Shown one piece after another: positions 1 to 64,000 of a stretch of DNA of 64,000 nucleotides. The position numbers and the translations under genes are program-made. The DNA lies in the NCBI GenBank assembly GCA_035995545.1, contig DASYKI010000003.1, positions 540 to 64,539 on the forward strand. The letters run 5' to 3'. The stretch comes from Candidatus Dormiibacterota bacterium. Its GTDB lineage: Bacteria > Chloroflexota > Dormibacteria > Aeolococcales > Aeolococcaceae. The notes under the pieces are model-generated. The model saw only the letters and a list, made by a program, of their open reading frames with translations. It had not been told where the DNA came from and made no database searches. How positions within the stretch are numbered: position 1 is the stretch's first letter; each line of letters begins with the position of its first letter.

Positions 1-725
1 TGGCCTGGATCGACTGCCTGGCGGGCGGCAGGGCGCTTGGCCGCTCGGTGCTCACCCGCGGCGACTTCGCCCAGCCGGAGGAGCTCAGCCGCCGGCACGG
101 CGCGGATCCGCTCCACTTCGACCCCGCCGTGCGACTCTCGGCACCGCCGTGGGTTCCTGACGGACTGCTCCGTCCCATCACCGTGCGCGCCTTCAACGAG
201 ATGTGGTTCCGCAAGGCCCCGCGCCGCGCCCGCGCGCAGATCGTGCCGCTGGCGTCCTTCTTCCATCCCCTCGACGGTGTGCGCGGCTGGAATCGCATGT
301 ACGGGTCGCGCGGTTTCGTGCAGTACCAGTTCGTCGTTCCCTTCGGGCGCGAGGATGCGCTGCGCCGCTCGTTGGAGATGCTCAGCAACGCCGGCACCGC
401 GTCCTTCCTCGCCGTGCTCAAGCGCTTCGGCGACGCCAACCCCGGCCACATCTCCTTCCCCTCGCCGGGATGGACGCTGGCGCTCGACATTCCCGTCGGC
501 GACCCGGACCTTCCCGCGCTGCTCGATCGCCTCGACGAGCTGGTCGCCAACGCGGGCGGTCGCGTCTACCTGGCCAAGGATTCGCGGCTGCGGCCCGAGC
601 TGCTGCCCGTGATGTACCCTCGGCTCGCGCAGTGGAAGGCGGTGCGCGACCGGGTCGACCCCGGCGGCCTGATGCAGTCGGATCTCGGCCGTCGCCTCGG
701 GCTCTGTCCCGCGGGCGAGGTGTAG
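1..725 (+). CDS. dprE1: C-terminal part of decaprenylphosphoryl-beta-D-ribose 2-oxidase DprE1 (FAD-linked oxidase); 5-prime end lies outside the window
   Basis: The frame is open from base 1 (track ORF 48..725). The C-terminal motifs [28 protein letters not shown] and the tail DLGRRLGL match the DprE1 C-terminus. The next gene is a DprE2-type SDR, as in the dprE1-dprE2 operon. Confidence 0.85.
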
Positions 726-733
726 GGAGCAAC

Positions 734-1495
734 ATGAAGGACGCGTTCGGGTCCGTGCAGTCGGTGCTCATTTTCGGTGGTGCGTCGGAGATTGCGCTGG
801 CCACCGCGAAGAAGCTGGCGCAGCGCCGGGCGCGCACCATCGTCCTCGCGGGACGCGACATGGCGCGGCTCGACAGCGCCGCCGCCAATTTGCGTCGCGA
901 GGGCGCTGCGCACGTCGAGACCGCCGCGTTCGACGCCACCGACACCGCGTCGCACCAGCGTTTCGTCGACGACGTGTGGGCGCGGCATCACGAGTTCGAC
1001 CTGGTGCTGCTCGCCTTCGGTGTGCTCGGCGACCAGGAGCGCGATGAGAACGACGCCGCGTCGGCACTGCACGTGATCGACGTCAACTTTCGCGGTGCGG
1101 TGTCGGTGGGAATTCCTGTGACGCAGAAGCTGCGCGCTCAGGGGCATGGATCGCTGGTCGTGCTGTCGACCGTCGCCGCGGAGCGGGCACGGCGCGCCAA
1201 CTTCGTCTACGGTGCGTCCAAGGCGGGGCTCGACGCCTTCTTCCAGGGGCTGGCCGATTCCATGGTGGGCACCGGTGTGCAGGTGCTGATCGTGCGTCCG
1301 GGCTTCGTGCACACCAAGATGACCGAGGGGCGTCCTGCGGCGCCGTTCGCCACCACGCCGGAGAAGGTCGCCGAGGACATCGTGCGCGGCATCGCGCGGA
1401 ATGCGACCACGATCTGGTCGCCGGGTGTGCTGCGGCCAGTGATGTCGGCGATGCGGCACCTGCCGCGGCCGGTGTTTCGCAAGCTGCGCGCGTGA
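734..1495 (+). CDS. dprE2: decaprenylphosphoryl-2-keto-beta-D-erythro-pentose reductase DprE2 (short-chain dehydrogenase)
   Basis: ATG at 734 in the frame of track ORF 203..1495. The 254-aa protein has the SDR glycine motif VLIFGGASEIALA and the catalytic YGASKAG. Its C-terminal tail PRPVFRKLRA closely resembles mycobacterial DprE2 (PRSIFRKLPI). It lies directly downstream of DprE1. Confidence 0.85.
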   Translation: MKDAFGSVQSVLIFGGASEIALATAKKLAQRRARTIVLAGRDMARLDSAAANLRREGAAHVETAAFDATDTASHQRFVDDVWARHHEFDLVLLAFGVLGDQERDENDAASALHVIDVNFRGAVSVGIPVTQKLRAQGHGSLVVLSTVAAERARRANFVYGASKAGLDAFFQGLADSMVGTGVQVLIVRPGFVHTKMTEGRPAAPFATTPEKVAEDIVRGIARNATTIWSPGVLRPVMSAMRHLPRPVFRKLRA

Positions 1496-2157
1496 GTGCG
1501 GCCGTCGTGAGCACAGCGCAGCGCACCGTCGCGGCGTTCGACTTCGATGGCACCCTGACCCATCACGACAGCCTGGTTCCCTTCTTGATGCGCGTGCGCG
1601 GGCGGGCGGCCGTGATGCGGGCGCTGGTCTCGTCGGCGCCGGTGCTGCTCGCCAGTGCGACGGGGCGCGAGTCGCGGGAGCGGGGGAAGGAGGCGCTGCT
1701 CATCGCCACCGTCAACGGCTGGTGGGTGGATGAGCTGGGGCCTGCCGTCGACGAGTACGCGCGCGAGGTGGTGGAGAAGAGGCTTCGTCCCGATCGGGTG
1801 GAGAGGCTGCGCTGGCACCAGGAGCAGGGACACGAGGTGGTGCTCGTGAGCGCGTCGCCGGAGCTGTATGTCGGGCGCGTCGGTGAGCTGCTCGGGTGTG
1901 CGGGGGTGATCGCGACGCAGCTCGAGGTGGATCGGCGGGGGCGGCTGACCGGGCGGCTGTTTGGGGACAACGTGTGGGGTGTCGAGAAGGAGCGGCTGCT
2001 GCGCGAGTGGTTGGCGGGTGACGCGGTGCGGCTCTATGCGTATGGCGACAGCGATGGCGATGCGCAGATGCTCGCCATGGCGGATGTGGGGGTGCGGCTG
2101 GGCGGGCGTGACAGGCTTGGTCGCGAGCCTGAGCCGGGGCCCTTCCCCTCACGTTGA
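1492..2157 (+). CDS. HAD-superfamily hydrolase (HAD-IB / phosphoserine-phosphatase-like)
   Basis: The FDFDGTLT motif I sits near the N-terminus and YGDSDGD (motif IV) near the C-terminus. The GTG start overlaps the dprE2 stop (GTGA). Confidence 0.7.
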   Translation: MSAAVVSTAQRTVAAFDFDGTLTHHDSLVPFLMRVRGRAAVMRALVSSAPVLLASATGRESRERGKEALLIATVNGWWVDELGPAVDEYAREVVEKRLRPDRVERLRWHQEQGHEVVLVSASPELYVGRVGELLGCAGVIATQLEVDRRGRLTGRLFGDNVWGVEKERLLREWLAGDAVRLYAYGDSDGDAQMLAMADVGVRLGGRDRLGREPEPGPFPSR

Positions 2158-2189
2158 CGCACCGGCCTATATCTTCTTGAGAAAGGTTA

Positions 2190-2225
2190 GGCCGCGTGCC
2201 CCAGGAGGTGGGGGGCGACGCGGCC
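2190..2225. terminator. hairpin (GGCCGCGT ... ACGCGGCC, 8-bp stem with a 20-nt loop) between convergent genes; candidate bidirectional terminator
   Basis: The inverted repeat is seen directly in the sequence. It sits in the 97-bp gap between the convergent HAD gene and the secreted-protein gene. There is no U-tract, so it is only a terminator-like structure. Confidence 0.3.
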
Positions 2226-2254
2226 AAGAGGGATGGACGATGAAGGGGTGAGGG

Positions 2255-3322
2255 TCAGCGCGTGACGGCGCACCCTCCCTGGCCGCCGTTGGCCTCGTTG
2301 CTCCACATCGGCTGGACCGCGTAGGCGTGGCCGCCGAGGGTGATGTTCTGGGTGCCCTTCCAGGCGCACTTGTCGCCGTTCTCGTTGGTCTGCACGTCGT
2401 TCCAGCCGTCCTGGGTGCCCATCTGGTTGTCGGGATCGGTGACCGCCTCGGCGTACTCGTGGCCGGCGACGATGCTGTAGCCGTCGTAGTAGCCGTGGCC
2501 GAAGGCGTCGGGCTTGTTCACCGAGTCGATGCCGCAGCCGGCGCCCTGCTCGGGCACGTACGGCATGAAGCTGTAGCGAACGCCGTGGCCGGTGGTGTGG
2601 TGCGTCTCCGCGTGGTAGGCGCAGTAGACGGTGCCGTACGCCGTGGCGCCGTGGCCCGGCGGCGTGAGGATGAAGTACGTCGCGTCGACGTTGTAGCCGA
2701 AGTGCGAGGCGGCCTTGATCGCCTCGGCCTCGATGGGATCGTCGGTGGCGTTCTCGGCGAGCCCGGTGGTGACGATGGTCGCCGGCACCGGCGTGTCGTC
2801 GACCCAGGTGCCCTTGAGCTGGTCCTTGGGATTGGTCACGTACATGGCGGTGGGCTGTCCGGTGCAGGAGAAGCCGGGGTCGATGTTGTCGCAGTACTGC
2901 GTCTGCACTCCGGCCCACTTGCTGCCGCCGACCTCGTCGAAGAAGGACTTGATGTACTTCTGCGCCGTCTTGTTGGTGTACGTGAAGCCGCCGTGCTTCT
3001 CGGAGAAGCCGGTCTTCCACTCGCTGCCCCAGAAGACCAGGTACACGCGCGGTTTGTGCTGCACCATGCCGCCGTGGTAGACGAGGTTGTCCTTGGAGGC
3101 GCCGGTGGTGCTGGGATCGGCAGGATAGCCCTGGCCCATCGCGTACATCACGTGCTTGGTGCCCACCACGACCGGTGGGCTGGTGCTGGCCGACGTCGTC
3201 GCCAGCGTGTTGAGTCCAAGGGCTGCGCAGGCCCCGGAGAGTGCGACGAGGTGTTTCGTGCGCACGCGCGGAAGCATTCTCACGATGATCCAGCTCCTTC
3301 GGTTGGCCACCGGCGTCTGCAT
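2255..3322 (-). CDS. secreted protein of unknown function (signal peptide, Cys-containing, His-rich segments)
   Basis: The track ORF is 355 aa. The N-terminal hydrophobic h-region LVALSGACAALGL is followed by a Thr/Ser-rich stretch. Local GC and codon usage are visibly lower than the surroundings (several A/T-ending codons). I recognise no catalytic motif; HEYAE is not HExxH. Confidence 0.6.
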   Translation of the reverse strand: MQTPVANRRSWIIVRMLPRVRTKHLVALSGACAALGLNTLATTSASTSPPVVVGTKHVMYAMGQGYPADPSTTGASKDNLVYHGGMVQHKPRVYLVFWGSEWKTGFSEKHGGFTYTNKTAQKYIKSFFDEVGGSKWAGVQTQYCDNIDPGFSCTGQPTAMYVTNPKDQLKGTWVDDTPVPATIVTTGLAENATDDPIEAEAIKAASHFGYNVDATYFILTPPGHGATAYGTVYCAYHAETHHTTGHGVRYSFMPYVPEQGAGCGIDSVNKPDAFGHGYYDGYSIVAGHEYAEAVTDPDNQMGTQDGWNDVQTNENGDKCAWKGTQNITLGGHAYAVQPMWSNEANGGQGGCAVTR

Positions 3323-3385
3323 TCGCCGCGGCCGTTGTCCCTGTTGACCATGAGAGACGACCGGCGTGCGCGATCCCTTGCGGCG

Positions 3386-4330
3386 CTAGTACCAGATGGT
3401 GCGCACGCGGTGGTAGGGCTGGGCGTGCAGGCCCTGGCCGCGCCACCAGAGCATCGCGTCCACCAGCGTGGCGCCGGCCGAGCGTCCGCGCGCGGCCAGC
3501 AGCGGCACCAGGCGATCCACCGCCACCACGGTGAGGGCGCGGATCTCGATCTCCTGCTCGCTCCCCGCGGCCAGCTCGATGCGTGCGTCGACCGAAGCGG
3601 CCAGCTGGGGCGTGTAGACCATGGCGCCGGCGGCGCGCAGGACCTGGGGGAGCTTGTAGTCGGCGAAGGCGGTCAGGCCGCTGCGGTCCAGCAAACCCGC
3701 TGGGGCACGCGCCCCCAGGGCGGCGCCGCAGTCGTTGGCCGCGATCTGGGCGCGCTTGAGCAGGGGCACGCGACGGCCGCGGTATTCGGCGACGTCGCGG
3801 AAGAGGCGCAGGGACCTTCCCATGGTCTGCGCCAACGAGGCCGCCGACCCGGCAGCATCCAGGAGACCCAGCGCCGAGCCGCCGTGTGCCGCCACCAGCC
3901 ACGTGCCCAGCTCCGCGGCCACGGCATGCCGCTCGGCCAGCATGGGTGGATGTGCCGGCCCGCCCTCGTCGCCGCGCAGCACCGACTCCAGGTCGCGCAC
4001 CGACCACTCGGTCCACAGTGAGGGCCGCCACACGGGCAGGCGGTCGTCGTCGACGGCACGCCGCAGTGCATGCGCCAGGGCCATGTAGCCGTCGGCGCCG
4101 CGGACACGCCAGCGCGGCTCGTCCTGCCAGAACGAGAAGTTCAGCGCGCTGAGCAGCAACGTCCAGCCGGCGACGTGCTCGGCGTCTGCGTCGACGAGGT
4201 GAGGCGAGCCCCATGCGGGCGGGTCGGGCGCCGCGGCGAGCTCGCCGGCGAGGCGGCCGAGCGCGGCGTCGTCGAGGCGTACGTGGGTCGCCACCGAGGC
4301 GACCCACTCGCATGCCGTGCGGACGTCCAT
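3386..4330 (-). CDS. queuosine-salvage family protein (DUF2419 / Qng1-like, queuosine 5-prime-phosphate N-glycosylase/hydrolase family)
   Basis: The 314-aa track ORF has a C-terminus YHRVRTIWY and an overall composition typical of the DUF2419/C9orf64 family. This is recall-based and no search was run. Confidence 0.55.
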   Translation of the reverse strand: MDVRTACEWVASVATHVRLDDAALGRLAGELAAAPDPPAWGSPHLVDADAEHVAGWTLLLSALNFSFWQDEPRWRVRGADGYMALAHALRRAVDDDRLPVWRPSLWTEWSVRDLESVLRGDEGGPAHPPMLAERHAVAAELGTWLVAAHGGSALGLLDAAGSAASLAQTMGRSLRLFRDVAEYRGRRVPLLKRAQIAANDCGAALGARAPAGLLDRSGLTAFADYKLPQVLRAAGAMVYTPQLAASVDARIELAAGSEQEIEIRALTVVAVDRLVPLLAARGRSAGATLVDAMLWWRGQGLHAQPYHRVRTIWY

Positions 4331-4412
4331 GGCTCGCCATCATGCGGAAAAAGCAGAGGGCGGCCAGGCCTTGGTGGCCGGACCGCCCTCGGGAATGCTG
4401 TCGCGCCTCCGC

Positions 4413-6644
4413 CTACCCCCAGGACGCCATGCCCTTCACGGGCTGATTCAGGTGAATCGCCCCCGTCGAGCCGAGGTACACGGCGTCGCCGAAGGTGAAG
4501 ATCCCGCCGTCCGAGGCGGTCATCCAGTACCCGTTGCCGGTCGCCGAGGGAGCCATGCCCACGATGGGCTGGTTGAGGTGAATGTTTCCGGTCGAGCCGT
4601 GGAAGACCGCGTTGCCGAAGGAGAAGATGCCGCCGTCCGAGGCGACCATCCAGTAGCCGCCGCCGCCCGGCACCGCGGCCATGCCGACGATGGGCTGGTT
4701 GAGATGGATGTTCCCGGTCGAGCCGTGGAACACCGCGTCGCCGAAGGAGAAGATGCCACCGTCCGAGGCCACCAGCCAGTAGCCGTTGCCGCTCGGCGTC
4801 GGGGCCATGCCGACGATGGGCTGGTTGAGGTGGATGTTCCCCGTCGAGCCGTGGAACACCGCGTCACCGAAGGAGAAGACGCCACCGTCGGAGGCGACCA
4901 TCCAGTAGCCGTTGCCGCTCGGTGTCGCGGCCATGCCGACGATGGGCTGGTTGAGGCGGATGTTTCCCGTCGACCCGCGGAAGACGGCGTCACCGAAGGA
5001 GAAGATGCCGCCGTCGGTGGCCACCTCCCAGTAGCCGCCGCCGTCCTTGGTGCGGGCCAGCCCCACGATGGGCTTGTTGAGGATGGTGCCGCCCATCGAG
5101 CCGTAGTAGGGGACGTTGAAGTTGAAGATGCCGCCGTCGCTGGCCGTCATCCAGTAGCCGGGCACGCCCGGGGCGGGCGGCGGCGGCGGGCCGAGCTTGC
5201 CGAGGTTGTTGCCGGTGCGCTGCATGTTGCCGTGGAAGGTGGGCCACTGCTGCTTGGCCACCGGGTTGAGCATCCCGGCGTTGCTGCCGGGGATCTGGTA
5301 CGAGCTCACCACCCAGTGGTTCTCGGCCTGCGGGTTGCCGGTGCTGCCCTGCGAGGTGACGATCACCGACAGGGTGCTGCCGTCCAGGCTGGCCACCGTC
5401 GGGTTGCTCCAGATGCCGCCGGCGACGACGGTGTCCGACACCGTGTTGCCGAAGGCGTCGAAGGCGACCAGGTGGTTGCCGGCGCCGATCCAGACGCCGT
5501 TGTTGCCGCTGCCGTCGACCGGCGCGATGATCGGGGCGCCGAACAGGTTGCCGAGGCCGAGGCTGCGCGACCACAGCAGGTGGCCGTTGGGGTCCCAGGC
5601 GTACACGGCGCCGTCCTGGCTGGTCTCGACCACGTCCTGGGTGCCCGACGGACCCTGCAGGTGGCCGATCGCCGGCGAGGCGAAGTTGCGCCCGCCGGTG
5701 GCGCCGGTCCACTGGTGGCCGCCGTCCTCGCCCCAGACGTTGACGCCGCGACCGGCGGGGTCGTTGTAGAAGATGCCGGAGCCGGCCACGATGGTGTTCT
5801 GGTGGGTGTTGTGCAGGTCGGCCACGGCCGGCGACGCCCAGGGCACCTGGTCGGTGGTCTGCGTCCAGGGCAGGCGCCCGCCGTTGGGGCGGAACGCCCA
5901 GTAGACGCCGCCCGGCGGGTAGGGCTCGGTCGAGCCGCCGCTGGAGTCGGAGCCGATGATGATGTCCATCTGGCCGAGGTGCTCCATGTCGGCGAGCGTC
6001 GGCGTGTCCCAGATCGTGTCGAAGAGGTTGATCGGGAAGCCGCTGAGGATGTGCCCGTTGCGGTCCCACGCGTACAGGGTGTGGTCCCAGCCGCCGGCGA
6101 CCAGCTCCTTGGCCCCGTTGCCGAACAGGTCACCCACCGCCACCGCGCTGAAGAAGCCGGGCGGGAAGTTGCTGGCCAGCGGGTGCGAGGTCTGCGGCCA
6201 GCCGGGGTAGCTGGTGCCGTCGCCGTTCCAGACGTTGACGATGCCGGAGTCGCTGGTGGTGATGATCTGCATGTGGCCGCTGCCGTCGAGGTCGGCCAGG
6301 GTCGGCGAGGCGTGCACCGGGCCAGGTCCGGCCGAGCGCGGCCAGGCGCCGTTGTCGACGCCGAGGGCGCTGTTGAGCAGCACCACGTTGCCGTCGGGGA
6401 AGGCGGCGACCACCTTCTGCTGCCCGTTGCCGAAGACGTCGCCGACGGCGACCCCGGCGAACGGCTGGGTCACCGTGTACGCCTGCGGCGAGTTGTTGCC
6501 CGCGGCCAGCACCTCGGTGAACGAGTGTGAGAGGGGCAGGCTGGGGGGCGCCGCGTGGGTCGGGAGCGGAACGCCCAGCCCGGTCGCCGACAGCGCGCTG
6601 GCGGGGACGATCAGGGCGAGGAGGGCGCGTCGTCTCAATTGCAT
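4413..6644 (-). CDS. secreted double beta-propeller repeat protein (N-terminal FG-GAP/VCBS-like repeats plus six C-terminal 42-aa tandem repeats)
   Basis: The 743-aa ORF has a signal peptide (LALIVPASALSATG). FG-GAP-like blades are recognisable (FGNGQQKVVAAFPDG; DLDGSGHMQIITTSDSG; VGDLFGNGAKELVAGGWD; DMEHLGQMDIIIGSDS). The C-terminal region is six repeats of the pattern GYWxVASDGGIFSFGDAVFHGSTGNIHLNQPIVGMA. Confidence 0.8.
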   Translation of the reverse strand: MQLRRRALLALIVPASALSATGLGVPLPTHAAPPSLPLSHSFTEVLAAGNNSPQAYTVTQPFAGVAVGDVFGNGQQKVVAAFPDGNVVLLNSALGVDNGAWPRSAGPGPVHASPTLADLDGSGHMQIITTSDSGIVNVWNGDGTSYPGWPQTSHPLASNFPPGFFSAVAVGDLFGNGAKELVAGGWDHTLYAWDRNGHILSGFPINLFDTIWDTPTLADMEHLGQMDIIIGSDSSGGSTEPYPPGGVYWAFRPNGGRLPWTQTTDQVPWASPAVADLHNTHQNTIVAGSGIFYNDPAGRGVNVWGEDGGHQWTGATGGRNFASPAIGHLQGPSGTQDVVETSQDGAVYAWDPNGHLLWSRSLGLGNLFGAPIIAPVDGSGNNGVWIGAGNHLVAFDAFGNTVSDTVVAGGIWSNPTVASLDGSTLSVIVTSQGSTGNPQAENHWVVSSYQIPGSNAGMLNPVAKQQWPTFHGNMQRTGNNLGKLGPPPPPAPGVPGYWMTASDGGIFNFNVPYYGSMGGTILNKPIVGLARTKDGGGYWEVATDGGIFSFGDAVFRGSTGNIRLNQPIVGMAATPSGNGYWMVASDGGVFSFGDAVFHGSTGNIHLNQPIVGMAPTPSGNGYWLVASDGGIFSFGDAVFHGSTGNIHLNQPIVGMAAVPGGGGYWMVASDGGIFSFGNAVFHGSTGNIHLNQPIVGMAPSATGNGYWMTASDGGIFTFGDAVYLGSTGAIHLNQPVKGMASWG
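4416..5156. repeat. tandem direct DNA repeat of about 126 bp in six copies (the middle four are near-identical), coding the C-terminal propeller blades
   Basis: Near-identical nucleotide blocks recur every 126 bp (for example ccgatgatgggctggttgaggtggatgtt...gccgaaggagaagatgccaccgtc). The repeat is also visible because the out-of-frame ORF 4520..4993 translates as a repeated peptide. Confidence 0.85.
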
Positions 6645-6776
6645 GGGTGCACCAGTGGTGAGAGGGAGGGGACTGAGGGAGGTCGGGCCCGATCATCGCG
6701 GCCACCGCGACGCCTGTGGCCCAGCTTCACACCTTCGTCAAACGACTGAGACCCGATGGCTGGGCTCAGCGGCGGC

Positions 6777-8396
6777 TCAGGCGCAGGTGTAGGAGATCGC
6801 CTGACTGACCGACCGGGCCGTCGGGCTGACGACGCGGAAGGTCATGCGCGCGTTGAGCTGCTGCTTGCCGAGGATGCGCCAGGTGGTGTTGAACTTGAAG
6901 CTGCCGAAGTCGGAGGTGATCGGCAGCGAGGTGTCGGCGGTCTGCATGCCGTCGCTGCGCTCCCAGCGGTAGACGAGCGTGCCGGTCCCGGTCAGGGCGC
7001 CCTTGGCCTCGAAGGCGAAGGTGGTGTCGCACCCGCCCTGGGCGGGGGCGGCCGTCAGGGTGACGTTCGGGCTCACGGTGAGCGGGCCGCTGTTGGCGGC
7101 GGTCGAGGTGCCACCGATCACGCCCGCCGCGTAGAGGCCGCCCGCGGTGCCACCGGCGACGAGCAGGAGCACCAGCACGAGGATGAGCGGCACCACCCAG
7201 CGGCGGCGGCGGTTCTCCTCGCTGTCCACCTCGGTGATGGCGGCGCGGGCGCGGGGCTGGGGCGGCGGCAGGTAGGACGCCGGTGGCGTCGACACCGGGC
7301 GGGCCATCGGCGGCGGCGGCGCGGCGCCGGCCAGCACGGCGGCGCCGGGGGGCGGGGGAACGCTGAAGCCGTGGATCCCCGCGACCGGGCCGGCCGCCGC
7401 GGCACCCGGCACTCCGGGGACGCCCACGGCGCCGGGACCACCGGCGGCCGCGGTTGCCGCCTGGGACGGCAGCACCGCCGCAACCCCGTCCGGCCCGTGC
7501 AGCACCGCCGCGGCCCGCGCGCCGAGGTCGCTGGCCAGCCGCCAGGACGGCCCCATGCTGCCCGCCGTTGCGGCGATCAGGGCCATGCGCAGCTCGGTCG
7601 CCGAGGCGAAGCGCCGGCTCGCCTCCGCGCTCAGCCCGCGTCGCAGCACCTCGGCCACCGCGGGCAGGGCCGGCGGCCCGATGCGGCCCGGCGAGGGCGT
7701 GGACCCGGTCATCAGCTCCGAGGCCAGGGCCGCCACCGCGTAGAGGTCGGAGCCGGCGTCGGGCGGATGTCCCGCCAGTCGCTCGGGGCTCGCGTAGCCG
7801 GGGCGCCCGGCGCCTGCTTGGGCGGGCAGACCCTGCAGGGCGCCGCTGACGGCGAAGCCGCCCAGCTTGGCGGTACCCATCGCGGTGACCAGCACGTGCT
7901 CGGCGCGGATGTCGCCGTGGACGATGCCCTCGGCGTGGGCGGCCTCCAGGGCGTTGAGCACGTCGTCGACGGCGGCGATGGCGGCGGCTGGGGGCAGCAC
8001 CTGCCCCTCGGCGGCCATGGCCCGCAGCGAGGCGCCCGGGACCAGCTCCAGCACCAGGTAGACGCCCTCCTCGACGACGAGGTCGTAGACGCCGACGACG
8101 TGGGGGTTGCGCAGCGCCGCCACCCGCCGCGCCGACCCGCCGAGCCGGTCGACGAAGCCCTCGGCGCCGGTGAGCTGGTCGGCAAGCCGCTGCAGGACGA
8201 CGGAGTGCCCGGTGACGCGGTGCTTGCCCACGAAGAAGGTGCCGGTGCTGCCGCCGGCGAGCACCGCGGTGATCTCGTAGTCGCTCAGGCGGGGCAGCCC
8301 GGTGGGTTGCTCGACGGTCACCCGGCTGACCTCGGCGCCGCCGTGCCCAGGCTGGGCAGCGACCAGAAGCTGCGCCCGCACGCCTGGCACTCCCAC
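6777..8396 (-). CDS. membrane-anchored Ser/Thr protein kinase-like protein, predicted pseudokinase, with an extracellular Cys-bracketed beta domain
   Basis: The kinase fold is recognisable: lysine FFVGKH, hinge LVLELVPGASL, and activation-segment YASPERL. The catalytic motifs are degenerate: HGDIRAEH in place of HRDLKPxN, and GGFA in place of DFG. A Pro/Ala/Gly-rich linker follows, then one TM helix (WVVPLILVLVLLLVAGG), then a roughly 120-aa ectodomain bounded by two Cys (CDTT ... YTCA). The start is uncertain; an alternative in-frame GTG lies near 8327. Confidence 0.7.
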   Translation of the reverse strand: MGVPGVRAQLLVAAQPGHGGAEVSRVTVEQPTGLPRLSDYEITAVLAGGSTGTFFVGKHRVTGHSVVLQRLADQLTGAEGFVDRLGGSARRVAALRNPHVVGVYDLVVEEGVYLVLELVPGASLRAMAAEGQVLPPAAAIAAVDDVLNALEAAHAEGIVHGDIRAEHVLVTAMGTAKLGGFAVSGALQGLPAQAGAGRPGYASPERLAGHPPDAGSDLYAVAALASELMTGSTPSPGRIGPPALPAVAEVLRRGLSAEASRRFASATELRMALIAATAGSMGPSWRLASDLGARAAAVLHGPDGVAAVLPSQAATAAAGGPGAVGVPGVPGAAAAGPVAGIHGFSVPPPPGAAVLAGAAPPPPMARPVSTPPASYLPPPQPRARAAITEVDSEENRRRRWVVPLILVLVLLLVAGGTAGGLYAAGVIGGTSTAANSGPLTVSPNVTLTAAPAQGGCDTTFAFEAKGALTGTGTLVYRWERSDGMQTADTSLPITSDFGSFKFNTTWRILGKQQLNARMTFRVVSPTARSVSQAISYTCA

Positions 8397-8524
8397 GGCT
8401 GCCCGCTGACCACGTCGCCCTCCGCCCCGGCCGAGCTCAGCGCGGTGCGGCGGCCGCCGCAGTGGGGGCAGAGCGGGGCCACCCCGGGCAGAGCGAGTTG
8501 TCGCTCGCTCGTACGCCTGTTCAT
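8318..8524 (-). CDS. small zinc-ribbon protein (CPHCGG ... CQACG) overlapping the 5-prime end of the kinase-like gene in another frame
   Basis: The 68-aa ORF has two CxxC pairs. It overlaps ORF 6777..8396 by 79 nt. It could be a separate coupled gene, or the N-terminus of the kinase-like protein split by a frameshift. Confidence 0.35.
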   Translation of the reverse strand: MNRRTSERQLALPGVAPLCPHCGGRRTALSSAGAEGDVVSGQPWECQACGRSFWSLPSLGTAAPRSAG

Positions 8525-8593
8525 GGCGTGCAGCCTACGCGAAAAAACTTCGCCTGAGGACCGGTCGCCATCGACCGGCCGCCGATCAAGCGG

Positions 8594-9865
8594 CTAGGGA
8601 TAGATCCCCCGCACCGCCGTCGCGTCGGCAACCCGCTTCACCGCGACGAGATATGCCCCCAGCCGCAACGACACGCCATGCAGGTCCGCCTGCTCGCAGG
8701 TCTGCGCAAACGCCTTGCGCATCACCTTCTCCAGCTTGGCGTTGATCTCGCCCTCCTCCCAGAAGAAGGACTGGATGTCCTGCACCCACTCGAAGTACGA
8801 CACCGTCACCCCGCCCGCATTGGCGAGGATGTCCGGCACCACCACCACGCCGCGCTTCTCCAGAACTCGATCCGCGTCCGGGGTGGTCGGCCCGTTGGCC
8901 CCCTCGACGATGATCGGCGCCTGGATCCGCCCCGCATTGCGCAGGGTGATCTGGTTCTCCAGCGCCGCCGGCACCAGCATGTCCACCGGCAGCTCCAGCA
9001 GCGCCGCGTTGCTCACGGCCTGCGTCCCCGGGAAGCCCGCGACGTGTCCGGTCAGAGCGCGATGCTGCACCACCGCCGGCACGTCCAGCCCGCCGGGCGC
9101 ATAGATACCGCCAGAGACGTCAGAAACTGCACACACCCTGAACCCGGCGTCGGTCATGAGCAGCGCGGCGGTCGCGCCCACGTTGCCGAACCCCTGGATG
9201 GCAACGGTGGTCGACGCCGGATCGCGCTGCAGCCGCCGGCACACCTCCAGCGCGACGATGGTGACACCGCGCCCCGTCGCCGCCGGTCGCCCCTCGCTGC
9301 CGCCGATGTCGAGCGGCTTGCCGGTGACCACCGCGGGCACCGAGTACCCCTGCTCCATCGACACCGTGTCCATGATCCAGGCCATCACCTGGGCATTGGT
9401 GTTGACGTCCGGCGCGGGGATGTCCGATTCAGGCCCGATCAATACCGCGATCTCGCTGGCGAAGCGCCGCGTCAGCCGCTCCAGCTCGCGCTTGGACAGC
9501 TCCGACGGGTCGACGATCACCCCGCCCTTGGCGCCACCGAAGGGCAGGTTGGCGATGGCGCACTTCCACGTCATCCACATCGCCAGCGCCTTGACCTCGT
9601 CGAGCGACACCTGGGGATGGAAGCGCAGTCCGCCCTTGGCCGGACCGCGGGTCAGGTTGTGCTGGACGCGGTAGCCCTCGAACATCCGCAGGCTGCCGTC
9701 GTCCATCTTCACCGGGAAGCGGACGGTGAACTCGCGGCGCACCTCGCGGAGCACCGCGCGCAGCCCCTGGGGGAGCTGGAGGAGCTCGGCCGCGGCGTCG
9801 AACTGCTGCTGGGCGTTGGCCCAGGGGTTGTCGACGGCGGGGTTGAGGGACTCGGCGACGCTCAC
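8594..9865 (-). CDS. gdhA: NAD(P)-specific glutamate dehydrogenase (Glu/Leu/Phe/Val dehydrogenase family)
   Basis: Motifs read NPWANAQQQF, the catalytic-lysine region GGAKGG, and the Rossmann motif GFGNVG. The 792-aa track ORF extends antisense through corA, so I trimmed it to the in-frame GTG (VSVAESLNP, near 9865). An in-frame ATG near 9925 is the alternative start. Confidence 0.85.
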   Translation of the reverse strand: MSVAESLNPAVDNPWANAQQQFDAAAELLQLPQGLRAVLREVRREFTVRFPVKMDDGSLRMFEGYRVQHNLTRGPAKGGLRFHPQVSLDEVKALAMWMTWKCAIANLPFGGAKGGVIVDPSELSKRELERLTRRFASEIAVLIGPESDIPAPDVNTNAQVMAWIMDTVSMEQGYSVPAVVTGKPLDIGGSEGRPAATGRGVTIVALEVCRRLQRDPASTTVAIQGFGNVGATAALLMTDAGFRVCAVSDVSGGIYAPGGLDVPAVVQHRALTGHVAGFPGTQAVSNAALLELPVDMLVPAALENQITLRNAGRIQAPIIVEGANGPTTPDADRVLEKRGVVVVPDILANAGGVTVSYFEWVQDIQSFFWEEGEINAKLEKVMRKAFAQTCEQADLHGVSLRLGAYLVAVKRVADATAVRGIYP

Positions 9866-9934
9866 GTCGGCGCGCAGCCTAGCAGCGCGCGCGGCCTGGC
9901 AGGGGAGCCGCCGCACCGGTAGCATTGCCGGCGG

Positions 9935-11011
9935 ATGATCGAAACGCGCGTCCGGGGCCGGCTGAGCGAGACGCTCCCGGTCGAGCGGGTGCTGGCCTGG
10001 CAGCCCGAGGACGGCCTGCTCTGGATCCACGTGGCCGCCCCCGAGCCCGCCGACATCGAGTACCTGACCCGCGGATTCGCCCTGCACCCGCTGGTGGTCG
10101 AGGACCTGGAGCACCGCAACCAGCGGCCCAAGCTGGACGACTACCCCAACATGCTCTTCATCGTCATGTTCGGCACCCTGCGCGGCCCCGCCGAGGACAC
10201 CCTGATCCTCTGCGAGGTGCACATCATGATCGGCGACGGCTGGCTGGTCACCGTCACCGACGCCGAGATTCCCGCCATCCGCCAGGTCTGGGAGGCGGCC
10301 CAGAAGCGTCCCGAGATCGCCACCGGCACAGCGGCGTCGCTGTTCCACCGTCTCTGCGACGGCCTGGTCGACTCGGTGTTCCCCATCCTCGACAGCGTCG
10401 ACGAGGAGATCGACCGGATCGAGAACAACATCATCGAGCGCGCCGACGCGACCACGGTTTCGGACATCTTCCGGCTGAAACGCGACCTCAACGTGCTGCG
10501 CCGCGTGCTCGGCCCGCAGCGTGACCTGCTGCAGCTGCTGGCCGGTCCGCGCACCTCGCGACTCGACGCCGACTCGCAGCTCTACCTGCGCGACGTGTAC
10601 GACCACACCGTGCGCATGGTGGAGCAGGTCGACTCCTATCGCGACATCGTCACCGGTGCGCTCGACGTCTACCTGACGTCGGTGTCCAATCGGCTCGGCG
10701 AGCAGACGCGGAGGCTCACGCTGGTGGCAACCATCTTCCTGCCGCTCACCTTTCTCACCGGCTTCTTCGGCATGAACTTCGGTGCGCTGGTGTCGGCCAT
10801 CCAGTCGCCGATGGCGTTCGCCTTCGGGGTCTCCGCGATGGCGCTGGCGACGCCGTTGATCTACCTGGTGTCGCAGCGACTCACCGCGCGCGCCACGCCC
10901 ACCGGCGCCAGGCAGGGCGCGCGAATCCGGCGTCTGCACATCCGTCCGTATACTCGGCGGCGGCAGCACCACGAGGTGGAGGCCGCAGCGGACAAGGGAG
11001 GCAACCCGTGA
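9935..11011 (+). CDS. corA: CorA-family magnesium/cobalt transporter
   Basis: 358 aa. The C-terminal two-TM region carries the signature FFGMNFG (GMN motif). Confidence 0.85.
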   Translation: MIETRVRGRLSETLPVERVLAWQPEDGLLWIHVAAPEPADIEYLTRGFALHPLVVEDLEHRNQRPKLDDYPNMLFIVMFGTLRGPAEDTLILCEVHIMIGDGWLVTVTDAEIPAIRQVWEAAQKRPEIATGTAASLFHRLCDGLVDSVFPILDSVDEEIDRIENNIIERADATTVSDIFRLKRDLNVLRRVLGPQRDLLQLLAGPRTSRLDADSQLYLRDVYDHTVRMVEQVDSYRDIVTGALDVYLTSVSNRLGEQTRRLTLVATIFLPLTFLTGFFGMNFGALVSAIQSPMAFAFGVSAMALATPLIYLVSQRLTARATPTGARQGARIRRLHIRPYTRRRQHHEVEAAADKGGNP

Positions 11012-11328
11012 GCAGCGACGTTCCCGTCGAGGTGTCGGCCACCGACGCCGAGGCCGCCGTCGCCCGCGGTGAGGCCGACCTGCTCGACGTCCGCGAGCAG
11101 TGGGAGTGGGAGGAGCAGCGCGTCCCCGGGGCCACGCTGATTCCCATGAACGAGGTGCCGGCGAGGCTGGCGGAGATCCCCGCCGACCGCGACGTCTACG
11201 TGTTCTGCAAGATGGGCGGCCGCAGCGCGCGCGTCGTCGACTACCTGCGGCGCAACGGCCGCGAGCGCGCCGCCAACGTCACCGGCGGCATCGACGCCTG
11301 GGTCGAGGCCGGTCTGCCCGTCGAGTAG
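11008..11328 (+). CDS. rhodanese-domain sulfurtransferase (single domain)
   Basis: 106 aa with the active-site loop CKMGGRS. The start overlaps the corA stop. Confidence 0.8.
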   Translation: MSSDVPVEVSATDAEAAVARGEADLLDVREQWEWEEQRVPGATLIPMNEVPARLAEIPADRDVYVFCKMGGRSARVVDYLRRNGRERAANVTGGIDAWVEAGLPVE

Positions 11329-11341
11329 GTCGCGTCCGGGC

Positions 11342-12382
11342 CTACGGCGTCGTCGACGCCGCGGGTGACGCGGTGGCCGTGGCGCCCGGCGATGCGAATG
11401 CCGTACCGGTCGTCGACGCGCCGGGCGAGAACGTCGCCGAACCCTGCACCACGAACTGGATGTCCTGCTCGAGGTGGGCGCCGTGCATCGCGGTCACCGT
11501 GTAGGTGCCGGGCAGGAAGCCGCCGGCGGGAGCCTGGATGGTCACCGCGATCTCGCCGCCGGGGTCGAGGTTGCTGTGGGTGACGTCGCTCACCAGCTGC
11601 GAGGTGGTCACCGCCGTCCCCACCGGCTGCAGCGTGATGCGCAGCCGCAACGTGTCCGACGCGGTCACGTTGCGGTAGACGATGTCGAGGTAGATGGCGG
11701 GCACATCGCTGCTGAAGCTGATCTTTGCGGGCGCGCTGGCGACCTCTCGCGGCGTCGTGGCGCTGACCGTGCGCAGGGTCGTGACCTGGAAGGGCGCGCC
11801 CGACACCGCCTGCGAGGGCCCGGCGGTGTGCCCCAGGTCGAGCCGGGTCACCAGCAGCACCGCGATGGCGGCGACCGCCGCGAGCCCGGTGATGGCGGTG
11901 AACAGGCGGTTGCGGAAGGGGACGGACCAGCGCCGCAGCAGCGGCTGGCGCTGGACGGCGGGCGGCCGCGGGGGTGCGGCGGGCTGGACGGCCGCCATGG
12001 CCGCGGCCGGCGTCCAGGGTCGCGACGGCGCCGTCTCCAGCTCGGGGGCGAAGGCGTCCCAGAGGGTCATGGCGTTGACCAGCTCGGCGACCTCGGCGAC
12101 CTCCGCCTCCCAGAGGGGGACGGCGTCGGAGTCCTCGAACTCCTCGTCATCGTCGTCGTCGTCGTCGTCATAGGCGCGGCCGGTCGCGGCATCCGCCTGG
12201 GCAACGGCGCCCATGCCGGCAGCGCCCTCCTTGAGGAAGGCGGTGACGGGGGCCCGCTCGCGCGGCACGGGTGACTGCGGCGGGAGGTCCTCGCCCAGGC
12301 CGAGATCGCCGACCAGGTCGCGCAGCTCGGCCATCATCTGGCGGACGTCCGCCGGGGACGGTTCCGGCTCGTGTGCCGTCAT
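11342..12382 (-). CDS. hypothetical membrane-anchored protein with a poly-Asp acidic tract (anti-sigma-factor-like topology)
   Basis: 346 aa. An N-terminal cytoplasmic segment ends in DDDDDDDDEEFEDSD. A single TM helix follows (LFTAITGLAAVAAIAVLLV), then a Thr/Ser/Val-rich extracytoplasmic domain. Confidence 0.5.
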   Translation of the reverse strand: MTAHEPEPSPADVRQMMAELRDLVGDLGLGEDLPPQSPVPRERAPVTAFLKEGAAGMGAVAQADAATGRAYDDDDDDDDEEFEDSDAVPLWEAEVAEVAELVNAMTLWDAFAPELETAPSRPWTPAAAMAAVQPAAPPRPPAVQRQPLLRRWSVPFRNRLFTAITGLAAVAAIAVLLVTRLDLGHTAGPSQAVSGAPFQVTTLRTVSATTPREVASAPAKISFSSDVPAIYLDIVYRNVTASDTLRLRITLQPVGTAVTTSQLVSDVTHSNLDPGGEIAVTIQAPAGGFLPGTYTVTAMHGAHLEQDIQFVVQGSATFSPGASTTGTAFASPGATATASPAASTTP

Positions 12383-12474
12383 GGCGACACGACCCTATCC
12401 CACGGGGGCGTGCTCACCGCTCTCCCGTTTCCGAAGCGCGGCAGCAATCCGCGCATCCGTACCATGCCCGCGAA

Positions 12475-13302
12475 ATGTCCCTGCCCGCGCTGGCGCCTGT
12501 GGTGACCGTGCTGGTGCTGGCCGAGCTGGCCGTCGGCACCGTGGTCGCCGCCTGGCTGAGCGACCTCGGCGGCGGCGTGGGCCGCGGCTTCGCGGGCACC
12601 ACCGCGCTGATCTGCGCCGGGATCATGGGCCTGGACCTCGGCCTGCTGCTCATCCTGCCCGACCCCTCGCAGCTCCTCCACACCGGCGTCGACCCGGGGC
12701 GGTATGCGGAGTTCGTGCACTGGCTGATCGGGTTCACGGGGGCTTCCCTGGGCTATGCACTGTTCAGCGCGGTGGGGACCGACGTGGCGCGGCGGGTGGT
12801 GGGCGGTGTGGCGGTTGGCGTCGGTGCGACGGCGATCACCATGGCGGCGCTGGTCTTCGGTGGGCCTCTGGGTGGCGGGCTCGCCGCCGCTGTTGCGTTC
12901 GTGCCCGCGACCCTGCTGGGGGGCAGCGCGCTGTGCGGGATGCTGCTCGGGCACTGGTACTTGATCACGCCGGACCTCAGCTTCCGGCCGCTTCGGCATG
13001 CGGTGTACGGGGTGTTCGTGGCCGTCGCCGTGCAGGTGGCGGCGATCACCGGCGCTCTGCTGGTGGCCGATCCGGATGCGCGGCACAGCCTGCTGTCCGG
13101 GCACTACGGGGTCTCGTTCTGGCTGCTGGTGGTGCTCGCGGGCCTGGTGTTCACGGCGGCGGTCAACGGGTTGACCCTGTACTTCGCGCGCATGCGCGCC
13201 AACCAGCCGGCGACGGCGATGCTCTACGTGCTGATCATCACGGTGCTGATGGGCATCGTTCCGGCGCACCTGCTGTACTTCCTCACCCGCGTTCCGGTGT
13301 GA
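12475..13302 (+). CDS. integral membrane protein of unknown function (about 8 TM helices)
   Basis: I chose the in-frame ATG at 12475 (MSLPALAPVV). The track ORF 12271..13302 would overlap the divergent upstream gene. Hydrophobic helices run throughout. Confidence 0.5.
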   Translation: MSLPALAPVVTVLVLAELAVGTVVAAWLSDLGGGVGRGFAGTTALICAGIMGLDLGLLLILPDPSQLLHTGVDPGRYAEFVHWLIGFTGASLGYALFSAVGTDVARRVVGGVAVGVGATAITMAALVFGGPLGGGLAAAVAFVPATLLGGSALCGMLLGHWYLITPDLSFRPLRHAVYGVFVAVAVQVAAITGALLVADPDARHSLLSGHYGVSFWLLVVLAGLVFTAAVNGLTLYFARMRANQPATAMLYVLIITVLMGIVPAHLLYFLTRVPV

Positions 13303-13323
13303 GCCGAGGTTCGCAGCCCAGGG

Positions 13324-14241
13324 TCATTCCGGCGTTGCCAGGTCAGCGGGATCGACGCTCGCCGTCGCCCCGCGCTCCGACAGCGCGAGCCCGAGCCCGG
13401 TGAGGATCACCACGCCGCCGGCGATGGCCTGGCCGGGTGGCTTCTCACCGAGGATGGGGATGGCCAGCAGGCTGGTGATCACCGGCTCGCCGAGCAGCGA
13501 CACCGACACCAGCGCGGTGCGCAGATGGCGCAGCGTCCAGTTGAAGACGGTGTGTCCGAGCAGGGTGCACACCGCGGCGAGACCGAGGCAGGCCAGCAGC
13601 GTGCGCACGCTGGGCAGAACGTGCGAGCCCGTCAGTGGCGCGATCGGCAGGGCGCACAGCGCCACCACGGTATAGACGCTCGCCGAGTAGCCGAGCGTCC
13701 CCGTGCGCTCGCGCACGGTGCGGCCGAGCAGCAGGTAGCCGGTGAAGGTGGCGGCGCCGCTGAGCGCGAGGAGGTCGCCGCCGAGCGCGCGGGTGCTGAG
13801 GCGAAGGTCGAGTCCGGAAGTGATCGCGGTGCCTGCCAGCGCCAGCGCGATGCCCACCGCGAGCTGCCGCGACACCGGTTCGTTGAGCAGCCGCCTGCCC
13901 AGAAACGCGACCAGCACGGGATGGATGGTCACCAGCAGCACCGACGACGCCACCGACGTGTAGCGCAGCGAGAACGTCCAGGTGAGGAAGTGGGCGGCGA
14001 GGAAGAGCCCGCTGGCCAGCACCAGCAGCCGGTCGCGCCGGGTCGCCGGAAATCCCGCGCGGCCGCGGCGCGCGTCGCGCAGCAGCCACGGCGAGAGCAG
14101 GGCGACGGTGAGAGCCATGCGCACCCACACCACCGTGGCCGCGCCGTCGTCGGCGAGCCGGATGAAGATCGCCGAGAAGGACACGGCGACCACCGCCAGC
14201 ACCAGCCCGGGCAGGGCCAGCTCGGCGCCGCGCCGGCTCAC
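13324..14241 (-). CDS. EamA/DMT-family transporter (10 TM, duplicated EamA domains)
   Basis: 305 aa with a two-fold repeated hydrophobic pattern typical of drug/metabolite exporters. It overlaps the hpt stop by 4 bp. Confidence 0.7.
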   Translation of the reverse strand: MSRRGAELALPGLVLAVVAVSFSAIFIRLADDGAATVVWVRMALTVALLSPWLLRDARRGRAGFPATRRDRLLVLASGLFLAAHFLTWTFSLRYTSVASSVLLVTIHPVLVAFLGRRLLNEPVSRQLAVGIALALAGTAITSGLDLRLSTRALGGDLLALSGAATFTGYLLLGRTVRERTGTLGYSASVYTVVALCALPIAPLTGSHVLPSVRTLLACLGLAAVCTLLGHTVFNWTLRHLRTALVSVSLLGEPVITSLLAIPILGEKPPGQAIAGGVVILTGLGLALSERGATASVDPADLATPE

Positions 14242-14870
14242 CCTTCGTCCAGGGTGCGGACGTCGGGCAGGTTGCGCCAGCGCTCGTCGAGGTCGAGCCC
14301 GTAGCCGACGACGAAGCGGTCGGGGATGCTGAAGCCGGTGAAGTCGCAGTGCACCTCGGCGCGCCGCTGCACCTGCTTGTCGAACAGCGCGACCAGGCGC
14401 AGCGAACGCGGCCGGTGGCGGGCGACGTGGTCGAGCAGGAAGGCGGTGGTCAGTCCGGTGTCGAGGATGTCCTCGACGACGAGCACGTCGCGGCCCAGCA
14501 GGGGCATGCCGATGTCCTTGAGCAGCTCGACGGTGCCGGTCGAGCTGTCGCCCTGGTACGAGCGCACCGCGATGAAGTCGACGACGACGGGGGTTTGCAG
14601 TGCGCGGGCCAGGTCGGCGGTGAAGAAGAGCGAGCCCTTGAGCACGCAGATCAGGACCAGGGGTTGATCGATCGCGTCGTACGTCGCGTCGATGTCGATG
14701 GCGAGGGCGGCGATGCGCGTGGCGATCTGCCCGGCGTCGACCAGGATCTCGCCGCGCGGCGATCGCTGCGTTGGCGGCGGCGAGGCATCGTCGGGCACGT
14801 CACCAGAGTGTCGCAGTGCAAAGAAGACGGTCGCAACCCGGACGCACGCCTCGCCGATTGCCCATAGCAT
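14238..14870 (-). CDS. hpt: hypoxanthine-guanine phosphoribosyltransferase
   Basis: The PRPP-binding motif reads VLVVEDILDTGLT, with YGLDLDERWRNLP near the C-terminus. The true start is probably downstream of the annotated M, since typical Hpt is about 180 aa. Confidence 0.8.
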   Translation of the reverse strand: MLWAIGEACVRVATVFFALRHSGDVPDDASPPPTQRSPRGEILVDAGQIATRIAALAIDIDATYDAIDQPLVLICVLKGSLFFTADLARALQTPVVVDFIAVRSYQGDSSTGTVELLKDIGMPLLGRDVLVVEDILDTGLTTAFLLDHVARHRPRSLRLVALFDKQVQRRAEVHCDFTGFSIPDRFVVGYGLDLDERWRNLPDVRTLDEG

Positions 14871-14913
14871 GGGGTCCCCCTGCGACGAAGTTCACCAGTG
14901 AGGACTTGACTGC

Positions 14914-15742
14914 TGTGCCTGTGACGACCCGGGTGCTGGCGGCCGGGCTTGCGGCTGGTGCCGCTGCCCTGGCGACGACCCTGCCCGTGCTCGCCTACAA
15001 CCGCGTCGACAAGCTCGACCCCGTCCTCAGCGGCCGCGGCTACGTGTACTACGTCAAGGAGCTGGACACCGCCAGCCAGCCCATCGCCGGTCGCACCGTG
15101 ACCATGGCGGTGGGCACCGTCCCCGGCGCCGGCGCCTCGGTGGCGCCCGCCGACGCCTCCGGCCACACCACCGGCAACGCCGGGCCCTCGACCTCGGTGG
15201 TCAGCGGTCCCGACGGGCTCGCCTACTTCGTCCTGCACACCAGTCCCACCCCGGGGCAGAACGAGTTCCTCTGGCACGACGCCGACTTCACCGGACAGGT
15301 GCTGGTCCAGGGCACGCCCCACGGCGTCCCCACCAACGCCGCGGCGCCGGCGTCGGTGGGCCCGCCGTCGAAGACCGGGCCGACCCTGGCGCCCACTGCA
15401 TTCCCGACCCTGTCAGCGACCAGCCCCGCTGCGACGCATCCACCGGTGACGCCGCGTCCCGACGCGAGCGCCGCGGCGGGAGCCGCGGCCTCGGCGGCGA
15501 AGCCCTCGTCCGGCGGCGGTTCGCATCCCGGCGGCGGCGCTGCGGCTGCGGCGTCGCTCAACGCCGGTGCGGCGGGCGCCCGGCTGCCGGGCGGCTCGGT
15601 GCCTCCCATCGCCGCCGCGCTGGTTGCCGCCGGCCTGGTCTGGCTGGTGCTCCCCGGCGTGCTGAAGCGGCGCCTCGCGGTGCGGCCCCGGCTGCGCAGC
15701 AGCACCGGACGGGTGGCCTCGGGGCACGCGGGCGTCAGCTAG
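14914..15742 (+). CDS. secreted Ala/Pro/Thr-rich cell-envelope protein with a C-terminal hydrophobic anchor and basic tail
   Basis: I chose the GTG start near 14914, placed before the signal peptide (VTTRVLAAGLAAGAAALATTLPVLA). A low-complexity region follows. The C-terminus reads LPGGS + hydrophobic stretch + KRRL. The upstream part of track ORF 14771.. overlaps hpt. Confidence 0.45.
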
Positions 15743-15909
15743 GCGGCGCTGCGTCGCGGGGCGGATCACGGTGGCTGCGTCATGCACGGCAAGTCTGTCG
15801 CCGCGCGGCGAATCCTGGCCCCCTGGCAGCCGGTGACGGCGCCTCGACCCGCGGGACGCCGCGGCCCGCCGCCCCGGTAGGATCGTCTTCCCTTGGAGCG
15901 ACGCCACCG

Positions 15910-17877
<1,968 letters not shown>

Positions 17878-17898
17878 CGCTGGGCTAGACGCGCCCCG

Positions 17899-19725
17899 TC
17901 AGCCGGCGGGCGTGTCGTCGCGCAATGCGCCCTCGAGCTTCAGGACACGGCGCATGATCGCCACCGACGCGGCGTAGGTCGAGTCCATGCCGTGGTACGA
18001 CAATCCACGTGCGCCCAGCGTGCGCGCCTGGGTGAACGGCGTATCCGACGCGTAGTGGATGACGCCAAGGTCGATGGGCAGCTTGCTGAAGTTGACCGGC
18101 TCCCCGGTGGGGTAGCGTCCGGACTCGCTCATCTCGTACACCGCGGCGCAGTACGGACCAGCCTCCATCTCGACGACGGTGAACGCCTCGCGGTAGTAGA
18201 AGTCGAGATAGCCGTGGTTCTGCAGGAAGGTGCCCTTGACGGTGACGGCGCGCTGGTTGTCGAGCCCGCTGCCGAAGCGCAGCCAGGGCGCGATGTCGTC
18301 GTACGTCAAGGCGTTGTCGAGCCAGTACGTCGAGCCGCTGTGCTCGTCGTGGACGACGTTGCTGAGCATGACGTCGCCGACGTCGGCGTTCAGCGTCGCC
18401 GCCTTGCCCAGGACGTAGACGCCGCGCAGGTCGCCCGCGGTCTCGGCGATCTCGCGCAGGATGTTGTACGCGGCAAGCCCCAGCGGGTAGTCGATGTTGA
18501 CGATCACCGCGCGGCTCTCGCGCAGCGCGGCGCTGTCCACGGTGCCCAGGCGCGGGTCGAAGCGCGAGGGGTCGAGCGCTTCCAGGTTGATCACCTGCGC
18601 GGCGACGTCGAGGGCGGTGCGGCTGCCGACGTGGAAGATCCCGAGGCGCTGCTCGTCGGCGCGGCGCTGCAGGATGGCGGGGGCGTCGATGGGCATGTCG
18701 CGGTACCACTGGCGGGCGGCGTAGTAGAGGAAGTTGTTCCAGTCGCCCTCGGTGCGGCCTTCGCGGAAGCGGGTCAGCTCGTCGCGCAGGTCGCCCGGCC
18801 CCGCGTTGTGGACGAAGTCGACCAGTTCTCGCTCGTGGCGGCGGGCGGCGCCGCTGACCAGGTTGACCAGCGAGTGCGAGTTGCTGCTGACGAAGTACAC
18901 CGGCCGCCCGGCGATGCCCTCGGCGCGCTGCAGCGCCGCCACCTGCTCCCACCAGCGCCGGGTGACGCGCGAGTAGCCCACCTGGGTCCCGCCGAGCATG
19001 CGCAGGCGCAGCCCCATCTTGCGCGAGGCGATGTCGGCGAGCAGCGCGGTGAAGCCGTCGCCCCACTCCTCCGCGAGCTGCGACCAGTCGTCCTCGCGGC
19101 CGCCGATCGTGGCGGCGCACTCCGCGGCGGAGGCGGCCGCGGCGCCGGGTCGATCCCAGCCGGCGGCCTGCAACCGCTCGTGCAGCTTGTTCCACTCGAT
19201 CTGCAGCGCCACCAGGGTGGGGACGAGGTCGTCGACGTCCGAGGCGCTGGCGATCAGCACCGCGACCGTGCCCTGCCCGTCGTCGTACCAGCGTCGCCGC
19301 CGCCCCGGGGCGCTCACCTCTGTCCAGGTGTCCAGCGAGGTGAAGCCGTTGCGGGCGAAGACCTCCAGCGACTGGCCCATGACCACGCGCTGCGCCCCCA
19401 TCACCCCGGGCGGGAGGCGGCGGATGGCGTACAGGAACGCGCCCAGGTCGATCTCCGCCGACGCCGCGAGCGGATGCAGGCTCGAGCCCATCGCCTTGTG
19501 CGACGTCTCCAGCACGCGCAGGTGCATCTCGCCACTGCTGCGCAGCAGGGTGGTGTAGGTGCGGTGGTAGACCTCGACGGCCTCGGCCACGCTGGCCTCG
19601 TCCACCGTCGGCTGCGGCGCCCCGGCCCCGCGCACCGCGGCCTGCGAGGTCGGCGAGGCGGGGGAGTGGAGGCGGGGAAGGGCCATGGGAAAGATCGTCG
19701 CACGGTCCGCCGAAGGGCGGAGCAC
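17899..19725 (-). CDS. large hypothetical protein with a C-terminal nucleoside-phosphorylase-fold (PNP/UDP/AMP-nucleosidase-like) domain
   Basis: 608 aa. The C-terminal segment GVYVLGKAATLNADVGDVMLSN ... REAFTVVEMEAGPYCAAVYE resembles the PNP_UDP_1 fold, including a VEMEA box. The N-terminal roughly 400 aa is unrecognised. Confidence 0.55.
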   Translation of the reverse strand: MLRPSADRATIFPMALPRLHSPASPTSQAAVRGAGAPQPTVDEASVAEAVEVYHRTYTTLLRSSGEMHLRVLETSHKAMGSSLHPLAASAEIDLGAFLYAIRRLPPGVMGAQRVVMGQSLEVFARNGFTSLDTWTEVSAPGRRRRWYDDGQGTVAVLIASASDVDDLVPTLVALQIEWNKLHERLQAAGWDRPGAAAASAAECAATIGGREDDWSQLAEEWGDGFTALLADIASRKMGLRLRMLGGTQVGYSRVTRRWWEQVAALQRAEGIAGRPVYFVSSNSHSLVNLVSGAARRHERELVDFVHNAGPGDLRDELTRFREGRTEGDWNNFLYYAARQWYRDMPIDAPAILQRRADEQRLGIFHVGSRTALDVAAQVINLEALDPSRFDPRLGTVDSAALRESRAVIVNIDYPLGLAAYNILREIAETAGDLRGVYVLGKAATLNADVGDVMLSNVVHDEHSGSTYWLDNALTYDDIAPWLRFGSGLDNQRAVTVKGTFLQNHGYLDFYYREAFTVVEMEAGPYCAAVYEMSESGRYPTGEPVNFSKLPIDLGVIHYASDTPFTQARTLGARGLSYHGMDSTYAASVAIMRRVLKLEGALRDDTPAG

Positions 19726-19761
19726 GCGGCTTCTGCGCCAAACGCTGCATCAGGCTCGCTT

Positions 19762-19790
19762 TTGCAACTCGGTCGCAACTGGCGTAGCAT
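19762..19790 (+). promoter_or_regulatory. sigma-70-like promoter candidate (TTGCAA, 17-nt spacer, TAGCAT) about 60 nt upstream of the NiCoT gene
   Basis: The hexamers and the 17-nt spacer are read directly from the sequence. Confidence 0.35.
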
Positions 19791-19849
19791 GCCGGGCGGC
19801 ACCCGACCCGCTTCGCCAGCCCTCACCCTCCCGGAGGATGCCCTCTCCC

Positions 19850-20992
19850 ATGGCAGCCGCCGGCGCCCGCCTGGGCGCCGTCCGACGCGTCCTCACCCCC
19901 GCCGAATGGCGCCGCGCCGCGGGCCTGGCCGCGGCCGTGATCGCCCTGCACGTCATCGGCTGGGGCACGCTGATCCTCTTCGTGGCGCCGCGCTACCCCA
20001 ATGCGCTCGGGCTCGGCGTCGGGGTGCTCGCCTACACATTCGGTCTGCGCCACGCCTTCGACGCCGACCACATCTCGGCGATCGACAACACCACCCGCAA
20101 GTTCATGGCCGACGGCAAGCGCCCGCTCGGCGTGGGCTTCTTCTTCTCGCTGGGACACTCGACGGTGGTGCTGGGGCTCGCCGTTGCGCTCTCCTTCGTT
20201 GCCAAGTCGATCGTCGGCCAGGTGAGCTCGAGCGGCTCGGCGCTGCACAGCGTCGGCGGGCTGATCGGCACCGCGGTGTCGAGCGGCTTCCTGTTCCTCA
20301 TCGGCGCGCTCAACCTGGTGATCCTGCTCGGCATCCTGCGCGTCTTCCGCGAGATGCGCCGCGGCCGCTACGACGACGCCGAGCTGGAGCGACAGCTCAA
20401 CTCCCGCGGACTGATGAACCGCTTCTTCGGACCGCTCTCGCGCGCCATCAAGTCGAGCTGGCAGATGTACCCGCTGGGATTTCTCTTCGGCCTCGGCTTC
20501 GACACGGCGAGTGAGATCGCGCTGCTGGCGCTGGCAGCGGGCGCGGCGAGCACCGGGCTGCCGTTCTACGCGGTGCTCTGCCTGCCGGTGATCTTCGCCG
20601 CGGGCATGTCGCTGCTCGACACGCTCGATGGCGCCTTCATGAGCTTCGCCTACGGCTGGGCGTTCGCCAAGCCGCTGCGCAAGGTCTACTACAACATCAC
20701 CGTCACCGGGCTCAGCGTCGCGGTGGCGCTCATCGTGGGCACCGTCGAGGTGCTGTCGATCCTCGCCGACCGTCTCGACCTGCACGGCGGCTTCTGGGGT
20801 TTCGTCGCCTCGTTCGACCTCAACCGCATCGGCTTTCTGATCGTCGGGCTCTTCGTGGTGACCTGGATCGGCGCCATCGCGGTGTGGAAGTTCGCGCGCA
20901 TCGAGGACCGCTGGGCGCTGCGCGGCGCAGGTGGCGCGCCCATCCCGCCGCTGGTGTCGAGTGGCGAGGTGCGCGACTCCACGCCACGCTGA
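19850..20992 (+). CDS. NiCoT-family high-affinity nickel/cobalt transporter (HoxN/NixA-like)
   Basis: Signature motifs HAFDADHI and GLGFDTASE are present. I chose the ATG at 19850; the track ORF upstream is an extension. Confidence 0.85.
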   Translation: MAAAGARLGAVRRVLTPAEWRRAAGLAAAVIALHVIGWGTLILFVAPRYPNALGLGVGVLAYTFGLRHAFDADHISAIDNTTRKFMADGKRPLGVGFFFSLGHSTVVLGLAVALSFVAKSIVGQVSSSGSALHSVGGLIGTAVSSGFLFLIGALNLVILLGILRVFREMRRGRYDDAELERQLNSRGLMNRFFGPLSRAIKSSWQMYPLGFLFGLGFDTASEIALLALAAGAASTGLPFYAVLCLPVIFAAGMSLLDTLDGAFMSFAYGWAFAKPLRKVYYNITVTGLSVAVALIVGTVEVLSILADRLDLHGGFWGFVASFDLNRIGFLIVGLFVVTWIGAIAVWKFARIEDRWALRGAGGAPIPPLVSSGEVRDSTPR

Positions 20993-21017
20993 TCGGCGCC
21001 TGTATGCTCTCGGCCCT

Positions 21018-21944
21018 GTGAAGCAGGTCGCCGTCACCGGCTCGGTCGCCTTCGACACCATCATGGTGTTCCAGGGACACTTCGGGGAGCACATCCTTCC
21101 CGACAAGACCCACCTCATCAACGTCTCCTTCCTGGTCGACCGGTTGGAGAAGCGCCGCGGTGGCACCGCGGCGAACATCGCGTACACCATGGCCCTGCAC
21201 GGTGAGCATCCGCTGCTCTGCGCCGCGGTGGGCAGCGACTTCGGCGACTACGACTCCGCGCTTCGCGACGCTGGTGTCGACACCGAGGCGGCGTTGCGCT
21301 GCAACGACATTCCCACCGCGTCGGCGTTCATCACCACCGACCTCGACGACAACCAGATCACCGCCTTCTATCCGGGCGCGATGGCGCGCGGCGGCGACGT
21401 CGACCTGCGTGTGCATGCGGATGTCGTCGACACCGTGGTGGTCGCGCCCGACGCGCCGGACGGGATGGCGCTGCACATCGCGCAGGCGCGCGAGATGGGC
21501 GCGCGTCTGGTGTTCGTGCCGGCGCAGCAGATTCCCTCGCTGCCGGAGGCGACGCTGCGGGCGGGGCTGGAGAGCGCGTGGATGGTCGTCGGCAACGACT
21601 ACGAGCTGGAGCTGATCCGGTCGCGCACCGGGATGTCGGCGGAGGACCTGCGGCGGCGCGGGGCTCTGGTGGCGGTGACGCGCGGCGACGAGGGGAGCGA
21701 GCTGCACGCCCCGGACGGGGTGGTGCGGATCCCGGTGGCGCCGGCAGCCGCGGTGCTGGATCCCACCGGGGCGGGGGATGCCTACGTCGGCGGGCTCCTC
21801 GTGGGGCTGCGGCGGGGGCTGCCGCTGGAGGAGGCGGGGAGGGTGGCGGCATTGAGCGCCACGTACGTCGTGGAGCAGCAGGGGACGCAGTCGCACCGCT
21901 TCGATGCGGAGTCCTTCGCGGAGCGCTACCGCACGGCGTTCTGA
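21018..21944 (+). CDS. PfkB-family carbohydrate/nucleoside kinase (ribokinase / adenosine kinase-like)
   Basis: The anion-hole motif DPTGAGDA is present, plus an N-terminal GS-containing substrate lid. I chose the GTG start after the NiCoT stop. Confidence 0.75.
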   Translation: MKQVAVTGSVAFDTIMVFQGHFGEHILPDKTHLINVSFLVDRLEKRRGGTAANIAYTMALHGEHPLLCAAVGSDFGDYDSALRDAGVDTEAALRCNDIPTASAFITTDLDDNQITAFYPGAMARGGDVDLRVHADVVDTVVVAPDAPDGMALHIAQAREMGARLVFVPAQQIPSLPEATLRAGLESAWMVVGNDYELELIRSRTGMSAEDLRRRGALVAVTRGDEGSELHAPDGVVRIPVAPAAAVLDPTGAGDAYVGGLLVGLRRGLPLEEAGRVAALSATYVVEQQGTQSHRFDAESFAERYRTAF

Positions 21945-22348
21945 AGCGCCATTTCCCCTCTTGTTCTTCACCACGCGCAGACGTTTCTGCCCTGCGCGAC
22001 CCACGCATCCAGCGGCGCGCCCGCAATCCGCCGACATTCTGTCGCAGTCTTCCCGCGCCGCTCGAAGAATTGCCAGACGTTTTGCTTCGGCAGCGCGCCT
22101 CTGGCGACCTTCTGCCTCTGGACGCGCCTCCCAGCCTCTGCTACGATCCCGCCCGTAATGTCCCGGCGCTATCACGCCCGCTTCGTGTTTACCTCGCCAG
22201 CCCCCGGGCTGGCGGAGCATACGCACGCGTAAGCGGTAGCGCTCCGCCCCAGGGCTGGCAGGTCAACGCCGGCCCGTGGAGCGCACAGGACTCTCCCTCG
22301 GTCCGGCACCAGCCCTCGCCGCACCAGAACACCGCAGGGAGACCCCGA

Positions 22349-23443
22349 ATGACCGCCGCGCCACTCCTTCCCGTCGCCGCCAGGCCGCACCCCCAGCACA
22401 CCGTCGCCATCGGCGACGTGCGCTTCGGTGGCTCGGCGGTGCCGGTCATCGCCGGTCCCTGCGCGGTCGAACCGGGCTACCTCGAACAGGTCGGAGCCAT
22501 CGCGGCCGCCGGCGCCTCGGCTCTGCGCGGCTGCGTGCACAAGCCCCGCACCCGCCCCGGCAGCTTCCAGGGTCTCGGCGCCGAGGGCTACCCGCTGCTC
22601 GACGCCGCCCGCGCCGCCACCGGCCTGCCGGTGATCAGCGAGCCGCTCCAGGTCGAGGACGTCGAGCAGCTCGCCGCCCACTGCGACGCCTTCCTCATCG
22701 GGGCCCGCTCGATGCAGAACACGCCGCTGCTCCGTGCCGTGGGGCGCCTGCGCCATCCCGTCATCCTCAAGCGCGGGCTGAGCGCCACCTACGACGAGTG
22801 GCTGGGTGCTGCCGAGTACGTCCTCGACGGCGGCAACGACCAGCTCATCCTCTGCGAGCGCGGCATCCGCACCTTCGAGACGGCCACCCGCAACACCCTG
22901 GACGTCGCCGCCATCCCTGTGCTCCGCGAGCGCACTGGCCTGCCGGTGATCGTCGACCCCTCGCACGCCGCCGGGCAGCGCGCCTGGGTCGCCCCGCTGG
23001 CCATGGCCGCGATCGCCGCCGGCGCCGACGGCCTGATCGTCGAGTGCCACCCCGAGCCCACCGCCTCCTGGAGCGACGCCGCCCAGGCGATCAGCCCCGA
23101 GCAGCTCCGCGCCATCGTCGACGCGGTGGAGTTCCTCTCCGCCTCGGTGCGCGGCGCCGGGCTGGGCTCCCTCGGCGAGTGCCGCGACGCCATCGACGCC
23201 GTCGACGCCGCCCTCGCCCGCCTCCTCGACCGTCGCGCCACCCTGGTCGCCGCCACCCAGCAGCACAAGGCCCGCCCCGGCGCCCGCGACCACGAGCGCG
23301 AAGCCAAGGTCGCTCGCCGCGTCGCCGCCCGCGCCCCCCACCTCGGCGCCGCCGGGTCGGAGGCGGTGATGCAGGCGATCATCGCCACCTGCCTCGCCGC
23401 CAGCGAGACGCCGGACGAGGAGCCCGCCGCCCTGGCTTCGTAG
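22349..23443 (+). CDS. 3-deoxy-7-phosphoheptulonate (DAHP) synthase, type I-beta, fused to a C-terminal chorismate mutase (AroQ) domain
   Basis: The KDO8P/DAHP-synthase-family core reads [13 protein letters not shown] and IVDPSHAAG. The C-terminal roughly 90 aa ([29 protein letters not shown] ...) is AroQ-like helical chorismate mutase. ATG at 22349; the track ORF 21578.. is an upstream read-through. Confidence 0.8.
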
Positions 23444-23450
23444 GGGGTCC

Positions 23451-23480
23451 CCGCAACAATCCCCGCGCAACAATCCCCCG
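23451..23480. repeat. tandem direct repeat CGCAACAATCCCC in two copies in the DAHPS-thiolase intergenic region
   Basis: Read directly: ccgcaacaatcccc gcgcaacaatcccccg. Confidence 0.6.
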
Positions 23481-23610
23481 CCGAGGCGCTGCGATGCCGT
23501 GCGCGCAAGCGCCGGCCTCGCCGCCGAAGGCGCCTTGCAGGAGGCGCGCGCCTCACTCGCGGCGCTATCGTTTCGCCTCGGAAAAACCAATCACGTCGAG
23601 GTTGTGAGCA

Positions 23611-24789
23611 ATGGAAGAGGCCGTCATCGTCAGCGCCGTCCGCACCCCCGTGGGCACCATGGGCGGCGCCTTCGCCGACGTCCCCGCTCCGCGCCTGGGC
23701 GCCATCGCCGTCGAGGAGGCCATCCGCCGCGCCGGCGTCGACGCCGCCGAGGTGGAGGAGGTGCTGATGGGCAACGTCCTCCAGGCCGGCCTCGGCCAGA
23801 ACCCCGCCCGCCAGGCCTCGCTCGGCGCCGGGCTCAACACCAGCATCCCCACCATGACCGTCAACAAGGTCTGCGGCAGCGGCCTCAAGACGGTGGCCCT
23901 GGCCGCCCAGGCCATCCGTGCCGGCGACGCCACGCTGCTGGTGGCCGGCGGCATGGAGAACATGACCCGCGCTCCCTACCTGATCGAGAACGCCCGCTAC
24001 GGCTACCGCCTCGGGCACGGCGAGCTGGTCGACGTGATGATCCGCGACGGCCTCTGGTGCGCCTTCGACGACTGCCACATGGGCGTCACCGCCGAGAACG
24101 TCGCCGCCGAGTACGAGGTCTCCCGCGAAGACCAGGACGCCTTCGCCGCCGAGTCGCAGCGCAAGGCCGGCGCCGCCCTCGCCTCGGGGCGCTTCAAGGA
24201 CGAGATCGTCCCCGTCCCGGTGCAGCGCAAGAAGGAGACGGTGCTCATCGACACCGACGAGCATCCCCGCCCCGACACCACCGCCGAGACCCTCGCCCGC
24301 CTCCGCGCCGCCTTCAACAAGGACGGCAGCGTCACCGCCGGCAACGCCAGCGGCATCAATGACGGCGGCGCCGCCGTGGTGGTGATGAGCGCCTCGCGCG
24401 CCAAGGCCGAGGGCCGCACCCCGCTCGCCCGCATCCGCAGCTACGCCAGCGCCGGCGTCGAGCCCCGCATCATGGGCATGGGCCCCGTCCCCGCCTCCCG
24501 CTCCGCCCTCGGCAAGGCCGGGGTCGAGGTCAAGGACATCGGCCTCTTCGAGCTCAACGAGGCCTTCGCCGCCCAGTCGGTCGCCGTCGGCCGCGAGCTC
24601 GCCGTGCCCCAGGACCGCCTCAACGTCAACGGCGGCGCCATCGCCATCGGCCACCCCATCGGCGCCAGCGGCACCCGCATCCTGGTCACGCTGCTGCACG
24701 AGATGCAGAAGCGCGACGTCGAGCTCGGCCTCGCCGGCATGTGCATCGGCGGCGGCCAGGGCATCGCCATGGTCGTCGAGCGCGTCTGA
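23611..24789 (+). CDS. acetyl-CoA C-acetyltransferase (thiolase II)
   Basis: The 392-aa sequence has the nucleophile Cys in VNKVCGSGL and the C-terminal [11 protein letters not shown] / [12 protein letters not shown] motifs. Confidence 0.9.
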
Positions 24790-24840
24790 CCTCCAGGCTG
24801 CGCCGGCCCTTAAGCAAGCCGACTTGCCTGCGCTGCCCGG

Positions 24841-25392
24841 CTACGTCCGCAAGGCGCGCAGGGCCTGGCGGAGGGAGAGCAGCGGGGCGGCCAGCGCGAG
24901 CGCGATGCCCGCGTACACGACGGTGATACCGGGCCCGACCACGGCGGCGCCCTCGGTGTGGATGTCGGCGTTGTGGAGGAAGACGAGCTTGCCCAGGATG
25001 TCCGAGCGGTACTGGACTAGGGCGAACGCGATCGGCGCGAGCAGCAGGGTGAGCCAGTGCAGGAACCGCGGGGCACCGCGGCGCCCCACGGCGGCCACGA
25101 CGCCGAGCACGATGCAGACGATGCCCACCAGCACCACGATGGTGGCGGCGGCGCCGTCGGGTCCGCCCTCGCGCACCGCGGCCACGGACTGTCCGGCGAT
25201 CGAGATCCACGGCAGCAGCGCGCCGGCGATGAGGATCACGCCCGCAGCGGCGACCAGCAACCCGCTGAGCACCGTCCACACCGTGCGACGCGCCGACAGC
25301 GAGCCGGCCACTGCGCCCGCCTTGAGCCGGAAGAGCTGCGGGTCCTCGGGAGCACCCTGAGCACCCGCAGCCGGGCGCTCACCCTCGGGCAT
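24841..25392 (-). CDS. small integral membrane protein (about 5 TM), unknown function
   Basis: I chose the internal M (MPEGERP...). The longer track ORF would overlap the upstream deacetylase gene. Confidence 0.4.
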   Translation of the reverse strand: MPEGERPAAGAQGAPEDPQLFRLKAGAVAGSLSARRTVWTVLSGLLVAAAGVILIAGALLPWISIAGQSVAAVREGGPDGAAATIVVLVGIVCIVLGVVAAVGRRGAPRFLHWLTLLLAPIAFALVQYRSDILGKLVFLHNADIHTEGAAVVGPGITVVYAGIALALAAPLLSLRQALRALRT

Positions 25393-25412
25393 CGCCGCCG
25401 CCCCCGCCGGAG

Positions 25413-26276
25413 CTAGTCGCCGATGCCGGCGAACAGGTCGGTCTCGGGCGTCTGCACGGGGACTCGCGAGATGGCGAGCTGGAAGTACTCGTCGGAGAAG
25501 TGCTCGCGGGCCATCTCCTCGGGGACGGCGAGGTAGGGGAAGTCCTCGGTGATCTGGCTGCGATGGGCGCGCAGCGCGGCCAGCTTGCGGCTCATCTGCG
25601 GCGCGCACGACACCGTGGTGCTGACCAGCTCGTCGCGAGTCACGAACTCCAGGTCCTCGGGCGCGGTGTCGCCGAAGGGAGACGGCTGCCCGAACTGGGC
25701 GGCGAATTCGACGGCACGACGCGCGGCCCGCAGCGGAAACGCGGTGTAGTACAGCTTCGACACGCGCCAGGGTTCGCCCGCGTCGGGATAGATCTTCGGC
25801 TGGTACGCGGCCTCGACGGCGAGCAGCGTGGCGCGGTGCGCCTGGATGTGATCCGGGTGCATGTAGCTGCCGATTGCGTCATAGGTGACAACAACATGTG
25901 GCCGGAACGCGCGGATGCGCTCGACGATGCGCCCGGCGACCTCGTCGAGGTCGGCCTTCCAGAAGGCGACCGGGTCGTTGTTCGACTCGGCGCCGGCCAT
26001 GCCGGAGTCGTGGTAGCCGAGGAAGTCGAGCTGGTCGACGCCGAGGATGGTGCAGGCGGCGCGCAGCTCCTCGCGGCGGATCTCGCCGAGGCGCGGCCGC
26101 GTCTCCGCCTCGGGCATGTCGGGCGCGTAGATGGTGGCGAGCTGGCCGTCGGTGCAGCACACCAGCGCCGTCCGGATCAGGCGATCGTCGCACTGCGCGA
26201 GGGTGCCGCCCATGGTGATGGTCTCGTCGTCGGCGTGGGCGTGGACGGTCAGCAGGCGCAGCTCGGACATGGCCAC
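25413..26276 (-). CDS. LmbE/PIG-L-family zinc deacetylase, MshB / mycothiol S-conjugate amidase (Mca)-like
   Basis: The N-terminal motif HAHADDETI (AHPDDE-type) is present, along with the conserved HPDH and Y...HRSQ regions. Length is 287 aa. Confidence 0.75.
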   Translation of the reverse strand: MAMSELRLLTVHAHADDETITMGGTLAQCDDRLIRTALVCCTDGQLATIYAPDMPEAETRPRLGEIRREELRAACTILGVDQLDFLGYHDSGMAGAESNNDPVAFWKADLDEVAGRIVERIRAFRPHVVVTYDAIGSYMHPDHIQAHRATLLAVEAAYQPKIYPDAGEPWRVSKLYYTAFPLRAARRAVEFAAQFGQPSPFGDTAPEDLEFVTRDELVSTTVSCAPQMSRKLAALRAHRSQITEDFPYLAVPEEMAREHFSDEYFQLAISRVPVQTPETDLFAGIGD

Positions 26277-26322
26277 CGGATGATACGCGCGCCCGCCGCG
26301 CGAGGTGCCCCCAAACCCGGGC

Positions 26323-26799
26323 CTACGACTCGGTGATCGTCACCGACTTCATGCGGTCGCCCGGCTGGATCTGCTCGACCACCTCCATGCCCTTCACCAC
26401 CTGACCGAAGAGGTTGTAGCTCTTGGCCAGCTTGTGCCGGTCGTCGACCGTGCAGATGAAGAACTGCGAGCCGTTGGTGTTGGGCCCCGCGTTGGCCATG
26501 GCCACGGCACCGGCGGTGTACTCACCCTGCACGGGCTCGTCCTCGAAGCGGTAGCCGGGTCCACCGCGGCCCGACCCCTCGGGGCAGCCGCCCTGGATGA
26601 CGAAGTCGGGCACGACGCGATGGAAGCTGAGCCCGTCGTAGAAGCCGTCGCGGGCGAGGAAGACGAAGTTGTTGACCGACCTGGGGGCCTTGCTCGGATC
26701 GAGGCTCAGGACGATCTCGCCCTTGTCGGTGGCGATGGTCGCCTGGTACTTCTTGGCGGGGTCGATGACCTGCTCTGGCTGGCTGTACTGCTTGGGCAT
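26323..26799 (-). CDS. peptidyl-prolyl cis-trans isomerase, cyclophilin type
   Basis: 158 aa with FHRVVPDFVIQGG and GSQFFI motifs. Confidence 0.9.
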   Translation of the reverse strand: MPKQYSQPEQVIDPAKKYQATIATDKGEIVLSLDPSKAPRSVNNFVFLARDGFYDGLSFHRVVPDFVIQGGCPEGSGRGGPGYRFEDEPVQGEYTAGAVAMANAGPNTNGSQFFICTVDDRHKLAKSYNLFGQVVKGMEVVEQIQPGDRMKSVTITES

Positions 26800-26927
26800 C
26801 GCCCGACTCTAGCGGTCGGGCCTGCGCCCGAACCCGGTGACGGGCGCATGACACCCGGATCGCGCCCTGCGACAGGCCCGGCATGGGTTGCCCAAGCGGC
26901 CGTCCGCAGCCCGCCGTCCCGCCTACG

Positions 26928-28295
26928 GTGGCCCTCGTGCGCCGCCGTCTCCTTCTTCCTGCCGTCGTCGCGCTGGCACTGGTCGCCGTGGCCGCCCCGG
27001 CCATGGTCATGGCCAGGACCGCCCCACCCTCTGCCAGCCCGGCCCCGACCCCCGTGACGCCGCCGCCCGACCCCCTCGGGCAGCAGCTCCAGCACGCGCT
27101 GCAGCAGCGCGCGGCCGTCGACGCCGCCAAGCAGGCGCTGGCCGGGCAGGTCGCGGCCGCCCACGACCAGCAGTCCAACCTCTCGGCGCTGATCAGCAGC
27201 AACCGCACCGTGATCGACCAGACCCTGCACAAGCTGGCCGAGGCCGAGCAGCGCTTCAGCGAGGCCAGCGCCCGCCAGCAGGCCGAGCAGGCCCGCGTCG
27301 ACGAGGCGCGCCGCCAGGAGGTCAAGGACCGCGCCCTGCTGGTCCAGTTCCTCAAGCAGAGCTACATGAACCGCGACGGCTTCATGGCCTACATCCTCTC
27401 CGCCAAGGACTTCTCGGCCCTGCTCGACCGCAGCGCCATCCTCGCCCACCTGGACAGCTTCGGCACCCAGCTGGTCGCCAAGATCCAGCAGGACGTGGCC
27501 GCCGCCGACGCCGCCGAGAAGGCCGCCAAGGCCGACGCCGACACCGCCAAGGCCGCCGCCGTCGCCCTCGCCCAGCAGCGCGACGACCTGCAGAAGCAGG
27601 TCGACCAGGAGCAGTCGCTGATCGACCAGCTCGGCGCCCAGGCCACCGCCGCCCAGCAGGACATCGCCCGGGTGGACAAGCAGGACGTCGCCCTCGCCCA
27701 GCAGATCGCCGCCATCCGCATCCAGCAGCTCGACCAGCTCATCCTCCAGGCGGAGCAGGCGGCCTGGGACGAGGCCAACTACTACCTGCAGCACCACCTG
27801 CTGGGCCTGCCCCCCGGTGCCGCCGTCGACCCCAGCCACCCCGCCGCGGTGCGCTTCGTCTGGCCGGTGCCGGGATCGGAGATCAGCCAGCTCTTCGGGC
27901 CCTCGCCCTACGACTTCGAGCCCCCCTTCGGCGCCTTCCCGCACTTCCACACCGGGATCGACCTGGCCGCGCCGATGAACACCCCCGTGCTCGCCGCCGG
28001 CGACGGCGTGGTGGTGGCCGCCACCGCCTCCGACGTGGGCTACGGCAACCACATCATCCTGGCCCACGACGGCCACACCCTCACCCTCTACGGCCACCTC
28101 GCGATGATGGGCGTGAAGGTGGGCGACACGGTCAAGCAGGGCCAGCCGATCGGCCTGCTGGGGTCGACCGGCAACTCGACCGGCCCCCACCTGCACTTCG
28201 AGGCGCGCGTGGACCAGGTTCCTGTGGACCCCGGTCTCTTCCTGCCACCCCTGCCGCCGGGGGCGAGCGGCCCGCCGGCCCTGCCCAAGCCCTAG
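26928..28295 (+). CDS. secreted M23-family peptidoglycan endopeptidase (LytM-like) with an N-terminal coiled-coil domain
   Basis: A signal peptide is followed by a long Ala/Gln-rich coiled coil. The C-terminal M23 motifs read HTGIDLAAP and GNSTGPHLHFE. Confidence 0.8.
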   Translation: MALVRRRLLLPAVVALALVAVAAPAMVMARTAPPSASPAPTPVTPPPDPLGQQLQHALQQRAAVDAAKQALAGQVAAAHDQQSNLSALISSNRTVIDQTLHKLAEAEQRFSEASARQQAEQARVDEARRQEVKDRALLVQFLKQSYMNRDGFMAYILSAKDFSALLDRSAILAHLDSFGTQLVAKIQQDVAAADAAEKAAKADADTAKAAAVALAQQRDDLQKQVDQEQSLIDQLGAQATAAQQDIARVDKQDVALAQQIAAIRIQQLDQLILQAEQAAWDEANYYLQHHLLGLPPGAAVDPSHPAAVRFVWPVPGSEISQLFGPSPYDFEPPFGAFPHFHTGIDLAAPMNTPVLAAGDGVVVAATASDVGYGNHIILAHDGHTLTLYGHLAMMGVKVGDTVKQGQPIGLLGSTGNSTGPHLHFEARVDQVPVDPGLFLPPLPPGASGPPALPKP

Positions 28296-28463
28296 CGTCG
28301 ACGGCGCGGCGAGCGCTGTGCTGCGCCTGCATCACGCCGGGGAACCGACTCGGTAGAGTTGTCTCGCCCGCTCAGGCTTCACATTCCGGACCGTGCCGAT
28401 GCCCGGTGCCGAGCGAGGCCGGCGCCCCGCCGGGCCGCCGTGTGGACATCAACAGGAGTACGC

Positions 28464-29228
28464 ATGAACGTCGTCGTGTGTGTCAAGCAGGTCCCCGATC
28501 CCAACTCGGCGGGCCAGCTCGACCCGGCCACCAAAACCCTGCGCCGGGAGGGCGTCGAGGTCGTTCTCGACCCCGGTGACGAGTACGGCATCGAGGCGGG
28601 CCTCCAGCTCGCCGACGCCAGCGGTGGCCAGGTCACCGTGGTCTCGATGGGCCCGGACAAGGCCCTGGACGCCATCCGCAAGGCACTGGCCATGGGCGCC
28701 GCCAAGGGCGTGCTGATCAGCGACCCCTCGCTGGCCGGCTCGGACGCGCTGACCACCGCCAAGGTCCTCGCCGCCGCCATCAAGCGCGAGCCCTTCGACC
28801 TGGTCATCGCCGCCACCGAGTCGACCGACGGCTACACCGGCACCGTGCCGCAGATGATCGCCGAGCTGCTCGGCGTCCCCGCGGTCACCTTCGCCAAGCA
28901 CATCGAGGCGGACGGCGGCACCCTCAAGGTCAACCGCCAGACCGAGGCCGGCTACGACGTGGTCGAGGCCGACCTGCCCGCGGTGCTCACCGTCACGGCG
29001 GGGGTCAACGAGCCCCGCTACCCGTCGCTCAAGGGCATCATGGCCGCCAAGTCGAAGCCGGTCGACCGCCTCACCGTGGCCGACCTGGGCATCGGCGACG
29101 TCGCCCCGGGGCAGACCATCACCAACATCCAGCCCGCCGAGGAGCGCAAGGCGGGCGAGGTCGTCGAGGACGACGGCACCGGCGCCCAGCGCATCGTCGA
29201 CTACCTCGCCTCGCTGAAGGTGATCTGA
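28464..29228 (+). CDS. etfB: electron transfer flavoprotein beta subunit
   Basis: An AGGAG RBS lies upstream of the ATG. The N-terminus MNVVVCVKQVPD and the C-terminal region VDRLTVADLGIGDVA are typical. Confidence 0.9.
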   Translation: MNVVVCVKQVPDPNSAGQLDPATKTLRREGVEVVLDPGDEYGIEAGLQLADASGGQVTVVSMGPDKALDAIRKALAMGAAKGVLISDPSLAGSDALTTAKVLAAAIKREPFDLVIAATESTDGYTGTVPQMIAELLGVPAVTFAKHIEADGGTLKVNRQTEAGYDVVEADLPAVLTVTAGVNEPRYPSLKGIMAAKSKPVDRLTVADLGIGDVAPGQTITNIQPAEERKAGEVVEDDGTGAQRIVDYLASLKVI

Positions 29229-29231
29229 GCC

Positions 29232-30203
<972 letters not shown>

Positions 30204-30213
30204 GAGCCCAACG

Positions 30214-30690
30214 GTGACCCCGCGCGAGGCGGCGGTCGCGACGGTGGAACGCGTTCTCGCGTCTCACCCCGATGTCGCGGCCCGCCGCCTCGACGGGCAC
30301 CGCTGGTCGCTGGCGCTGCCGGGAACGGTGCGCTGGAAGGTCCCCGTCCAACTCGACGTGGGCACGCGCACAACCGTCGCCATCTCCTTTCTGCTGCGCG
30401 GACCAAGGCCGCCGCACGGCGATCCGGCGGCGCTGCACCGCCTGCTGCTGCGCAAGAACCTCGCCACCCGCCGCCTCCACTTCGCCCTCGACGGCGACGA
30501 CGACGTGGTCCTGCTGGGACGCTTGCCCACCGCTGCAATCTCCGCCGAGGAGCTGGAGGCGCTGCTCGCCGAGATCCTGGTGGTCAGCGACCAGGCCTTC
30601 GAAGCGCTGGTGCACCTTGGCTACCCCGGGGTCTTCCCACCCCTGCCCGCCGTGGCGCCCCCGGGTCGGGCCGGACCGGAACGATCCTGA
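30214..30690 (+). CDS. hypothetical protein (YbjN-like, putative)
   Basis: 158 aa starting at a GTG. I see no clear motif, and the YbjN assignment is weak. Confidence 0.35.
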   Translation: MTPREAAVATVERVLASHPDVAARRLDGHRWSLALPGTVRWKVPVQLDVGTRTTVAISFLLRGPRPPHGDPAALHRLLLRKNLATRRLHFALDGDDDVVLLGRLPTAAISAEELEALLAEILVVSDQAFEALVHLGYPGVFPPLPAVAPPGRAGPERS

Positions 30691-30718
30691 CAAACAAGTA
30701 ACGCCCCCGTCGCGCCAC

Positions 30719-32419
30719 ATGTCTGATTCTCGAAAAGCTTCGCGTATACTCCGGCACGGGATGGACGACAAGGTCATCGTCGATCTCCTTCGGCAGGTTG
30801 GGAACCTGTTCACCTCGTCGCTCGAGCTGAAGGAGACCATCGACTTCATGCTCAAGGCCACCTCCGACTTGGTGGCTTGTGACGCAGCAACGGTCTTTCT
30901 CACCGACCCGGGTGGTTCGTCGCTGACCGCCATCGCAACCTTTCCGTTCACCGAGAACGTCGAGCGGGTGGCCAGGTTCAACCTCGGCGAGGGTATCGTC
31001 GGCTGGGCCGCCCAGAAGCGCAAGGTGGTGTCCGTCGCCGACGCCACCAAGGACCAGCGTTTCAAGTCGCTGGACCTGGCCTACGCACCGCGCTCCTGCC
31101 TGGTGATGCCGCTGGAGTCGCCGCGACACCTGGTGGGCGCGCTGACCGTGGCGCGGCGCCAGGTGCAGCCGTTCACCAACATCGAGCAGGCGCTGGTGCA
31201 GATCATCGCCAACCAGGCGGCGATCAGCATCGACAACGCGCGACTCTACGAGGCCCAGAAGGGACAGCTCGCCGAGATCGCATCGCAGAAGCGAGAGCTG
31301 GAAGTCGCCAACGCGCAGATCCGCGAGATCTCGCGTTTGAAGAGCGAGTTCCTCGCCAACATGAGCCACGAGCTGCGCACCCCGCTCAACGCCATCCTCG
31401 GTTTCAGCGAGATCCTCAAAGACAATCTCGCCGGCGAGCTGACTCCGCAGCAGCGCCAGGAGTGCCTGGAGAGCATCCACACTTCTGGCCGACATCTGCT
31501 GGAACTCGTCAACGACGTCCTCGACCTGAGCAAGATCGAGGCGGGACGCATGGAGCTCTCCTACGACTCCTTCCGCGTCGCCACCGCGTTCCGCGAGGTG
31601 CACAACGTCATCCGCTCGCTGAGCGAACGTCGCGAGCTGGAGCTGTCCGAGGACATCCTCCCCGAGGACCTCGAAGTTCGTGCCGACAAGAGCAAATTCA
31701 AGCAGGTCATGTACAACCTGCTGAGCAACGCCATCAAGTTCACCCCCGCGGGGGGACGCATCTGGGTGCGCTCCCGCCACGTCGGCGACGACCTGGTGGT
31801 CGAGGTCGGCGACACCGGCATCGGCATCGCCCCCGAACACCAGGAGGCGGTGTTCAGCGAGTTCTACCAGATCGACAACCCGACCACCCGGCAGGCGCAG
31901 GGCACCGGCCTCGGCCTGTCGCTGACCCGCCGCATCGTCCAGCTCCACGGCGGCAGCATCGTGGTCGAGAGCGCGCCCGGGCAGGGCTCGGTGTTCACCT
32001 TCCGGGTGCCGCTGGGGGGCATCGACCGCAGCAACGGCCACGCCCACAACCGCATCCTGCTCATCGAGGACAATCCGAGCAATCGAGAATTGACCATGAT
32101 GGTCCTCAACGGCAACGGATTCCACGTCGACATCGCCGAGGACGGGCAGGAGGGCCTGCAGAAGGTCCGCACCAATCTCTACGATCTTGTGCTCATGGAC
32201 GTGCGCCTCCCCGGCATGGACGGCCTGACTCTGACTAGGATGCTCAAGAGCGACCCCAAGACCGCGGCCATCCCCGTGGTCGCGCTCAGTGCCCACGCCA
32301 TGAAGGGCGACGAGCAGGAGGCCCTGGCGGCCGGCTGCGCGGGATACATCACCAAACCGATCGAGGTCTCGAAGTTCGTGCGGCAGATCACCGGCTACTT
32401 GGAGGCGGCCAGCAGATGA
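30719..32419 (+). CDS. hybrid sensor histidine kinase (GAF + HisKA + HATPase_c + C-terminal receiver), cytoplasmic
   Basis: The GAF region ends in DNARLY. The H-box reads MSHELRTPLNAILGFSEIL, and the G boxes are DTGIGI and GTGLGLS. The receiver domain reads ILLIEDNPSNRE ... LVLMDVRLPGMDG. An alternative ATG lies at 30761, just downstream of a TATACT hexamer. Confidence 0.85.
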   Translation: MSDSRKASRILRHGMDDKVIVDLLRQVGNLFTSSLELKETIDFMLKATSDLVACDAATVFLTDPGGSSLTAIATFPFTENVERVARFNLGEGIVGWAAQKRKVVSVADATKDQRFKSLDLAYAPRSCLVMPLESPRHLVGALTVARRQVQPFTNIEQALVQIIANQAAISIDNARLYEAQKGQLAEIASQKRELEVANAQIREISRLKSEFLANMSHELRTPLNAILGFSEILKDNLAGELTPQQRQECLESIHTSGRHLLELVNDVLDLSKIEAGRMELSYDSFRVATAFREVHNVIRSLSERRELELSEDILPEDLEVRADKSKFKQVMYNLLSNAIKFTPAGGRIWVRSRHVGDDLVVEVGDTGIGIAPEHQEAVFSEFYQIDNPTTRQAQGTGLGLSLTRRIVQLHGGSIVVESAPGQGSVFTFRVPLGGIDRSNGHAHNRILLIEDNPSNRELTMMVLNGNGFHVDIAEDGQEGLQKVRTNLYDLVLMDVRLPGMDGLTLTRMLKSDPKTAAIPVVALSAHAMKGDEQEALAAGCAGYITKPIEVSKFVRQITGYLEAASR

Positions 32420-33114
32420 CAGGTGCGGGCAAGACCATCCTCATCGTCGAGGACGACCAGCCATCCAGGGAGGTCGTCCGGCTCGCCTGCCAGGCCCAGA
32501 ACCACACCCTGATCGAGGCCACCACCGGCAGCGACGGCCTGACCATGGCCCGCGAGGGGAACCCCGACCTGATCATCCTCGACGTCAACCTGCCCGGAAT
32601 GAGCGGTTTGGACGTCTGCCGCCGGCTCCGATCCGAGGGGTCGCGGGTGCCGATCATCATGCTCACCGCCAAGTCGGACACCATCGACGTGGTGGTCGGC
32701 CTGGAGCTCGGCGCCGACGACTATGTGACCAAGCCCTTCGAGGTGCGCGAGCTGATGGCTCGCATCGGCGCCCACCTGCGCCGCAGCGAGATCAGCGCCC
32801 AGGAGGCCCCCCGCGACCGCTTCGAGTTCCCCGGCCTGATCATCGACCTGGGCCGCCGCCAGGTCTTCCGCGACGGCGAGGAGGTCCTGCTCACCCTCAC
32901 CGAGTTCAACCTGCTGGCCCTTCTGGCCTCCCGTCCCGGCCAGGTGATGAGCCGCGGCGAGCTGCTCCGCCGGGTCTGGGGCTACGAGGTGGAGATCGAG
33001 ACCCGCACCGTGGACGCCCACGTCTACCGGCTGCGGCGCAAGATCGAGCCCGAGGCGGAGAAGCCGACCTACATCCACAGCGTCCCGGGCATCGGGTACA
33101 GGTTCGCGGGCTAA
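32416..33114 (+). CDS. OmpR-family response regulator (REC + winged-helix)
   Basis: The receiver domain (ILIVEDD ... LIILDVNLPGMSG) is followed by a trans_reg_C domain (RVWGYEVEIETRTVDAHVYRLRRKI). The start overlaps the kinase stop. Confidence 0.9.
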   Translation: MTGAGKTILIVEDDQPSREVVRLACQAQNHTLIEATTGSDGLTMAREGNPDLIILDVNLPGMSGLDVCRRLRSEGSRVPIIMLTAKSDTIDVVVGLELGADDYVTKPFEVRELMARIGAHLRRSEISAQEAPRDRFEFPGLIIDLGRRQVFRDGEEVLLTLTEFNLLALLASRPGQVMSRGELLRRVWGYEVEIETRTVDAHVYRLRRKIEPEAEKPTYIHSVPGIGYRFAG

Positions 33115-33182
33115 GCCCACCCCCAGGGACACGTGACGGCCCCGTCAGGGGATCACCACTGGTCGGCGCCCATGATGGCGCC

Positions 33183-33881
33183 ATGCATGCGGCCCCCCCG
33201 GGCCGCCATGGCAACTCCCCCCACCCGGCACCCCCCGACGTTTCCCCCCTGTGCGAGCACGCCCGTGCCCGCCGCCGTCGCAGCCAACGCCGCGGCCAGA
33301 GCCTGGTCGAGTTCGCCCTGGTGGCGCCGATCTTCGTGCTCGCGGTGTTCGCCATGGTCGATGGCGGGCTCCTGCTCTACTCGATCAACACCGTGGACCA
33401 GGCGGCGACGGTGGGCAGCAACACCCTGGCCGCGGCCGGGCGCGACTCGCTCGCCGACATCACCGCCGTGCAGCGCATGGCCGGCGCCGGCCTGGGGGCG
33501 ACCTCGCTGGTCACCGTCACCGAGATCGACGTGATGCAGCTGGCCGACAACCCCGCGGGCGGCTTCCAGACCAACCCCGACGGCTCGCCGAAGATCCAGA
33601 CCGGCTGCGCCGGCGGACCCAACGGCGGCCAGTGCGTCGACCGCTACTCCTACACCGGTGGCGGCAGCACGCCGGCGGTGACGGTGATCAACGGCACCTG
33701 TCCCGCGGCGCAGGACGCGTCGCAGTGCCCGCCCTGGCCGCCGTCGGCGCGCAACGTCGCCAACGGGACCAGCTCGTTTGTCGGCCTGAAGATCCTCTAC
33801 ACCTACCGGTACTTCACCGGGATCGCGGCGACGCTGTCGCTGACGGCCACCAAGACGTTCCGCCTGGAGCCGCAGACGTGA
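33183..33881 (+). CDS. TadE-like Flp-pilus minor pilin / pseudopilin
   Basis: The TadE N-terminal motif GQSLVEFALVAPIFVLAVFAMVDGG is preceded by a Pro-rich 38-aa extension that is encoded by four C6-C7 tracts. The start is uncertain. Confidence 0.6.
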   Translation: MHAAPPGRHGNSPHPAPPDVSPLCEHARARRRRSQRRGQSLVEFALVAPIFVLAVFAMVDGGLLLYSINTVDQAATVGSNTLAAAGRDSLADITAVQRMAGAGLGATSLVTVTEIDVMQLADNPAGGFQTNPDGSPKIQTGCAGGPNGGQCVDRYSYTGGGSTPAVTVINGTCPAAQDASQCPPWPPSARNVANGTSSFVGLKILYTYRYFTGIAATLSLTATKTFRLEPQT

Positions 33882-34543
33882 TGTCCCGTCCGGATGTGCG
33901 CAGGACATCGGCGCGCGGCCAGTCCACCGTCGAGCTGCTGCTGGTGCTCCCCGTCGTGCTGCTGCTCATGTTCGGCGTCTACACCGCGGCCGGATTCATC
34001 GCCGACCGGCAGGTCGCCGGGCAGGCGGTGCGCGCCGGCGCCCGGCTCGGCGCCGAGATGGGCAGCAACCAGTTCCACACCGGCCAGGCCGCCTACCCCG
34101 GCACCTGCATGGGCAGCGGCACCGACCCCTGCATCGTCGACAACGCGATGGTCACCAGCGTGGTCACCATCGCCCGCAACCTGAGCAACGTGCTCAGCGT
34201 CGACGAGATCGACATCTACTCGCCCTGCGCGATCGCCGGTGGCACCTGCAGCACGTCGACGCAGGCGTGCCCGACCACGCTCAGCGGTCTCGACGGGCGC
34301 CTTCAGTCCGGCGACCCGGTGGACGTGTACAAGCCCAACGCGCAGGGCAAGTGGGTGCTCACCCAACCGGCCGGCGCCACCCAGTACACGCTCGACCTGC
34401 GCAGGCAGAACCATCCCAGCGAGTCGCTGATCGCGGTGCGACTCGCCTACACCTTCAAGGCGTCGGCACCGATGAGCTTCTTCAACATGCAGACGTCCGA
34501 ATACGCCGCCATGTGCCTGGCGCCCAACGCCTCGGGAGGCTGA
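33881..34543 (+). CDS. TadE-like Flp-pilus assembly protein
   Basis: The ATG overlaps the previous stop (TGATG). The N-terminal motif reads GQSTVELLLVLPVVLLLMFGV. Confidence 0.6.
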   Translation: MSRPDVRRTSARGQSTVELLLVLPVVLLLMFGVYTAAGFIADRQVAGQAVRAGARLGAEMGSNQFHTGQAAYPGTCMGSGTDPCIVDNAMVTSVVTIARNLSNVLSVDEIDIYSPCAIAGGTCSTSTQACPTTLSGLDGRLQSGDPVDVYKPNAQGKWVLTQPAGATQYTLDLRRQNHPSESLIAVRLAYTFKASAPMSFFNMQTSEYAAMCLAPNASGG

Positions 34544-34544
34544 G

Positions 34545-36419
34545 ATGCACGCACGACGTCGCCGCGCTTGGCGCGGCCAGGCAGGACAGGTCATGGTGGT
34601 CTTCGCACTGCTTGCCACCGTGCTGTTCGCCGTCGCCGGCCTCGCCGTCGACGCCGGCATCAGCTATCTCACCGACAACCAGGCGGAGCGCGCCGCCGCC
34701 GCCGGTGCGCTCGCCGGCGTGCCCTACATGCCCAACGGTTGGGGCAGCAGTGCCGACGGCGCCGCCAGGTCCGCGTCGGCGCGCAACGGCTTCGCCGACG
34801 GCGGCACCCGCAACGGGCACAGCGTCGCGGTGTCGCTGGCGCGCTATCCCGCCGGCTGCGGCAGCGTCGCCTCGCCGTGCGACTCCAACAAGCTCACCGT
34901 GTCGGTGACCTCGTGGGCGCAGACCAGCTTCCTGCGCATGCTCGGCTTCGGCGATCACCAGGTCGTGGCCAGCGCCACCGCCTTCTACCTGCCGCCGATC
35001 GCGCTCGGCCAGCCCGGCGCGCAGCTGGGCAGCAGCGTCGACGCCCTGGGCAGCGCCAACAACTACTACATCCTGCGCCACGAGGGCTACGGCAACGACC
35101 GCCAGGAGGGCGACGCCTTCACCCCCACCACCACGCAGCAGACCTTCAACTCCTCGAACGGCTGCGATGTCACCGAGAACACCGCGGGATACGGCAGCTC
35201 CACCGACTCGCACTCGCTGAGCGCGTCGGCGGGGACCGACGTGTCGAGCATGCCGGCACCGTACAACCCGCTGCCCTCACGCGGCGGCTACAACTACGCG
35301 ATCACGGTGCCGAGCACCGTCGCGCAGGCGTCGGTGCGTGTCTACAACCCGGCGTTCGCGCCCGACGGTGGCTACAACCCCAACCCCAATTACGGAACGT
35401 CGAGCAACTACACCCTGCACGAGCAGGACGGCAGCTTCTCCGGCAACGGCTCGACGTCGCAGTACTCGGCGCTGGAGTACACCATCTTCAAGGTGGTCGA
35501 CGTCTTCGACCACACCCAGGACGTGCCGCTGTCGCAGGTGGTCGTCGATCCCATCAACGCCGACCCCAACAACAGCAGCTACACCGACGTCAGCAACGGG
35601 CAGAGCATCCCCGCGTCGGTGGTGAGCTACGCGTACCACGGCTGGGTCGACGTCGGCAATCCCAGCTCGACGTCGTGGACCGCGGGCGGCAAGACCTACA
35701 AGCTGATCAACGTGCTGCAGTCGCTGAGCGGCGGGACGCTGGGACCGGGCAACTACCGGCTGCGCGTCGACATGCTCGACTACAAGGGGCGGCGTCCCAC
35801 CGAGGACGTCGGTGCCCTGCCCTGCTCGCGCGCGCACAAGGGCTACGCGCTGCAGCTGTCCACACCCAGGTCGGGCGGCGGCTACCAGAGCTGCAACGAC
35901 CCCGCCTGCAACGTCAGCGGCATCGGCGAGATGGCCGTCTACACGCCCATCGTCAGCAGCGGGGGGTCGTTCTCGCTGCCGGTCTTCCAGCTCTCCAAGG
36001 ACTACCGCGCCAAGACGGTGAACTTCTTCATCTTCGACCCCGGCGACGTCAGCGGCTCCAACACGCTGACGGTGGTCAACCCCGACACCGGCGCGGTGCT
36101 CACCGCCGACCCCGGCGCCGCGGTGAACATCTACGACCTCGGCGTCAGCCGCAACGTCACGCCGACGCCGTCGATGCTGGTCAACACCCTGTACCCCGGC
36201 TCGCAGCCCAGCACCACCAGGGCCAGCCTGCAGACAGTCGTCAACGGCAGCAACGTCTACAACAGCCACTGGCTGCTCTTCGAGCTGCCCATCCCCGCGA
36301 CGTACAACGGCGGCGCGGGCAGCTACTGGACACTGCAGTACACCGTCAACGGCCAGGCCGGCGACACCGTGACCCTCGCCGTCAGCTACGGCGGGTCGGC
36401 GGTGCACCTGATCAACTAG
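34545..36419 (+). CDS. TadG-like (Tad pilus-assembly) large pseudopilin; the Ser/Thr/Asn/Gly-rich beta region has no further recognisable domain
   Basis: 624 aa. The N-terminus GQAGQVMVVFALLATVLFAVAGLAVDAG is the Tad N-terminal motif. The remainder is low-complexity beta-rich. Confidence 0.55.
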   Translation: MHARRRRAWRGQAGQVMVVFALLATVLFAVAGLAVDAGISYLTDNQAERAAAAGALAGVPYMPNGWGSSADGAARSASARNGFADGGTRNGHSVAVSLARYPAGCGSVASPCDSNKLTVSVTSWAQTSFLRMLGFGDHQVVASATAFYLPPIALGQPGAQLGSSVDALGSANNYYILRHEGYGNDRQEGDAFTPTTTQQTFNSSNGCDVTENTAGYGSSTDSHSLSASAGTDVSSMPAPYNPLPSRGGYNYAITVPSTVAQASVRVYNPAFAPDGGYNPNPNYGTSSNYTLHEQDGSFSGNGSTSQYSALEYTIFKVVDVFDHTQDVPLSQVVVDPINADPNNSSYTDVSNGQSIPASVVSYAYHGWVDVGNPSSTSWTAGGKTYKLINVLQSLSGGTLGPGNYRLRVDMLDYKGRRPTEDVGALPCSRAHKGYALQLSTPRSGGGYQSCNDPACNVSGIGEMAVYTPIVSSGGSFSLPVFQLSKDYRAKTVNFFIFDPGDVSGSNTLTVVNPDTGAVLTADPGAAVNIYDLGVSRNVTPTPSMLVNTLYPGSQPSTTRASLQTVVNGSNVYNSHWLLFELPIPATYNGGAGSYWTLQYTVNGQAGDTVTLAVSYGGSAVHLIN

Positions 36420-37078
36420 ACCTCGACCAGCACCTCGACGGCCGCGTCGCGCCCGATCGCGCTGGTCGCCCCGTCGACCTCCAGCCCCAGAGCCGGACCG
36501 TCGCTGCCGGTGACGCGCACCTCGGTGCCGAGCCCGATGCCCAGCCGCTTGAGCTGGGCGAGCAGGTCGTGCTCCTCGTGGGCGATGCGCCGGACCACCC
36601 CGCTCTCGCCCTGCCCCAGGTCGCTGAGGCGGCGCAGCGCCAGGTCCGGCTCGGGGGTGCCGTCCTCCATGATCGGGTGCCCGTGCGGACACGTCTCCGG
36701 GTGCCCCAGGAAGGCGGCCAGCCGCTCGGTCACCCGCGGCGAGAAGGCGTGCTCGAGGCGATGCGCCTCCTCGTGGACGTCCTCCCAGCCGAAGCCGAGC
36801 ACGTCGACCAGGAGGCGCTCGGCCAGCCGGTGCCGCGATACCAGGGTGCGGGCCAGGTGCAGCCCGCTGGCGCTGAGCTCGATGCGGCGTGAGCCGGTGA
36901 GCAGCCCGCTGGCGCGCAGCCGGGCGACCATCTCGGTGACCGCGGCGGGGGAGACGCCGAGCTGCTCGGCGAGCTGGGTGCCCAGCACCGGTCCGCCGCT
37001 GACGGCGAGCCGGTAGATGCTGACCATGTAGTCCTCGATGGTCGAGCTGGGCCGCAGCGGAGTGGCGTGCGCGTCCAC
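36416..37078 (-). CDS. DtxR/IdeR-family metal-dependent transcriptional repressor with a C-terminal SH3-like (FeoA) domain
   Basis: The N-terminal HTH reads STIEDYMVSIYRL ... GTQLAEQLGVSPAAVTEMVARL. The metal-site residues HEEAHRLEH are present. Its stop overlaps the convergent tadG-like stop. Confidence 0.85.
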   Translation of the reverse strand: MDAHATPLRPSSTIEDYMVSIYRLAVSGGPVLGTQLAEQLGVSPAAVTEMVARLRASGLLTGSRRIELSASGLHLARTLVSRHRLAERLLVDVLGFGWEDVHEEAHRLEHAFSPRVTERLAAFLGHPETCPHGHPIMEDGTPEPDLALRRLSDLGQGESGVVRRIAHEEHDLLAQLKRLGIGLGTEVRVTGSDGPALGLEVDGATSAIGRDAAVEVLVEV

Positions 37079-37101
37079 GGTGCCGAACAGCGTAGCCGAG
37101 C

Positions 37102-37506
37102 TCAGACGGTGTCGGGCCTGAGCACCATCAGCCGCACCCGCGATGCGGCCAGGTCGCGCCCGGCGGAGTCGCGGATGCTCACCTGCCAGGCCTGGGTGCG
37201 CCGCCCGGCGTGCAGCGGGGTGGCCTCGAAGATCACCTCGGTGCCGGCGCCGGCGGCGCGCAGGAAGGTGGTGTGGTTCTCCAGCCCGACGGCCCCGTTC
37301 TCGGGGTCGTACTGCATCCCGTTGAGATGGGCGCCGAAGCTGGCCGCCGATTCGGCGACCGCGCAGTAGACGCCGCCGTGGACGATCCCGTAGGGCTGGA
37401 GGTGGCGCTCGTCGATGACCAGGCGGGCGACCACGCGGGTGGGAGAGAGCTCGTCCCAGGTCACCCCCAGGAGGTCGTTGAACCCGCCCTGGTCCTGGTT
37501 CTCCAC
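37102..37506 (-). CDS. hotdog-fold acyl-CoA thioesterase (PaaI/YbgC-like)
   Basis: 134 aa from the GTG start. The motif IVHGGVYCAVAESAASFGA is typical of 4HBT/PaaI thioesterases. The longer track ORF overlaps the upstream gene. Confidence 0.7.
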   Translation of the reverse strand: MENQDQGGFNDLLGVTWDELSPTRVVARLVIDERHLQPYGIVHGGVYCAVAESAASFGAHLNGMQYDPENGAVGLENHTTFLRAAGAGTEVIFEATPLHAGRRTQAWQVSIRDSAGRDLAASRVRLMVLRPDTV

Positions 37507-37523
37507 GCTGGCAGCCCCCGGCC

Positions 37524-38417
37524 TCAGTAGATGAAGCCGATCAGGTCGATGCTGCTGCTGGTCACCGTGCGGGTGTCGTAGACGCCGAGGCCGCGGACGT
37601 TCATCTCCGAGATCACGAAGCTGCCGTCGGGGTTGACCTTCTCGACGTAGGCGACGTGGCCCACCCAGCTGCCCCACATCACCACGATGGCGCCGGCCAC
37701 CGGGGTGTGCCCCTCGGGCCGCCCGGCGCCGCGGGCGTTGCGGTACCACATCCAGGCGTCGCCGTTCCAGCTCACATGGCGCTTGGTCGACACGTAGTAG
37801 GTGCACTGGCCCCAGGGGAAGCCGGAGTTGGAGGAGCCGCCGTGCTGGTACTCCGCCGCGGGCACGGCGGGGCGGTTGTTGGCGTTGGGGACCACCCAGC
37901 CGGAGGCGATGGCCTCGCCGCCGGCCGCCTGCGCGGGGATCTGCAGCCAGCTTCCCGCGGCCTGCGGCGTGTCGGCGCGCAGCGCGTTGTAGTCCAGGAT
38001 GATCCGGGGATCGAGCCCCAGGCGGGCGGCGAAGCTGCTCGGCTTCTCGTTGGCACGCACCTGGACCAGGGCGCCGGGGCCGGGCGGGACCAGCAGCGCC
38101 GCGCCGGTGGCGGGCTCGCTGTCCTCGGGCAGCTGGTTGGCCCAGCGCATGGCGGCGGCGTCGGCATGGAAGGACGCGGCCAGGGCCGCCAGGGTGTCGC
38201 CCTTGTTGACCACGATGGTCTGTGCCGGGCGCTGTGGAATCGACGGGGCCGAAGCGCCGCGCTCGATGGTGGCGCCGCTGCGCGAGGCGTCATCTCCGGC
38301 CGATGCCAGGGCTGGCAGCGACGGGAGGTGGCTCACCGCATGTGGCACGAGCATCGGCAGCGTCAGGGCGGCCATCACCACGAAGCCGTGTCGCAGGAAT
38401 CGCTCACGCACCGCCAA
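37524..38417 (-). CDS. secreted LysM + CHAP domain peptidoglycan hydrolase
   Basis: A signal peptide is followed by a LysM domain (IVVNKGDTLAALAASF). The C-terminal CHAP domain has catalytic Cys in GQCTYYV and His in GHVAYVE. Confidence 0.8.
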   Translation of the reverse strand: MAVRERFLRHGFVVMAALTLPMLVPHAVSHLPSLPALASAGDDASRSGATIERGASAPSIPQRPAQTIVVNKGDTLAALAASFHADAAAMRWANQLPEDSEPATGAALLVPPGPGALVQVRANEKPSSFAARLGLDPRIILDYNALRADTPQAAGSWLQIPAQAAGGEAIASGWVVPNANNRPAVPAAEYQHGGSSNSGFPWGQCTYYVSTKRHVSWNGDAWMWYRNARGAGRPEGHTPVAGAIVVMWGSWVGHVAYVEKVNPDGSFVISEMNVRGLGVYDTRTVTSSSIDLIGFIY

Positions 38418-38697
38418 TAGATATCCCTTGCACGAGTGCTGCCCTCTGCCGGATCACGCTCACCGCGCACTCCCTCCCCGCAGCGCGACCCGACCCCGGG
38501 CCGAGTGAGCAAACCGCGCCGCAGGCTACCAGATGCCTCCTAGGGAAATCAAACGTGGCCGGCTGAACTTAACCTGCGAGGCGATTGCTTTCTTCAACGC
38601 GATTGTCAGACAAGGCCCCAGGAAGGCTGGGTACCTTCGTGATAGCTTCCTAGGCACGTCTTCGACGTGTCGACCCGTGGGCGATCGGAGGTCCGGA

Positions 38698-40742
38698 TGT
38701 ACTCCCGCATCTACGTGCCGCTGGACAACTCGGATCACTCCAACGCCTGCGTCGAGGTCGCCGTCGCCCTCGCCCAGGCCTTCGGGGCGAGCTGCACCGG
38801 CAGCCACGTGTACGCCGCGCGCATGCACGACTACCGCTTCAAGCAGATGGAGTACACCCTCCCCGAGGAGTACCAGGACGAGGCCGAGCTGCTCCGCCAG
38901 CGCCGCATCCACGACTCGCTGATCACCACCGGCCTGCAGCTGATCAGCGACTCCTACACCGACGTGATGCGCTACCGCTGCCTGGAGAAGGGCGTCCCCT
39001 TCGAGGCGCGGGCCATCGACGGCAAGAACTGGGAGGAGCTGGTCCGCGACGTCCGCGGCGGGGACTGGGACCTGGTGGTGATGGGGGCGCTGGGCATGGG
39101 CGCGGTCAAGGAGTCGCGCCTGGGGAGCGTCACCGACCGCGTCGTGCGGCGGCTGCGCACCGACACGCTGGTGGTGCGCCGCACCGGCGACGACGCGATG
39201 TCGGGCGACATCGTCGTCGCCGTCGACGGCTCGCCGCAGTCGTTCGGGGGCCTGCTGACCGCGCTGTCGCTGGGCAAGGCGCTGGGCAAGCGGGTACAGG
39301 CGGTGGCCGTCTACGACCCCTACCTGCACTACGCGGTCTTCAACTCCATCGTCGACGTGCTCAGTGAGAAGGCGAGCAAGGTCTTCCGCTTCAAGGAGCA
39401 GGAGGCGCTGCACGAGGAGATCATCGACACCGGGCTGGCCAAGATCTACGAGTCGCACCTCGAGGTGGCGCGCGCGGTCGCCGCGGAGCAGGGCGTCGAC
39501 ATGCCCATCACGCTCCTCGACGGCAAGGCCTTCGAGCAGGTGTCACGGTTCGTACGCGATGTGAGGCCGTGGCTGCTGGTGTGCGGGCGCATCGGGGTGC
39601 ATTCCGACGATGCCATGGACCTGGGCAGCAACACCGACCAGCTGGTGCGGCTGGTCGACTGCGATGTGCTGGTCAGCTCGCGCACGCACGTGCCGCCCAT
39701 CGACGTGCGGGCGGACGCCGCGGTGGTGTGGACGCCGGAGGCGGAGACACGCATGGCGCGGGTCCCGGTGGCTGCGCGCGGCATCGCGCGGACGGCGGTG
39801 CTGCGCTGGTGCACCGAGCGGGGGCATAGCGTGGTGTCGTCGGGCGACGTCGAGTCGGCGCTGGACGAGCTGATGCCCTACCAGCGGGTGATGCGGCGCA
39901 TCGGCGAGGTTGCCTCGACGCTGGAGCGCGCTGAGCAGGCGATGCTGGAGGAGCCGCCTGTCGTGCAGGCGCGGGCAGTGTGTCGCGTGTGCGGGTACGC
40001 GGCCAGCAGCGAAACTCCTGTGGAGTGCCCTGTGTGCGGGGGGGCTGCGTCGTCGTTCGAGCGGATCGATGCGGCGCTGCTGCTCGCCGACGCCGCCGTC
40101 GAAGGCGATGCGGCGGAGGTGGGGTTCGACGGGCACAAGCTGGGCTGGACCATGGAGGCGCGCACGCTGCTGCACGAGCTGCCGGCGGGGTATCTGCGGC
40201 GGCGGGTGAAGGCGATCATCGAGAAGGCGGCGCGCACGCGGCGGCTGCCGGCGATCACTCGGGAGATCGTCGAGCCCTACGTGCTGCCGGAGCTGGAGGC
40301 GCTCGACGGCCGGGGGGAACCGCATCGGGCGCCGATCGTCGGCGGTGCCGGCGGCGCGGCCGCTCCTGCCGCGGGGCGGCTGCCCTGGTCGGCTGAGGCG
40401 GAGTCTCGACTGGAGCGCATTCCTGCGGGGTTCCTGCGCAACCTGGCGCGCGAGCAGGTGGAGCGGCTTGCGCTGCAGGTGCACGCGGGGGAGGTGAGTG
40501 CGCTGCACGTCGAGGCCGGCATCGCCGAGGCACGCGCGCAGATGCAGGCCGCGCTGCGCGGCCCCGGGGACGCTGTCGATGCCGGCGCGAGCGCCGGGTG
40601 TCCGGTGCACCGCAGTGATTCCGCGCCCGTGCCGCAGGCGCCGCCGTCCAACGGCGAGTGCCCGGTGCATCCCCTCAACGAAGTGACGGCCGGCGTCGTC
40701 GAGGCCCTGGGCAAGAAGTCCGCCCACGAGCAGCCCGTCTGA
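38698..40742 (+). CDS. multidomain protein: tandem universal stress protein (UspA) domains + rubredoxin-like zinc ribbon + two PCP_red-like (protochlorophyllide-reductase BchB C-terminal-like) segments + C-terminal CPVH repeats
   Basis: Usp 1 spans MYSRIYVPLDNSDHS ... GMGAVKESRLGSVTDRVVRRLRTDTLVVR. Usp 2 runs to DQLVRLVDCDVLVSS. The zinc ribbon reads CRVCGYAASSETPVECPVCGG. Repeated helical segments read LPAGYLRRRVKAIIEKAA and IPAGFLRNLAREQVERLA. The C-terminus has GCPVHRSD and ECPVHPLNE. Confidence 0.7.
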
Positions 40743-40755
40743 GCGAGCGTCGCGA

Positions 40756-42030
40756 GTGCCAGCTCCGCTAGGTCTCAACGTCTCCCTCCCGAATTGGCCG
40801 GCCATCGGCAACCAGATCCCGGTGGCCGTGATGTTCACCCTGCACATCGTCATCGCGGAGTTCAGCCTCGGCGCCATCACCCTGGCGGTGGGCATGGAGA
40901 CGATCGGCCTGCGCACCGGCAACGAGTGGCACATGCGCTACGCGCGCGCCATCGCCAACGCGTACTACCTGGTCTTCAGCCTGGGCGCCACCTTCGCGGT
41001 GTTCGCCGTCACGGCCATCATCGGGCTCTGGGGCGCGACCTGGGGAGTGCTGCTCAACCGCTTCTTCCTGCTCTTCGCCATCGCCTTCGGGCTGTTCCTG
41101 ATCCTGCTTCCGCTGCTGGTCCTGTACCGCAACAGCTTCGGCAAGATGGCGCCGCGCCGGCACGCCATGCTGGGGTGGGCGGTGTGGTTCTGGCAGACGG
41201 CGTTCATGGTGCTCATCGTCGAGCTCGACGCCTACCTCATCGACCCGGCGCACAGCGGCATCTTGGGCGGCATGGCCAACCCGCCGTACGTGCCGCTGCT
41301 GCTGCACCGCCTGGTCGGCAACGTGTCCTGGACGGCTTTGTTCCTCGCCGGTTTCGCGGTGCTGCGCATGGCGCGCAGGACCGACCTGCGCGAGCGCGCC
41401 TTCCAGTCCTGGGCGGCGCGGCTCAACCTGCGCATCGGCCTGGCCACGGCGATCGCCATGCCGCTGCTCGGCTTCGCGCTGATGGAGGTGCTGCGCACCT
41501 CGGTGCCGGGGTACTTCGACAACCTGGTGCGCGGCGACGCCTCCTACCTGTTCGTCATCCAGGCCGCGGCGCTCGGCGTGCTCTTCGTCAGCGCCAACCT
41601 GGCGCTGGCCGGCGAGGTGGTGCGCGAGCGCCGCGCCGGCCTCTTCAGCCGCGTCTGCGTCGGCGTGGCGGTGATCGGGTTCACCGTCGGCATGCTGCCC
41701 GGCGCAGTGCTCAACGGCGGCACCTTCTGGATCCGCTACGCGGGCATCGGCATCGGACTGCTGGTCACCGTTGCACACCTGCTGGCACGCAGTGCGCCGC
41801 TGCACCCCGCGCCGGTGTACCAGCCCGCGCCCGGCGCCTACGCGGTGCTGCCCTACAGCACGTCGTCGGTGGCGCGGCGCGCGCTGGTGGTCTGCGGCCT
41901 GGTGGCGGTCTCGCTGTCGCTCTACATGGGAGTGATGAAGGAGGAGGCGCGCGGCGCCTATGTGATCAACGGCGAGCTGACCCAGCAGGACGCGCACGGG
42001 CAGTGGAACCCGCAGGGGATCTACCCGTGA
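40756..42030 (+). CDS. cytochrome bd ubiquinol oxidase subunit I-like membrane protein (CydA-like, apparently no Q-loop), paralog 1
   Basis: 424 aa. Helix 1 reads LHIVIAEFSLGAITLAVGMETIGL, which matches the CydA pattern: a heme His, then about 17 residues, then ME.T. Multiple TM helices are present. It starts 14 bp after the previous gene. Confidence 0.65.
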   Translation: MPAPLGLNVSLPNWPAIGNQIPVAVMFTLHIVIAEFSLGAITLAVGMETIGLRTGNEWHMRYARAIANAYYLVFSLGATFAVFAVTAIIGLWGATWGVLLNRFFLLFAIAFGLFLILLPLLVLYRNSFGKMAPRRHAMLGWAVWFWQTAFMVLIVELDAYLIDPAHSGILGGMANPPYVPLLLHRLVGNVSWTALFLAGFAVLRMARRTDLRERAFQSWAARLNLRIGLATAIAMPLLGFALMEVLRTSVPGYFDNLVRGDASYLFVIQAAALGVLFVSANLALAGEVVRERRAGLFSRVCVGVAVIGFTVGMLPGAVLNGGTFWIRYAGIGIGLLVTVAHLLARSAPLHPAPVYQPAPGAYAVLPYSTSSVARRALVVCGLVAVSLSLYMGVMKEEARGAYVINGELTQQDAHGQWNPQGIYP

Positions 42031-42293
42031 CCGCCTTCCTCGTCCCCCTGCTGCGCGACTCCGACTTTCAGATGGCCTGGTACATCTCCGCCGTTCTCTT
42101 CGCCGGGATCGTGCTGGTCGTCTGGGCGGCGTGGCTGGTGCTGCGCCACCTGCGCGTCATCTGGCGGCGCGGCGATCACGGCCTGGCCGCGGTGCTCGCC
42201 GCCGCAACCACGGTGGCTCTGCTGATGTTCTCGTCGATGCTGGTCACCGTCGCCGTGGCGCTGTGGCCGACGGCGACCACCGGGGGCGGCTGA
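42027..42293 (+). CDS. small two-TM membrane protein, unknown function
   Basis: A GTG overlaps the upstream stop. It has two hydrophobic helices. The coding call is tentative. Confidence 0.35.
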   Translation: MTAFLVPLLRDSDFQMAWYISAVLFAGIVLVVWAAWLVLRHLRVIWRRGDHGLAAVLAAATTVALLMFSSMLVTVAVALWPTATTGGG

Positions 42294-42296
42294 GCC

Positions 42297-42797
42297 ATGT
42301 CGCTGATGTCGCGGCGCCGCTTCCTCACCCGGATGACCAACCTGGGCGCGGGGACCATCACCCTGATGCTGTCGATCCCCGCCATCGGTTTCCTGGTCAG
42401 CCCGCTGTTCCAGAAGCGCAAGGTCAGCTGGATCCGCGTCGGCGAGATCGACACCGTCCCGGTGGGGCTGCCGACTCCCTTCGTGGTGGCCATGCCGGTC
42501 GGCGAAGGTCCGGCCACGCCGCCGGTGCAGCGCGTCGTCTACGTGGTGAAGATGACCAGCGGCGAGCTGCTCGCCTTCTCCAACACCTGCACCCACATGC
42601 AGTGCAACGTGCACTGGGATCCGGCGCTCGGCCAGTACCTCTGCCCCTGCCACGGCGGGCTCTACGACATCCGCGGCAACAACATCGGCGGACCGCCGCC
42701 GTCGCCGCTGCCCGAGTGGATCCATCGCACCTACGTCGACCCCGGCACCGGCCGCACCGTGCTCGAAGTCCAGAACCAGTTCAACGAGAGCATCTGA
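42297..42797 (+). CDS. Rieske [2Fe-2S] iron-sulfur protein with a Tat signal
   Basis: The twin-arginine motif reads SRRRFLT. The Rieske boxes are CTHMQC and CPCHGG. Confidence 0.9.
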   Translation: MSLMSRRRFLTRMTNLGAGTITLMLSIPAIGFLVSPLFQKRKVSWIRVGEIDTVPVGLPTPFVVAMPVGEGPATPPVQRVVYVVKMTSGELLAFSNTCTHMQCNVHWDPALGQYLCPCHGGLYDIRGNNIGGPPPSPLPEWIHRTYVDPGTGRTVLEVQNQFNESI

Positions 42798-42798
42798 C

Positions 42799-43998
42799 GT
42801 GCTGCGCCTGGTCACCCGTCCCATGTCGCGGCGCATGCGCAACGCGTACCGGTGGTTCGACGAGCGCACGGGGAGCACCGAGCTGCTCCACAAGGGCCTG
42901 TACGAGGCGGTCCCCGAGAAGGGAGGCTGGGCCTACACGCTGGGCAGCGCGACGCTGGTGCTCATCCTGCTGCAGCTCTTCACCGGCATCTTCCTGCTGC
43001 TGGTGTACTCGCCGTCGTTCGCGGAGGGCTGGTCGACGCTGAAGTTCCTGCAGGACAGCGACCGCTTCGGCTCGTGGGTGCGTGGCATGCACCTGTGGGG
43101 CGCGTACGTGCTCATCCTGGTGATCGGCCTGCACATGCTGCGCACCTTCTTCAGCGCCTCGTACAAACGGCCGCGCGAGCTCAACTGGGTGACCGGCGCG
43201 ATCCTCTTCTTCCTGGTCATGGGGCTGGCCATCACGGGGGCCATGCTGCCCATGGACCAGGCGGCCTACTGGACGCTGGTGGTGGTGACCAACATCCCCC
43301 ACTACATCCCCTTCCTCGGCGACGGCATGCGCCAGCTCTGGCGCGGCAGCAGCGACTTCGTCGGCCAGGTGTCGCTGACGCGCACCTTCGCCATCCACAT
43401 CTGGGTGCTGCCGTTCCTCATGTTCACCTTCATCGGCGCGCACCTCTACCTGCTGCGCCGCCACGGCGAGTTCGGTTCGTGGGTGAACTACCCGACCGCG
43501 AGCACCGACCCCGAGCGCGCGGAGCACGAGCTGGGCGAGCGCATCCGCAACGCCGAGCCGCCCTATCCGGCGCGGCGCATCGAGCGGCAGTGGTCGGTGC
43601 CGCGCACCACCGTCGAGTTCTTCCCCACCCAGCTCTTCAAGGACACGGCGGTCAGCCTGCTCTTCATCACCATCATCTTCGTCTTCGGCTACCTGGTGGG
43701 TGCACCGCTCAGCGAGCAGGCCAACCCGGCGACGCTCACCTACGTGCCCACGCCGGAGTGGTTCTTCCTGCCGCTCGACCAGGTGCTGGTGCTGACTCCG
43801 CAGACGTACCTGATCTTCGCCGGCGTGGTGGTGCTGATCGGCCTGGCCGCCACCTGCATGGTCCTCCTGCCCTTCCTCGATCGCTCGCACGAGCGCTCGC
43901 CGCTGCGCCGCCCCGAGGTGCTGCTGCCCGGACTCTTCCTCACCGGGCTGCTCATCCTGCTCACCGTGCTCGGCGCCAACCGGCTGTACAACCTGTGA
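42799..43998 (+). CDS. cytochrome b (b6-like N-terminal half fused to a subunit-IV-like C-terminal half)
   Basis: 399 aa with conserved His pairs in helices B and D (HMLRTFF ... HIWVLPF). It has a PEW-like region. Confidence 0.85.
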   Translation: MLRLVTRPMSRRMRNAYRWFDERTGSTELLHKGLYEAVPEKGGWAYTLGSATLVLILLQLFTGIFLLLVYSPSFAEGWSTLKFLQDSDRFGSWVRGMHLWGAYVLILVIGLHMLRTFFSASYKRPRELNWVTGAILFFLVMGLAITGAMLPMDQAAYWTLVVVTNIPHYIPFLGDGMRQLWRGSSDFVGQVSLTRTFAIHIWVLPFLMFTFIGAHLYLLRRHGEFGSWVNYPTASTDPERAEHELGERIRNAEPPYPARRIERQWSVPRTTVEFFPTQLFKDTAVSLLFITIIFVFGYLVGAPLSEQANPATLTYVPTPEWFFLPLDQVLVLTPQTYLIFAGVVVLIGLAATCMVLLPFLDRSHERSPLRRPEVLLPGLFLTGLLILLTVLGANRLYNL

Positions 43999-44008
43999 GC
44001 ACCGCACT

Positions 44009-45481
44009 GTGAACGCCGCCAGCCTCGCCGCCACAGCGCCGCTGCAGCCGGTGCCGACGTCGCTGCTCGGCGGCCAGCTCGCCGTCGCCTTCGTCGCGTT
44101 GCTGCACACGCTGATCGCCACCTTCATCACCGGGGGATCCTTCCTCGTCGCGGTCAGCGAGGGCATCAGCATCGCGCGCGGCGACGAGCGGCACGAGCGC
44201 TTCGCCGGCGGCGTGCTCAAGGCGATGGCCTACGTCTTCGGCTTCGGCTCGGCGCTGGCCATCTTCTGGGTGGTCTTCATCCTGCTCGGCATGTGGGGCA
44301 CCTTCTTCATCGCCCTGACGCGGATCACCTTCTGGCCCTTCATCTTCGAGGCCTCGCTGTTCCTCACCGAGATCGTCCTGCTCTACACGCTGTACGCGAA
44401 CTGGCAGCGCCTGCGCGCCTACCGCAAGGTGCGCTTCGGCATGGTGATCCTGCTGGCGGTGGCCTTCTGGTGGCAGCAGTTCTTCATCGACGTCGTCGCC
44501 TCGTTCATGCTCACCCCCAACGGCGGCGACACCTCGCAGCTCAACCAGATCCTCAACCCCACCGACCTGCCGCTGACCATCCACCGCACCGCGGGCAACA
44601 TCGCCTGGGCGGGCGCGATCATCGCAGCGGTGGCGGGCGTGCGCTACCTGCTGGCGCGGCGTCGCGAGCGCCGCACCTTCGTCGACGACCCACCCGCCGA
44701 ACGCAGCGTCGGTGCCATGTCGGCGACGTGGTTCCCCGAGGCCGACCGCGCCGGTGCCGCGCACGCCGCCGCGCACAGCAACGTCGCCTTCTTCGACTGG
44801 GTGGGGACGTGGGGTGCGGTGTGGGCGATCACGCTGACGATGTTCCAGCCCTGGCTGGGCTACAGCTACGCCAAGGAGATCCAGCTCCACGCCTACCCGG
44901 CGTGGTACCGCATGATGTTCGGCGACCTCAGCAACGTCTTCCTGGTGCAGATCACCCTGCTGGGCGGCATCTTCATCCTGGGCACCGTCTTCTTCTGGAG
45001 ACGCATGCGCGCCAGTGGGTCGCGCGGGACACGAACCCAGGTGGCGATGCTGGTGCTGCTGGTGCTCGCCACCCTGCTCGCCGCGGTGCCCGCGCGTTTC
45101 GGCTGGACCTACCCCGACGTCGTCGCCGCGCACCAGGATCGTCCCTGGTGGGACGGCGGCCTGCTCAACCCCATCGGCACCATGATCCCCAACAAGGTGA
45201 TCGCGCTCATCGTGATGATGGTCTGCGCGCTGGTCTCGGTGACATCGTTCGTGCGCGCCCACAGCGCGGGCGAGGTGCGCTGGGGCGACGCCACGCGGCG
45301 CAGCCAGTGGCTGCTCGTGTCGCTGGGGATGACGGTGATGTCGATGATGATCGTGATGGGCATCATCCGTGAGCACAGCCGGCAGCCCTACCTGATCCAG
45401 GGCGAGATGACCATCCAGGGGCAGCAGATCCTCAACAGCAACGGCGCGCCGGGCACCGTGCCACCCAATCCCAACCCATGA
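44009..45481 (+). CDS. cytochrome bd subunit I-like membrane protein (CydA-like), paralog 2
   Basis: 490 aa. Helix 1 (LLHTLIATFITGGSFLVAVSEGISI) parallels paralog 1. The GTG start lies 10 bp after the cyt b stop. Confidence 0.65.
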   Translation: MNAASLAATAPLQPVPTSLLGGQLAVAFVALLHTLIATFITGGSFLVAVSEGISIARGDERHERFAGGVLKAMAYVFGFGSALAIFWVVFILLGMWGTFFIALTRITFWPFIFEASLFLTEIVLLYTLYANWQRLRAYRKVRFGMVILLAVAFWWQQFFIDVVASFMLTPNGGDTSQLNQILNPTDLPLTIHRTAGNIAWAGAIIAAVAGVRYLLARRRERRTFVDDPPAERSVGAMSATWFPEADRAGAAHAAAHSNVAFFDWVGTWGAVWAITLTMFQPWLGYSYAKEIQLHAYPAWYRMMFGDLSNVFLVQITLLGGIFILGTVFFWRRMRASGSRGTRTQVAMLVLLVLATLLAAVPARFGWTYPDVVAAHQDRPWWDGGLLNPIGTMIPNKVIALIVMMVCALVSVTSFVRAHSAGEVRWGDATRRSQWLLVSLGMTVMSMMIVMGIIREHSRQPYLIQGEMTIQGQQILNSNGAPGTVPPNPNP

Positions 45482-45918
45482 GCGCTCGCGATCTCCCCCT
45501 CGGTGCCGTGGCGGTGCGCATGCACCTCTTCAGCAGCCCGTCCTCCGAGGTGGAACGGGCGCTGAAGCCACCGTGGCCCCGGTGGATGCACCGCCTCTAC
45601 GAGCTGGAGCGACTCACCGGGGCGGCCGCGCCCGAGGAGGGGGAGGTGTCGTTGAGCGCCGCGGTCAGCGCCGTGGCCACGCGGCTGCGGCACCGGCTGG
45701 AGCTGGTGGCGTGGTGCGCGGGGGCCATGGAGGAGATCGGCTGGGAGGTGAGCATGGAGGGCGACGACGTCGTCGCCGCCAAGGTCACCCTGCCGGAGCT
45801 GGCTCGTGACGAGCTGGAATTGCACGGGATCTACGGTCCGCTGGGAGCCGTGTGCGATCTCGACGAGCACGGGATGCCGCGACTCATCGAGCGCTGGGAG
45901 ACGGCGCGTGAGCGGTGA
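45478..45918 (+). CDS. hypothetical cytoplasmic protein (146 aa)
   Basis: The ATG overlaps the previous stop. No motif was recognised. Confidence 0.45.
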   Translation: MSARDLPLGAVAVRMHLFSSPSSEVERALKPPWPRWMHRLYELERLTGAAAPEEGEVSLSAAVSAVATRLRHRLELVAWCAGAMEEIGWEVSMEGDDVVAAKVTLPELARDELELHGIYGPLGAVCDLDEHGMPRLIERWETARER

Positions 45919-46303
45919 GGGATGTGCCGCTGCTGCCGCCGCCGCGCACGTGCTCGTCGTCGAGGATGAGCCGATGATCGGGCGCATCCTGGAGCACAAG
46001 CTGGTGCGCGAGGGGCACCGCATCACCTGGGCACGCGATTGCGCGGCCGCCGCGGCTGCGCTCGACGGCGGCGACGTCGACCTTGCGCTGGTGGACGTGA
46101 CGCTCGATCGCGACGGGATCGAGTTCATGTCGACGGCGGCGACGATGTCGCGGTGCGGGTGGGTGGCCATGGTGGCGGCCCGCGACGTGGCGTCGCAGCA
46201 GCGGGCGCGCGCGGCCGGGTGCGCGGCGGTGGTGATCAAGCCGTTCAAGCCGACGGCGGTGGCGGCGCTGGTGGCGCAGCTGGTTGCGGGTGCACGGGTA
46301 TGA
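45908..46303 (+). CDS. single-domain response-regulator receiver (CheY-like)
   Basis: The receiver features are HVLVVEDEPMIG ... DLALVDVTLDRDG ... VVIKPFK. The start is uncertain; it may be the GTG overlapping the upstream gene, or the internal GTG at VLVVEDE. Confidence 0.55.
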   Translation: MSGEGCAAAAAAAHVLVVEDEPMIGRILEHKLVREGHRITWARDCAAAAAALDGGDVDLALVDVTLDRDGIEFMSTAATMSRCGWVAMVAARDVASQQRARAAGCAAVVIKPFKPTAVAALVAQLVAGARV

Positions 46304-47382
46304 CCACGCTGCTGGGTCCTTCCGGCGTTCGCGCGGTGGAATCGCCGCCTGGCTTCGACGCGGCGCAGCCCTGCGCGGTCGAGGCGGCCGGCGTGGAGCG
46401 GCGCTATCGCGGTGGCCGTGGGGTGGGACCCGTCGACGTCGCCGTGGCGGCGGGCGAGGTGATGGTGCTGATGGGGCCCAACGGGGCGGGCAAGACCACG
46501 CTGCTGCGGTTGCTGGCCACCGTCGACCGGCCGCAGCGGGGGCGGGTGCTCTGGTCGGGCGGCGGTGATGCTCGCGTGGCACGGCGCAGCCTTGGGCTGG
46601 CCCTCGACGCCACGGCGGAGGAGCCGTCGCTGAGCGGGATGCAGGCGGCGTACTTCTGGTGCCGGCAGTGGGTTGCGGATCGCGGCCAGGCGGTGAGGCT
46701 GTGCGAGGAGTCCCTGCGTTGGTTCGGGCTGTGGGACGTGCGGGACGAGCCGGTGGGGGCGTACTCGTTCGGGATGCGCCGGCGTCTCGCCTTGGTGCAG
46801 GCGCTCGCACACCGGCCGCGGCTGGCGCTGCTCGACGAGCCGACGGCGGGGCTGGACCCCGCGGGGGTGTCGGCCCTGCTGGGGGAATTGGAGACGCGCT
46901 CGCTCGCGGGTTGCGCCACGGTTGTTGCCAGCAACGACCCGAACTTCGCGGCGGTCGCGGCCCATCGTGTGGCATTTCTCGCCGGCGGGCGGCTGCTGCA
47001 GTGTGCGTCGCCCGTCGATCTGCTGAATGCTGTGGGCGCGGCGCGAGTCGCGCTGCTCGATGCACCGGGCCTCGATCTCGATGCGCTGCGCGAGCTGGCC
47101 GGGGTCGAGCGCGTCGACGCCTCGGCCGGCGGCGCTGTGGTGCGGTACCGCGACCCGGCCGTCCTGCCGCGGATCGTCGCAGCGGCGGACCACCCTGGCG
47201 GCGTGCTGCGACAGGTGCGGCTGCACGAGCCCGACCTGGCGGACGCGTTTCGCGAGCTGGCGGGGCAGGAGCTGTCGCCTGATCCTTCCAGTGTCGATGC
47301 CGGCGGCCGTCGACCCGGTGGCGCAGGGGTCGTGCGTGTCGACAACGAACGCGTCTCCCGGCGTCGGAGCCGCCGCTCGTGA
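46300..47382 (+). CDS. ABC transporter ATP-binding protein (ABC-2 type)
   Basis: Walker A reads GPNGAGKTT. The signature is YSFGMRRR, and Walker B is LALLDEPTAGLD. The ATG overlaps the REC stop. Confidence 0.8.
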   Translation: MTTLLGPSGVRAVESPPGFDAAQPCAVEAAGVERRYRGGRGVGPVDVAVAAGEVMVLMGPNGAGKTTLLRLLATVDRPQRGRVLWSGGGDARVARRSLGLALDATAEEPSLSGMQAAYFWCRQWVADRGQAVRLCEESLRWFGLWDVRDEPVGAYSFGMRRRLALVQALAHRPRLALLDEPTAGLDPAGVSALLGELETRSLAGCATVVASNDPNFAAVAAHRVAFLAGGRLLQCASPVDLLNAVGAARVALLDAPGLDLDALRELAGVERVDASAGGAVVRYRDPAVLPRIVAAADHPGGVLRQVRLHEPDLADAFRELAGQELSPDPSSVDAGGRRPGGAGVVRVDNERVSRRRSRRS

Positions 47383-48134
47383 CCGTCGCCGCCGCGCCCC
47401 CACCGCAGACCGCGGCCCTGCGCCGTGTTCTTCCTGCGGGCATGTGGACGCGCGAGTGGCTGCTCACCGTGGCCCATCCCCGCTCGCTGGCCATCAAGCT
47501 GGCCATGCCCCTTGTCCTGACCGTCCCCCTGCTGGCCGGCAGGGCGCCCACCTTCTGGGCCGGCATGCTGCTGACGGTGCTGGTCGCCATGGTCGGCGCC
47601 GTCGGCTCCGGCGTCACCCTCGCCCGCGCCCGCCAGGGCAGCCTGCTCGCCCGCCTCGCCGTCGTGCCGAGACCGCCGCACCGCGTGGTGGGCGGTTGGG
47701 TCCTCGCCGCCGCCGCGGTCGACACCGTGCAGATGCTCCCCGTCGCCCTCGCGGTCGCGCTCACCGGTGCCGCGCCCGACACCGCCCTGGCCATGCTGCT
47801 CTGCATCCCCGCGGTCCTGCTCGCGACCAACGCCCTCGGCTGCGCGCTGTCTCTGCTGGCCGGTGGGCCTGGCGAGGTGCTGCTCGACGTCGTCGTGGTG
47901 CTCGCCCCGCTGCTGTTCCTCGGCGGGCTGTTCACCGGCGTCCCCCGCGACGGCTGGCGCTTCTGGGCCGCTCGCCTCGACCCTTTCGCCTACCTGCACT
48001 CCGCCTTCGTCGGCGCCCTCGGCGGCTCACCCAGCTTCGCCACGGCGGACGTCCTCGTCGCCGCCGCCGTCACGGCGACGCTGTCGCTGCTGGCCACCGC
48101 CGCCGTCGCCAGGGCGCTGCTGGCGCGCGGGTGA
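47379..48134 (+). CDS. ABC-2-type transporter permease (6 TM)
   Basis: The GTG overlaps the ATPase stop. The whole protein is hydrophobic. Confidence 0.6.
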   Translation: MTVAAAPPPQTAALRRVLPAGMWTREWLLTVAHPRSLAIKLAMPLVLTVPLLAGRAPTFWAGMLLTVLVAMVGAVGSGVTLARARQGSLLARLAVVPRPPHRVVGGWVLAAAAVDTVQMLPVALAVALTGAAPDTALAMLLCIPAVLLATNALGCALSLLAGGPGEVLLDVVVVLAPLLFLGGLFTGVPRDGWRFWAARLDPFAYLHSAFVGALGGSPSFATADVLVAAAVTATLSLLATAAVARALLARG

Positions 48135-48141
48135 TCTTGCC

Positions 48142-48795
48142 ATGCATGGCAACAACATGCGCATCGCCGCGACCGCAGCCCTGACTGCGGCGCTGACCGC
48201 CTGCGGCGGCGGCGGCGTCGGCCTGCAGTCGGCCCTGCTCGGCCTGCCCACCGAGGCCCCGCACGCGCCGCTGGCCACGACGACGACCTACACCAGCCCC
48301 GACGGCGGCATCTACCGCAACTCTCTCCACCTCGACGTCCTGCTCGTCGGCCGCCACGACGGCCACGCCCTCGCCCAGCAGCTCGGCGCCTCCTGGAACG
48401 ACCTCGACGCCCTCGGCGACGCCACCGTGGTGGCCTTCCGCCTGCACAACACGGGCAAGGCCTTCAGCGACCCCGAGGTGCGCGACCTGCAGATCGCCAG
48501 CGACTTCGCCCCCAAGCAGGCGGAGGCGGGTCCGCTGCGCCACTACTACCACCCCACCTACGCGCTCGCGGCCGTCTCCACCTCCAAGCTCGACTCGAGC
48601 TGCCGCCCCCACCTCGACCCGGGGCAGTCGATCGTCGTCGTCCTCGTCTACCCGCCGGTGCAGGTGCCGGCCGGCGGCATCGTCTGGGGCCGCTACCAGG
48701 AGTTCGCCCTGCGCCTGCCGTCCGGTGGCGCCACGGCGCTCGGCGACGCACACCTCTATGCCGCCCTCTGCCCGAGCGTGCGGCAGCAGCCGTGA
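48142..48795 (+). CDS. lipoprotein of unknown function
   Basis: Lipobox is AALTAC. I see no other motif. Confidence 0.5.
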   Translation: MHGNNMRIAATAALTAALTACGGGGVGLQSALLGLPTEAPHAPLATTTTYTSPDGGIYRNSLHLDVLLVGRHDGHALAQQLGASWNDLDALGDATVVAFRLHNTGKAFSDPEVRDLQIASDFAPKQAEAGPLRHYYHPTYALAAVSTSKLDSSCRPHLDPGQSIVVVLVYPPVQVPAGGIVWGRYQEFALRLPSGGATALGDAHLYAALCPSVRQQP

Positions 48796-49358
48796 CCACC
48801 GCCGCCTGGGCCATCCACCTGCCCACCGCCGACCAGACCTGCATCCGGGTGAGCCTGCGCCCGCGTGACCTGCGCGACCCCTGGCCGTTCACCCTCGCTC
48901 TCAGCGAGCTGCAGGGCCTCGGCGCGGTGGGGGAGGGCAGGTTCCGCGCCCTGGGGTCGGGCCACGGCGAGCCGCTGCTCGCCTCGCAGGAGCTCACCTG
49001 GCGGGGGTGCCCGGTGCACCTGGAGACGCTGCGCGGCCGCGACGGCAGCCGCGAGGCGGCCCTGGCGCTGCCCAGCTGGGACGAGCTCTGCGACCAGAGC
49101 GACGCCGTCGAGGACGACTTCTGGGACTTGGTCGACGCCTTCGCCGCCGCGGTCGGCGCAGGACACGGCGCCATCGTCGACGGTGAGCCGCTCGCCCCGG
49201 TCCCGCCGCCCGCGGAGACCCCGGCCGCCTGGCAGCGCCTGCTCGACCGCCACCTCGCCCTGCTCGTCCCCGAGCCCATCGCGGCAGCGCTCAGCGGCTG
49301 CCACGCCGTGCAGTACCGCGACCTTCCCCGCAGCGGGCTCGCCGTCCTCCTGCGCTGA
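48792..49358 (+). CDS. hypothetical protein (188 aa)
   Basis: The start overlaps the previous stop. No motif was recognised. Confidence 0.4.
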   Translation: MTTAAWAIHLPTADQTCIRVSLRPRDLRDPWPFTLALSELQGLGAVGEGRFRALGSGHGEPLLASQELTWRGCPVHLETLRGRDGSREAALALPSWDELCDQSDAVEDDFWDLVDAFAAAVGAGHGAIVDGEPLAPVPPPAETPAAWQRLLDRHLALLVPEPIAAALSGCHAVQYRDLPRSGLAVLLR

Positions 49359-49427
49359 ACAGCCCGGCGCTCGTGCCAATCAGCCTGGCAACAATCGTTA
49401 TAGTCCCGCTATCGCATACTCTTCGCC

Positions 49428-50882
49428 ATGGGAGAGGCGCGGCAAACGCCGCAGGTCACCACCCGGCGCCGCACGGCCGGCCAGGGCCGGGCTGAGGTCA
49501 GCACCGAGCCGCTCGAGTTCGAGACGACCACCGCCGCCACCGTGCCGGCCGACGAGGCCGCCGCGGAGGAGGCCGAGCAGGAGCGGGGCGACCTGCAGCG
49601 CTCCACCTGGAAGTGGATCCGCGCCGCGGCCGTCGCCCTCACCCTCTTCCTGGGCTGGCAGCTGCTGCTCATCGTCCAGGGGTGGATCGGCGGGCTGCTC
49701 ACCGTGGTGCTCTACGCCGTGTTCGGGACCATCGTGGCCTTCGTCGCCACCCCGCTGATGCGCGCCCTGGAGCGCTGGCTCCGCTTCCCCCACCTGCCCG
49801 CTGTGCTCACCAGCCTCTTCGCGGTGCTCGCCGTGGTCGTCGGGCTGGTGCTCCTCCTCGCCGGTCCGCTGGCCGCCGAGGTCACCGCGCTGGCCAAGCA
49901 GGCGCCGACACTCATCCGCAACGGGCAGCAGAAGCTCAACGACCTGCAGCAGCTGCTCAACGCCCACGGCATCAGCGTCGGCACCGGCGGCGCCGACTCC
50001 GGGCTCGGCGGCCTGCTCGGCGGCGGCGCCGGGGGCATTGCGGCACACATCGGGCAGATCGTCATCACCGGCGTGGCCGGGGTGATCACGCTGCTGATCG
50101 ACACGATCATCGTGCTGGTCACCGCCTTCTGGCTGCTCCACGACGGCACCTCGCTGCGGCGCGGGTTCGTCGGCATGCTGCCGGGGCGCGTCCGCGACCA
50201 CGCGGACTTCGCCCTCGACGCCACCCGGGTGGTCATCGGCGGCTACGTGCGGGCCCAGCTCTTCCTCGCCCTGGTGATCGGCATGCTGGCCTGGATCGGC
50301 TGCACCATCCTGGGGGTGCCCTACCCGATCGTGGTGGGCGTGGCCGCCGGGGTCTTCGAGCTGGTGCCGCTGCTGGGGCCGTTCCTGGGCGGCGCGGTCG
50401 GGGTGCTGCTGGCGCTGACCAGGGACCCGGTGCTGGCCCTGTGGACCATCGCGCTGTTCGTGGTCATCCACGTCATCGAGGGGTACATCCTGGCGCCGCG
50501 CATCCAGGCCAAGTTCATCCAGCTCCATCCCCTGGTGGCGTTCCTCGCGCTGATCGCGGGCATCGAGGTGAGCGGGCTGCTCGGCGCCCTGTTCGCCATC
50601 CCGGCGACCAGCCTGGGGGCGGTCTTCCTGCGCACCACCATCGGCGACTGGCGGGCCAACCGCCCCGACCTCTTCCAGGCCAACCACCACGACGCCTACC
50701 TGGAGCGACGGCGCCGCAGCATCCTCCGCGAGTTCCGCGTTCTCGAGCACAGTCCCGCCCAGCTGCTCACCCAGCACGGCCCCGTCGCCTGGCTGCGCCG
50801 CGCCCGCGGCCACGAGGTGCCCCAGCCCCGCCTCGACGACGACGAGGACATCGACCCCGGCTCCGCCGGCCCCATCACGTGA
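49428..50882 (+). CDS. AI-2E family transporter (PerM/UPF0118)
   Basis: 484 aa with 8 TM helices. The family-typical central region reads GGYVRAQLFLALVIG ... PYPIVVG ... ELVPLLGPFLG. Confidence 0.8.
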   Translation: MGEARQTPQVTTRRRTAGQGRAEVSTEPLEFETTTAATVPADEAAAEEAEQERGDLQRSTWKWIRAAAVALTLFLGWQLLLIVQGWIGGLLTVVLYAVFGTIVAFVATPLMRALERWLRFPHLPAVLTSLFAVLAVVVGLVLLLAGPLAAEVTALAKQAPTLIRNGQQKLNDLQQLLNAHGISVGTGGADSGLGGLLGGGAGGIAAHIGQIVITGVAGVITLLIDTIIVLVTAFWLLHDGTSLRRGFVGMLPGRVRDHADFALDATRVVIGGYVRAQLFLALVIGMLAWIGCTILGVPYPIVVGVAAGVFELVPLLGPFLGGAVGVLLALTRDPVLALWTIALFVVIHVIEGYILAPRIQAKFIQLHPLVAFLALIAGIEVSGLLGALFAIPATSLGAVFLRTTIGDWRANRPDLFQANHHDAYLERRRRSILREFRVLEHSPAQLLTQHGPVAWLRRARGHEVPQPRLDDDEDIDPGSAGPIT

Positions 50883-51000
50883 AACAACCTGAACGACTTG
50901 ATGACAACGGAGGTGTCAGTTGTTCGCTATAATCGCGTCGCATCATCCCCCCGCGGTGCGGCGCACTATGCGCCAGGTCCACGCTCAGGTAGGGAGACCA

Positions 51001-51204
51001 ATGAGGAAGTACAAGCCAGTCGAGCTACCCCTCCGTCCCGTGCCCACCGATTTCGTCGAGCAGCGCGGAACATGTCCGAACTGCCTGAACCGTGAAGGCG
51101 TGGTCATCGGGCGGCTCGGACTGCGTCTGGTCTTCCGCTGCGAGCGCTGCAAGGTCCGCTTCCACCGCCACGCCCAGCCCACCCCGATGGCGCGCCTGGT
51201 CTGA
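51001..51204 (+). CDS. small zinc-ribbon protein (67 aa)
   Basis: A GGGAGA RBS lies 5 nt before the ATG. The cysteine pairs are CPNC ... CERC. A TATAAT hexamer sits at about 50923. Confidence 0.5.
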   Translation: MRKYKPVELPLRPVPTDFVEQRGTCPNCLNREGVVIGRLGLRLVFRCERCKVRFHRHAQPTPMARLV

Positions 51205-51247
51205 TCCCGGCGCCCGCCGTCGCGGGTGACCCGTAGACTCGGGGGCC

Positions 51248-51955
51248 GTGCTCATCGATCCTGCCGTCCCCTCGAGTGTCCTGGTGGTCATGGCCCACCC
51301 CGACGACGCCGAGTTCTCGGCCGGCGGCACCATCGCCCGGTGGACGTCGGCCGGGGCCAAGGTGACGTACTGCATCTGCACCAACGGCGACAAGGGCACC
51401 TCCGACCCCACCATGGACCCGGTCGAGGTCGCCCGCGTCCGCGAGCGCGAGCAGCGCGCCGCCGCCGCGGTGCTCGGGGTGCACGACATCGTCTTCCTCG
51501 GCCACCCCGACGGCACCCTGCAGCCCACGCTGGAGCTGCGCCGCGACGTGGTCCGGGTCATCCGCGAGGTGCGCCCCGCCGCGCTGATCTGCCCCGACCC
51601 GACGCGCCGCTACGGCCCCGGCTTCATCAACCACCCCGACCACCGCGCAGTCGGCGAGGTCGCCCTCGACGCCGTGTACCCCTCGGCGCGCGACCCGCTG
51701 GTCTTCCCCGAGCTCGCCGCCGCCGGCTACGCGCCGCACAAGGTGCTGGAGATCTACATCGCCAACCCCGGCGAGCCCAGCTGCGGCATCGACATCGGTC
51801 CCACGCTGGAGACCAAGATCGCCGCGCTGATCGAACACCGCAGCCAGGTCACCGAGGAGCGGCTGCGCGAGTTCCTGCCCAAGCGGGCGGCCGACATCGG
51901 TGAGCGCTTCGGTCTCGCCTACGCCGAGGGCTTCACCCGCATCGAGCTCACGTGA
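51248..51955 (+). CDS. PIG-L/LmbE-family N-acetylglucosaminyl deacetylase
   Basis: Motif AHPDDAE is present, plus HPDH. Confidence 0.8.
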   Translation: MLIDPAVPSSVLVVMAHPDDAEFSAGGTIARWTSAGAKVTYCICTNGDKGTSDPTMDPVEVARVREREQRAAAAVLGVHDIVFLGHPDGTLQPTLELRRDVVRVIREVRPAALICPDPTRRYGPGFINHPDHRAVGEVALDAVYPSARDPLVFPELAAAGYAPHKVLEIYIANPGEPSCGIDIGPTLETKIAALIEHRSQVTEERLREFLPKRAADIGERFGLAYAEGFTRIELT

Positions 51956-52947
51956 GCGCGCCCGCCCTGCTCGCCGAGGTGTGGCGGGGCGACGTGTGCG
52001 AGGCGGTGGTGCGGGGCCACGTCGCCGTCGCCGACGCCGACAACCGCGTGCTCGCCTCGGCCGGCGATCCCGACGTGCGGACACCGCTGCGCAGCACCGT
52101 CAAGCCGTTGCAGGCGCTGCCGTTCGTGGCCGGTGGGGCCGCCGCCGCCATGGGCGCGTCGACGGAGGAGATCGCGGTCGCCTGCGCGTCGCACGACGGT
52201 GAACCCCGCCACGTCGAGGTGGTGCGCAGCCTGCTCTCGCATGCGGGTCTCGACGACTCGGCGCTGAGCTGCGGGCCGCAGTGGCCGTACAGCGAGAGCG
52301 CGTCGCGCGCCCTCGCCGGCGCCGGAGAAACTGCCGGACGTGTCCACAACAACTGCTCCGGCAAGCACGCGGCCATGCTCTGCGCCTGCGTCCACAACGG
52401 CTGGCCCGTGCGGGACTACGCGGCCTACGACCATCCCCTGCAGCGCGACATCCGCCGCCGCATGTCCGACTTCGCCGGCATCCGGCTGGCCGACACGCCC
52501 TACGGCATCGACGGCTGCGGCCTGCCCACCCACGGCGTGCCGCTGCGCTACCTGGCCGGCATGTTCGCCGCCGCGGCCACGTCGGGCGGCGACTTCGCGC
52601 GCTGCCAGGACGCCATGGCCGACGAGCCGTTCATGGTCGGCGGCACGGGACGCTTCGACACGCTGCTGCTCGACTGGGCAGGCGCGTCGCTGACGGCGAA
52701 GAGCGGCGGCGCCGCGGTGTGGTGCTGCGTCTCGCGCGGCGGCGCGCTCGCGGTCGCGATCAAGCTGGAGGCGGGGCTGAGCACCTCGATGGCGCCGGTG
52801 GCGCTCTCGGTGCTGCAATCGCTGTCGCTGCTGCCCGCCGGTGCCATGCCGGACGCGCTGGCCGCGCTGCAACTCGGGCTGGTGCACAACTGGGCCGGTG
52901 CCGTCGTCGGCGACACCCGCGTCTGTGTGGCGCTGGAGCGCGCGTGA
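51952..52947 (+). CDS. L-asparaginase II family protein (Asparaginase_II, PF06089-like)
   Basis: The hallmark motif reads NNCSGKHAAML. Confidence 0.75.
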   Translation: MSAPALLAEVWRGDVCEAVVRGHVAVADADNRVLASAGDPDVRTPLRSTVKPLQALPFVAGGAAAAMGASTEEIAVACASHDGEPRHVEVVRSLLSHAGLDDSALSCGPQWPYSESASRALAGAGETAGRVHNNCSGKHAAMLCACVHNGWPVRDYAAYDHPLQRDIRRRMSDFAGIRLADTPYGIDGCGLPTHGVPLRYLAGMFAAAATSGGDFARCQDAMADEPFMVGGTGRFDTLLLDWAGASLTAKSGGAAVWCCVSRGGALAVAIKLEAGLSTSMAPVALSVLQSLSLLPAGAMPDALAALQLGLVHNWAGAVVGDTRVCVALERA

Positions 52948-53360
52948 GGCACGGCCGCCTGCTCGGCGGCACCGCCCTGCTGCTCGCCGGGTGCGGTGGT
53001 GCCGCGGCGGGTCCAACCCCAGCCCCGACGGTCATCATGGGCACGCCCACGGTCGTCGCGGTGGCGCTGCAGGTGACGCTGCACGGCGAGCCGGTGCGCA
53101 GCTTCGGCGGTGGACGCTGGCGCGTCTGCGACTCGGGCACGGTGGCCAACCCCTCGACGCTGCCCGCCCATGACGTGCGCGTCGTCGTCGTGTACATGAA
53201 CCACGGCGCCGTCGACGGCCAGACGACGCGCGACGACGCCACCGGCAACGGCGGCGCGTTGGGCGACATCGCCGCCGGCCGGTCGCACGACTTCACCGTC
53301 TGCGGCTACGCGCGCAACGAGCCGGACAGGGACGTGGTGTCGGCGGCACCCGCCCCGTGA
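52945..53360 (+). CDS. lipoprotein of unknown function
   Basis: The GTG overlaps the previous stop. Lipobox is LLLAGC. Confidence 0.45.
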
Positions 53361-54019
53361 ACGACGGCGCCCCGCACGATTCCCGCGACGTGAGCCCTGC
53401 CGGCATCACGGCCGTGATCCTCGTCGGCGGCCGCAGCCGGCGCATGCGTGGCGACAAGGCGCTGCTCGTCGTCGACGGCCGGACGCTGACTGAGCGCGTG
53501 CTCGAGTCACTGCGCCCGTTCGCGAGCACGTCGCTGCTGGCCGGGCGCGCCCTGCCGGGCATCGACGTTCCCGCCATCGCCGACCAGTACGGCGACGCCG
53601 GGCCCCTCGGCGGCATCGCCTCAGCCCTCGCCGCCGTGCGCACCCCGGTCGCCCTCGTCGCCGCCTGCGACATGCCCTCGATCGCGCCGCCGCTGGTCGA
53701 GCTGCTGCTGGCGGGCGCCGCCGCCCACCCGGACGCCGCCGCCGTGATGTGCCGCGGCGACCGCGGCCTGGAACCGCTGCTCAGTGTGTGGCGCCCGCAC
53801 CTCGCCCTCCCCACGCTGCAGGCAGCCCTCACGTCCGGCGAGCGCGCCATCCACCTCGCCGTGCGACAGCTTGCCTCCGCCGTCATCCTCCCGCCGAGCC
53901 AGTGGCAGCATGCCGACCCCACCGCCCGATCGTTCGTCAACTGGAACGCCCCGGAGGACCTGCCCGCCCCCGGGCGCACCCCCCGCCCCGAGGCGCACAA
54001 TTCCCGCCCATGGCCGTGA
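53357..54019 (+). CDS. mobA: molybdenum cofactor guanylyltransferase MobA-like
   Basis: The N-terminal motif reads AVILVGGRSRRMRGDKAL. Confidence 0.75.
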   Translation: MNDGAPHDSRDVSPAGITAVILVGGRSRRMRGDKALLVVDGRTLTERVLESLRPFASTSLLAGRALPGIDVPAIADQYGDAGPLGGIASALAAVRTPVALVAACDMPSIAPPLVELLLAGAAAHPDAAAVMCRGDRGLEPLLSVWRPHLALPTLQAALTSGERAIHLAVRQLASAVILPPSQWQHADPTARSFVNWNAPEDLPAPGRTPRPEAHNSRPWP

Positions 54020-55065
54020 GCGTGCTGCCCCGCCTGGGGCTGGTCCTGCCCTACACCGACACGGCGCCGCGCGAGGAGCTCGTCGAGTTCGTCCAGGCCG
54101 CCGACCGCCTCGGCTACGAGTCGGTCTGGGTGCCCGAGGCGTACGGGTACGACAGCATCACGCTGCTGACCCTGCTCGCCGTCAACACGCAGCGCATCCA
54201 GCTCGGCACCGGCATCGTCAACGTCTTCAGCCGCACTCCGGCGCTGATCGGCCAGACCATCGCCGCGCTGGACGACATCAGCGGCGGCCGCGCCATCCTG
54301 GGCCTGGGCACCAGCGGCCCGCAGGTGATCGAGGGCTGGCACGGCGTCCCCTTCGAGAAGGGCGTGCAGCGCACCCGCGAGGTGGTCGAGATCGTCCGCC
54401 AGGTGCTGCGCCGCGAGCGCGTCGTCCACGAGGGCCAGGTCTTCCAGCTCCGCGGTGGCCTCAAGCTGATCACCCACCCCAAGCGGCCGAGCGTGCCGAT
54501 CACCCTGGCCACCCTGACCGACGCCGGCGTCGCCCTCACCGCCGAGGTGGCCGACCGCTGGATGCCCACCCTGTACGACCCGGCCAAGGCGCCCGCGGTC
54601 TTCGGCGAGGCGCTGGCCAAGGGCAGGGCCAAGCGCGACCCCGCCCTGCCGCCGCTGCAGACCTGCCCGACCACCGCGCTCGCCCTCGGCGACCCGGAGC
54701 TGGTCCGCCCCCTGCTCAAGCCCTACCTCGGCCTCTACATCGGCGGCATGGGCTCGCGCCAGCGCAACTTCTACAACGCCCTGGTCTCGCGCTACGGCTA
54801 CGCCGAGGAGGCGCGCCGCATCCAGGACCTCTACCTCGCCGGCGACAAGCAGCAGGCCATCGCCCTGGTGCCCGACGAGCTGGTCGACGCCGTCAGCGTG
54901 GTCGGCGACGAGCAGGCCTGCCGGGTGCGCCTGGCCACCCTGCTCCGCCAGGGCGTCGACGTGCCCCTGCTCAGCATCGGCAACCCCGACGCCGCCGGCC
55001 GCCTGGCCGCCCTCGAGGCGGTGGCTCCGGCCCGCGTCGCCGAGGCGGCTGCGGCTCTTCCGTAA
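54012..55065 (+). CDS. LLM-class (luciferase-like) flavin/F420-dependent oxidoreductase
   Basis: The TIM-barrel LLM features are GYESVWVPE ... ILGLGTSGPQVIEGWHG. Confidence 0.8.
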
Positions 55066-55173
55066 CGCGCCGCGTCAGAGCCCCCGAGCCCAGCGGACGC
55101 AGTTCTCAAGCTCGAATGACCCACCGACAGGCCCATCTAACAGGACAGTCAGGGTGTCCACATGGTGCGTTCG

Positions 55174-55202
55174 TTGACACCTATGTCGCGGCGCGTTATA
55201 GT
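55174..55202 (+). promoter_or_regulatory. sigma-70-like promoter (TTGACA, 17-nt spacer, TATAGT) upstream of the SCP2 / dehydratase / acyl-CoA dehydrogenase cluster
   Basis: Read directly from the sequence. Confidence 0.5.
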
Positions 55203-55212
55203 GCGTCGAGAG

Positions 55213-55228
55213 TTGACGTCGGTGTCAA
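55213..55228 (+). promoter_or_regulatory. palindromic operator candidate TTGACGTCGGTGTCAA overlapping the predicted transcription start
   Basis: Inverted repeat TTGAC / GTCAA with a 6-nt spacer, immediately downstream of the -10. Confidence 0.4.
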
Positions 55229-55325
55229 TCTGCGCCCCATGCGCACCGGTTGGCGACGTCCGCCGGGCCAGGCTCATCCCGGCCCACTCAGCACCTCAGG
55301 CGTCTACCGAGGTATGGAGGGACAC

Positions 55326-55649
55326 ATGGCTACACCCGCAGACCAGATCGCCCAGATGGAGACCAACCTGCGCGCCCACCCCGACCGGGTGGCGGGCATG
55401 AACGGGGTCTTCCAGTTCGACCTCAGCGGTGAGAACGGGGGCGTCTGGCACGTCACCCTGGCCAACGGCGAGGGCAGCGTCGCCGAGGGCGCGGCCGAGA
55501 ATCCCGGCGTCGTCATCTCGATGGCCGCCGAGGACTTCGTGGCCATGACTGAGGGCAAGCTCGACGGCACCATGGCCTTCATGAGCGGCAAGCTCAAGGT
55601 CAAGGGTGACATGGGGCTGGCCATGAAGCTGCAGACGCTGCTTCGCTAG
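55326..55649 (+). CDS. SCP2 sterol-carrier-like lipid-binding protein
   Basis: A GGAGGG RBS precedes the ATG. The SCP2 pattern reads VFQFDLSG ... AMTEGKLDGTMAFMSGKLKVKGDMGLAMKL. Confidence 0.8.
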   Translation: MATPADQIAQMETNLRAHPDRVAGMNGVFQFDLSGENGGVWHVTLANGEGSVAEGAAENPGVVISMAAEDFVAMTEGKLDGTMAFMSGKLKVKGDMGLAMKLQTLLR

Positions 55650-55667
55650 GAGCCGAGCTGACACGCC

Positions 55668-56075
55668 ATGCCTGACAGCAGCCACGTCGGCCGCCGCTAC
55701 AGCGCGCCGGGAATGGAGATCGACGGCGAGCGCGCCGCCCGCTTCGCCACGGCGATCGCGGGCAGCGACCCGGTCAGCGAGCCGGGGGCCATCCCACCCA
55801 CCTACGCCGCGGTCTACCTGATGTTCCCGGCCCTGGGCCAGGTCTTCGGCGACGCCGAGGTCGGCATCAACCTCGCCGGGCTCATCCACGGCGAGCAGAG
55901 CTTCACCTTCCACGCGCCGGTGGCGGCCGGCGACGTCGTCGACAGCGAGGCGACCATCTCCTCGGTCGACGTCAAGCGCGGCATGACCTTCGTCGGCGTC
56001 GACATGGAGTCGACGCGCCAGGGCGACGGCACGCCGGTGTGCAGCGGCCACGCGCTGCTGATCATCCGCGGCTGA
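55668..56075 (+). CDS. hotdog-fold MaoC-N-like dehydratase subunit (HadA-like)
   Basis: 135 aa. It pairs with the following MaoC dehydratase gene. Confidence 0.65.
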   Translation: MPDSSHVGRRYSAPGMEIDGERAARFATAIAGSDPVSEPGAIPPTYAAVYLMFPALGQVFGDAEVGINLAGLIHGEQSFTFHAPVAAGDVVDSEATISSVDVKRGMTFVGVDMESTRQGDGTPVCSGHALLIIRG

Positions 56076-56089
56076 GGACTCAGAAAGCG

Positions 56090-56506
56090 ATGACTCTGTC
56101 CAAAACTCAGGTCCGGGTCGGCGACCAGATGGCGACGCTGTCGCGCACCGTCACCCAGGAGCAGATCGGCGCCTACGCCGAGAGCTCCGGCGACCTCAAC
56201 CCCATCCACACCAACGAGGAGTTCGCCCGCATGGTCGGGCTGCCGGGCACCATCGCCCACGGCATGCTCAACCTCGGCATCCTCACCGACGCGGTGGCGC
56301 GCTGGGCGGGCGGCGGCGATCGCGTCCACTCCATCTCCTGTCGCTTCAGCAAGCCGCTGCTGCCGGGCGACACCATCACGTGCCGCGGCACGGTTGTCGC
56401 CGTCGACGAGGAGCGTGGCATCGCCACCCTCGACGTCGGTGCGTCGTCGGACCGGGGCGACAATGTGCTCACCAACGGCAGGGCCGAGATCCGGCTCGCC
56501 GACTAG
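56090..56506 (+). CDS. MaoC-like (R)-specific enoyl-CoA hydratase / hydroxyacyl-ACP dehydratase subunit (HadB-like)
   Basis: Motif DLNPIHTNEEFA is present. Confidence 0.8.
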   Translation: MTLSKTQVRVGDQMATLSRTVTQEQIGAYAESSGDLNPIHTNEEFARMVGLPGTIAHGMLNLGILTDAVARWAGGGDRVHSISCRFSKPLLPGDTITCRGTVVAVDEERGIATLDVGASSDRGDNVLTNGRAEIRLAD

Positions 56507-56525
56507 AGGTTTCCAGACAACCGAC

Positions 56526-57740
56526 ATGCCACTCGACTTCTCTCTCACCTCCGAGCAGGAGGAGATTCGCGCCCTCGCCCACGACTTCGCCGAGAAGGAG
56601 ATCCGCCCCAAGGCGGACTACTTCGACGAGCACGAGGAGACCCCGTGGGACATCATGCGCAAGGCGCACGAGCTGGGCATCGGCGCCAGCGCGGGCTTCC
56701 CGGCGCAGTACGGCGGTGGCGGCGTCGACTTCATCTCCGAGCTGATCATCCAGGAGGAGCTCTCCTGGGGTGACGCGGGCACCGCGGTGGCGATCATGGC
56801 CAGCGGTCTCGCCGGTGCCGGCATCCTGGCCATGGGCACCGAGGAGCAGAAGGAGAAGTACATCGGCATGCTCTGCGATCCCAAGCAGCTGCGCCTCGCG
56901 GCCATGGGACTCACCGAGCCCGGCTCCGGATCCGACTCGCTGTCGCTGGCGACCACCGCGCGCAAGGTCGACGGCGGCTGGCTGCTCAACGGCACCAAGC
57001 AGTTCTGTACCAACGGCGGCATCGCCGACATCCAGGTGATCTTCGCCAACACCGACAAGACGGCCGGCCCCGCGGGCATCGCCGCCTTCGTCATCGACAA
57101 GGGCAACCCCGGCATGCGCCAGGGACGCAAGGAGCGCAAGCTCGGCGTCCGCGCGTCGCACACCGCGCAGGTGATCCTCGAGGACTGCCTGGTCCCCGAC
57201 GACGCCATGCTGGGCCGCGACAGCAGCGGCAACATGACCGGCCCCGGCGCCGTCGGCGCCATGCTTATGCTGGAAGCGACGCGTCCGGCCATCGCCGCCG
57301 GTGCGCTGGGCATCGCCCGCGCCGCCTTCGAGTACTCGCGCGACTACTCGCTGGAGCGCGAGCAGTTCGGCAAACCCATCTCCAAGCACGAGGCCATCGC
57401 CTTCAAGCTGGCCGACATGGCCACCGAGGTCGACGCCGCCCGGCTGCTCACCTGGCGTGCCGGCTGGATGGTCGAGAACGGCGTGCCCTTCAGCCGCGCC
57501 GAGGGCTCGATGGCCAAGCTCTACGCCGGCGACGTGGCCATGAAGGTCACCATCGACGCCGTCCAGATCCTCGGCGGCTACGGGTACATCAAGGAGTACC
57601 CGGTGGAGCGCTTCATGCGCGACGCCAAGATCTACCAGATCTGGGAAGGCACCGCCGAGATCCAGCGCCTGGTCATCTCCCGCTTCATCCTGGGCGAACG
57701 CAAGGCCGCGACGCGTCGCGACATGGCCAAGGCCAGCTAG
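56526..57740 (+). CDS. acyl-CoA dehydrogenase
   Basis: 404 aa. The C-terminal catalytic base region reads YQIWEGTAEIQR. Confidence 0.9.
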   Translation: MPLDFSLTSEQEEIRALAHDFAEKEIRPKADYFDEHEETPWDIMRKAHELGIGASAGFPAQYGGGGVDFISELIIQEELSWGDAGTAVAIMASGLAGAGILAMGTEEQKEKYIGMLCDPKQLRLAAMGLTEPGSGSDSLSLATTARKVDGGWLLNGTKQFCTNGGIADIQVIFANTDKTAGPAGIAAFVIDKGNPGMRQGRKERKLGVRASHTAQVILEDCLVPDDAMLGRDSSGNMTGPGAVGAMLMLEATRPAIAAGALGIARAAFEYSRDYSLEREQFGKPISKHEAIAFKLADMATEVDAARLLTWRAGWMVENGVPFSRAEGSMAKLYAGDVAMKVTIDAVQILGGYGYIKEYPVERFMRDAKIYQIWEGTAEIQRLVISRFILGERKAATRRDMAKAS

Positions 57741-57752
57741 GGAGGCCGAGGG

Positions 57753-58730
57753 CTACAGCGCCCGAAGGCGTCGCCGGAGGACCACCAGGGCGGCCAGCCC
57801 GCCGGCCACGCCGGCGCCCGCGCCGATCGGCACCGACCACGGGAAGAAGCTGAGCTGCACCGCGTCGCTCTGGAAGGTCTTCACGTCGCCGCCGGCCAGC
57901 CGCGCGTGCACCGTGGCGGTGGCCGACACGCGCCCCCACCAGGGCGCGCCGTGCCAGAGCGCGGTGACGCTGGCCTGCCCGCCGGGGATGACGTAGACGC
58001 CCGCCGGGGCGATCGGCACGGTGGCCACCACCTGGCCGGACCCGTCGCGCAGGGTCACCTCGCCGGAGAAGGTGAAGAGGACGTTGCCGCGGTTGGCGAC
58101 GCCCAGGGTGAAGTGCACCTCGCCGTGCTGCTGCACGGCGAGCAGCGGTCCGGCCGCGGCGCGCAGCTCGACGGTGCCGAGCACGGTGACGTCGACCGTC
58201 AGCGCCGCGCGGGTGACCACGCCGATCGCCTGCTGCGCCGGCGCGCGGCGGGAGACCACCACCGCGCCGATGTACTCGCCCGGCTGCCGGCTGGCCGGCA
58301 CGTCGAGGGTGAACGCGTCGGCGACCTCCCCGTGCGGCGGAATGGTCAGCGTCGGGTGATCCACCGTCAGCCACGCGCCGACCAGGGTCGAGGCGGCGCC
58401 GTCGGCGGCGGGGGCCAGGCCACCGCCGGCCGCGCTCAGCATGTCGGCGCCGTGGACGTCGAAGGTCAGCGGCGCGTCGCTGTAGTTGGAGACGACGATC
58501 GAGTCGTGCACCACCGCACCGCCCGGCGCCACTGCGTAGGTGAAGTGGCCCTTGCTCAGCGTGGTGGTGCCGGTGAGCCCCGCGCGCACGCCGTATTCCG
58601 GTGAGTCGGCGGCGGCCGCCGAGGTGACACCGCTGGCCGCGCCGGCGATCGCCATCAGCACCGCGGCGCCGGTGGCAGCGCGCCGCCAGGCGGCACGCAC
58701 GACGGGTCTCCCGCGACTGCTTGTCGGCAC
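57753..58730 (-). CDS. cell-surface protein with signal peptide and C-terminal TM anchor (DUF916-like)
   Basis: 325 aa. The signal peptide is followed by beta-rich domains. The C-terminus GAGAGVAGGLAALVVLRRRLRAL is a TM helix plus a basic tail. Confidence 0.5.
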   Translation of the reverse strand: MPTSSRGRPVVRAAWRRAATGAAVLMAIAGAASGVTSAAAADSPEYGVRAGLTGTTTLSKGHFTYAVAPGGAVVHDSIVVSNYSDAPLTFDVHGADMLSAAGGGLAPAADGAASTLVGAWLTVDHPTLTIPPHGEVADAFTLDVPASRQPGEYIGAVVVSRRAPAQQAIGVVTRAALTVDVTVLGTVELRAAAGPLLAVQQHGEVHFTLGVANRGNVLFTFSGEVTLRDGSGQVVATVPIAPAGVYVIPGGQASVTALWHGAPWWGRVSATATVHARLAGGDVKTFQSDAVQLSFFPWSVPIGAGAGVAGGLAALVVLRRRLRAL

Positions 58731-58745
58731 GCTGTCCGGCTGGGT

Positions 58746-59333
58746 CTAGCCCGTGATCGTGTAGACGATGGTGCCGGTGTACGCGCCCGTCGGCGTCCCG
58801 CCGGGAACGGTGACGGCGATGGTCGACCCGCTCTGGGTGAAGCCGCCCTGCACTGTCGACGTGCCGGTGGCCAGGGTGACCGGGGTGGACTGCGTCGTGC
58901 CGGGCGTGGTGTCGGTGCCGGAGAGGACGCCGCCGCCGCCGGCCGCCGGCGTGCCCGCCGCGCCGACGCCGCCCACGAAGGTGGTGCCCGCGGTGAAGCT
59001 CATGTTGGTGAAGGCGATGTGGTTGCCGCCGAACGCCCAGTCGTTGGAGGTCGCGGTGACACTCCACGCGCTGCCGCTGTTCAGTGTGTTGGTGTACACC
59101 AGGCTGCCCAGGGCGATCCCGGTGTTGGCCGTGCCCGGCGTCAGGTTGGTGACCAACGCCGGTGGTGCGGTGATCGTCAGCGTTCCGGCGACGACCGTGG
59201 CGGTGACGCTCTGGTTGCTGCTGCCCGTGGTCGTGGCCAGGGCGGAGTGCCCAGGAACCACGGCTGCCGCGAGCGCTGCTGCGATGCCCGCACTCACCGT
59301 GGTGCGGCGGCGGATGTGATGTCCCTCTCTCAC
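58746..59333 (-). CDS. secreted Thr/Gly-rich beta-sheet protein (WxL-domain-like)
   Basis: A GTG start follows a GGAGG RBS. An RRR-containing signal peptide is followed by T/G/S-rich strands. The assignment to WxL is tentative. Confidence 0.4.
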   Translation of the reverse strand: MREGHHIRRRTTVSAGIAAALAAAVVPGHSALATTTGSSNQSVTATVVAGTLTITAPPALVTNLTPGTANTGIALGSLVYTNTLNSGSAWSVTATSNDWAFGGNHIAFTNMSFTAGTTFVGGVGAAGTPAAGGGGVLSGTDTTPGTTQSTPVTLATGTSTVQGGFTQSGSTIAVTVPGGTPTGAYTGTIVYTITG

Positions 59334-59457
59334 GAGATCGCCTCCAAACAAACCGGGAACCTGCGTCCCAGCCATGCCCGCACTGTATAAAGGGAGGCGC
59401 GCTTGCACGGACACTTCCGTGTAACGGTGGACTAAAGAAATCGTTCGGAGTGGGCAG

Positions 59458-60291
59458 ATGTTCGACCTCAGCGGCAAGGTCGCCGTGGTCACCGGCGGCT
59501 CCCGCGGACTGGGGCGCGCCGATTGCCTGGCGCTGGCCCGTGCCGGGGCGGACGTGGTGGTCACCGACATCCTCATCGAGTCCGATCCCGAGCTGCAGCA
59601 GACAGCGCAGGAGTCCGGCTCCGTGCTCGCCCAGTTCTTCACCTCGCAGAACGTCGTCTACAGCGAGGCCACCAGCGAGGAGATCCGCGGCATGGGGCGG
59701 CGCTCGGCGGCGATCCGCCTCGACGTCACCGACCGCGACCAGGTGCACCAGGTGTTCCGCCAGGTCGTCGACGAGTTCGGCTCGCTCGACATCCTGGTCA
59801 ACAACGCGGCCACCCTCGACCATGTCGCCCAGGTCGATGCGCAGAACGACGACCTCTGGGACCGCGACGTGCGCGTGAACCTGACCGGCGCATTCAACTG
59901 CACCAAGGCCGCCTTTCCCTACATGCGCGAGCGGGGCTGGGGGCGGGTGATCTACATGGCCTCGGTGGCGGGCACGCTGGGCGGCTTCGGCCAGGCGTCG
60001 TACGCGGCCACCAAGGCGGCGGTGATCGGTCTCGGCAAGTCGGTGGCGCTGGAGGGCGCGCGCTACAACATCACCGCCAACGTCGTCGCCCCGGGGATCA
60101 TCGCCACCGAGGCGTTCAAGATGGGCAATCCCAAGATGAACGACCGCATGGTGCTGCGCACCGCGATGCGCGCGCCCGGCGAGCCCGACGACGTCGCCAA
60201 CGCCATCGTCTTCCTCAGCTCGCCGGAGGCGAAGTACATCACCGGGCAGGTGCTGCACGTCGCCGGCGGCATCGACCTGTTCACCTTCTAG
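59458..60291 (+). CDS. SDR-family oxidoreductase (FabG-like 3-oxoacyl reductase)
   Basis: The glycine motif is TGGSRGLG. The catalytic triad S ... YAATKAA is present. Confidence 0.9.
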   Translation: MFDLSGKVAVVTGGSRGLGRADCLALARAGADVVVTDILIESDPELQQTAQESGSVLAQFFTSQNVVYSEATSEEIRGMGRRSAAIRLDVTDRDQVHQVFRQVVDEFGSLDILVNNAATLDHVAQVDAQNDDLWDRDVRVNLTGAFNCTKAAFPYMRERGWGRVIYMASVAGTLGGFGQASYAATKAAVIGLGKSVALEGARYNITANVVAPGIIATEAFKMGNPKMNDRMVLRTAMRAPGEPDDVANAIVFLSSPEAKYITGQVLHVAGGIDLFTF

Positions 60292-60305
60292 AGGGCGCAC
60301 GCGCA

Positions 60306-61088
60306 ATGTCCGAGCAGCAGCTCGTCACCGTGACCCGCGAGGGCGGCGTCGCGACCGTCAGCATGAACCGTCCGCCGGTCAACGCCATCGCCCCCGACCT
60401 GCTGGAGCAGTTCGACGCCGCCTTCGCCGAGCTCGGCGGTGACAGCAGCGTGCGCGTCATCGTGGTGACCAGCGCCATCCCGCGCTACTTCATGGCCGGC
60501 GCCGACATCAAGATGATGGCCGCGGCCACGCCGCAGGGCGGCGAGAACGCCTTGCAGAACAGCCCGTTCTCCATCGTCGAGCGGACGCCCAAGCCGGTGA
60601 TCGCCGCCGTCAACGGGCACGCGCTGGGCGGCGGCTGCGAGCTGGCGCTCTGCTGCGACTACCGGTTGATGCTCGACGACGGGCGCAGCACCATCGGGCT
60701 CACCGAGACGTCGCTGGGCATCATCCCCGGCGCGGGCGGTACGCAGCGCCTGCCGCGGCTGGTCGGCCGCGCGCGTGGACTGCACATGATCTTCGAGGGC
60801 ACGCGGCTGACCGCTCCGGACGCGCTGCAGATCGGCCTGGTCGACGCCGCGCTGGCGCCCGACGACTTCGAGAACTGGGTGCAGACCAAGGCCAACGTGC
60901 TCTCGAAGATGGCGACGCGGGCGCTCGCCTCCGCCAAGCGCGCGGTGCTGGAGGGCATGGAGATGAGCCTCGCCGACGGCCTGCGCCTGGAGCGCGAGCT
61001 GTTCTTCGAGGTGGTCACCACGCCCGACGCCGCCGAGGGCCTGGGCGCCTTCATCGAGAAGCGCCCCGCCAACTTCACCGGCGCCTGA
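60306..61088 (+). CDS. enoyl-CoA hydratase/isomerase (crotonase family)
   Basis: The oxyanion-hole region reads AAVNGHALGGGCELAL. Confidence 0.9.
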   Translation: MSEQQLVTVTREGGVATVSMNRPPVNAIAPDLLEQFDAAFAELGGDSSVRVIVVTSAIPRYFMAGADIKMMAAATPQGGENALQNSPFSIVERTPKPVIAAVNGHALGGGCELALCCDYRLMLDDGRSTIGLTETSLGIIPGAGGTQRLPRLVGRARGLHMIFEGTRLTAPDALQIGLVDAALAPDDFENWVQTKANVLSKMATRALASAKRAVLEGMEMSLADGLRLERELFFEVVTTPDAAEGLGAFIEKRPANFTGA

Positions 61089-61099
61089 GTCCCTCTGCG

Positions 61100-62344
61100 G
61101 TGCCCTGGCGGCCCGACCACCTGCTCTGCGGTGTGACCTACATGCCTGCCGAGGTCGGACCCTGGCTGTGGCACGAGTTCGACGTCGCCCGCACCGAGCG
61201 CGACTTCACCCGCATCCGCGCGGCCGGCTTCGGCACGGTGCGCGTGCACCTCGCCTGGGACGCGTTCATGCCCACGCCGCGCCAGGTGGACCGCTACCGG
61301 CTGCGCGACCTGGAGACGCTGCTCGGCATCGCGGCGGCGACGTCGCTGCAGGTGGTGCCTGTCTTGTTCGCGCAGTCGTTCGGCGACTGCGTGCTGCTGC
61401 CGCGCTGGGCGGTGTCGCGCGACCGTGCGCGCCCCGGAGTTCGTGCCATATCCGGCGGAATCGTGGAACCCGGCGGCCCGCGCGACATCTGGGACGACCC
61501 GCTGATGCTGGAGGCGCAGTCGCGCTGGCTCGACGACATCCTGCGCGCCTTCGCCAACCATCCCGCGGTGCTCGCCTGGGATCTCGGGCACGACCCGGCA
61601 ACCACGTGCCGGCCGGCGCGCATCGCGCACGTCGAGTCCTGGGCGGCGCTGATGGGTGGGCGTGTGCGGTCCACCCAGGACCCGTGCTGGCTCACCCTGG
61701 GCTGGCGCGACGTGCTCAGTGCTCGCGGCATGCGGGTGAGCGCGGTGGCGCCGCACGTCGACGCGGTGGGCATGCTGGTGCATCCGCAGCGGCTCCGCCT
61801 CGACGGGCCGCCGCTGGACCCGCTGCGGACACTCTTCGTCGCCCGCCTGGCGCAGCGCCTCGCCGTGCCCGACGCCGCGGCGGAGCCACCGCCGCTGGTG
61901 CTGGTGGACGGCATCGTGGCGGAGCCACAGTCCACGTTTCCCCCAGTCCAGGCGGCGGCACCCGTCCGGTCGGTTGCGCCCGCTCCTGTTGAGGAGGCGA
62001 TCCGCTACGCAGGCGAGCTCCTGGAGCGCGCCCCCGAGGCAGGTGTGGTCGCCGCAATCGCCTCGTCCTGGAGCGACCTCGGGCCACGCCCGCTGGAGTC
62101 GCCCCCCTATGACCGCCATCCCTGGCTGGCCGCGTGCGGGCTGGCCGAGCCCGACGGGACGGTCAAGCCCCACGGCGAGGTCTGGTCGAGCGTCGCCCGT
62201 CGCGACGTCGATCCGGGGAAGCCCGCGCCCTGGCCACCCGAAGCCTTCGACGCCGCGCAGTGGTACGAGAACCTACCGGACGCCGCAAACGACGTGTTCG
62301 CACGCTTCCGTGCAGAATTCGGCATTTCCGGACAAGGAAGCTGA
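61100..62344 (+). CDS. putative TIM-barrel glycoside hydrolase (GH5-like)
   Basis: GH5-like strands (FGTVRVHLAWD; AVLAWDLGHDP) are recognisable, but the catalytic residues are not confidently identified. Confidence 0.45.
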   Translation: MPWRPDHLLCGVTYMPAEVGPWLWHEFDVARTERDFTRIRAAGFGTVRVHLAWDAFMPTPRQVDRYRLRDLETLLGIAAATSLQVVPVLFAQSFGDCVLLPRWAVSRDRARPGVRAISGGIVEPGGPRDIWDDPLMLEAQSRWLDDILRAFANHPAVLAWDLGHDPATTCRPARIAHVESWAALMGGRVRSTQDPCWLTLGWRDVLSARGMRVSAVAPHVDAVGMLVHPQRLRLDGPPLDPLRTLFVARLAQRLAVPDAAAEPPPLVLVDGIVAEPQSTFPPVQAAAPVRSVAPAPVEEAIRYAGELLERAPEAGVVAAIASSWSDLGPRPLESPPYDRHPWLAACGLAEPDGTVKPHGEVWSSVARRDVDPGKPAPWPPEAFDAAQWYENLPDAANDVFARFRAEFGISGQGS

Positions 62345-62456
62345 CCGTCCACGCTCGTGCGTGAGTGGACTCGGGGAGCGGTCCCGGTTGCTATCCTCGG
62401 ACAGGACCAGCGTGCTGGTCTTTCGTTTGTCCGACCCACATGACCGGAGGCGTTCC

Positions 62457-62660
62457 GTGCCCGCAGGCCGTATCAAGAAGATCATTCCCGACCGTGGTTT
62501 CGGCTTCGTCCGGGCCGACGACGGCAACGAGGTTTTCTTCCACCGCACCGAGCTGACCCTCGCCGACTTCGACGCCCTCGAAGAGGGCCAGGTGGTCGAG
62601 TTCGACATCGTCGACAGCCCCAAGGGTCCCCGCGCCCGCAATCTGCGCCAGGCGAGCTGA
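62457..62660 (+). CDS. cold-shock protein (CspA family)
   Basis: The RNP motifs are DRGFGFV and VFFH. A GTG start lies 6 nt after a GGAGG RBS. Confidence 0.85.
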   Translation: MPAGRIKKIIPDRGFGFVRADDGNEVFFHRTELTLADFDALEEGQVVEFDIVDSPKGPRARNLRQAS

Positions 62661-62698
62661 GCCACAGCTCGCCCGTGGTGGGGAAGACCTAGGAGGAC

Positions 62699-63472
62699 CT
62701 AGGGCGCAGGCAGCGGGCGCAGCTCAAGCAGGCGCCTGGCGGCAGCGTCGACCCGCTCGGGATCACCGCCCCGAATGCGGATGATCAGGCGCCTGGTCTC
62801 GGTCTGCGGATACGAGCCGACGCTCACGTCGGGGAACTCCCGCTCGAGGATCTGCATCGGCTCGTAGAAGCTGGCCTCGATGGCGAACCCGTAGTGCAGC
62901 TCGCGCACCGTGGGTGCAGTGGACCCGCTCATCCACCGGGGCAGGATCTCCTCGCTGACGATGGCCTGGAACTCCCGGGGCACCCCGGGGAGCACGAACA
63001 GCCAGCGGTCCTCGTCGCCGGCCAGCTGGTAGGCCAGCCCCGACGCCATCCCCCGCCGGTTGTGCACCACCACGGCGCCGTCGGGAACCTCCGCCATGCG
63101 GGCGTTGGCCTCAGACACCTCGGTGGTGGGCACCCAGCCCGCCGCGTGCATGCGCTCGATGATCCCCTGGATGTGCGCCGCCGCCTCGGGATTGCGCCCG
63201 ATCGGCCTCCTCAGCGCATGGGCCACCGCCTGCAGGGTGCGGTCGTCGGTGGTGGGTCCCAGGCCGCCGCAGACGAAGATGCGGTCGGCGCTGCCGCCCA
63301 CCGCGCGCTCGATGGCGGCGACGATCTCGGAGTCCTCGTCCGCCACGACTTCGATGCGCCGGCACGGGTAGCCCGCCTCCCTCACCTGCTGGGCCAGCCA
63401 GTGCGAGTTGGTGTCCAGGGTGAAGCCGCCGAGGAGCTCATCACCGACGGCGACGATCATGGTCGAGGGCAT
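62699..63472 (-). CDS. CinA-like / MoaB-MogA-type molybdopterin-binding domain protein
   Basis: The N-terminus reads IVAVGDELLGGFTLDTNSHWLAQQ ... GGLGPTTDD. Confidence 0.7.
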   Translation of the reverse strand: MPSTMIVAVGDELLGGFTLDTNSHWLAQQVREAGYPCRRIEVVADEDSEIVAAIERAVGGSADRIFVCGGLGPTTDDRTLQAVAHALRRPIGRNPEAAAHIQGIIERMHAAGWVPTTEVSEANARMAEVPDGAVVVHNRRGMASGLAYQLAGDEDRWLFVLPGVPREFQAIVSEEILPRWMSGSTAPTVRELHYGFAIEASFYEPMQILEREFPDVSVGSYPQTETRRLIIRIRGGDPERVDAAARRLLELRPLPAP

Positions 63473-63613
63473 GGCGCCGAGCGTAGCCGTTCACGCTGCG
63501 GACCCGCGGCGCGCCGCCACCCCCTCCGGCTACAATGCCGCGCGACCCGAGATTCGGCCATCTCCGCGCGCCCCAGGGACCGCGCTGTGCGGGGTGGCCG
63601 CCGTGAGGATTCC

Positions 63614-64000
63614 ATGACAATCAACGTGCTCGTGCCCATCGGCCTCGCCGGTGTGCTCGCCCTCATCTACGCCGCATACCTGATCAGCTGGGTGTTGCGG
63701 CAGGACGAGGGCAACGACCGGATGCGCGAGATCGCCCTGGCCATCCAGGAGGGGGCGCAGGCCTACCTCAACCGCCAGTACTCGATCATCGCCGGCATCG
63801 GCGCGCTGATCGCCATCCTGCTCGGCTTCATGCTGAGCTGGAAGACCGCCGTCCTCTTCGTCATCGGTGCGGTGCTCAGCGGCGCGGCCGGCTACGTCGG
63901 CATGAACATCTCGGTGCGCGCCAACCTGCGCACTGCCGAGGCGGCGCGCGGCGGGCTCAACCCCGCGCTGCGCATGGCCTTCCGCGGCGGCGCGGTGACC
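63614..64000 (+). CDS. hppA: membrane-bound proton-translocating pyrophosphatase, N-terminal part (continues beyond the window)
   Basis: The conserved H+-PPase N-terminus reads MREIALAIQEGAQAYLNRQY ... GMNISVRAN. Confidence 0.85.
   Translation, partial: MTINVLVPIGLAGVLALIYAAYLISWVLRQDEGNDRMREIALAIQEGAQAYLNRQYSIIAGIGALIAILLGFMLSWKTAVLFVIGAVLSGAAGYVGMNISVRANLRTAEAARGGLNPALRMAFRGGAVT

Follow-up and report, generated by a model that had tools for sequence, protein, structure and literature searches.

A conserved, predicted twelve-gene operon in Candidatus Dormiibacterota joins an OR-N5 type CydA-like/Rieske/cytochrome b core to an apparently undescribed set of accessory genes

Within the 64,000-nucleotide stretch of Candidatus Dormiibacterota DNA analysed here (the window; GC content 71%), positions 38697-49358 hold twelve consecutive genes in the same orientation, G01 to G12 (Table 1), all with a GC3 of 0.85-0.97. 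With the start codons chosen, the junctions from G01 to G12 measure 13, -4, 3, 1, 10, -4, -11, -4, -4, 7 and -4 bp, and 69 bp separate G12 from the next gene. An earlier note on this DNA had described twelve plus-strand genes with gaps of 14 bp or less or overlaps of 1-4 bp. The genes and their packing hold, except that G07 and G08 overlap by 11 bp, and the block start given there, 38698, misses the ATG of G01 by one base. The independent JGI gene caller places later starts for G02, G05, G08 and G10, which would widen the junctions to as much as 88 bp. For G02, both conservation and the NCBI annotation of the orthologue TMC47996.1 favour the long N-terminus. Pfam matches agree with the domain content originally read from the letters (USP-USP-rubredoxin-PCP_red, two CydA-like proteins, Rieske, cytochrome b, receiver and ABC pair).

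Table 1. Features of the twelve-gene block and its upstream region, in window coordinates.
Feature	Coordinates	Strand	Length	Assignment	Evidence
Upstream region	38418..38696	.	279 bp	Divergent intergenic region upstream of G01; presumed promoter region	Sole long non-coding gap adjoining the block
G01	38697..40742	+	681 aa	Cytoplasmic tandem USP, Cys4 rubredoxin-like knuckle, three PCP_red repeats and disordered tail with two CPVH motifs	Pfam Usp 7e-33 (x2), PCP_red 5.5e-23 (3 stretches)
G02	40756..42030	+	424 aa	CydA-like 'b' subunit (CydA', OR-N5b type)	Pfam Cyt_bd_oxida_I 3.6e-8, profile positions 6-235 of 418
G03	42027..42293	+	88 aa	Small two-TM protein, putative small subunit	Two hydrophobic segments; GC3 0.93
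G04	42297..42797	+	166 aa	Tat-exported Rieske [2Fe-2S] protein	Pfam Rieske 6.6e-10
G05	42799..43998	+	399 aa	Fused cytochrome b (b6-like N-terminal and subunit-IV-like C-terminal parts)	Pfam Cytochrome_B 5.7e-39, Cytochrom_B_C 5.5e-7
G06	44009..45481	+	490 aa	CydA-like catalytic 'a' subunit (OR-N5a type)	Pfam Cyt_bd_oxida_I 8.9e-12
G07	45478..45918	+	146 aa	Small cytoplasmic orphan protein	Accompanies core in 56/80 related loci
G08	45908..46303	+	131 aa	Single-domain receiver, partly degenerate active site	Pfam Response_reg 3.5e-12
G09	46300..47382	+	360 aa	ABC ATPase (DrrA-like), atypical H-loop	Pfam ABC_tran 2e-24
G10	47379..48134	+	251 aa	ABC-2 type permease	Pfam ABC2_membrane 1.1e-11; about six hydrophobic segments
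G11	48142..48795	+	217 aa	Extracytoplasmic lipoprotein, orphan family	Lipobox Cys21
G12	48792..49358	+	188 aa	Cytoplasmic orphan protein, final gene of conserved block	No family or PDB match

Promoter-like sites were absent between G01 and G12, and the four weak terminator-like sites compare with an expected 2.4 +/- 1.8. The presumed promoter region upstream of G01 contains no match to the sigma-70 consensus, and a comparison of 32 orthologous upstream regions yielded no common k-mer.

Since tight spacing alone is ordinary for operons, the strong evidence for a single unit is its conservation. Among 80 related loci, 39 were fully assessable: 23 of these have the full order G01-G12 (class 1), although the class-1 loci all belong to a single broad lineage, so that shared ancestry inflates the counts. 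Eight have the USP protein and the ABC pair ahead of the core in the order G01-G09-G10-core (class 2), and the remaining eight have only G02-G07 (class 3), so that in some lineages the extra genes are either dispensable for the core or encoded elsewhere. Class 2 keeps the ABC pair within the cluster despite the rearranged order and a G06 that is only 36-40% identical. The junctions remain tight or overlapping (median gaps -11 to +3 bp) in dozens of species-level genomes, and flanking genes outside G01-G12 are conserved only in the closest relatives. A metagenome search seeded with G11 alone returned 71 loci; where enough flank was available, G12 followed G11 in 50/50, and G10 was present in 49/50, G09 in 35/35, G06 in 26/26 and G01 in 22/22, the full order being found in 22 of 22 contigs and G11 never lying apart from the oxidase genes (26/26 assessable contigs). 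The co-directional, packed unit of the earlier note is thus a gene order that relatives keep, and judged by this synteny G01-G12 is a real and strongly conserved unit, predicted to be an operon.

The two CydA-like proteins, G02 and G06, flank the Rieske and cytochrome b genes and are paralogues of each other (26% identical, E = 9e-17); in both, the Pfam Cyt_bd_oxida_I match covers the N-terminal half only. That they belong to the cytochrome bd subunit I fold, as first supposed, is borne out by structure and profile comparisons. The AF2 model of G06 has 10 long helices, and its top 10 Foldseek matches in the PDB are all cytochrome bd subunit I (CydA/AppC, 5e-7 to 2e-4), the next match lying at E = 0.09. 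The G02 profile finds CydA chains at 1e-10 to 1e-13, among them 9r2g_A (8e-13) and 5doq_A (2e-10). In G06, H33, E114, H192 and E455 are kept in 73/73 sequences and E121 in 61/73, with the spacing of the Rubrobacter OR-N5a reference; the equivalents of CydA His19, Glu445, Glu99 and Glu107, which make up the di-haem site and proton channel, show little or no variation. G02 retains H30 (72/73), H136 (67/73), H184 (73/73) and E396 (60/73), and its helix-3 channel positions carry no glutamates. This residue pattern identifies G06 as the 'a' type and G02 as the 'b' type.

Between them, the Rieske protein G04 has its best NCBIfam matches among b6f/bc1 Rieske subunits, keeping the twin-arginine pair in 67/69 sequences and the CTHxxC...CPCHGGxY motifs in 68-69/69. 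G05, best matched by the NCBIfam cytochrome b6 family, keeps its His ligands H98/H112/H200/H215 in 69-70/70 (spacings x13 and x14) and the Qo-site motif PEWF in 66-68/70. The presence of all cofactor ligands supports a Rieske/cytochrome b pair that is cofactor-competent, and the c-type haem motif CxxCH is absent from all twelve proteins. Of 22 class-1 loci, 16 gave a tblastn match to the small protein G03, as did some loci of class 3; the G03 slot holds a 76-86 aa ORF in loci without recognisable sequence similarity. G07, for which Pfam, NCBIfam and the PDB gave no match and which is unrelated to G12, occurs in all three locus classes, lying downstream of G06 or, in the opposite orientation, upstream, with tblastn missing several class-2 and class-3 loci. 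Its family comprises only 38 representative clusters among 1.84 billion proteins, all 62-186 aa stand-alone proteins except for one 1,672-aa protein with a local match only.

The earlier note had known of no described system with this composition, a view that fails for the core. Murali, Gennis & Hemp (2021) described in silico an "OR-N5a/b CydAA' + PetA/B/D" cluster, in which 10-helix CydA homologues without a quinol site occur as a/b pairs in operons with petA/petB/petD, with TMC48000.1 and TMC47996.1 as an example pair. The locus encoding both of these proteins (L018) was in our set: it carries all 12 genes and matching flanking genes, TMC48000.1 being the orthologue of G06 and TMC47996.1 that of G02. 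By orthology, then, the core G02-G06 is already known, and it is the rest of the block, G01 and G07-G12, that appears to be an undescribed helper set.

The first of these, G01, has an AF2 model with a pLDDT of 77.8, in which residues 1-330 resemble Rv2623, UspE and TTHA0350-ATP, all tandem USPs (E~1e-15); the transporter regulator TeaD is also among the fold matches. The G-x2-G-x9-G-S motif is invariant in both USP halves, as are C429/C432/C444/C447, and the Pfam RUBY_RBDX match scores 27.4 bits (cut-off 26.5). Mean identity reaches 69% among class-1 and 53% among class-2 loci, a conservation on par with that of cytochrome b. A CPxH motif is present in the tail of 71/114 family members and missing in 43, including 18 of the 29 longer forms. 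A 55%-identical homologue adjoins a different Rieske/cytochrome b6/multihaem-c operon, in a neighbourhood with an Mrp/NUBPL-type ATPase, a PCP_red-only protein and a radical-SAM/SPASM/PCP_red enzyme. Paralogues of about 60% identity also stand alone, downstream of an arginine-biosynthesis operon.

The receiver G08, which always adjoins G07 where present, keeps D63 in 38/41 sequences and K114-P115 in 40-41/41, an acidic-pair Asp in only 27/41 and a Thr at the Thr/Ser switch in only 3/41. No kinase was found in the conserved block; a hybrid GAF histidine kinase is encoded 6 kb upstream. Four class-2 loci have a gene of the chlorite-dismutase family (HemQ/ChdC-like) after the G07-G08 pair, overlapping G08 by 4 bp in one of them (L070). 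The best NCBIfam matches of the ATPase G09, drrA and ccmA, both fall under their cut-offs; no variation is seen in Walker A, Walker B or the catalytic Glu, and YS[F/Y/L]GM stands as the signature motif, but the H-loop has Asn instead of His in 48/50, so that turnover may be slow. G10 adjoins G09 in class-1 and class-2 loci, and in one locus (L087) the ATPase is fused to the permease. The reading of G11 as a lipoprotein is supported by a lipobox Cys21 kept in 12/12 orthologues; the protein, which has no family or PDB match, also conserves a TSPDGGIYxN motif and the pair C154/C210. G12 has invariant E88, W111, D115, D130-G131-E132 and H154.

We consider it fairly probable that the block is one operon that encodes an OR-N5 type oxidoreductase, passing electrons from quinol (probably menaquinol) to O2, and includes helper genes of its own. 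Quinol would be oxidised at the Qo site of the Rieske/cytochrome b module, and electrons would pass from the Rieske cluster directly to the periplasm-side haem b of the CydA-like heterodimer, a route suggested by the lack of a c-type cytochrome in the block. With its His/Glu haem ligands and two proton-channel glutamates, G06 would be the catalytic 'a' subunit, reducing what is presumably O2 at its di-haem site, and G02, the 'b' subunit, takes the place of CydB in the predicted heterodimer. O2 reduction is an extrapolation from the CydA ligands, as no OR-N enzyme has been purified; in Nitrospirales, OR-N5 is placed behind another quinol-oxidising module, ACIII, which fits a role as terminal acceptor module. 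G03 and G07, usually found with the core, may be small subunits or assembly factors. G01, G08, G09/G10, G11 and G12, added in Dormibacterota-like lineages, would together serve the maturation and/or control of this haem-/Fe-S-rich complex as a dedicated module, with G01 handling or sensing cofactors on the cytoplasmic side, coupled to ATP state, and the exporter and lipoprotein acting at the outer face.

It is possible, if rather doubtful, that G01 and the receiver instead regulate post-translationally: sensing ATP, redox state or haem, they would switch the respiratory branch, or the exporter, on or off in starvation or hypoxia, in the manner of tandem USPs such as Rv2623 or of TeaD acting on its transporter. 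The fold and ATP motifs of G01 are those of ATP-binding tandem USPs, TeaD being among the matches, and a rubredoxin-like Cys4 site and Cys-Pro motifs are typical of sensing elements. The receiver keeps its Asp and Lys, a histidine kinase is encoded 6 kb upstream, and G01 paralogues occur alone elsewhere in genomes, as general regulators might. Against this reading, the receiver's acidic pocket and Thr/Ser switch are degenerate, the conserved block lacks a kinase, and the neighbours of the G01 homologue at the other Rieske/cytochrome b locus (Mrp-type ATPase, radical SAM enzyme) look maturation-type. Regulation and assembly are, moreover, not mutually exclusive.

We regard it as unlikely that the core is not an oxygen reductase at all, the CydA-like pair using H2O2, NO or another small oxidant or serving as a haem-b electron conduit, so that the unit would be a quinol-linked detoxification or alternative redox system. 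No member of the OR-N family has been characterised, with oxygen affinity stated as unknown; the b558 Met ligand and quinol site are missing, the 'b' subunit retains His ligands and may bind extra haems, and a stress-protein domain lies in the operon. Against this, the CydA residues of the O2-reducing di-haem site and proton channel are (near-)invariant in G06 across 73 sequences. Canonical cytochrome bd has peroxidase-type side activities, and this alternative therefore overlaps the oxidase reading. Still more improbable is that G08-G12, and perhaps G01, have no functional tie to the core, being for example an ordinary drug or lipid exporter with a lipoprotein, and share a transcript with the oxidase genes merely through lineage-specific gene order. 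The ABC pair is generic, DrrAB-like and under every curated cut-off, yet it stays in the cluster in a second gene order where G06 has diverged; class-3 loci work without these genes and class 1 is drawn from one lineage, but G11 accompanies the oxidase genes in every assessable contig, the overlapping junctions persist in relatives, and conservation of the flanking genes ends with the closest of them.

On balance, the unit probably works as a menaquinol:O2 oxidoreductase served by a maturation or control module of its own. Oxidation at the Qo site is proposed to proceed as in the bc1/b6f complex; haem b558 is without the Met ligand that it has in canonical CydA. A possible cofactor link of G01 draws on its Cys4 knuckle and USP ATP motifs, on GCPVH/ECPVH motifs that resemble the haem-regulatory motif of Irr (Gly-Cys-Pro-Trp-His-Asp), on a match between its PCP_red repeats and the C-terminus of subunit B of protochlorophyllide reductase, on the neighbours of its homologue at the other Rieske/cytochrome b6 operon, and on the HemQ/ChdC-like gene of the four class-2 loci. 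All of the accessory-gene roles are inferred; the ABC-2 pair is a plausible maturation component given its strong co-occurrence with the core, which does not indicate a substrate, and the role of exporter and lipoprotein is modelled by analogy on CydDC, CcmAB and NosDFYL.

Raw ORF lists are noisy in the window, which has a G+C content of about 71% and is part of a 352-kb JGI metagenome contig, and genes were called with a codon-position G+C filter and inspection of start codons. Twelve consecutive plus-strand genes, each with a GC3 of 0.85-0.97, were recognized in this way: a protein with two USP domains, a rubredoxin-like knuckle and PCP_red repeats (G01); two CydA-like proteins (G02 and G06) that enclose a small two-TM protein (G03), a Rieske protein (G04) and a fused cytochrome b (G05); a small orphan (G07); a receiver (G08); an ABC ATPase (G09) and an ABC-2 permease (G10); an orphan lipoprotein (G11); and a cytoplasmic orphan (G12). 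With the starts chosen here, the successive junctions measure 13, -4, 3, 1, 10, -4, -11, -4, -4, 7 and -4 bp, and G12 is followed by a 69-bp gap and an AI-2E family transporter gene. The same twelve genes were predicted independently by JGI, whose caller sets the starts of G02, G05, G08 and G10 further downstream and so leaves as much as 88 bp between genes; orthologues keep the long N-terminus of G02, which corresponds to the NCBI call for TMC47996.1. Judged by GC3, start inspection and the JGI calls, the block of twelve plus-strand genes claimed in the earlier note is real, and its Pfam content agrees with the domains listed there.

Co-transcription, as proposed from the spacing, would be contradicted by internal promoters or terminators that split the block. 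A consensus scan, uninformative for promoters that depart from the sigma-70 consensus, found no promoter-like site within it, and the four weak terminator-like hairpins seen in the same scan compare with 2.4 +/- 1.8 expected. A sigma-70 scan gave no match, no convincing common promoter motif emerged from the regions upstream of G01 in 32 loci, and Rfam and tRNA scans of the whole 64 kb returned neither Rfam families nor tRNA genes.

Coordinates of the operon, of other features in the window and of features in related genome loci
Feature	Sequence	Coordinates	Strand
Operon G01-G12	window	38697-49358	+
G01 tail with GCPVH and ECPVH	window	40599-40671	
Ser/Thr protein kinase	window	6777-8534	-
CorA gene	window	9923-11011	+
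616-residue DUF6909 protein	window	17899-19749	-
NicO nickel/cobalt transporter gene	window	19571-20992	
Hybrid sensor kinase (GAF, HisKA, HATPase_c, receiver)	window	30218-32419	+
Weak TadE/TadG-like Flp-pilus assembly signatures	window	34545-36419 and upstream	+
Iron-dependent repressor, thioesterase and peptidoglycan hydrolase	window	36416-38417	-
Fused ABC ATPase and ABC-2 permease	L087	15287-16744	
Class-2 subgroup, Crp-family regulator after the core and chlorite-dismutase-family gene after G07-G08	L070	11963-13516	
Stand-alone G01 paralogue	L082, L083, L086	10001-11926 / 8001-10007	
Rieske/cytochrome b cluster with G01 homologue	L084/L085	3284-15965	

To follow the unit through related genomes, 80 loci were drawn from species-representative genomes via an alignment of G06 homologues, and the window proteins were placed on them by tblastn. 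Most of these loci are labelled as Dormibacterota or Chloroflexota MAGs, and 39 of the 80 have enough flank for their architecture to be classified. The conservation of gene order, named in the earlier note as a check, was borne out in full in class 1 (23 of the 39 loci; G06 identity 48-79%), which carries G01 to G12 in order, the short G03 sometimes falling below detection. Class 2 (8/39; G06 identity 36-40%) is rearranged, with G01-G09-G10 ahead of G02-G06 and, where detected, either G07 upstream on the other strand or G07-G08 downstream. Class 3 (8/39; G06 identity 39-44%) has only the core G02-G03-G04-G05-G06-G07, in which G03 and G07 are not always detected, in unrelated neighbourhoods. 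The Rieske and cytochrome b genes lie between the two CydA-like genes in all three classes, and junctions in the relatives are as tight as those in the window (medians -11 to +3 bp). A conserved gene upstream of the class-3 loci was considered as a further partner and set aside as unrelated synteny; it has no Pfam match, and by eye its N-terminus resembles the DNA polymerase III delta subunit.

Genes beyond G01-G12 are common to the closest relatives only, which sets the boundaries of the unit; one of these relatives, locus L018, has all twelve genes and the same flanking genes. In a reciprocal test, metagenome contigs were searched from the orphan lipoprotein G11 alone. Among the contigs that reach far enough, G12 was present in 50/50, G10 in 49/50, G09 in 35/35, G06 in 26/26 and G01 in 22/22. 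Gene order, junctions and this G11-seeded co-occurrence argue against the accessory genes being chance neighbours.

In the text and supplement of Murali, Gennis and Hemp (2021; bioRxiv 10.1101/2021.01.16.426971, later ISME J), the cytochrome bd superfamily is divided into qOR, OR-C and OR-N families, and Dormibacterota are listed among the OR-N carriers. The subfamilies OR-N5a and OR-N5b are described there as 10-helix CydA homologues without a quinol site, occurring in a/b pairs with petA/petB/petD as partners and with quinol inferred by the authors as electron donor; the Rubrobacter OR-N5a has residues H24, E104, E111, H183 and E406, and OR-N5b has no glutamates. No OR-N enzyme is given as characterised or purified in the relevant passages of that work or of PMC12342949. 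By its sequence features the core G02-G06 is a clear member of OR-N5, a group already known in silico. Pfam Cyt_bd_oxida_I matches G02 (3.6e-8) and G06 (8.9e-12), the matches ending at profile positions 203-235 of 418. In G06, H33, E114, H192 and E455 are invariant (73/73) and E121 is found in 61/73, with the spacings of the Rubrobacter 'a' subunit. G02 conserves H30 (72/73), H136 and H184, where H30, like H33 of G06, is the His19-equivalent haem ligand; it has Ala/Leu-type residues at the proton-channel glutamate positions, and in a profile alignment it is hydrophobic where Geobacillus CydA has E101 and E108. Because G06 has the channel glutamates and G02 lacks them, we assign G06 as the 'a' and G02 as the 'b' subunit. 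Aligned with each other, they share 26% identity (E = 9e-17); the corresponding values for the Chloroflexi pair of the paper are 28% and 9e-17. In L018, the orthologue of G06 is TMC48000.1 (61% identity) and that of G02 is TMC47996.1 (53%), both of which Supplementary Table 6 of the same preprint lists as its 'Chloroflexi bacterium cydA/cydA'' pair. The earlier note knew of no described system with this composition; for the core, that statement does not stand, since it is OR-N5 with petA/petB/petD and L018 carries the example pair of the paper.

Single-sequence searches of solved structures with G02 and G06 returned nothing, as did the G06 profile. The fold is nevertheless settled, because the PDB yields CydA chains for the G02 profile and CydA again for the fold of G06: the ten best Foldseek matches of its AlphaFold (AF2) model in the PDB are all cytochrome bd subunit I, and the next match has E = 0.09. 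The respiratory interpretation had been said to fail if the CydA-like proteins belonged to an unrelated fold, and they do not. The G06 model (pLDDT 72.9) has ten long helices, with only short loops after helix 6 and no hydrophilic domain the size of a Q-loop, and hydropathy gives about 9-10 segments in both G02 and G06. Both the Q-loop and a Met393-type b558 ligand are absent from the pair, evidence of absence being weaker than a positive test, and Pfam Cyt_bd_oxida_II (CydB) matches none of the twelve proteins.

The Rieske protein G04 combines a twin-arginine signal with CTHxxC...CPCHGGxY, and CTHxxC and CPCH are kept in 68-69 of 69 orthologues. Cytochrome b (G05) has four His ligands (69-70/70) with b6-like x13/x14 spacing and a PEWF Qo motif (66-68/70), so that each of these features of G04 and G05 is conserved in at least 66 of about 70 orthologues. 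From these motifs, the two proteins probably oxidise quinol in the manner of bc1/b6f. A Gly rather than a Ser follows CPCHG in G04, which we take to suggest a low-potential, menaquinol-type Rieske centre. The CxxCH motif is absent from all twelve proteins; thus there is no equivalent of cytochrome c1 or f, and this is not a canonical bc1 or b6f complex.

G01 is as conserved as cytochrome b, and more so than either CydA-like subunit. Its residues 1-330 have the ATP-type tandem USP fold, with Foldseek matches to 3cis, 4r2j and 3ab8 (Rv2623, UspE and TTHA0350) at E of about 1e-15. The nucleotide motifs G-x2-G-x9-G-S/T are invariant at G130/G133/G143 and G297/G300/G310 in both alignments of the family, and S144 and S311 are invariant in one of them (A3), so that G01 is predicted to be of the ATP-binding tandem USP type. 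The knuckle that comes next, CxxCG...CPxCG, is invariant, passes the Pfam cut-off by a narrow margin and is similar to the Fe(Cys)4 domain of rubrerythrin; three PCP_red repeats match the C-terminus of protochlorophyllide reductase subunit B, and longer orthologues have two further repeats. The disordered low-complexity tail contains GCPVH (635-638) and ECPVH (655-658), 20 residues apart, which resemble the Cys-Pro haem-regulatory motif of Irr, Gly-Cys-Pro-Trp-His-Asp. A CPxH motif is present in the tail of 71 of 114 G01 homologues and only twice elsewhere in them. As candidate haem-regulatory motifs, these are a lead. A GCPVH in G12 matches the tail motif and was dropped, as it is not kept in orthologues.

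G01 homologues also occur in class-2 clusters and outside the operon. In several Dormibacterota genomes, a stand-alone paralogue with about 60% identity over the USP domains, the knuckle and the first PCP_red repeats immediately follows an argCJBD-argR-argGH operon, and respiratory genes are absent from its surroundings. In another cluster (L084/L085), genes for a Rieske protein, a split cytochrome b6 and subunit IV, a multihaem cytochrome c of 962 residues and a CarboxypepD_reg-like protein precede a G01 homologue of 55% identity, which is accompanied by an ATPase of the Mrp/NUBPL type, a PCP_red-only protein of 183 residues, CopD and a radical-SAM/SPASM/PCP_red enzyme. This cluster has the look of a further type of Rieske/cytochrome b operon that brings PCP_red-based helpers of its own. 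From the settings of the homologues, the recurring partner is therefore a Rieske/cytochrome b complex, and the recurring company of G01 homologues looks like cofactor maturation.

The ABC ATPase G09 has invariant Walker A and Walker B motifs and an invariant catalytic Glu. Its H-loop His is replaced by Asn (N212 in the window) in 48 of 50 orthologues, and its signature reads YS[F/Y/L]GM, not LSGGQ, which suggests an unusually slow or switch-like ATPase. The permease G10 has an ABC2_membrane domain, and neither protein reaches a curated subfamily cut-off. In one related locus, L087, ATPase and permease are fused in a single gene of 485 residues that is missing the C-terminal extension of the ATPase, and upstream of it, on the other strand, is a gene for a PCP_red-only protein of 173 residues. 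In the lipoprotein G11 a TSPDGGIYxN motif is invariant and two Cys are conserved as a pair, and the cytoplasmic G12 has an invariant Asp-Gly-Glu motif and a conserved His. G07 is without known relatives outside a tiny family of nearly all small, stand-alone proteins (38 representative clusters among 1.84 billion proteins); tblastn placed it on 56 of the 80 loci, and each of the three arrangements includes examples. When profiles were made of the orphans G07, G11 and G12, they gave only chance-level matches to the PDB and nothing in NCBIfam, and a homologue search with the three sequences concatenated returned nothing. G07 and G12 share a PWP motif near residue 33; paralogy between them was rejected at an hhalign probability of 0.13.

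The receiver G08 keeps its phospho-acceptor D63 in 38/41 orthologues and K114, of a Lys-Pro pair, in 40/41. The Asp of the acidic pair is kept in only 27/41 and Thr at the switch position in only 3/41, so that the Thr/Ser switch is lost. No kinase is encoded in the G01-G12 block; some 6 kb before the operon, the window encodes a hybrid GAF sensor kinase that could serve this orphan receiver as phospho-donor. A class-2 subgroup (L061, L064, L067 and L070) has a Crp-family regulator after the core, and in four class-2 loci G07-G08 are followed by a chlorite-dismutase-family gene of HemQ/ChdC size, which overlaps G08 by 4 bp in L070. Confined to four loci, the HemQ/ChdC-like and Crp genes beside G07-G08 are a hint.

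Divergently upstream of the operon lie genes for a DtxR/IdeR-type iron-dependent repressor with a FeoA domain, a 4HBT thioesterase and a LysM-CHAP peptidoglycan hydrolase. A search of the relatives for the repressor and the hydrolase showed them conserved in L002 and L018 alone, which are the closest loci of full length, and an iron regulator adjoining a haem/Fe-S operon may or may not be meaningful. Farther upstream, the window encodes a near full-length match to DUF6909 (705 bits), adjoining a NicO gene, and the other features listed in the table.

The best-supported reading of the core is a quinol:O2 oxidoreductase, as inferred by Murali et al. and supported by the ligand conservation found here. 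A bc-type quinol-oxidising module would feed a bd-type oxygen-reducing module without a c-type cytochrome, with electrons presumably passing straight from the Rieske cluster to haem b, a putative Q-cycle of higher proton yield and O2 as the likely acceptor. We propose that the helper genes form a dedicated maturation and/or control module.

Other explanations are partly compatible with this reading, and not all are mutually exclusive. The accessory genes could be unrelated neighbours of the core, and the class-1 loci share ancestry; independent support for an association comes from the rearranged class 2, in which the ABC genes and G01 stay with the core, and with the G11-seeded co-occurrence this makes unrelated neighbours very unlikely. 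Pure regulation by the helper genes is possible if somewhat doubtful, and an acceptor other than oxygen we consider unlikely. A more far-reaching speculation, whose chances are low, is that G01, the Asn-H-loop ABC-2 exporter, G11, G12, G07 and the degenerate receiver would constitute a hitherto unrecognised system, dedicated to cofactor trafficking and checkpoint control, for a respiratory complex that contains Rieske/cytochrome b. The PCP_red repeats would then be a general tetrapyrrole (haem)-handling module outside chlorophyll synthesis, the Cys-Pro tail a haem sensor and the USP half an ATP gate, and in further lineages members of this USP-PCP_red family would attend to Rieske/cytochrome b complexes of other kinds.

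In the literature searched on the PCP_red domain, OR-N5 and Dormibacterota respiration, the extended operon is not described. Measured against these papers, four things appear to be new: the composition of twelve genes, the close and exclusive association of the orphan genes, the existence of three operon architectures, and the connection between USP-PCP_red proteins and Rieske/cytochrome b complexes. Part of the accessory set may already be depicted in the figure of operon contexts by Murali et al. OR-N bd-like oxidases are widespread in uncultured soil bacteria and in nitrifying bacteria, and the locus offers a compact, highly conserved and complete expressible set, six core genes and six helpers, for an uncharacterised respiratory enzyme. 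The helpers may be what a heterologous host needs to assemble it. If a Q-cycle does feed a bd-type site, the energy conserved per electron would exceed that of cytochrome bd, and neither copper nor c-type cytochromes would be required, which would bear on the persistence of Dormibacterota in nutrient-poor soils. The tie of the USP-rubredoxin-PCP_red family to two different Rieske/cytochrome b operons gives a testable function to a domain known only from protochlorophyllide reductase, and several orphan families likewise gain testable roles.

Among the known systems closest to the operon is OR-N5a/b CydAA' with PetA/PetB/PetD (10.1101/2021.01.16.426971). Here as there, two CydA-like paralogues of ten helices lack a quinol site, only the 'a' subunit of the two has the proton-channel glutamates, and the Rieske protein and cytochrome b lie between them. 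The 'b' subunit of the window lineage keeps His136 where the Rubrobacter reference has Asn137, and G01, G03, G07, G08, the ABC-2 pair, G11 and G12 are unmentioned in the text and supplement of the paper, to which this comparison refers. In the ACIII-OR-N5 clusters of Nitrospirales, an OR-N5-type CydAA' likewise lies directly downstream of a quinol-oxidising module; there the module is alternative complex III, here it is Rieske/cytochrome b, and the passage that describes them reports no USP/ABC-2 accessory set (PMC12342949).

Canonical cytochrome bd (CydAB with CydX/S and CydDC) has in common with the operon the subunit I fold, equivalents of His19, His186, Glu445, Glu99 and Glu107, a small extra membrane protein and a genetically associated ABC exporter. 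It differs in that here a second CydA-like protein takes the place of CydB, there is no Q-loop or Met393 equivalent, electrons presumably enter via Rieske/cytochrome b, and the exporter, a pair of ABC-2 half-transporters, is unrelated to CydDC. The Tat-dependent Rieske protein with CTHxxC/CPCH and the cytochrome b with four His, b6-like x13/x14 spacing and PEWF are those of bc1/b6f; unlike bc1/b6f and bcc-aa3, the operon lacks any c1, f or cc subunit, and a single fused protein contains both the b6 part and the subunit IV part. Actinobacterial bcc-aa3 is an obligate III-IV supercomplex, a quinol oxidase made of joined complex III-like and terminal oxidase parts; here the partner is bd-type, not a haem-copper oxidase.

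A comparison that is a lead only concerns CydDC, CcmAB and NosDFY with the lipoprotein NosL, ABC exporters that are encoded with a metallo- or haem-enzyme and without which it is not assembled. In NCBIfam, CcmA ranks second among the matches of G09, below the cut-off; unlike these systems, G10, G11 and G12 have no sequence membership in the families of CcmB, NosY, NosL or CydDC, and the H-loop of G09 carries Asn. G01, finally, resembles Rv2623 of M. tuberculosis, UspE of E. coli and TTHA0350 of T. thermophilus in the fold of residues 1-330 and in both nucleotide motifs, and is set apart from them by long conserved helical insertions in each USP half and by 350 extra residues that hold the Cys4 knuckle, the three PCP_red repeats and the Cys-Pro tail.

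What the first reader, a model, noticed from the sequence alone, without database searches (positions are those of the whole stretch)
38698..40742. Unusual domain fusion: two USP domains + rubredoxin-like zinc ribbon + PCP_red-like repeats + C-terminal CPVH motifs
Tandem UspA domains are common in Actinobacteria. Here they are followed by a Cys4 ribbon (CRVCG ... CPVCGG) of the kind found at the rubrerythrin C-terminus. Two helical segments then resemble the C-terminal domain of BchB, the dark protochlorophyllide reductase subunit (the IPAGFLR / LPAGYLR segments). Two CPVH motifs end the protein. The gene sits 14 bp upstream of the bd-like / Rieske operon, so it is a plausible redox or nucleotide sensor, or an assembly factor, for that complex.
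Basis: partly seen in the sequence, partly recalled or inferred. Interest (0 to 1): 0.65.

Follow-up and report, generated by a model that had tools for sequence, protein, structure and literature searches.

The report
Oxidase-linked USP, PCP_red, heme-motif protein
This gene encodes a soluble protein that joins two ATP-type stress-protein domains, a four-cysteine metal knuckle, three small helical modules otherwise known from a chlorophyll enzyme, and a floppy tail with heme-sensor-like motifs; it sits next to respiratory oxidase genes in several bacterial phyla, so it is probably an undescribed helper or regulator of those oxidases.

Summary
Window 38697-40742 (+) encodes a 681-aa protein. 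It has two USP domains, each with an ATP motif.

The fusion is not rare. 515 genome loci encode relatives, in Dormibacterota (the likely source), Chloroflexota, Rhodothermales, Methylomirabilota/Rokubacteria, Tectomicrobia and Nitrospirota.

Synteny supports a link to terminal oxidases:
- 21 of 22 close orthologues, and 11 of 11 longer forms, lie beside the same CydA-like/Rieske/cytochrome b/CydA-like operon (OR-N5 or "TO_4" type).
- In Rhodothermales the gene sits in a different bd-like oxidase cluster.
- In Rokubacteria it sits among heme-copper oxidase genes and their biogenesis genes.
- There it travels with an AhbD/NirJ2-like radical SAM enzyme and a small Cys4 protein, both carrying PCP_red, and with an Mrp/NUBPL ATPase.
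- One Dormibacterota paralogue group lies in housekeeping context.

The tail motifs are under selection: 104 of 116 tail cysteines are Cys-Pro, mostly CPxH, as in the IRP2 heme-regulatory motif.

Best reading (confidence about 0.45): a nucleotide-gated cytoplasmic adaptor that binds heme and serves oxidase cofactor maturation or control. No biochemistry exists and I found no literature on the family. It is a new variant of known kinds, of moderate interest.

The parts
38687..38691 (+). GGAGG ribosome-binding site, 5 nt before the ATG
   Evidence: Read from the sequence. It supports the ATG at 38697 as the start, which is also the JGI gene call.
38697..40742 (+). Gene for the 681-aa USP-USP-PCP_red-Cys4-PCP_red-PCP_red-CPVH protein (stop codon included)
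   Evidence: ORF list, Pfam, an exact match to a called gene on the source contig, and an AF2 model with mean pLDDT 79.9.
38697..39179 (+). USP domain 1 (aa 1-161), with a long conserved helical insert (aa 41-98)
   Evidence: Pfam Usp covers residues 1-161. Foldseek matches tandem USPs 3AB8, 3CIS and 4R2J at E about 1e-15. The insert carries many invariant residues.
39084..39128 (+). ATP-type motif G-x2-G-x9-G-S of USP1 (aa 130-144, GALGMGAVKESRLGS)
   Evidence: Regex match. G130, G133 and G143 are invariant.
39204..39680 (+). USP domain 2 (aa about 170-328), with a matching helical insert (aa 208-264)
   Evidence: Second Usp stretch, secondary structure of the model, and invariant residues 206-255.
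39585..39629 (+). ATP-type motif of USP2 (aa 297-311, GRIGVHSDDAMDLGS)
   Evidence: Regex match. G297, G300 and G310 are invariant.
39708..39872 (+). PCP_red module 1 (aa 338-392; WTPEAE...)
   Evidence: NCBIfam DPOR_BchB aligns residues 338-383 to BchB positions 457-501 of 512. This is also a Pfam PCP_red stretch. W345, T346 and A349 are invariant.
39975..40064 (+). Rubrerythrin-type rubredoxin-like Cys4 knuckle (aa 427-456; CRVCGY-x10-CPVCG)
   Evidence: PF21349 scores 27.4 bits against a cutoff of 26.5. PDB rubrerythrins 3MPS and 1NNQ match residues 415-454. All four Cys are invariant.
40137..40310 (+). PCP_red module 2 (aa 481-538; WTMEAR...PAGYLRRR...)
   Evidence: This is the best Pfam PCP_red stretch, residues 484-526. 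pLDDT is above 90. Foldseek matches 2L09, 2KRU and 2YNM_D.
40377..40556 (+). PCP_red module 3 (aa 561-620; WSAEAE...PAGFLRN...)
   Evidence: Third Pfam stretch, repeat alignment, and a PDB profile hit to DPOR B-subunit C-termini.
40569..40739 (+). Disordered C-terminal tail (aa 625-681)
   Evidence: pLDDT is below 50 over residues 625-681. The sequence is poorly conserved apart from the CP motifs and LNEVT..LGKK.
40599..40610 (+). CPVH motif 1 (aa 635-638), heme-regulatory-motif type
   Evidence: Position. Conservation and Cys-Pro statistics. The IRP2 CPFH peptide binds heme at about 0.8 uM (PMC10377097).
40659..40670 (+). CPVH motif 2 (aa 655-658)
   Evidence: Same evidence as motif 1.
40756..42030 (+). 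CydA-like gene 1 (OR-N5a-like); start at GTG 40756 or ATG 40831
   Evidence: Pfam Cyt_bd_oxida_I, N-terminal part only. JGI gene call. Conserved directly downstream in 21 of 22 orthologous loci.
42027..42293 (+). Small 88-aa ORF between CydA-like 1 and the Rieske gene
   Evidence: JGI gene call. A small ORF sits at the same place in other loci.
42297..42797 (+). Rieske 2Fe-2S protein
   Evidence: Pfam Rieske and NCBIfam PetC-like.
42799..43998 (+). Cytochrome b (fused b6/subunit IV type)
   Evidence: Pfam Cytochrome_B plus Cytochrom_B_C and NCBIfam cytochrome b6.
44009..45481 (+). CydA-like gene 2 (OR-N5b-like)
   Evidence: Pfam Cyt_bd_oxida_I. It is a paralogue of gene 1 at 26-30% identity.
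45478..45918 (+). Conserved 146-aa ORF with no family match
   Evidence: No Pfam hit. Present after CydA-like 2 in 16 of 22 orthologous loci.
45950..46303 (+). Stand-alone response-regulator receiver domain
   Evidence: Pfam Response_reg.
46300..48134 (+). ABC ATPase (46300-47382) and ABC-2 permease (47442-48134)
   Evidence: Pfam. The pair travels with the operon in 17 of 22 orthologous loci. In the long-form group it lies between the USP gene and CydA-like 1.

Best explanation
The gene encodes a soluble cytoplasmic accessory protein of respiratory terminal oxidases. Here it is probably co-transcribed with a bd-like (OR-N5-type) oxidase/Rieske-cytochrome b operon.

Anatomy (shown):
- The N-terminal half is a tandem pair of ATP-type USP domains, like TTHA0350 or Rv2623.
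- The C-terminal half is a flexible string of three PCP_red three-helix modules.
- A rubrerythrin-type Cys4 metal site lies between modules 1 and 2.
- The protein ends in a disordered tail with two Cys-Pro-Val-His motifs of the heme-regulatory type.

Proposed mechanism (inferred):
- The USP pair binds ATP and acts as an energy-state switch.
- The CPVH motifs transiently capture labile heme through Cys thiolate and His.
- The PCP_red modules act as docking modules. They bring the protein to partner proteins: the oxidase subunits here, and in other phyla PCP_red-bearing maturation enzymes and an Mrp/NUBPL ATPase.
- Heme or iron cofactor supply to the oxidase, or its control, is thereby tied to nucleotide and heme status.

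Not shown: ATP binding, heme binding, the metal at the Cys4 site, any partner, and any phenotype.
For: Domains. Both USP domains carry G-x2-G-x9-G-S. The fold matches ATP-bound tandem USP 3AB8 and Rv2623 at E about 1e-15.

PCP_red repeats match Asr4154 (2L09), the Chlorobium BchB PCP_red domain (2KRU) and all DPOR B-subunit C-termini by profile, with E from 2e-13 to 2e-6. They also match by fold.

The Cys4 site is invariant.

The tail is disordered. Its cysteines are 90% Cys-Pro and mostly CPxH, against 1 of 548 in the body. 88 of 114 full-length homologues keep a CP motif there. A CPFH peptide of IRP2 binds heme with sub-micromolar to micromolar Kd (PMC10377097).

Synteny:
- The same oxidase operon lies directly downstream in 21 of 22 close orthologous loci. 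It is present in 11 of 11 long-form loci, downstream of an ABC ATPase/ABC-2 permease pair in 10 of them.
- In Rhodothermales, 14-16 of 17 loci place the gene inside a cluster of a CydA-like gene, three c-type cytochrome genes (the last with an EB_dh domain), an AhbD/NirJ2-like radical SAM-PCP_red enzyme, the USP-PCP_red gene, Mrp/NUBPL and a Cys4-PCP_red protein.
- In Rokubacteria/Methylomirabilota it lies after CoxII, CoxI, heme O synthase, CoxIII, DUF420 and DUF983, all oxidase or oxidase-biogenesis genes.

A two-PCP_red module with its own CPVPHG motifs is fused to the protein in some genomes and is a separate divergent neighbour in others.

There is a 13-nt gap to the next gene and no terminator-like site between them.
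Against: There is no experimental datum on any member of the family.

A Dormibacterota paralogue group (59-60% identity) also carries CP motifs but lies after argH among housekeeping genes, with no oxidase within 10 kb.

The CP tail is absent from homologues in Rhodothermales, Rokubacteria and the long-form Dormibacterota group, and from a few close orthologues. Heme capture by the tail therefore cannot be the core function of the family.

The window itself lacks the radical SAM, Mrp and Cys4-PCP_red partners.

What PCP_red does in DPOR is not established. It is not the helix that contacts protochlorophyllide: that helix is BchB 398-420 (PMC12022308), whereas PCP_red is at 473-519.

Synteny cannot separate assembly from regulation.
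Confidence: 0.45

Rival explanations
1. The protein is purely a regulator or sensor. The USP pair senses ATP or cAMP and the Cys4 iron site senses redox or O2. The protein then binds the cytoplasmic face of the oxidase complex to switch its activity. This would resemble the USP TeaD, which regulates the TeaABC transporter. It would have no role in cofactor delivery.
For: Both USP domains have ATP-type motifs. The fold matches regulatory tandem USPs and TeaD (3HGM). The gene is the first in the oxidase cluster, and a stand-alone receiver domain lies in the same cluster. In Nitrospira marina, USPs next to respiratory operons rise under low O2 (PMC8115632).
Against: In other phyla the gene's neighbours are biogenesis genes (heme O synthase, DUF420, an AhbD-like radical SAM enzyme, Mrp/NUBPL) rather than regulators. 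Repeated PCP_red modules shared with enzymes of the same cluster point to a physical maturation assembly.
Confidence: 0.25
2. The protein is a docking scaffold or electron relay for a NifH/Mrp-type P-loop ATPase. In this reading PCP_red is a landing pad for such ATPase dimers, as at the C-terminus of ChlB in the L-protein-bound DPOR complex. The rubredoxin-like iron site would pass electrons or Fe-S clusters to a radical SAM heme-modifying enzyme or to the Rieske protein.
For: Among DPOR chains, only 2YNM_D, the L-protein-bound complex, appears in the Foldseek top 50 for the PCP_red model. All DPOR B sequences nevertheless contain the domain. An Mrp/NUBPL ATPase gene is always followed by a Cys4-PCP_red gene beside the USP-PCP_red gene. 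The radical SAM enzyme also carries PCP_red. The Cys4 site is of the redox-active rubrerythrin type.
Against: Contacts of the ChlB C-terminus in 2YNM could not be inspected. The top-50 argument is indirect. No Mrp-like gene lies in the window or in the Dormibacterota loci. The Cys4 site may simply bind zinc.
Confidence: 0.17
3. The protein is a general stress protein whose position next to the oxidase operon is incidental or merely inherited within one lineage.
For: Databases name it only as a universal stress protein. A paralogue group lies in unrelated housekeeping context.
Against: Adjacency to three different kinds of terminal-oxidase cluster recurs in distantly related phyla, with different gene orders. 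Lineage inheritance does not explain this.
Confidence: 0.08

Closest known systems
Tandem-type ATP-binding universal stress proteins (TTHA0350, M. tuberculosis Rv2623, E. coli UspE)
   Same: Two USP domains in one chain. Both carry G-x2-G-x9-G(S/T). The fold matches at E about 1e-15, with TM-score 0.7-0.86 on the target.
   Different: Each USP domain carries a roughly 55-residue, highly conserved helical insert. About 350 further residues follow (PCP_red x3, Cys4 site, CP tail) that no characterised USP has.
TeaD, the USP encoded with and regulating the TeaABC TRAP transporter
   Same: A USP protein encoded within the operon of a membrane complex. It matches by sequence and fold (3HGM).
   Different: TeaD has a single domain, no metal site and no heme-type motifs. 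Here the partner complex is an oxidase, not a transporter.
PCP_red domain: C-terminus of DPOR subunit BchB/ChlB, and stand-alone Asr4154 (2L09) and 2KRU
   Same: Each of the three repeats is homologous to it. The profile gives E 2e-13 to 2L09 and maps to BchB 473-519 of 525. The fold matches with rmsd 1.4-3.1 A.
   Different: There is no nitrogenase-like Oxidored_nitro body, so the protein is not a DPOR subunit. The module is tripled (up to 5-6 copies in relatives) and occurs in non-phototrophs.
Rubredoxin-like C-terminal domain of rubrerythrin
   Same: CxxCGY-x10-CPxCG spacing. The Pfam RUBY_RBDX score is just above the gathering score. PDB rubrerythrins are hit.
   Different: There is no ferritin-like di-iron domain. 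The metal is unknown.
Cys-Pro heme regulatory motifs (IRP2 CPFH, heme oxygenase-2; from my own knowledge also Irr GCPWHD and Hap1)
   Same: A Cys-Pro dipeptide with His two residues on, in a flexible region, present in more than one copy (PMC10377097, PMC2742820).
   Different: Heme binding is untested here. The host protein is a USP fusion, and no bacterial oxidase accessory protein with such motifs turned up in my searches.
OR-N5a/b + petABD operon (Murali, Gennis and Hemp 2021), also called TO_4 (Yu et al. 2021)
   Same: The downstream operon has two CydA-like paralogues flanking a Rieske gene and a fused cytochrome b gene.
   Different: Neither paper's main text mentions a USP/PCP_red gene. 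For Murali et al. I also searched the supplement and found none. Subfamily membership of the CydA-like genes was not tested phylogenetically.

Membership tests
Universal stress protein family, ATP-binding (MJ0577/TTHA0350) class | USP alpha/beta fold | tested here: met
   Pfam Usp E 7e-33 with two stretches. Foldseek matches 3AB8, 3CIS and 1MJH.
Universal stress protein family, ATP-binding (MJ0577/TTHA0350) class | G-x2-G-x9-G(S/T) nucleotide motif | tested here: met
   Present in both domains, at aa 130-144 and 297-311. The glycines are invariant.
Universal stress protein family, ATP-binding (MJ0577/TTHA0350) class | Measured ATP (or cAMP) binding | not testable with these tools
   This needs purified protein.
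PCP_red (PF08369) | Profile match above the curated cutoff | tested here: met
   81.2 bits against 32.5, in three stretches. A profile of the repeats retrieves 2L09, 2KRU and all DPOR B chains.
PCP_red (PF08369) | Small three-helix fold as in 2L09 and 2KRU | tested here: met
   The model has pLDDT above 90 in the repeats. Foldseek ranks 2L09 and 2KRU first and second (probability 1.00, rmsd 3.1 and 1.4 A), although the E-values are only 0.02-0.07.
DPOR subunit B (BchB/ChlB) | Nitrogenase-like catalytic body (Oxidored_nitro) and full-length equivalog score | tested here: not met
   Only the last 45 or so positions of the BchB models align, scoring 52 bits against a cutoff of 509. No Oxidored_nitro hit was found.
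Rubrerythrin rubredoxin-like domain (PF21349) | Profile match and four conserved Cys | tested here: met
   27.4 bits against a cutoff of 26.5, which is marginal. C429, C432, C444 and C447 are invariant.
Rubrerythrin rubredoxin-like domain (PF21349) | Fe(Cys)4 centre (iron rather than zinc) | not testable with these tools
   Metal analysis is needed.
Rubrerythrin | Ferritin-like di-iron four-helix bundle | tested here: not met
   No such Pfam or NCBIfam hit was found. PDB rubrerythrin alignments cover only residues 415-454.
Heme regulatory (Cys-Pro) motif | Cys-Pro dipeptide in a flexible segment, conserved, with a nearby His | tested here: met
   CPVH at 635 and 655. Tail pLDDT is below 50. 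104 of 116 tail Cys are CP and 59 are CPxH, against 1 of 548 in the body.
Heme regulatory (Cys-Pro) motif | Reversible heme binding through the Cys thiolate | not testable with these tools
   Hemin titration of wild type against Cys-to-Ala variants is needed.
OR-N5a/b + petABD bd-like oxidase operon (context) | Two CydA-like paralogues together with Rieske and cytochrome b genes | tested here: met
   Pfam on the four genes. The operon is described in the supplement of 10.1101/2021.01.16.426971.
OR-N5a/b + petABD bd-like oxidase operon (context) | Phylogenetic placement in the OR-N5 clades and absence of the quinol-binding Q-loop | not tested
   No reference OR-N5 sequences were fetched.

The most novel reading that the evidence does not exclude
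The USP-PCP_red family may belong to a previously undescribed cofactor-maturation system for terminal oxidases, both bd-like OR-N and heme-copper types. The other parts would be the AhbD/NirJ2-like radical SAM-PCP_red enzyme, the Mrp/NUBPL ATPase and the Cys4-PCP_red protein. In this system PCP_red would be a shared docking module. It may be the same device that tethers the NifH-like L-protein to ChlB in DPOR. It would link an ATP-driven iron-sulfur ATPase, a heme-modifying radical SAM enzyme and a heme-binding, ATP-sensing scaffold. The window's protein would be that scaffold, kept alone beside the OR-N5/bc operon in Dormibacterota.
Probability: 0.2. Interest if true: 0.8.

Novelty: new variant of a known kind. 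Interest (0 to 1): 0.58.

Why it matters
Bd-like (OR-N) oxidases are thought to be the main oxygen reductases of Nitrospira, Manganitrophus and many soil phyla such as Dormibacterota. None has been purified, and nothing is known about how their hemes are inserted or controlled.

A conserved, soluble and easily expressed neighbour with ATP, metal and heme-type motifs offers a concrete experimental handle. It also gives the first functional context for the PCP_red module outside chlorophyll synthesis. In addition, it points to an uncharacterised AhbD/NirJ-like radical SAM enzyme next to terminal oxidase genes, which could make or modify an oxidase heme.

If instead the protein is just a local regulator, it is still a useful marker gene for these operons.

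Tried and rejected
- I first assumed PCP_red is the part of BchB that caps protochlorophyllide, which would make it a tetrapyrrole-binding module. I rejected this. The Pchlide-contacting trans helix is BchB 398-420 (PMC12022308), whereas PCP_red aligns to 473-519 of 525.
- I searched the window for the partner genes seen in other phyla: radical SAM-PCP_red, Mrp/NUBPL, Cys4-PCP_red and the extra two-PCP_red module. None is present. No paralogue of the gene lies in the window either.
- Literature searches returned nothing on this family. Terms tried were PCP_red/PF08369; bd-like with radical SAM and USP; Dormibacterota oxidases; Manganitrophus terminal oxidases; and oxygen-independent heme A synthase.
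- The Nitrospira marina report of low-O2-induced USPs near respiratory operons is only generic.
- The promoter and terminator scan found no sigma-70-like promoter and no terminator between the gene and the operon.
- Upstream inverted repeats, and an alignment with two orthologous upstream regions, showed no convincing conserved operator.
- My home-made gene caller produced some antisense shadow ORFs (cluster 2). For that reason, presence and absence were re-scored by tblastn.
Full report
**1. What is there**

The ORF list shows one long open frame at 38667-40742 on the + strand. The ATG at 38697 is preceded by GGAGG five bases upstream. It is also the start used in an independent JGI gene call on the source contig (metagenome 3300041409, contig of 351,908 bp), whose 681-aa product is identical to my translation. 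Everything else in the observation checks out.

Pfam finds the following:
- Usp, E 7e-33, two stretches.
- PCP_red, E 5.5e-23, 81 bits against a gathering score of 32.5, three stretches.
- The rubrerythrin rubredoxin-like domain at residues 428-455, 27.4 bits against 26.5.

NCBIfam aligns residues 338-383 with positions 457-501 of the 512-position DPOR BchB model. There are thus three PCP_red modules, starting at W345, W484 and W564, not two.

Both USP domains carry the ATP-type motif G-x2-G-x9-G-S, at residues 130-144 and 297-311. The two CPVH motifs are at C635 and C655.

**2. Structure**

An AlphaFold2 model built on 55 homologues has mean pLDDT 79.9. The USP and PCP_red parts are mostly above 90. 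The linkers at 470-477 and 539-558, and the tail at 625-681, are below 50.

Foldseek against the PDB puts tandem USPs first: TTHA0350 with ATP, Rv2623 and UspE, at E about 1e-15.

A separate model of residues 478-625 finds the two solved PCP_red domains first. These are Asr4154 (2L09) and the Chlorobium BchB domain (2KRU), both at probability 1.00 but with weak E-values. It also finds the C-terminus of ChlB in 2YNM.

A profile of eleven repeats retrieves 2L09, 2KRU and every DPOR B subunit in the PDB. It always maps to their last 50 or so residues, for example BchB 473-519 of 525.

**3. Conservation**

The protein is strongly conserved. About 170 columns are invariant among the 55 sequences. 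They include the four knuckle cysteines and long stretches of the helical inserts inside both USP domains.

The tail is not conserved except for its Cys-Pro motifs. 88 of 114 full-length homologues have a CP after residue 560, most often as CPVH. In 87 tails, 104 of 116 cysteines are followed by proline, and 59 are CPxH. Only 1 of 548 cysteines in residues 1-420 is followed by proline. That is selection, not chance.

Cys-Pro dipeptides in flexible segments are the hallmark of heme regulatory motifs. The IRP2 peptide containing CPFH binds heme with a Kd near 1 uM (PMC10377097; see also PMC2742820). Heme binding by this protein is an inference.

**4. How common is it, and in which organisms**

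The fusion is not rare. The protein search gave 4,909 hits, many of them through USP alone. The best 120 all carry Usp plus PCP_red and are named only "universal stress protein", mostly from Candidatus Dormibacterota.

The C-terminal half alone finds 331 cluster representatives at 50% identity. Of 60 diverse ones scanned, 59 have PCP_red, 40 have Usp and 14 have the rubredoxin-like domain.

In one genome per species, 515 loci encode a relative. The best 80 come from Dormibacterota/Chloroflexota, Rhodothermales, Methylomirabilota/Rokubacteria, Tectomicrobia, Planctomycetota and Nitrospirota. The window is most similar to Dormibacterota MAGs, at 79% identity.

**5. Neighbourhood in the window**

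The gene is followed by these genes:
- a CydA-like gene, after 13 nt if GTG 40756 is the start (JGI prefers ATG 40831);
- an 88-aa ORF;
- a Rieske gene;
- a fused cytochrome b gene;
- a second CydA-like gene;
- a 146-aa ORF without family;
- a stand-alone receiver domain;
- an ABC ATPase and an ABC-2 permease.

No terminator-like site separates the gene from the operon.

This operon type is already described. Murali, Gennis and Hemp call it OR-N5a/b with petA, petB and petD. Yu et al. call it TO_4. Neither main text mentions the USP/PCP_red gene, and for Murali et al. the supplement does not either.

**6. Neighbourhood elsewhere**

I scored 80 loci by tblastn and annotated representative neighbours with Pfam and NCBIfam.

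- (a) **Close orthologues (63% identity or more).** 21 of 22 have the CydA-like gene directly downstream. The rest of the operon follows wherever the contig is long enough. The ABC pair follows in 17.
- (b) **Long forms (840-870 aa; Dormibacterota and one Ktedonobacterales).** All 11 have the same operon. In 10 of them the ABC pair is inserted between the gene and the operon. These long forms carry two more PCP_red modules and end in GDFHEGRYGFR.
- (c) **Split module.** In many group (a) loci that extra module is a separate, divergently transcribed 235-284-aa gene. It starts with its own CPVPHG or CPFPHD motifs. This is a fusion/fission pair. The window has neither version.
- (d) **Dormibacterota paralogue group (59-60% identity).** It has CP tails but lies after argH, among arg, dus, coaX, greA, lysS and serS genes, with no oxidase nearby.
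- (e) **Rhodothermales.** 14-16 of 17 loci place the gene in the following order: a 600-aa CydA-like gene; three c-type cytochrome genes, the last with an EB_dh domain (the TO_1 type); a radical SAM/SPASM enzyme with a C-terminal PCP_red; a hypothetical gene; the USP-PCP_red gene; Mrp/NUBPL; and a Cys4-ribbon-PCP_red protein. Heme-copper oxidase genes follow in about half of the loci (CoxI in 9 of 17). The radical SAM enzyme is closest to NirJ2 and to heme b synthase AhbD (340 and 303 bits) but scores below their cutoffs of 500.
- (f) **Rokubacteria, Methylomirabilota, Tectomicrobia and Nitrospirota.** The gene follows CoxII, CoxI, heme O synthase, two CoxIII genes, DUF420 and DUF983. After it comes either the same radical SAM-PCP_red enzyme or Mrp plus Cys4-PCP_red.

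**7. Interpretation**

Adjacency to three different kinds of terminal oxidase cluster recurs in distant phyla and with different gene orders. That argues for a functional link with terminal oxidases in general rather than with the bd-like/Rieske complex alone.

The company the gene keeps outside Dormibacterota consists of biogenesis genes: heme O synthase, DUF420 (from my own knowledge the CtaM family), a heme-type radical SAM enzyme and an Fe-S carrier ATPase. That tilts the balance toward cofactor maturation over pure regulation, but it does not settle the question.

The same PCP_red module occurs on three different proteins of one cluster, and it is multiplied three to six times on the USP protein. 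That pattern suggests a docking or hand-over module.

I could not establish what PCP_red does in DPOR. It is not the helix that touches protochlorophyllide (BchB 398-420). Among DPOR chains, only the L-protein-bound complex 2YNM appears in the fold-search top 50. This hints that the domain becomes ordered when the NifH-like ATPase binds. That hint, together with the strict Mrp/Cys4-PCP_red gene pairing, is the basis of the docking-scaffold rival and of the novel case.

The CP tail is restricted to Dormibacterota forms. Heme capture by the tail is therefore a lineage-specific addition and not the core activity of the family.

**8. Verdict**

The domains are all known. The architecture, its oxidase-linked synteny and its PCP_red partner genes appear to be undescribed in the literature I could search. 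I rate it a new variant of known kinds. Interest is moderate, mainly as an entry point to the assembly or control of bd-like oxidases and to the function of PCP_red.

Noticed in passing
L045:8254-9480 (also L056:12003-13772 and L080:5612-6991): A radical SAM/SPASM enzyme closest to NirJ2 and to heme b synthase AhbD, but scoring below their cutoffs. It carries a C-terminal PCP_red domain and is encoded next to terminal-oxidase genes in Rhodothermales, Rokubacteria and Nitrospirota. It may modify or make a heme for the oxidase. I found no description of it.
   Followed up: partly
L045:11923-12810 and L045:12817-13293 (the same pair in L048:12083-13752): An Mrp/NUBPL-type Fe-S carrier ATPase gene is always followed by a roughly 160-aa gene encoding an N-terminal Cys4 ribbon and a C-terminal PCP_red domain. 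The pair lies directly after the USP-PCP_red gene.
   Followed up: partly
L042:9178-9891 (-); L003, L010, L015 and L017 likewise; fused form in L001:2309-4930: This is a fusion/fission pair. A module of two PCP_red repeats ending in GDFHEGRYGFR, preceded by CPVPHG or CPFPHD motifs, is the C-terminus of the long forms. In other genomes it is a separate divergent neighbour gene. The window protein stops just where this module would begin (LNEVT..LGKK), and the module is absent from the window.
   Followed up: yes
window 42027-42293 (+): An 88-aa ORF with two hydrophobic stretches lies between the first CydA-like gene and the Rieske gene. JGI calls it as a gene. A small ORF sits at the same place in several related loci. 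It may be a small oxidase subunit.
   Followed up: no
window 45478-45918 (+): A 146-aa ORF with no Pfam or NCBIfam family overlaps the stop of the second CydA-like gene by 4 nt. It is conserved at that position in 16 of 22 orthologous loci.
   Followed up: partly
window 45950-48134 (+): A stand-alone receiver domain, an ABC ATPase and an ABC-2 permease travel with the oxidase operon. In the long-form group the ABC pair sits between the USP gene and the oxidase genes. It may be an exporter needed by the complex.
   Followed up: partly
window 38817-38990 and 39318-39488 (aa 41-98 and 208-264): Each USP domain holds a long helical hairpin insert with many invariant residues (for example HDYRFKQMEYTLPEEYQ and FRFKEQEALHEEIIDTGL). 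The two inserts resemble each other. They are the most conserved and least explained part of the protein.
   Followed up: no
window 40756 or 40831: The start of the first CydA-like gene is ambiguous. GTG 40756 leaves a 13-nt gap and puts the conserved TM1 histidine at residue 30. JGI's ATG 40831 would put it at residue 5 and would truncate the first helix.
   Followed up: partly
window 36416-37078 (-): A DtxR/IdeR-type iron-dependent repressor with a FeoA domain lies three genes upstream on the other strand. It is conserved there only in the two closest loci (L001, L002). No operator was found upstream of the USP gene.
   Followed up: partly
One member of alignment A4: One relative of the C-terminal half combines PCP_red with a heme-oxygenase-like domain (PF14518/TENA-PQQC). 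This is another link between PCP_red and tetrapyrrole or iron chemistry.
   Followed up: no
L025:2252-9936: The Dormibacterota paralogue of the gene always lies just after a complete arginine-biosynthesis cluster (argC, argJ, argB, argD, argR, argH), in the same orientation.
   Followed up: partly

Follow-up and report, generated by a model that had tools for sequence, protein, structure and literature searches.

A probable OR-N5a/5b-type bd-like oxygen reductase encoded with a Rieske/cytochrome b module in Candidatus Dormibacterota

The actinobacterial bcc-aa3 supercomplex illustrates that a quinol-oxidizing module can be permanently wired to a terminal oxidase. Among bd-like enzymes, a complex III/bd-like supercomplex has been proposed in Nitrospira (Mundinger et al. 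2019; PMC6606698). A pair of CydA-superfamily paralogs makes up the archaeal CydAA′ of Caldivirga maquilingensis, which is reported to be active in O2 reduction, with CydA′ proposed to occupy the CydB position. Closest to the locus examined here is the OR-N5a/b type, which Murali et al. (2021; bioRxiv 10.1101/2021.01.16.426971) described with petA, petB, and petD, proposing quinol as the donor; their reference OR-N5a/OR-N5b pair is that of Rubrobacter xylanophilus (WP_143528031.1/WP_143528035.1; Murali, Gennis and Hemp 2021), and they place Dormibacterota among the OR-N carriers. The type is already catalogued from genomes, and the Dormibacterota locus adds a member. With moderate confidence, we read this locus as an OR-N5a/5b-type bd-like oxygen reductase in one operon with a menaquinol-oxidizing Rieske/cytochrome b6-subunit IV module and a small subunit with two transmembrane (TM) segments, the products probably forming one membrane complex.

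The 64-kb stretch of DNA analyzed (the window) contains a five-gene core at 40756 to 45481 on the + strand, in the order N5b, small open reading frame (ORF), Rieske, cytochrome b, and N5a, tightly packed with gaps between operon genes of −4 to +13 nt (Table 1). The original prediction had placed two paralogous bd-like proteins on either side of a Rieske/cytochrome b pair. The flanking arrangement, the paralogy, and the ORF coordinates were correct, but the block also holds a small gene that had been missed, whose GTG start at 42027, if used, would overlap the stop codon of N5b (GTGA). In 58 of 58 loci the space between N5b and the Rieske gene is taken by a small ORF with two or more TM segments and a common D/N-F/L-Q-x-x-W/F-Y motif ahead of TM1; searches of Pfam and NCBIfam returned no match for it. 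When related loci were compared for this gene order, the five genes occurred in the same order in all 50 that had 3.4 kb or more of sequence upstream, including loci with N5a identity as low as 38%. It is this gene order that suggests cotranscription and physical association of the operon products.

Table 1. Features of the locus and linked genes in the window
Feature	Coordinates	Strand	Evidence
USP (two), PCP_red (three), rubredoxin-like protein, 691 aa	38667..40742	+	Pfam Usp, PCP_red, RUBY_RBDX
OR-N5b-type CydA paralog (N5b), 424 aa, 10 TM	40756..42030	+	PF01654, 32.8 bits
Small 2-TM subunit, 88 aa if GTG 42027 is the start	42027..42293	+	Sequence, TM prediction, conserved position
Tat-dependent Rieske [2Fe-2S] protein, 166 aa	42297..42797	+	PF00355, 39.2 bits
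Fused cytochrome b6/subunit IV, 399 aa, 7 TM	42799..43998	+	PF00033, PF13631, PF00032
OR-N5a-type CydA paralog (N5a), 490 aa, 10 TM	44009..45481	+	PF01654, 44.7 bits
orf146, soluble protein	45478..45918	+	Synteny; start overlaps N5a stop (ATGA)
Stand-alone response-regulator receiver domain, start codon uncertain	45908..46303	+	PF00072, 45.9 bits
DrrA-like ABC ATPase	46300-47382	+	Pfam ABC_tran
ABC-2 permease	47379-48134	+	Pfam ABC2_membrane

Both bd-like proteins matched PF01654 (Cyt_bd_oxida_I) above its curated cutoff of 26.2 bits (N5b, E = 3.6e-8; N5a, E = 8.9e-12), in each case over the N-terminal half, and they are full-length paralogs of one another (24% identity over 454 columns, E = 1e-19). 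CydA chains filled the Foldseek top 10 for the AF2 models of N5a (pLDDT 75; E = 9e-7 to 2.5e-4) and N5b (pLDDT 86; E = 1e-8 to 3e-6). Together, these matches support the assignment of both proteins to the CydA family. The CydA helix-1 pattern and the lack of a Q-loop, both part of the original prediction, were recovered in each protein: H30 is followed by E48 within GMETIG in N5b and H33 by E51 within VSEGIS in N5a, with the 18-residue spacing of Escherichia coli H19/E37, and only about 15 to 20 residues connect TM6 to TM7 on the periplasmic side. The sole long loop, N5a 220-257, joins TM5 to TM6 and is cytoplasmic by CydA topology. Neither phmmer nor profile searches of PDB sequences matched any solved CydA structure, and hhalign against E. 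coli CydA gave only E = 0.097; because these sequence links are weak, the residue equivalences given below rest on motifs, spacing, and fold.

N5a is probably the catalytic subunit, of the OR-N5a type. At E ≤ 1e-3, Foldseek returned only CydA chains for its model, and its H33, E114, E121, H192, and E455 correspond to E. coli H19, E99, E107, H186, and E445. H33, E114, H192-R193, H294, M303, and R454-E455-x-x-R458 are invariant in 82 to 85 loci. Position 121 is Glu in 40 and Gln in 45 of 85 loci, Gln being the residue of the 38 to 40% clade, so not every locus has the E107-type proton path; at the equivalent of the proton-channel residue H126, the clade of the Dormibacterota locus has Arg (R142) in place of His. 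The spacings agree closely with those of the Rubrobacter OR-N5a reference in Table S6 of Murali et al. (81 versus 80, 7 versus 7, 21 versus 21, 14 versus 14 [ending on an invariant Gln], and 50 versus 51 residues, and finally 263 minus a 40-residue clade-specific insert versus 223). The comparison with E. coli CydA that had been proposed earlier located counterparts of H19 and H186 and, for the sixth ligand of the b558-like heme, the candidates M303 or H294; these are conserved here where Table S6 records no M393 equivalent.

The absence of cydB from the window was upheld: none of about 58 coding-like ORFs matched PF02322 in a Pfam search, and tblastn of the window with E. coli CydB gave a best E of only 1.2. 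This absence is not a gap, because N5b, the b type, most likely sits in CydB's position as the second subunit. It is paralogous to CydA over its full length, and its model matches CydB as well, the first CydB chains appearing in the Foldseek list at E = 7e-4 to 1e-3, so that it would be able to supply that subunit. H30, E48, H136, and H184 are invariant across the 51 to 54 N5b loci compared, among them both heme-type histidines (H30 and H184), and neither an E-x6-E motif nor proton-channel glutamates occur in these proteins; the E445 position is E or T, in agreement with the S/E/T given for OR-N5b in Table S6. Public annotation names the two proteins "cytochrome bd-type quinol oxidase subunit 1" or "cytochrome ubiquinol oxidase subunit I," and the visible portion of the genome is 64 kb, so that they could be ordinary CydA paralogs pairing with a CydB encoded elsewhere, next to Rieske and cytochrome b genes by coincidence. 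We consider this highly improbable, given that both proteins lack a Q-loop, that the family profile (435 relatives at E ≤ 1e-3 among 1.84 billion representatives) reaches no canonical CydA and no PDB entry, that the a/b pairing is as invariant as the gene order across the 50 loci, and that N5b itself can take the second position.

The ligand sets of the Rieske protein and of cytochrome b are complete, and a Qo motif is present. As originally predicted, the former carries a Tat motif (RRRF), followed by a single TM anchor, CTHMQC at 98-103, and CPCHGG at 116-121; the RR motif, CTHxxC, and CPCHGG-LY are 100% conserved in 55 to 61 loci. Its best-scoring models and PDB chains are of cytochrome b6f and bc type, including Synechocystis PetC3 and the Thermus Rieske protein. 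Cytochrome b (PF00033, 134 bits; PF13631, 125 bits; PF00032, 30 bits) is b6-like in its N-terminal part (PDB 2zt9_A, E = 4.8e-43) and subunit-IV-like in its C-terminal part (E = 2.3e-5), again as predicted. H98, H112, H200, and H215 align to the four heme-ligand histidines of b6; H200, H215, and PEWF 319-322 are conserved in 68 to 74 loci. The position of b6 Cys35 is T, S, or A, never Cys.

The earlier view of a noncanonical quinol:acceptor oxidoreductase, neither a bc1 complex nor a classical bd oxidase, agrees with the HMM matches, the CydA-like folds, and the gene order. Gene content, residue conservation, folds, and synteny are shown by the data, whereas we infer physical association, direct Rieske-to-heme transfer, O2 as the acceptor, and the stoichiometry. 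In the proposed mechanism, quinol would be oxidized at a Qo site to which cytochrome b contributes PEWF, together with the Rieske protein exported by Tat. The Rieske cluster would pass one electron, with no intermediate c-type cytochrome, to the low-spin heme of N5a, which would be held by H192 and either M303 or H294 and lie at the lost Q-loop, and thence to the di-heme O2-reducing site (H33 and E455), supplied with protons via E114 and E121. The second electron would reach the Qi site by way of hemes bL and bH and so close a Q-cycle, while N5b would stand in CydB's structural place with two heme-type histidines and without proton-channel glutamates. The soil Candidatus Dormibacterota operon would probably then encode a single heme-only oxygen-reducing respiratory machine. 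If so, it would be a quinol:O2 oxidoreductase free of copper and cytochrome c, translocating about two charges per electron versus one in classical bd oxidase.

Two separate but coregulated enzymes could instead be encoded, the Rieske/b complex reducing a diffusible cupredoxin or cytochrome, encoded elsewhere, which in turn feeds an independent N5a/N5b oxidase. Distant relatives do have c-type cytochrome genes in their clusters: one (L089) has an extra Cytochrome_CBB3-like gene downstream, and in another (L087), which lacks cytochrome b, a diheme cytochrome c gene separates the Rieske and bd-like genes, so donors vary within the wider family. Some a-type representatives carry a fused C-terminal cytochrome c domain (e.g., P0253, CxxCH at residue 449). 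However, no CxxCH heme-c motif was found in the operon proteins or the coding-like ORFs of the 64-kb window, the bracketing of the Rieske and cytochrome b genes by bd-like genes at all 50 loci is unusual for mere coregulation, and loss of the Q-loop leaves N5a without a donor site of its own. We therefore regard two enzymes as unlikely.

A similarly low probability attaches to a role other than O2 reduction, with N5a/N5b as a heme-b module that delivers electrons to another acceptor (NO, H2O2, or another periplasmic substrate) or supports reverse electron flow, as proposed for some Nitrospira bd-like paralogs (PMC6606698). O2 reduction by the OR-N family is extrapolated from conserved ligands, the proton-channel positions 142 and 121 vary as described above, and the retained histidines of N5b would allow extra hemes that serve only as a wire. 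Against this, the complete di-heme site signature, made up of H33, E455, and an R-E-x-x-R-x-P-Y motif, is invariant together with E114 in 82 to 85 loci, Murali et al. tie this part of the superfamily to O2 reduction, and the related CydAA′ is reported as experimentally active.

Further genes are linked to the module. The USP/PCP_red gene (Usp, 114.5 bits; PCP_red, 81.1 bits; RUBY_RBDX, 27.4 bits) ends 13 nt before the N5b gene and lies upstream of N5b in 12 of 12 Dormibacterota-clade loci and 14 of 16 loci of the 38 to 40% clade; it is the probable first gene of the operon, with a putative accessory or regulatory product. Fourteen of 16 loci in the Dormibacterota clade and 9 of 13 in the 41 to 45% clade carry orf146 (no match in Pfam or NCBIfam) directly downstream of N5a, and the receiver-domain gene is syntenic across the Dormibacterota-clade loci. 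The ABC ATPase scored below cutoff for NCBIfam DrrA (137 bits) and CcmA (98 bits). The ABC genes follow the module in 14 loci of the Dormibacterota clade but, in the 38 to 40% clade, are found upstream of N5b at 22 loci; the USP/PCP_red protein and the ABC-2 exporter remain linked to the module also in rearranged loci.

Compared with known systems, the quinol-oxidizing half resembles b6f and Firmicute/Actinobacterial bc complexes in its b6-type cytochrome b with H-x13-H and H-x14-H spacing, its subunit-IV-like part with a PEWY-type motif, and its Tat-exported Rieske protein, but the locus lacks cytochrome f, c1, or cc and the Cys for heme cn; unlike in bcc-aa3 supercomplexes, a bd-like enzyme takes the place of the heme-copper oxidase as partner. 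Canonical CydABX (E. coli bd-I/bd-II, Mycobacterium tuberculosis, and Geobacillus) shares the fold (Foldseek E = 1e-8 to 2.5e-4) and, with N5a, the heme ligands and proton-channel glutamates, but the sequence similarity is below what phmmer or hmmsearch pick up among PDB sequences; it differs in its Q-loop, direct quinol oxidation, CydB subunit, and 9 TM helices. CydAA′ (qOR4a/qOR4b) likewise combines two CydA-superfamily paralogs and has been reported to reduce O2 with b hemes only, whereas its CydA keeps the quinol-binding site and oxidizes quinol directly; it has 8 TM helices and comes without a Rieske/cytochrome b partner. Kinship to the bd-like oxidases of nitrite oxidizers, suggested in the original prediction, is supported, and the idea is not new (bioRxiv 10.1101/2021.01.16.426971; PMC6606698). 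Nitrospira OR-N1/OR-N2 (NIDE0901 type), for which a complex III/complex IV supercomplex was proposed, likewise place CydA-like proteins lacking the Q-site beside Rieske/cytochrome b genes, but these proteins span the membrane with 14 TM helices and are accompanied by several c-type cytochromes and an NxrC/EbdC-like subunit; such a gene context is present at a distant relative (L090), not at the Dormibacterota locus.

From OR-N5a/b as published, the locus differs in the fusion of petB and petD into a single protein, in the Arg at the H126 position, and in the 40-residue cytoplasmic TM5-TM6 insert; the excerpted text and supplement of Murali et al. make no mention of the conserved small 2-TM gene or of linked USP/PCP_red and ABC-2 genes. 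What the two share is (i) a pair of 10-TM CydA paralogs without a quinol site, encoded with Rieske and cytochrome b genes; (ii) paralog accession numbers four apart, in relatives of the locus as in two reference pairs of the published table; and (iii) an a type with the H19, E99, E107, H186, and E445 equivalents beside a b type without the glutamates.

The window has a G+C content of about 71%, and the named closest relatives of its proteins come almost entirely from Candidatus Dormibacterota (also written Dormibacteraeota). Preceded by 250 nt of intergenic DNA with a lower G+C content, a packed gene run begins on the plus strand, with gaps of −4 to +13 nt between its first seven genes. Within this run, two CydA-like proteins, designated N5b and N5a in gene order, flank a block that includes a Rieske protein and a cytochrome b. 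The original prediction of such a flanked block was correct as to these two genes but not in describing them as a pair alone, as the gene for a small 2-TM protein had been overlooked. Elsewhere in the window, a 608-amino-acid protein matches DUF6909 nearly end to end (705 bits) and its gene adjoins that of a NicO nickel/cobalt transporter. Farther along, a TadE-like protein and a 624-amino-acid protein that matches Tad_C weakly (under the Pfam cut-off) are probably parts of a pseudopilin or Flp-pilus assembly.

Coordinates of the operon, its sequence features, and other genes discussed in the text
Feature	Coordinates	Strand	Remarks
ORF opposite the 343-aa ORF	11342-12382	−	no match
343-aa ORF	12271-13302	+	seven predicted TM
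DUF6909 protein	17899-19725	−	608 aa
NicO nickel/cobalt transporter	19685-20992		
Thiolase	23611-24789		
Electron-transfer flavoprotein beta, alpha; GAF/histidine-kinase/receiver hybrid; OmpR-type regulator	28359-33114	+	
TadE-like protein and 624-aa protein	33183-36419	+	
Hotdog-fold thioesterase	37102-37530	−	
USP (x2), PCP_red (x3), rubredoxin-like CxxC...CxxC knuckle protein	38667-40742	+	691 aa
Cys-Pro-Val-His motifs of this protein	40599-40610, 40659-40670	+	residues 645-648, 665-668; C-terminal tail
CydA-like protein (N5b)	40756-42030	+	424 aa; PF01654
Small 2-TM protein	42027-42293	+	GTG start overlaps N5b stop (GTGA)
Rieske protein	42297-42797	+	
Cytochrome b (fused b6/subunit-IV)	42799-43998	+	
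CydA-like protein (N5a)	44009-45481	+	490 aa; PF01654
Insert in N5a	44666-44779	+	residues 220-257
146-aa protein (orf146)	45478-45918	+	start overlaps N5a stop (ATGA)
Receiver domain	about 45908-46303	+	
ABC ATPase, DrrA-like	46300-47382	+	pair with permease, 46300-48134
ABC-2 permease	47379-48134	+	
Acyl-CoA dehydrogenase	56394-57740		

Both flanking proteins are CydA-like, as predicted: PF01654 was matched at 32.8 bits by N5b and at 44.7 bits by N5a (curated cut-off, 26.2), with the match limited to the N-terminal half of the profile (positions 5 to 235), a stretch covering the first four helices, where the O2-reducing hemes are bound. No NCBIfam model was found for either protein. The two are paralogous (24% identity over the full length, E = 1e-19), and each carries the expected pattern of a His followed by an acidic residue, at a spacing of 18 residues that is the same in E. 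coli CydA. Ten TM helices were predicted for each (for N5a, from hydropathy and the AlphaFold2 [AF2] helix map). When AlphaFold models of N5a (pLDDT 75, pTM 0.77) and N5b (pLDDT 86, pTM 0.88) were compared with the PDB by Foldseek, the best ten matches of both were CydA chains from E. coli, mycobacteria, Corynebacterium, and Geobacillus. These matches had a probability of 1.00 but TM-scores of only 0.35 to 0.64, with E values of 9e-7 to 2.5e-4 for N5a and 1e-8 to 3e-6 for N5b; for N5b, CydB chains came next (E of about 1e-3).

Searches of PDB sequences by phmmer with N5a and N5b, and by hmmsearch with a 41-sequence N5a profile, gave zero matches even at E ≤ 10, so residues cannot be mapped from solved structures by sequence. 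Aligned by hhalign with single E. coli sequences, the N5a profile gave E values of 0.097 for CydA and 0.039 for CydB; the weak CydA alignment is a guide for the first five helices alone, and a three-sequence MAFFT alignment with E. coli CydA is unreliable beyond helix 2. An exhaustive search of 1.84 billion representative proteins with the 41-sequence profile returned 435 relatives at E ≤ 1e-3, including 40 at E ≤ 1e-30; judged by this search, the N5a family is small and well separated. The CxxCH motif for heme c that marks the OR-C type is absent from N5a and N5b, and tblastn found no N5a match among PLSDB plasmids.

We found no cydB in the window, in agreement with the original prediction: PF02322 was unmatched in about 58 coding-like ORFs searched with Pfam, and tblastn with E. 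coli CydB was negative. PF02322 was also absent from the called genes of three related loci (L005, L006, and L089). The 343-amino-acid ORF with seven predicted TM segments was considered as a CydB and rejected, with PF02322 unmatched at E ≤ 0.1 and no tblastn match. This ORF has a coding-like codon bias and no Pfam match of any kind at E ≤ 0.1, and it overlaps the end of an ORF on the opposite strand that is likewise without a match. The Q-loop that marks the quinol-oxidizing bd oxidases (qOR, CydAB) was missing from both proteins, as expected: the link between TM6 and TM7 spans only about 15 to 20 residues by hydropathy and in the AF2 models. An insert of about 40 residues in N5a, rich in Ala, Arg, and Gly, was rejected as a Q-loop because of its cytoplasmic position between TM5 and TM6 and its poor modeling (pLDDT below 50 at residues 227 to 247), and because it occurs in the window protein and the two closest representatives of the alignment but not in more distant a-type (OR-N5a) relatives. 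We regard it as very improbable that N5a and N5b are ordinary CydA paralogues served by a distantly encoded CydB, because the Q-loop is missing, their sequences form a family apart, and a- and b-type proteins are invariantly paired.

To describe the heme sites, we compared conserved positions with those of E. coli CydA. H33 of N5a and H30 of N5b, kept in 82/82 and 51/51 loci, respectively, are taken as the equivalents of H19; this correspondence draws on the MAFFT alignment, the common motif, and hhalign, whose result was weak (E = 0.097). In N5a, E114 and E121 (within FEASLFLTE) correspond to E99 and E107 and stand 7 residues apart, the shorter spacing found in non-qOR1 families; the H192-R193 pair marks the H186 equivalent; and E455 (within IREHSRQPY) corresponds to E445 (within AEYGRQPW). 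H33, E114, H192, R193, R454, E455, and R458 are invariant in 82 to 85 loci at 38 to 100% identity, and position 121 is divided between Glu (40 loci) and Gln (45 loci). M303, which precedes TM7 in a short helix and occupies the topological region of E. coli M393, does not vary across 85 loci and is found in 12 of the 13 diverse a-type representatives; H294 likewise does not vary across these 85 loci but is not kept throughout remoter relatives. M303 and H294 are candidate sixth ligands of the low-spin heme. In N5b, H30 and H184 are invariant, F111 and L118 stand at the two Glu positions, and residue 396, at the E445 position, is either E (32 loci) or T (26 loci). N5b probably stands in for CydB; because two heme-type histidines are kept, it may also bind heme.

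The supplement of Murali, Gennis and Hemp (bioRxiv 10.1101/2021.01.16.426971) describes a family, OR-N, that has no quinol site, and its Table S3 includes Dormibacterota among the carriers. OR-N5a/b genes are described there together with petA (Rieske), petB, and petD; in the window, likewise, the Rieske gene and a fused b6/subunit-IV gene stand between the two paralogues. Table S6 of the same source gives Rubrobacter OR-N5a 10 TM helices and the residues H24, E104, E111, H132, Q146, H183, and E406, and it gives OR-N5b H34, A115, T122, H202, and S405 (S/E/T), with N137 at the H126 position. The spacings in N5a closely follow those calculated from the tabulated Rubrobacter OR-N5a residues (window and Rubrobacter, respectively): H33 to E114, 81 and 80; E114 to E121, 7 and 7; E121 to residue 142, 21 and 21; residue 142 to the invariant Q156, 14 and 14; residue 142 to H192, 50 and 51; and H192 to E455, 263 (including the 40-residue clade-specific insert) and 223. 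Q156 thereby falls at the spacing expected for the Gln of Table S6 at the S140 position. The H126 position differs: it is His in the OR-N5a reference but R142 in the window N5a and 39 loci, with His again in 46 loci of a sister clade at 38 to 40% identity. Where the OR-N5b reference has Asn, the window N5b has an invariant His nearby (H136, 54/54 loci), although this draws on an approximate alignment with the reference. Among relatives in public records, accessions of the a- and b-type proteins are four apart (MBJ7610635/MBJ7610639 and MBV9101540/MBV9101544), as are those of both reference pairs in the table of Murali et al. Because the residue pattern, spacings, Table S3 distribution, and accession offsets agree with that work, we provisionally file the 490-amino-acid protein as OR-N5a and the 424-amino-acid protein as OR-N5b.

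The gene order was compared across three genome loci (the only close relatives returned by a genome search with one protein), two long MAG contigs, and 80 metagenome loci retrieved with a six-sequence alignment. Where 3.4 kb or more of sequence precedes N5a, all 50 loci carry N5b, Rieske, cytochrome b, and N5a in this order and on the same strand; N5a identity among them falls as low as 38%, and N5b identity to about 30%. The 250- to 360-nt gap between the N5b and Rieske genes is filled in 58/58 loci by a small ORF with two or more TM segments; in high-GC loci its frame was taken as the most hydrophobic frame of the gap. These ORFs have in common a D/N-F/L-Q-x-x-W/F-Y motif ahead of the first helix. 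By its conservation, the predicted 2-TM protein is a fifth membrane subunit, and its role may be like that of CydX-type or PetG-type small subunits.

The Rieske protein is Tat dependent, as anticipated, with an RRRF motif and a single anchor helix; CTHMQC and CPCHGG supply the cluster ligands and disulfide cysteines. Box II reads CPCHGG-LY in 61/61 loci, with Gly where high-potential bc1 Rieske proteins have Ser, and PetC3, which has a low potential, and the Thermus Rieske protein are among the best PDB matches. Judged by established work on Rieske redox tuning, Gly in place of Ser suggests that the cluster has a lower potential, as would suit menaquinol. The cytochrome b is of the expected b6/subunit-IV type (N-terminal part against b6, E = 4.8e-43; C-terminal part against subunit IV, E = 2.3e-5). 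In the alignment, the four histidines that bind heme in b6 are matched by H98, H112, H200, and H215, and the Qo-site motif is PEWF. The position of b6 Cys35, which binds heme cn covalently, is T47 here and T, S, or A in 64 loci, never Cys. No CxxCH that would mark a c-type cytochrome subunit (c1, f, or cc) was found in the operon proteins or in the coding-like ORFs of the window.

Other genes of the window may bear on the quinone pool. The second-best NCBIfam match of the hotdog-fold thioesterase is MenI, the 1,4-dihydroxy-2-naphthoyl-CoA hydrolase of menaquinone synthesis; this match, at 72.7 bits, falls well short of the cut-off of 185 and only weakly indicates menaquinone as the quinone. 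Genes for a GAF/histidine-kinase/receiver hybrid and an OmpR-type regulator come after those for electron-transfer flavoprotein beta and alpha, and the flavoprotein, acyl-CoA dehydrogenase, and thiolase genes would fit fatty-acid oxidation supplying the quinone pool.

The Qo-site parts (Rieske protein and PEWF), both b-heme sites, the di-heme site of N5a, and the E99-type glutamate are all intact. In the proposed mechanism, the Rieske head would deliver electrons directly to the low-spin heme on H192 of N5a, at the periplasmic face in the former place of the Q-loop. O2 would then be reduced at the heme pair of H33 and E455 in N5a, and the second electron would be recycled via hemes bL and bH to the Qi site. 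About twice the charge of a plain bd oxidase would be translocated per electron, and copper and cytochrome c maturation would be dispensable. Less probably, the locus encodes two separate enzymes joined by a diffusible carrier, as cytochrome c genes do occur in distant relatives. A third homologue search, with a profile of distant a-type representatives, returned four proteins. The gene contexts of such distant relatives point to other donors. One locus (L089) has the five-gene core seen here plus a c-type cytochrome gene (8159-8740) downstream of N5a; another (L087, 4718-9131) has a Rieske protein and a diheme cytochrome c without cytochrome b; and a further one (L090), with c-type cytochromes and an EB_dh-like protein, has the OR-N2-type context described by Murali et al. 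In the a-type representative P0253, a cytochrome c domain is fused at the C terminus of the CydA-like protein. Against a carrier, no CxxCH protein was found among the coding-like ORFs of the window, and the bracketing gene order is invariant. It is also conceivable that the N5a/N5b pair uses a non-oxygen acceptor or runs in reverse, given that proton-path residues vary and that OR-N enzymes are known from genomes alone.

The accessory genes vary among clades, here grouped by N5a identity to the window protein. In the Dormibacterota clade (at least 50%), the USP/PCP_red gene lies upstream of N5b in 12/12 loci with enough upstream flank, and the ABC-2 pair and orf146 each lie downstream of N5a in 14/16. 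In the 38 to 40% clade, the USP/PCP_red gene is kept (14/16) and the ABC-2 genes lie between it and N5b (22/29), with no orf146 detected. In the third clade (41 to 45%), USP/PCP_red is found upstream of N5b in 0/9 loci and no ABC-2 genes were detected, with orf146 present in 9/13. Because this clade does without them, the USP/PCP_red and ABC-2 genes are not part of the essential core; because the position of the ABC-2 genes is rearranged while their linkage lasts, a functional tie to the module is suggested. The second-best NCBIfam match of the ABC ATPase is CcmA, below cut-off. The orf146 product is soluble and without a family match, and it is conserved in place in two clades at 25 to 75% identity.

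The USP/PCP_red homologues, such as those of L052 (610-3126) and L084 (2194-4761), have two USP domains, three to five PCP_red domains, and the rubredoxin-like knuckle. PCP_red is the C-terminal domain of protochlorophyllide reductase subunit B, an enzyme in which this domain contacts the tetrapyrrole. No signs of phototrophy were found in the regions read around these loci, and a literature search for the USP/PCP_red/rubredoxin-like architecture or PCP_red/PF08369 gave nothing relevant. The C-terminal tail of the window protein has two Cys-Pro-Val-His motifs, which resemble heme-regulatory CP motifs; one or two copies of CPV[H/x] occur in most homologues of the Dormibacterota clade and none in the 38 to 40% clade. 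We consider it improbable that the USP/PCP_red/rubredoxin-like protein and the DrrAB-like ABC-2 exporter form an undescribed, dedicated heme-handling or redox-sensing set. On this reading, the former, by binding heme or sensing redox state, would control how a cytochrome-c-free "bc-bd" supercomplex is assembled or how active it is, and the latter would pump out a cofactor or reductant in the manner of CydDC or CcmAB with other heme enzymes.

The OR-N family is known from genomes alone, and none of its enzymes appears to have been purified: no OR-N-type structure was among the PDB matches and OR-N5 is scarcely mentioned in the literature searched; a search for Dormibacterota with bd and Rieske gave nothing relevant. 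In the available parts of the published OR-N text and supplement, we found no mention of the conserved small subunit or fused petB/petD, of the candidate Met and His ligands, or of the rearranged but persistent USP/PCP_red and ABC-2 linkage. The fifth small subunit, M303 and H294, and the linked accessory genes are conserved targets gained. If the proposed mechanism is true, widespread uncultured soil bacteria would respire O2 through a single particle without copper or c-type cytochromes, and this particle, with its added Q-cycle, would separate about twice as much charge as a normal bd oxidase does. This bears on energy conservation in oligotrophic soil lineages at low substrate and oxygen and on how the bd superfamily exchanged its electron-input module. 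The host is uncultured, and Rubrobacter, carrier of the reference OR-N5 pair, is more practical experimentally. The original interpretation of the locus as a noncanonical quinol:acceptor oxidoreductase, a Rieske/cytochrome b complex joined to two bd-like subunits, agrees with a genome-based hypothesis already published. We conclude that the locus, coherent yet no surprise to a specialist, is a further example of the known, biochemically uncharacterized kind filed here as OR-N5.
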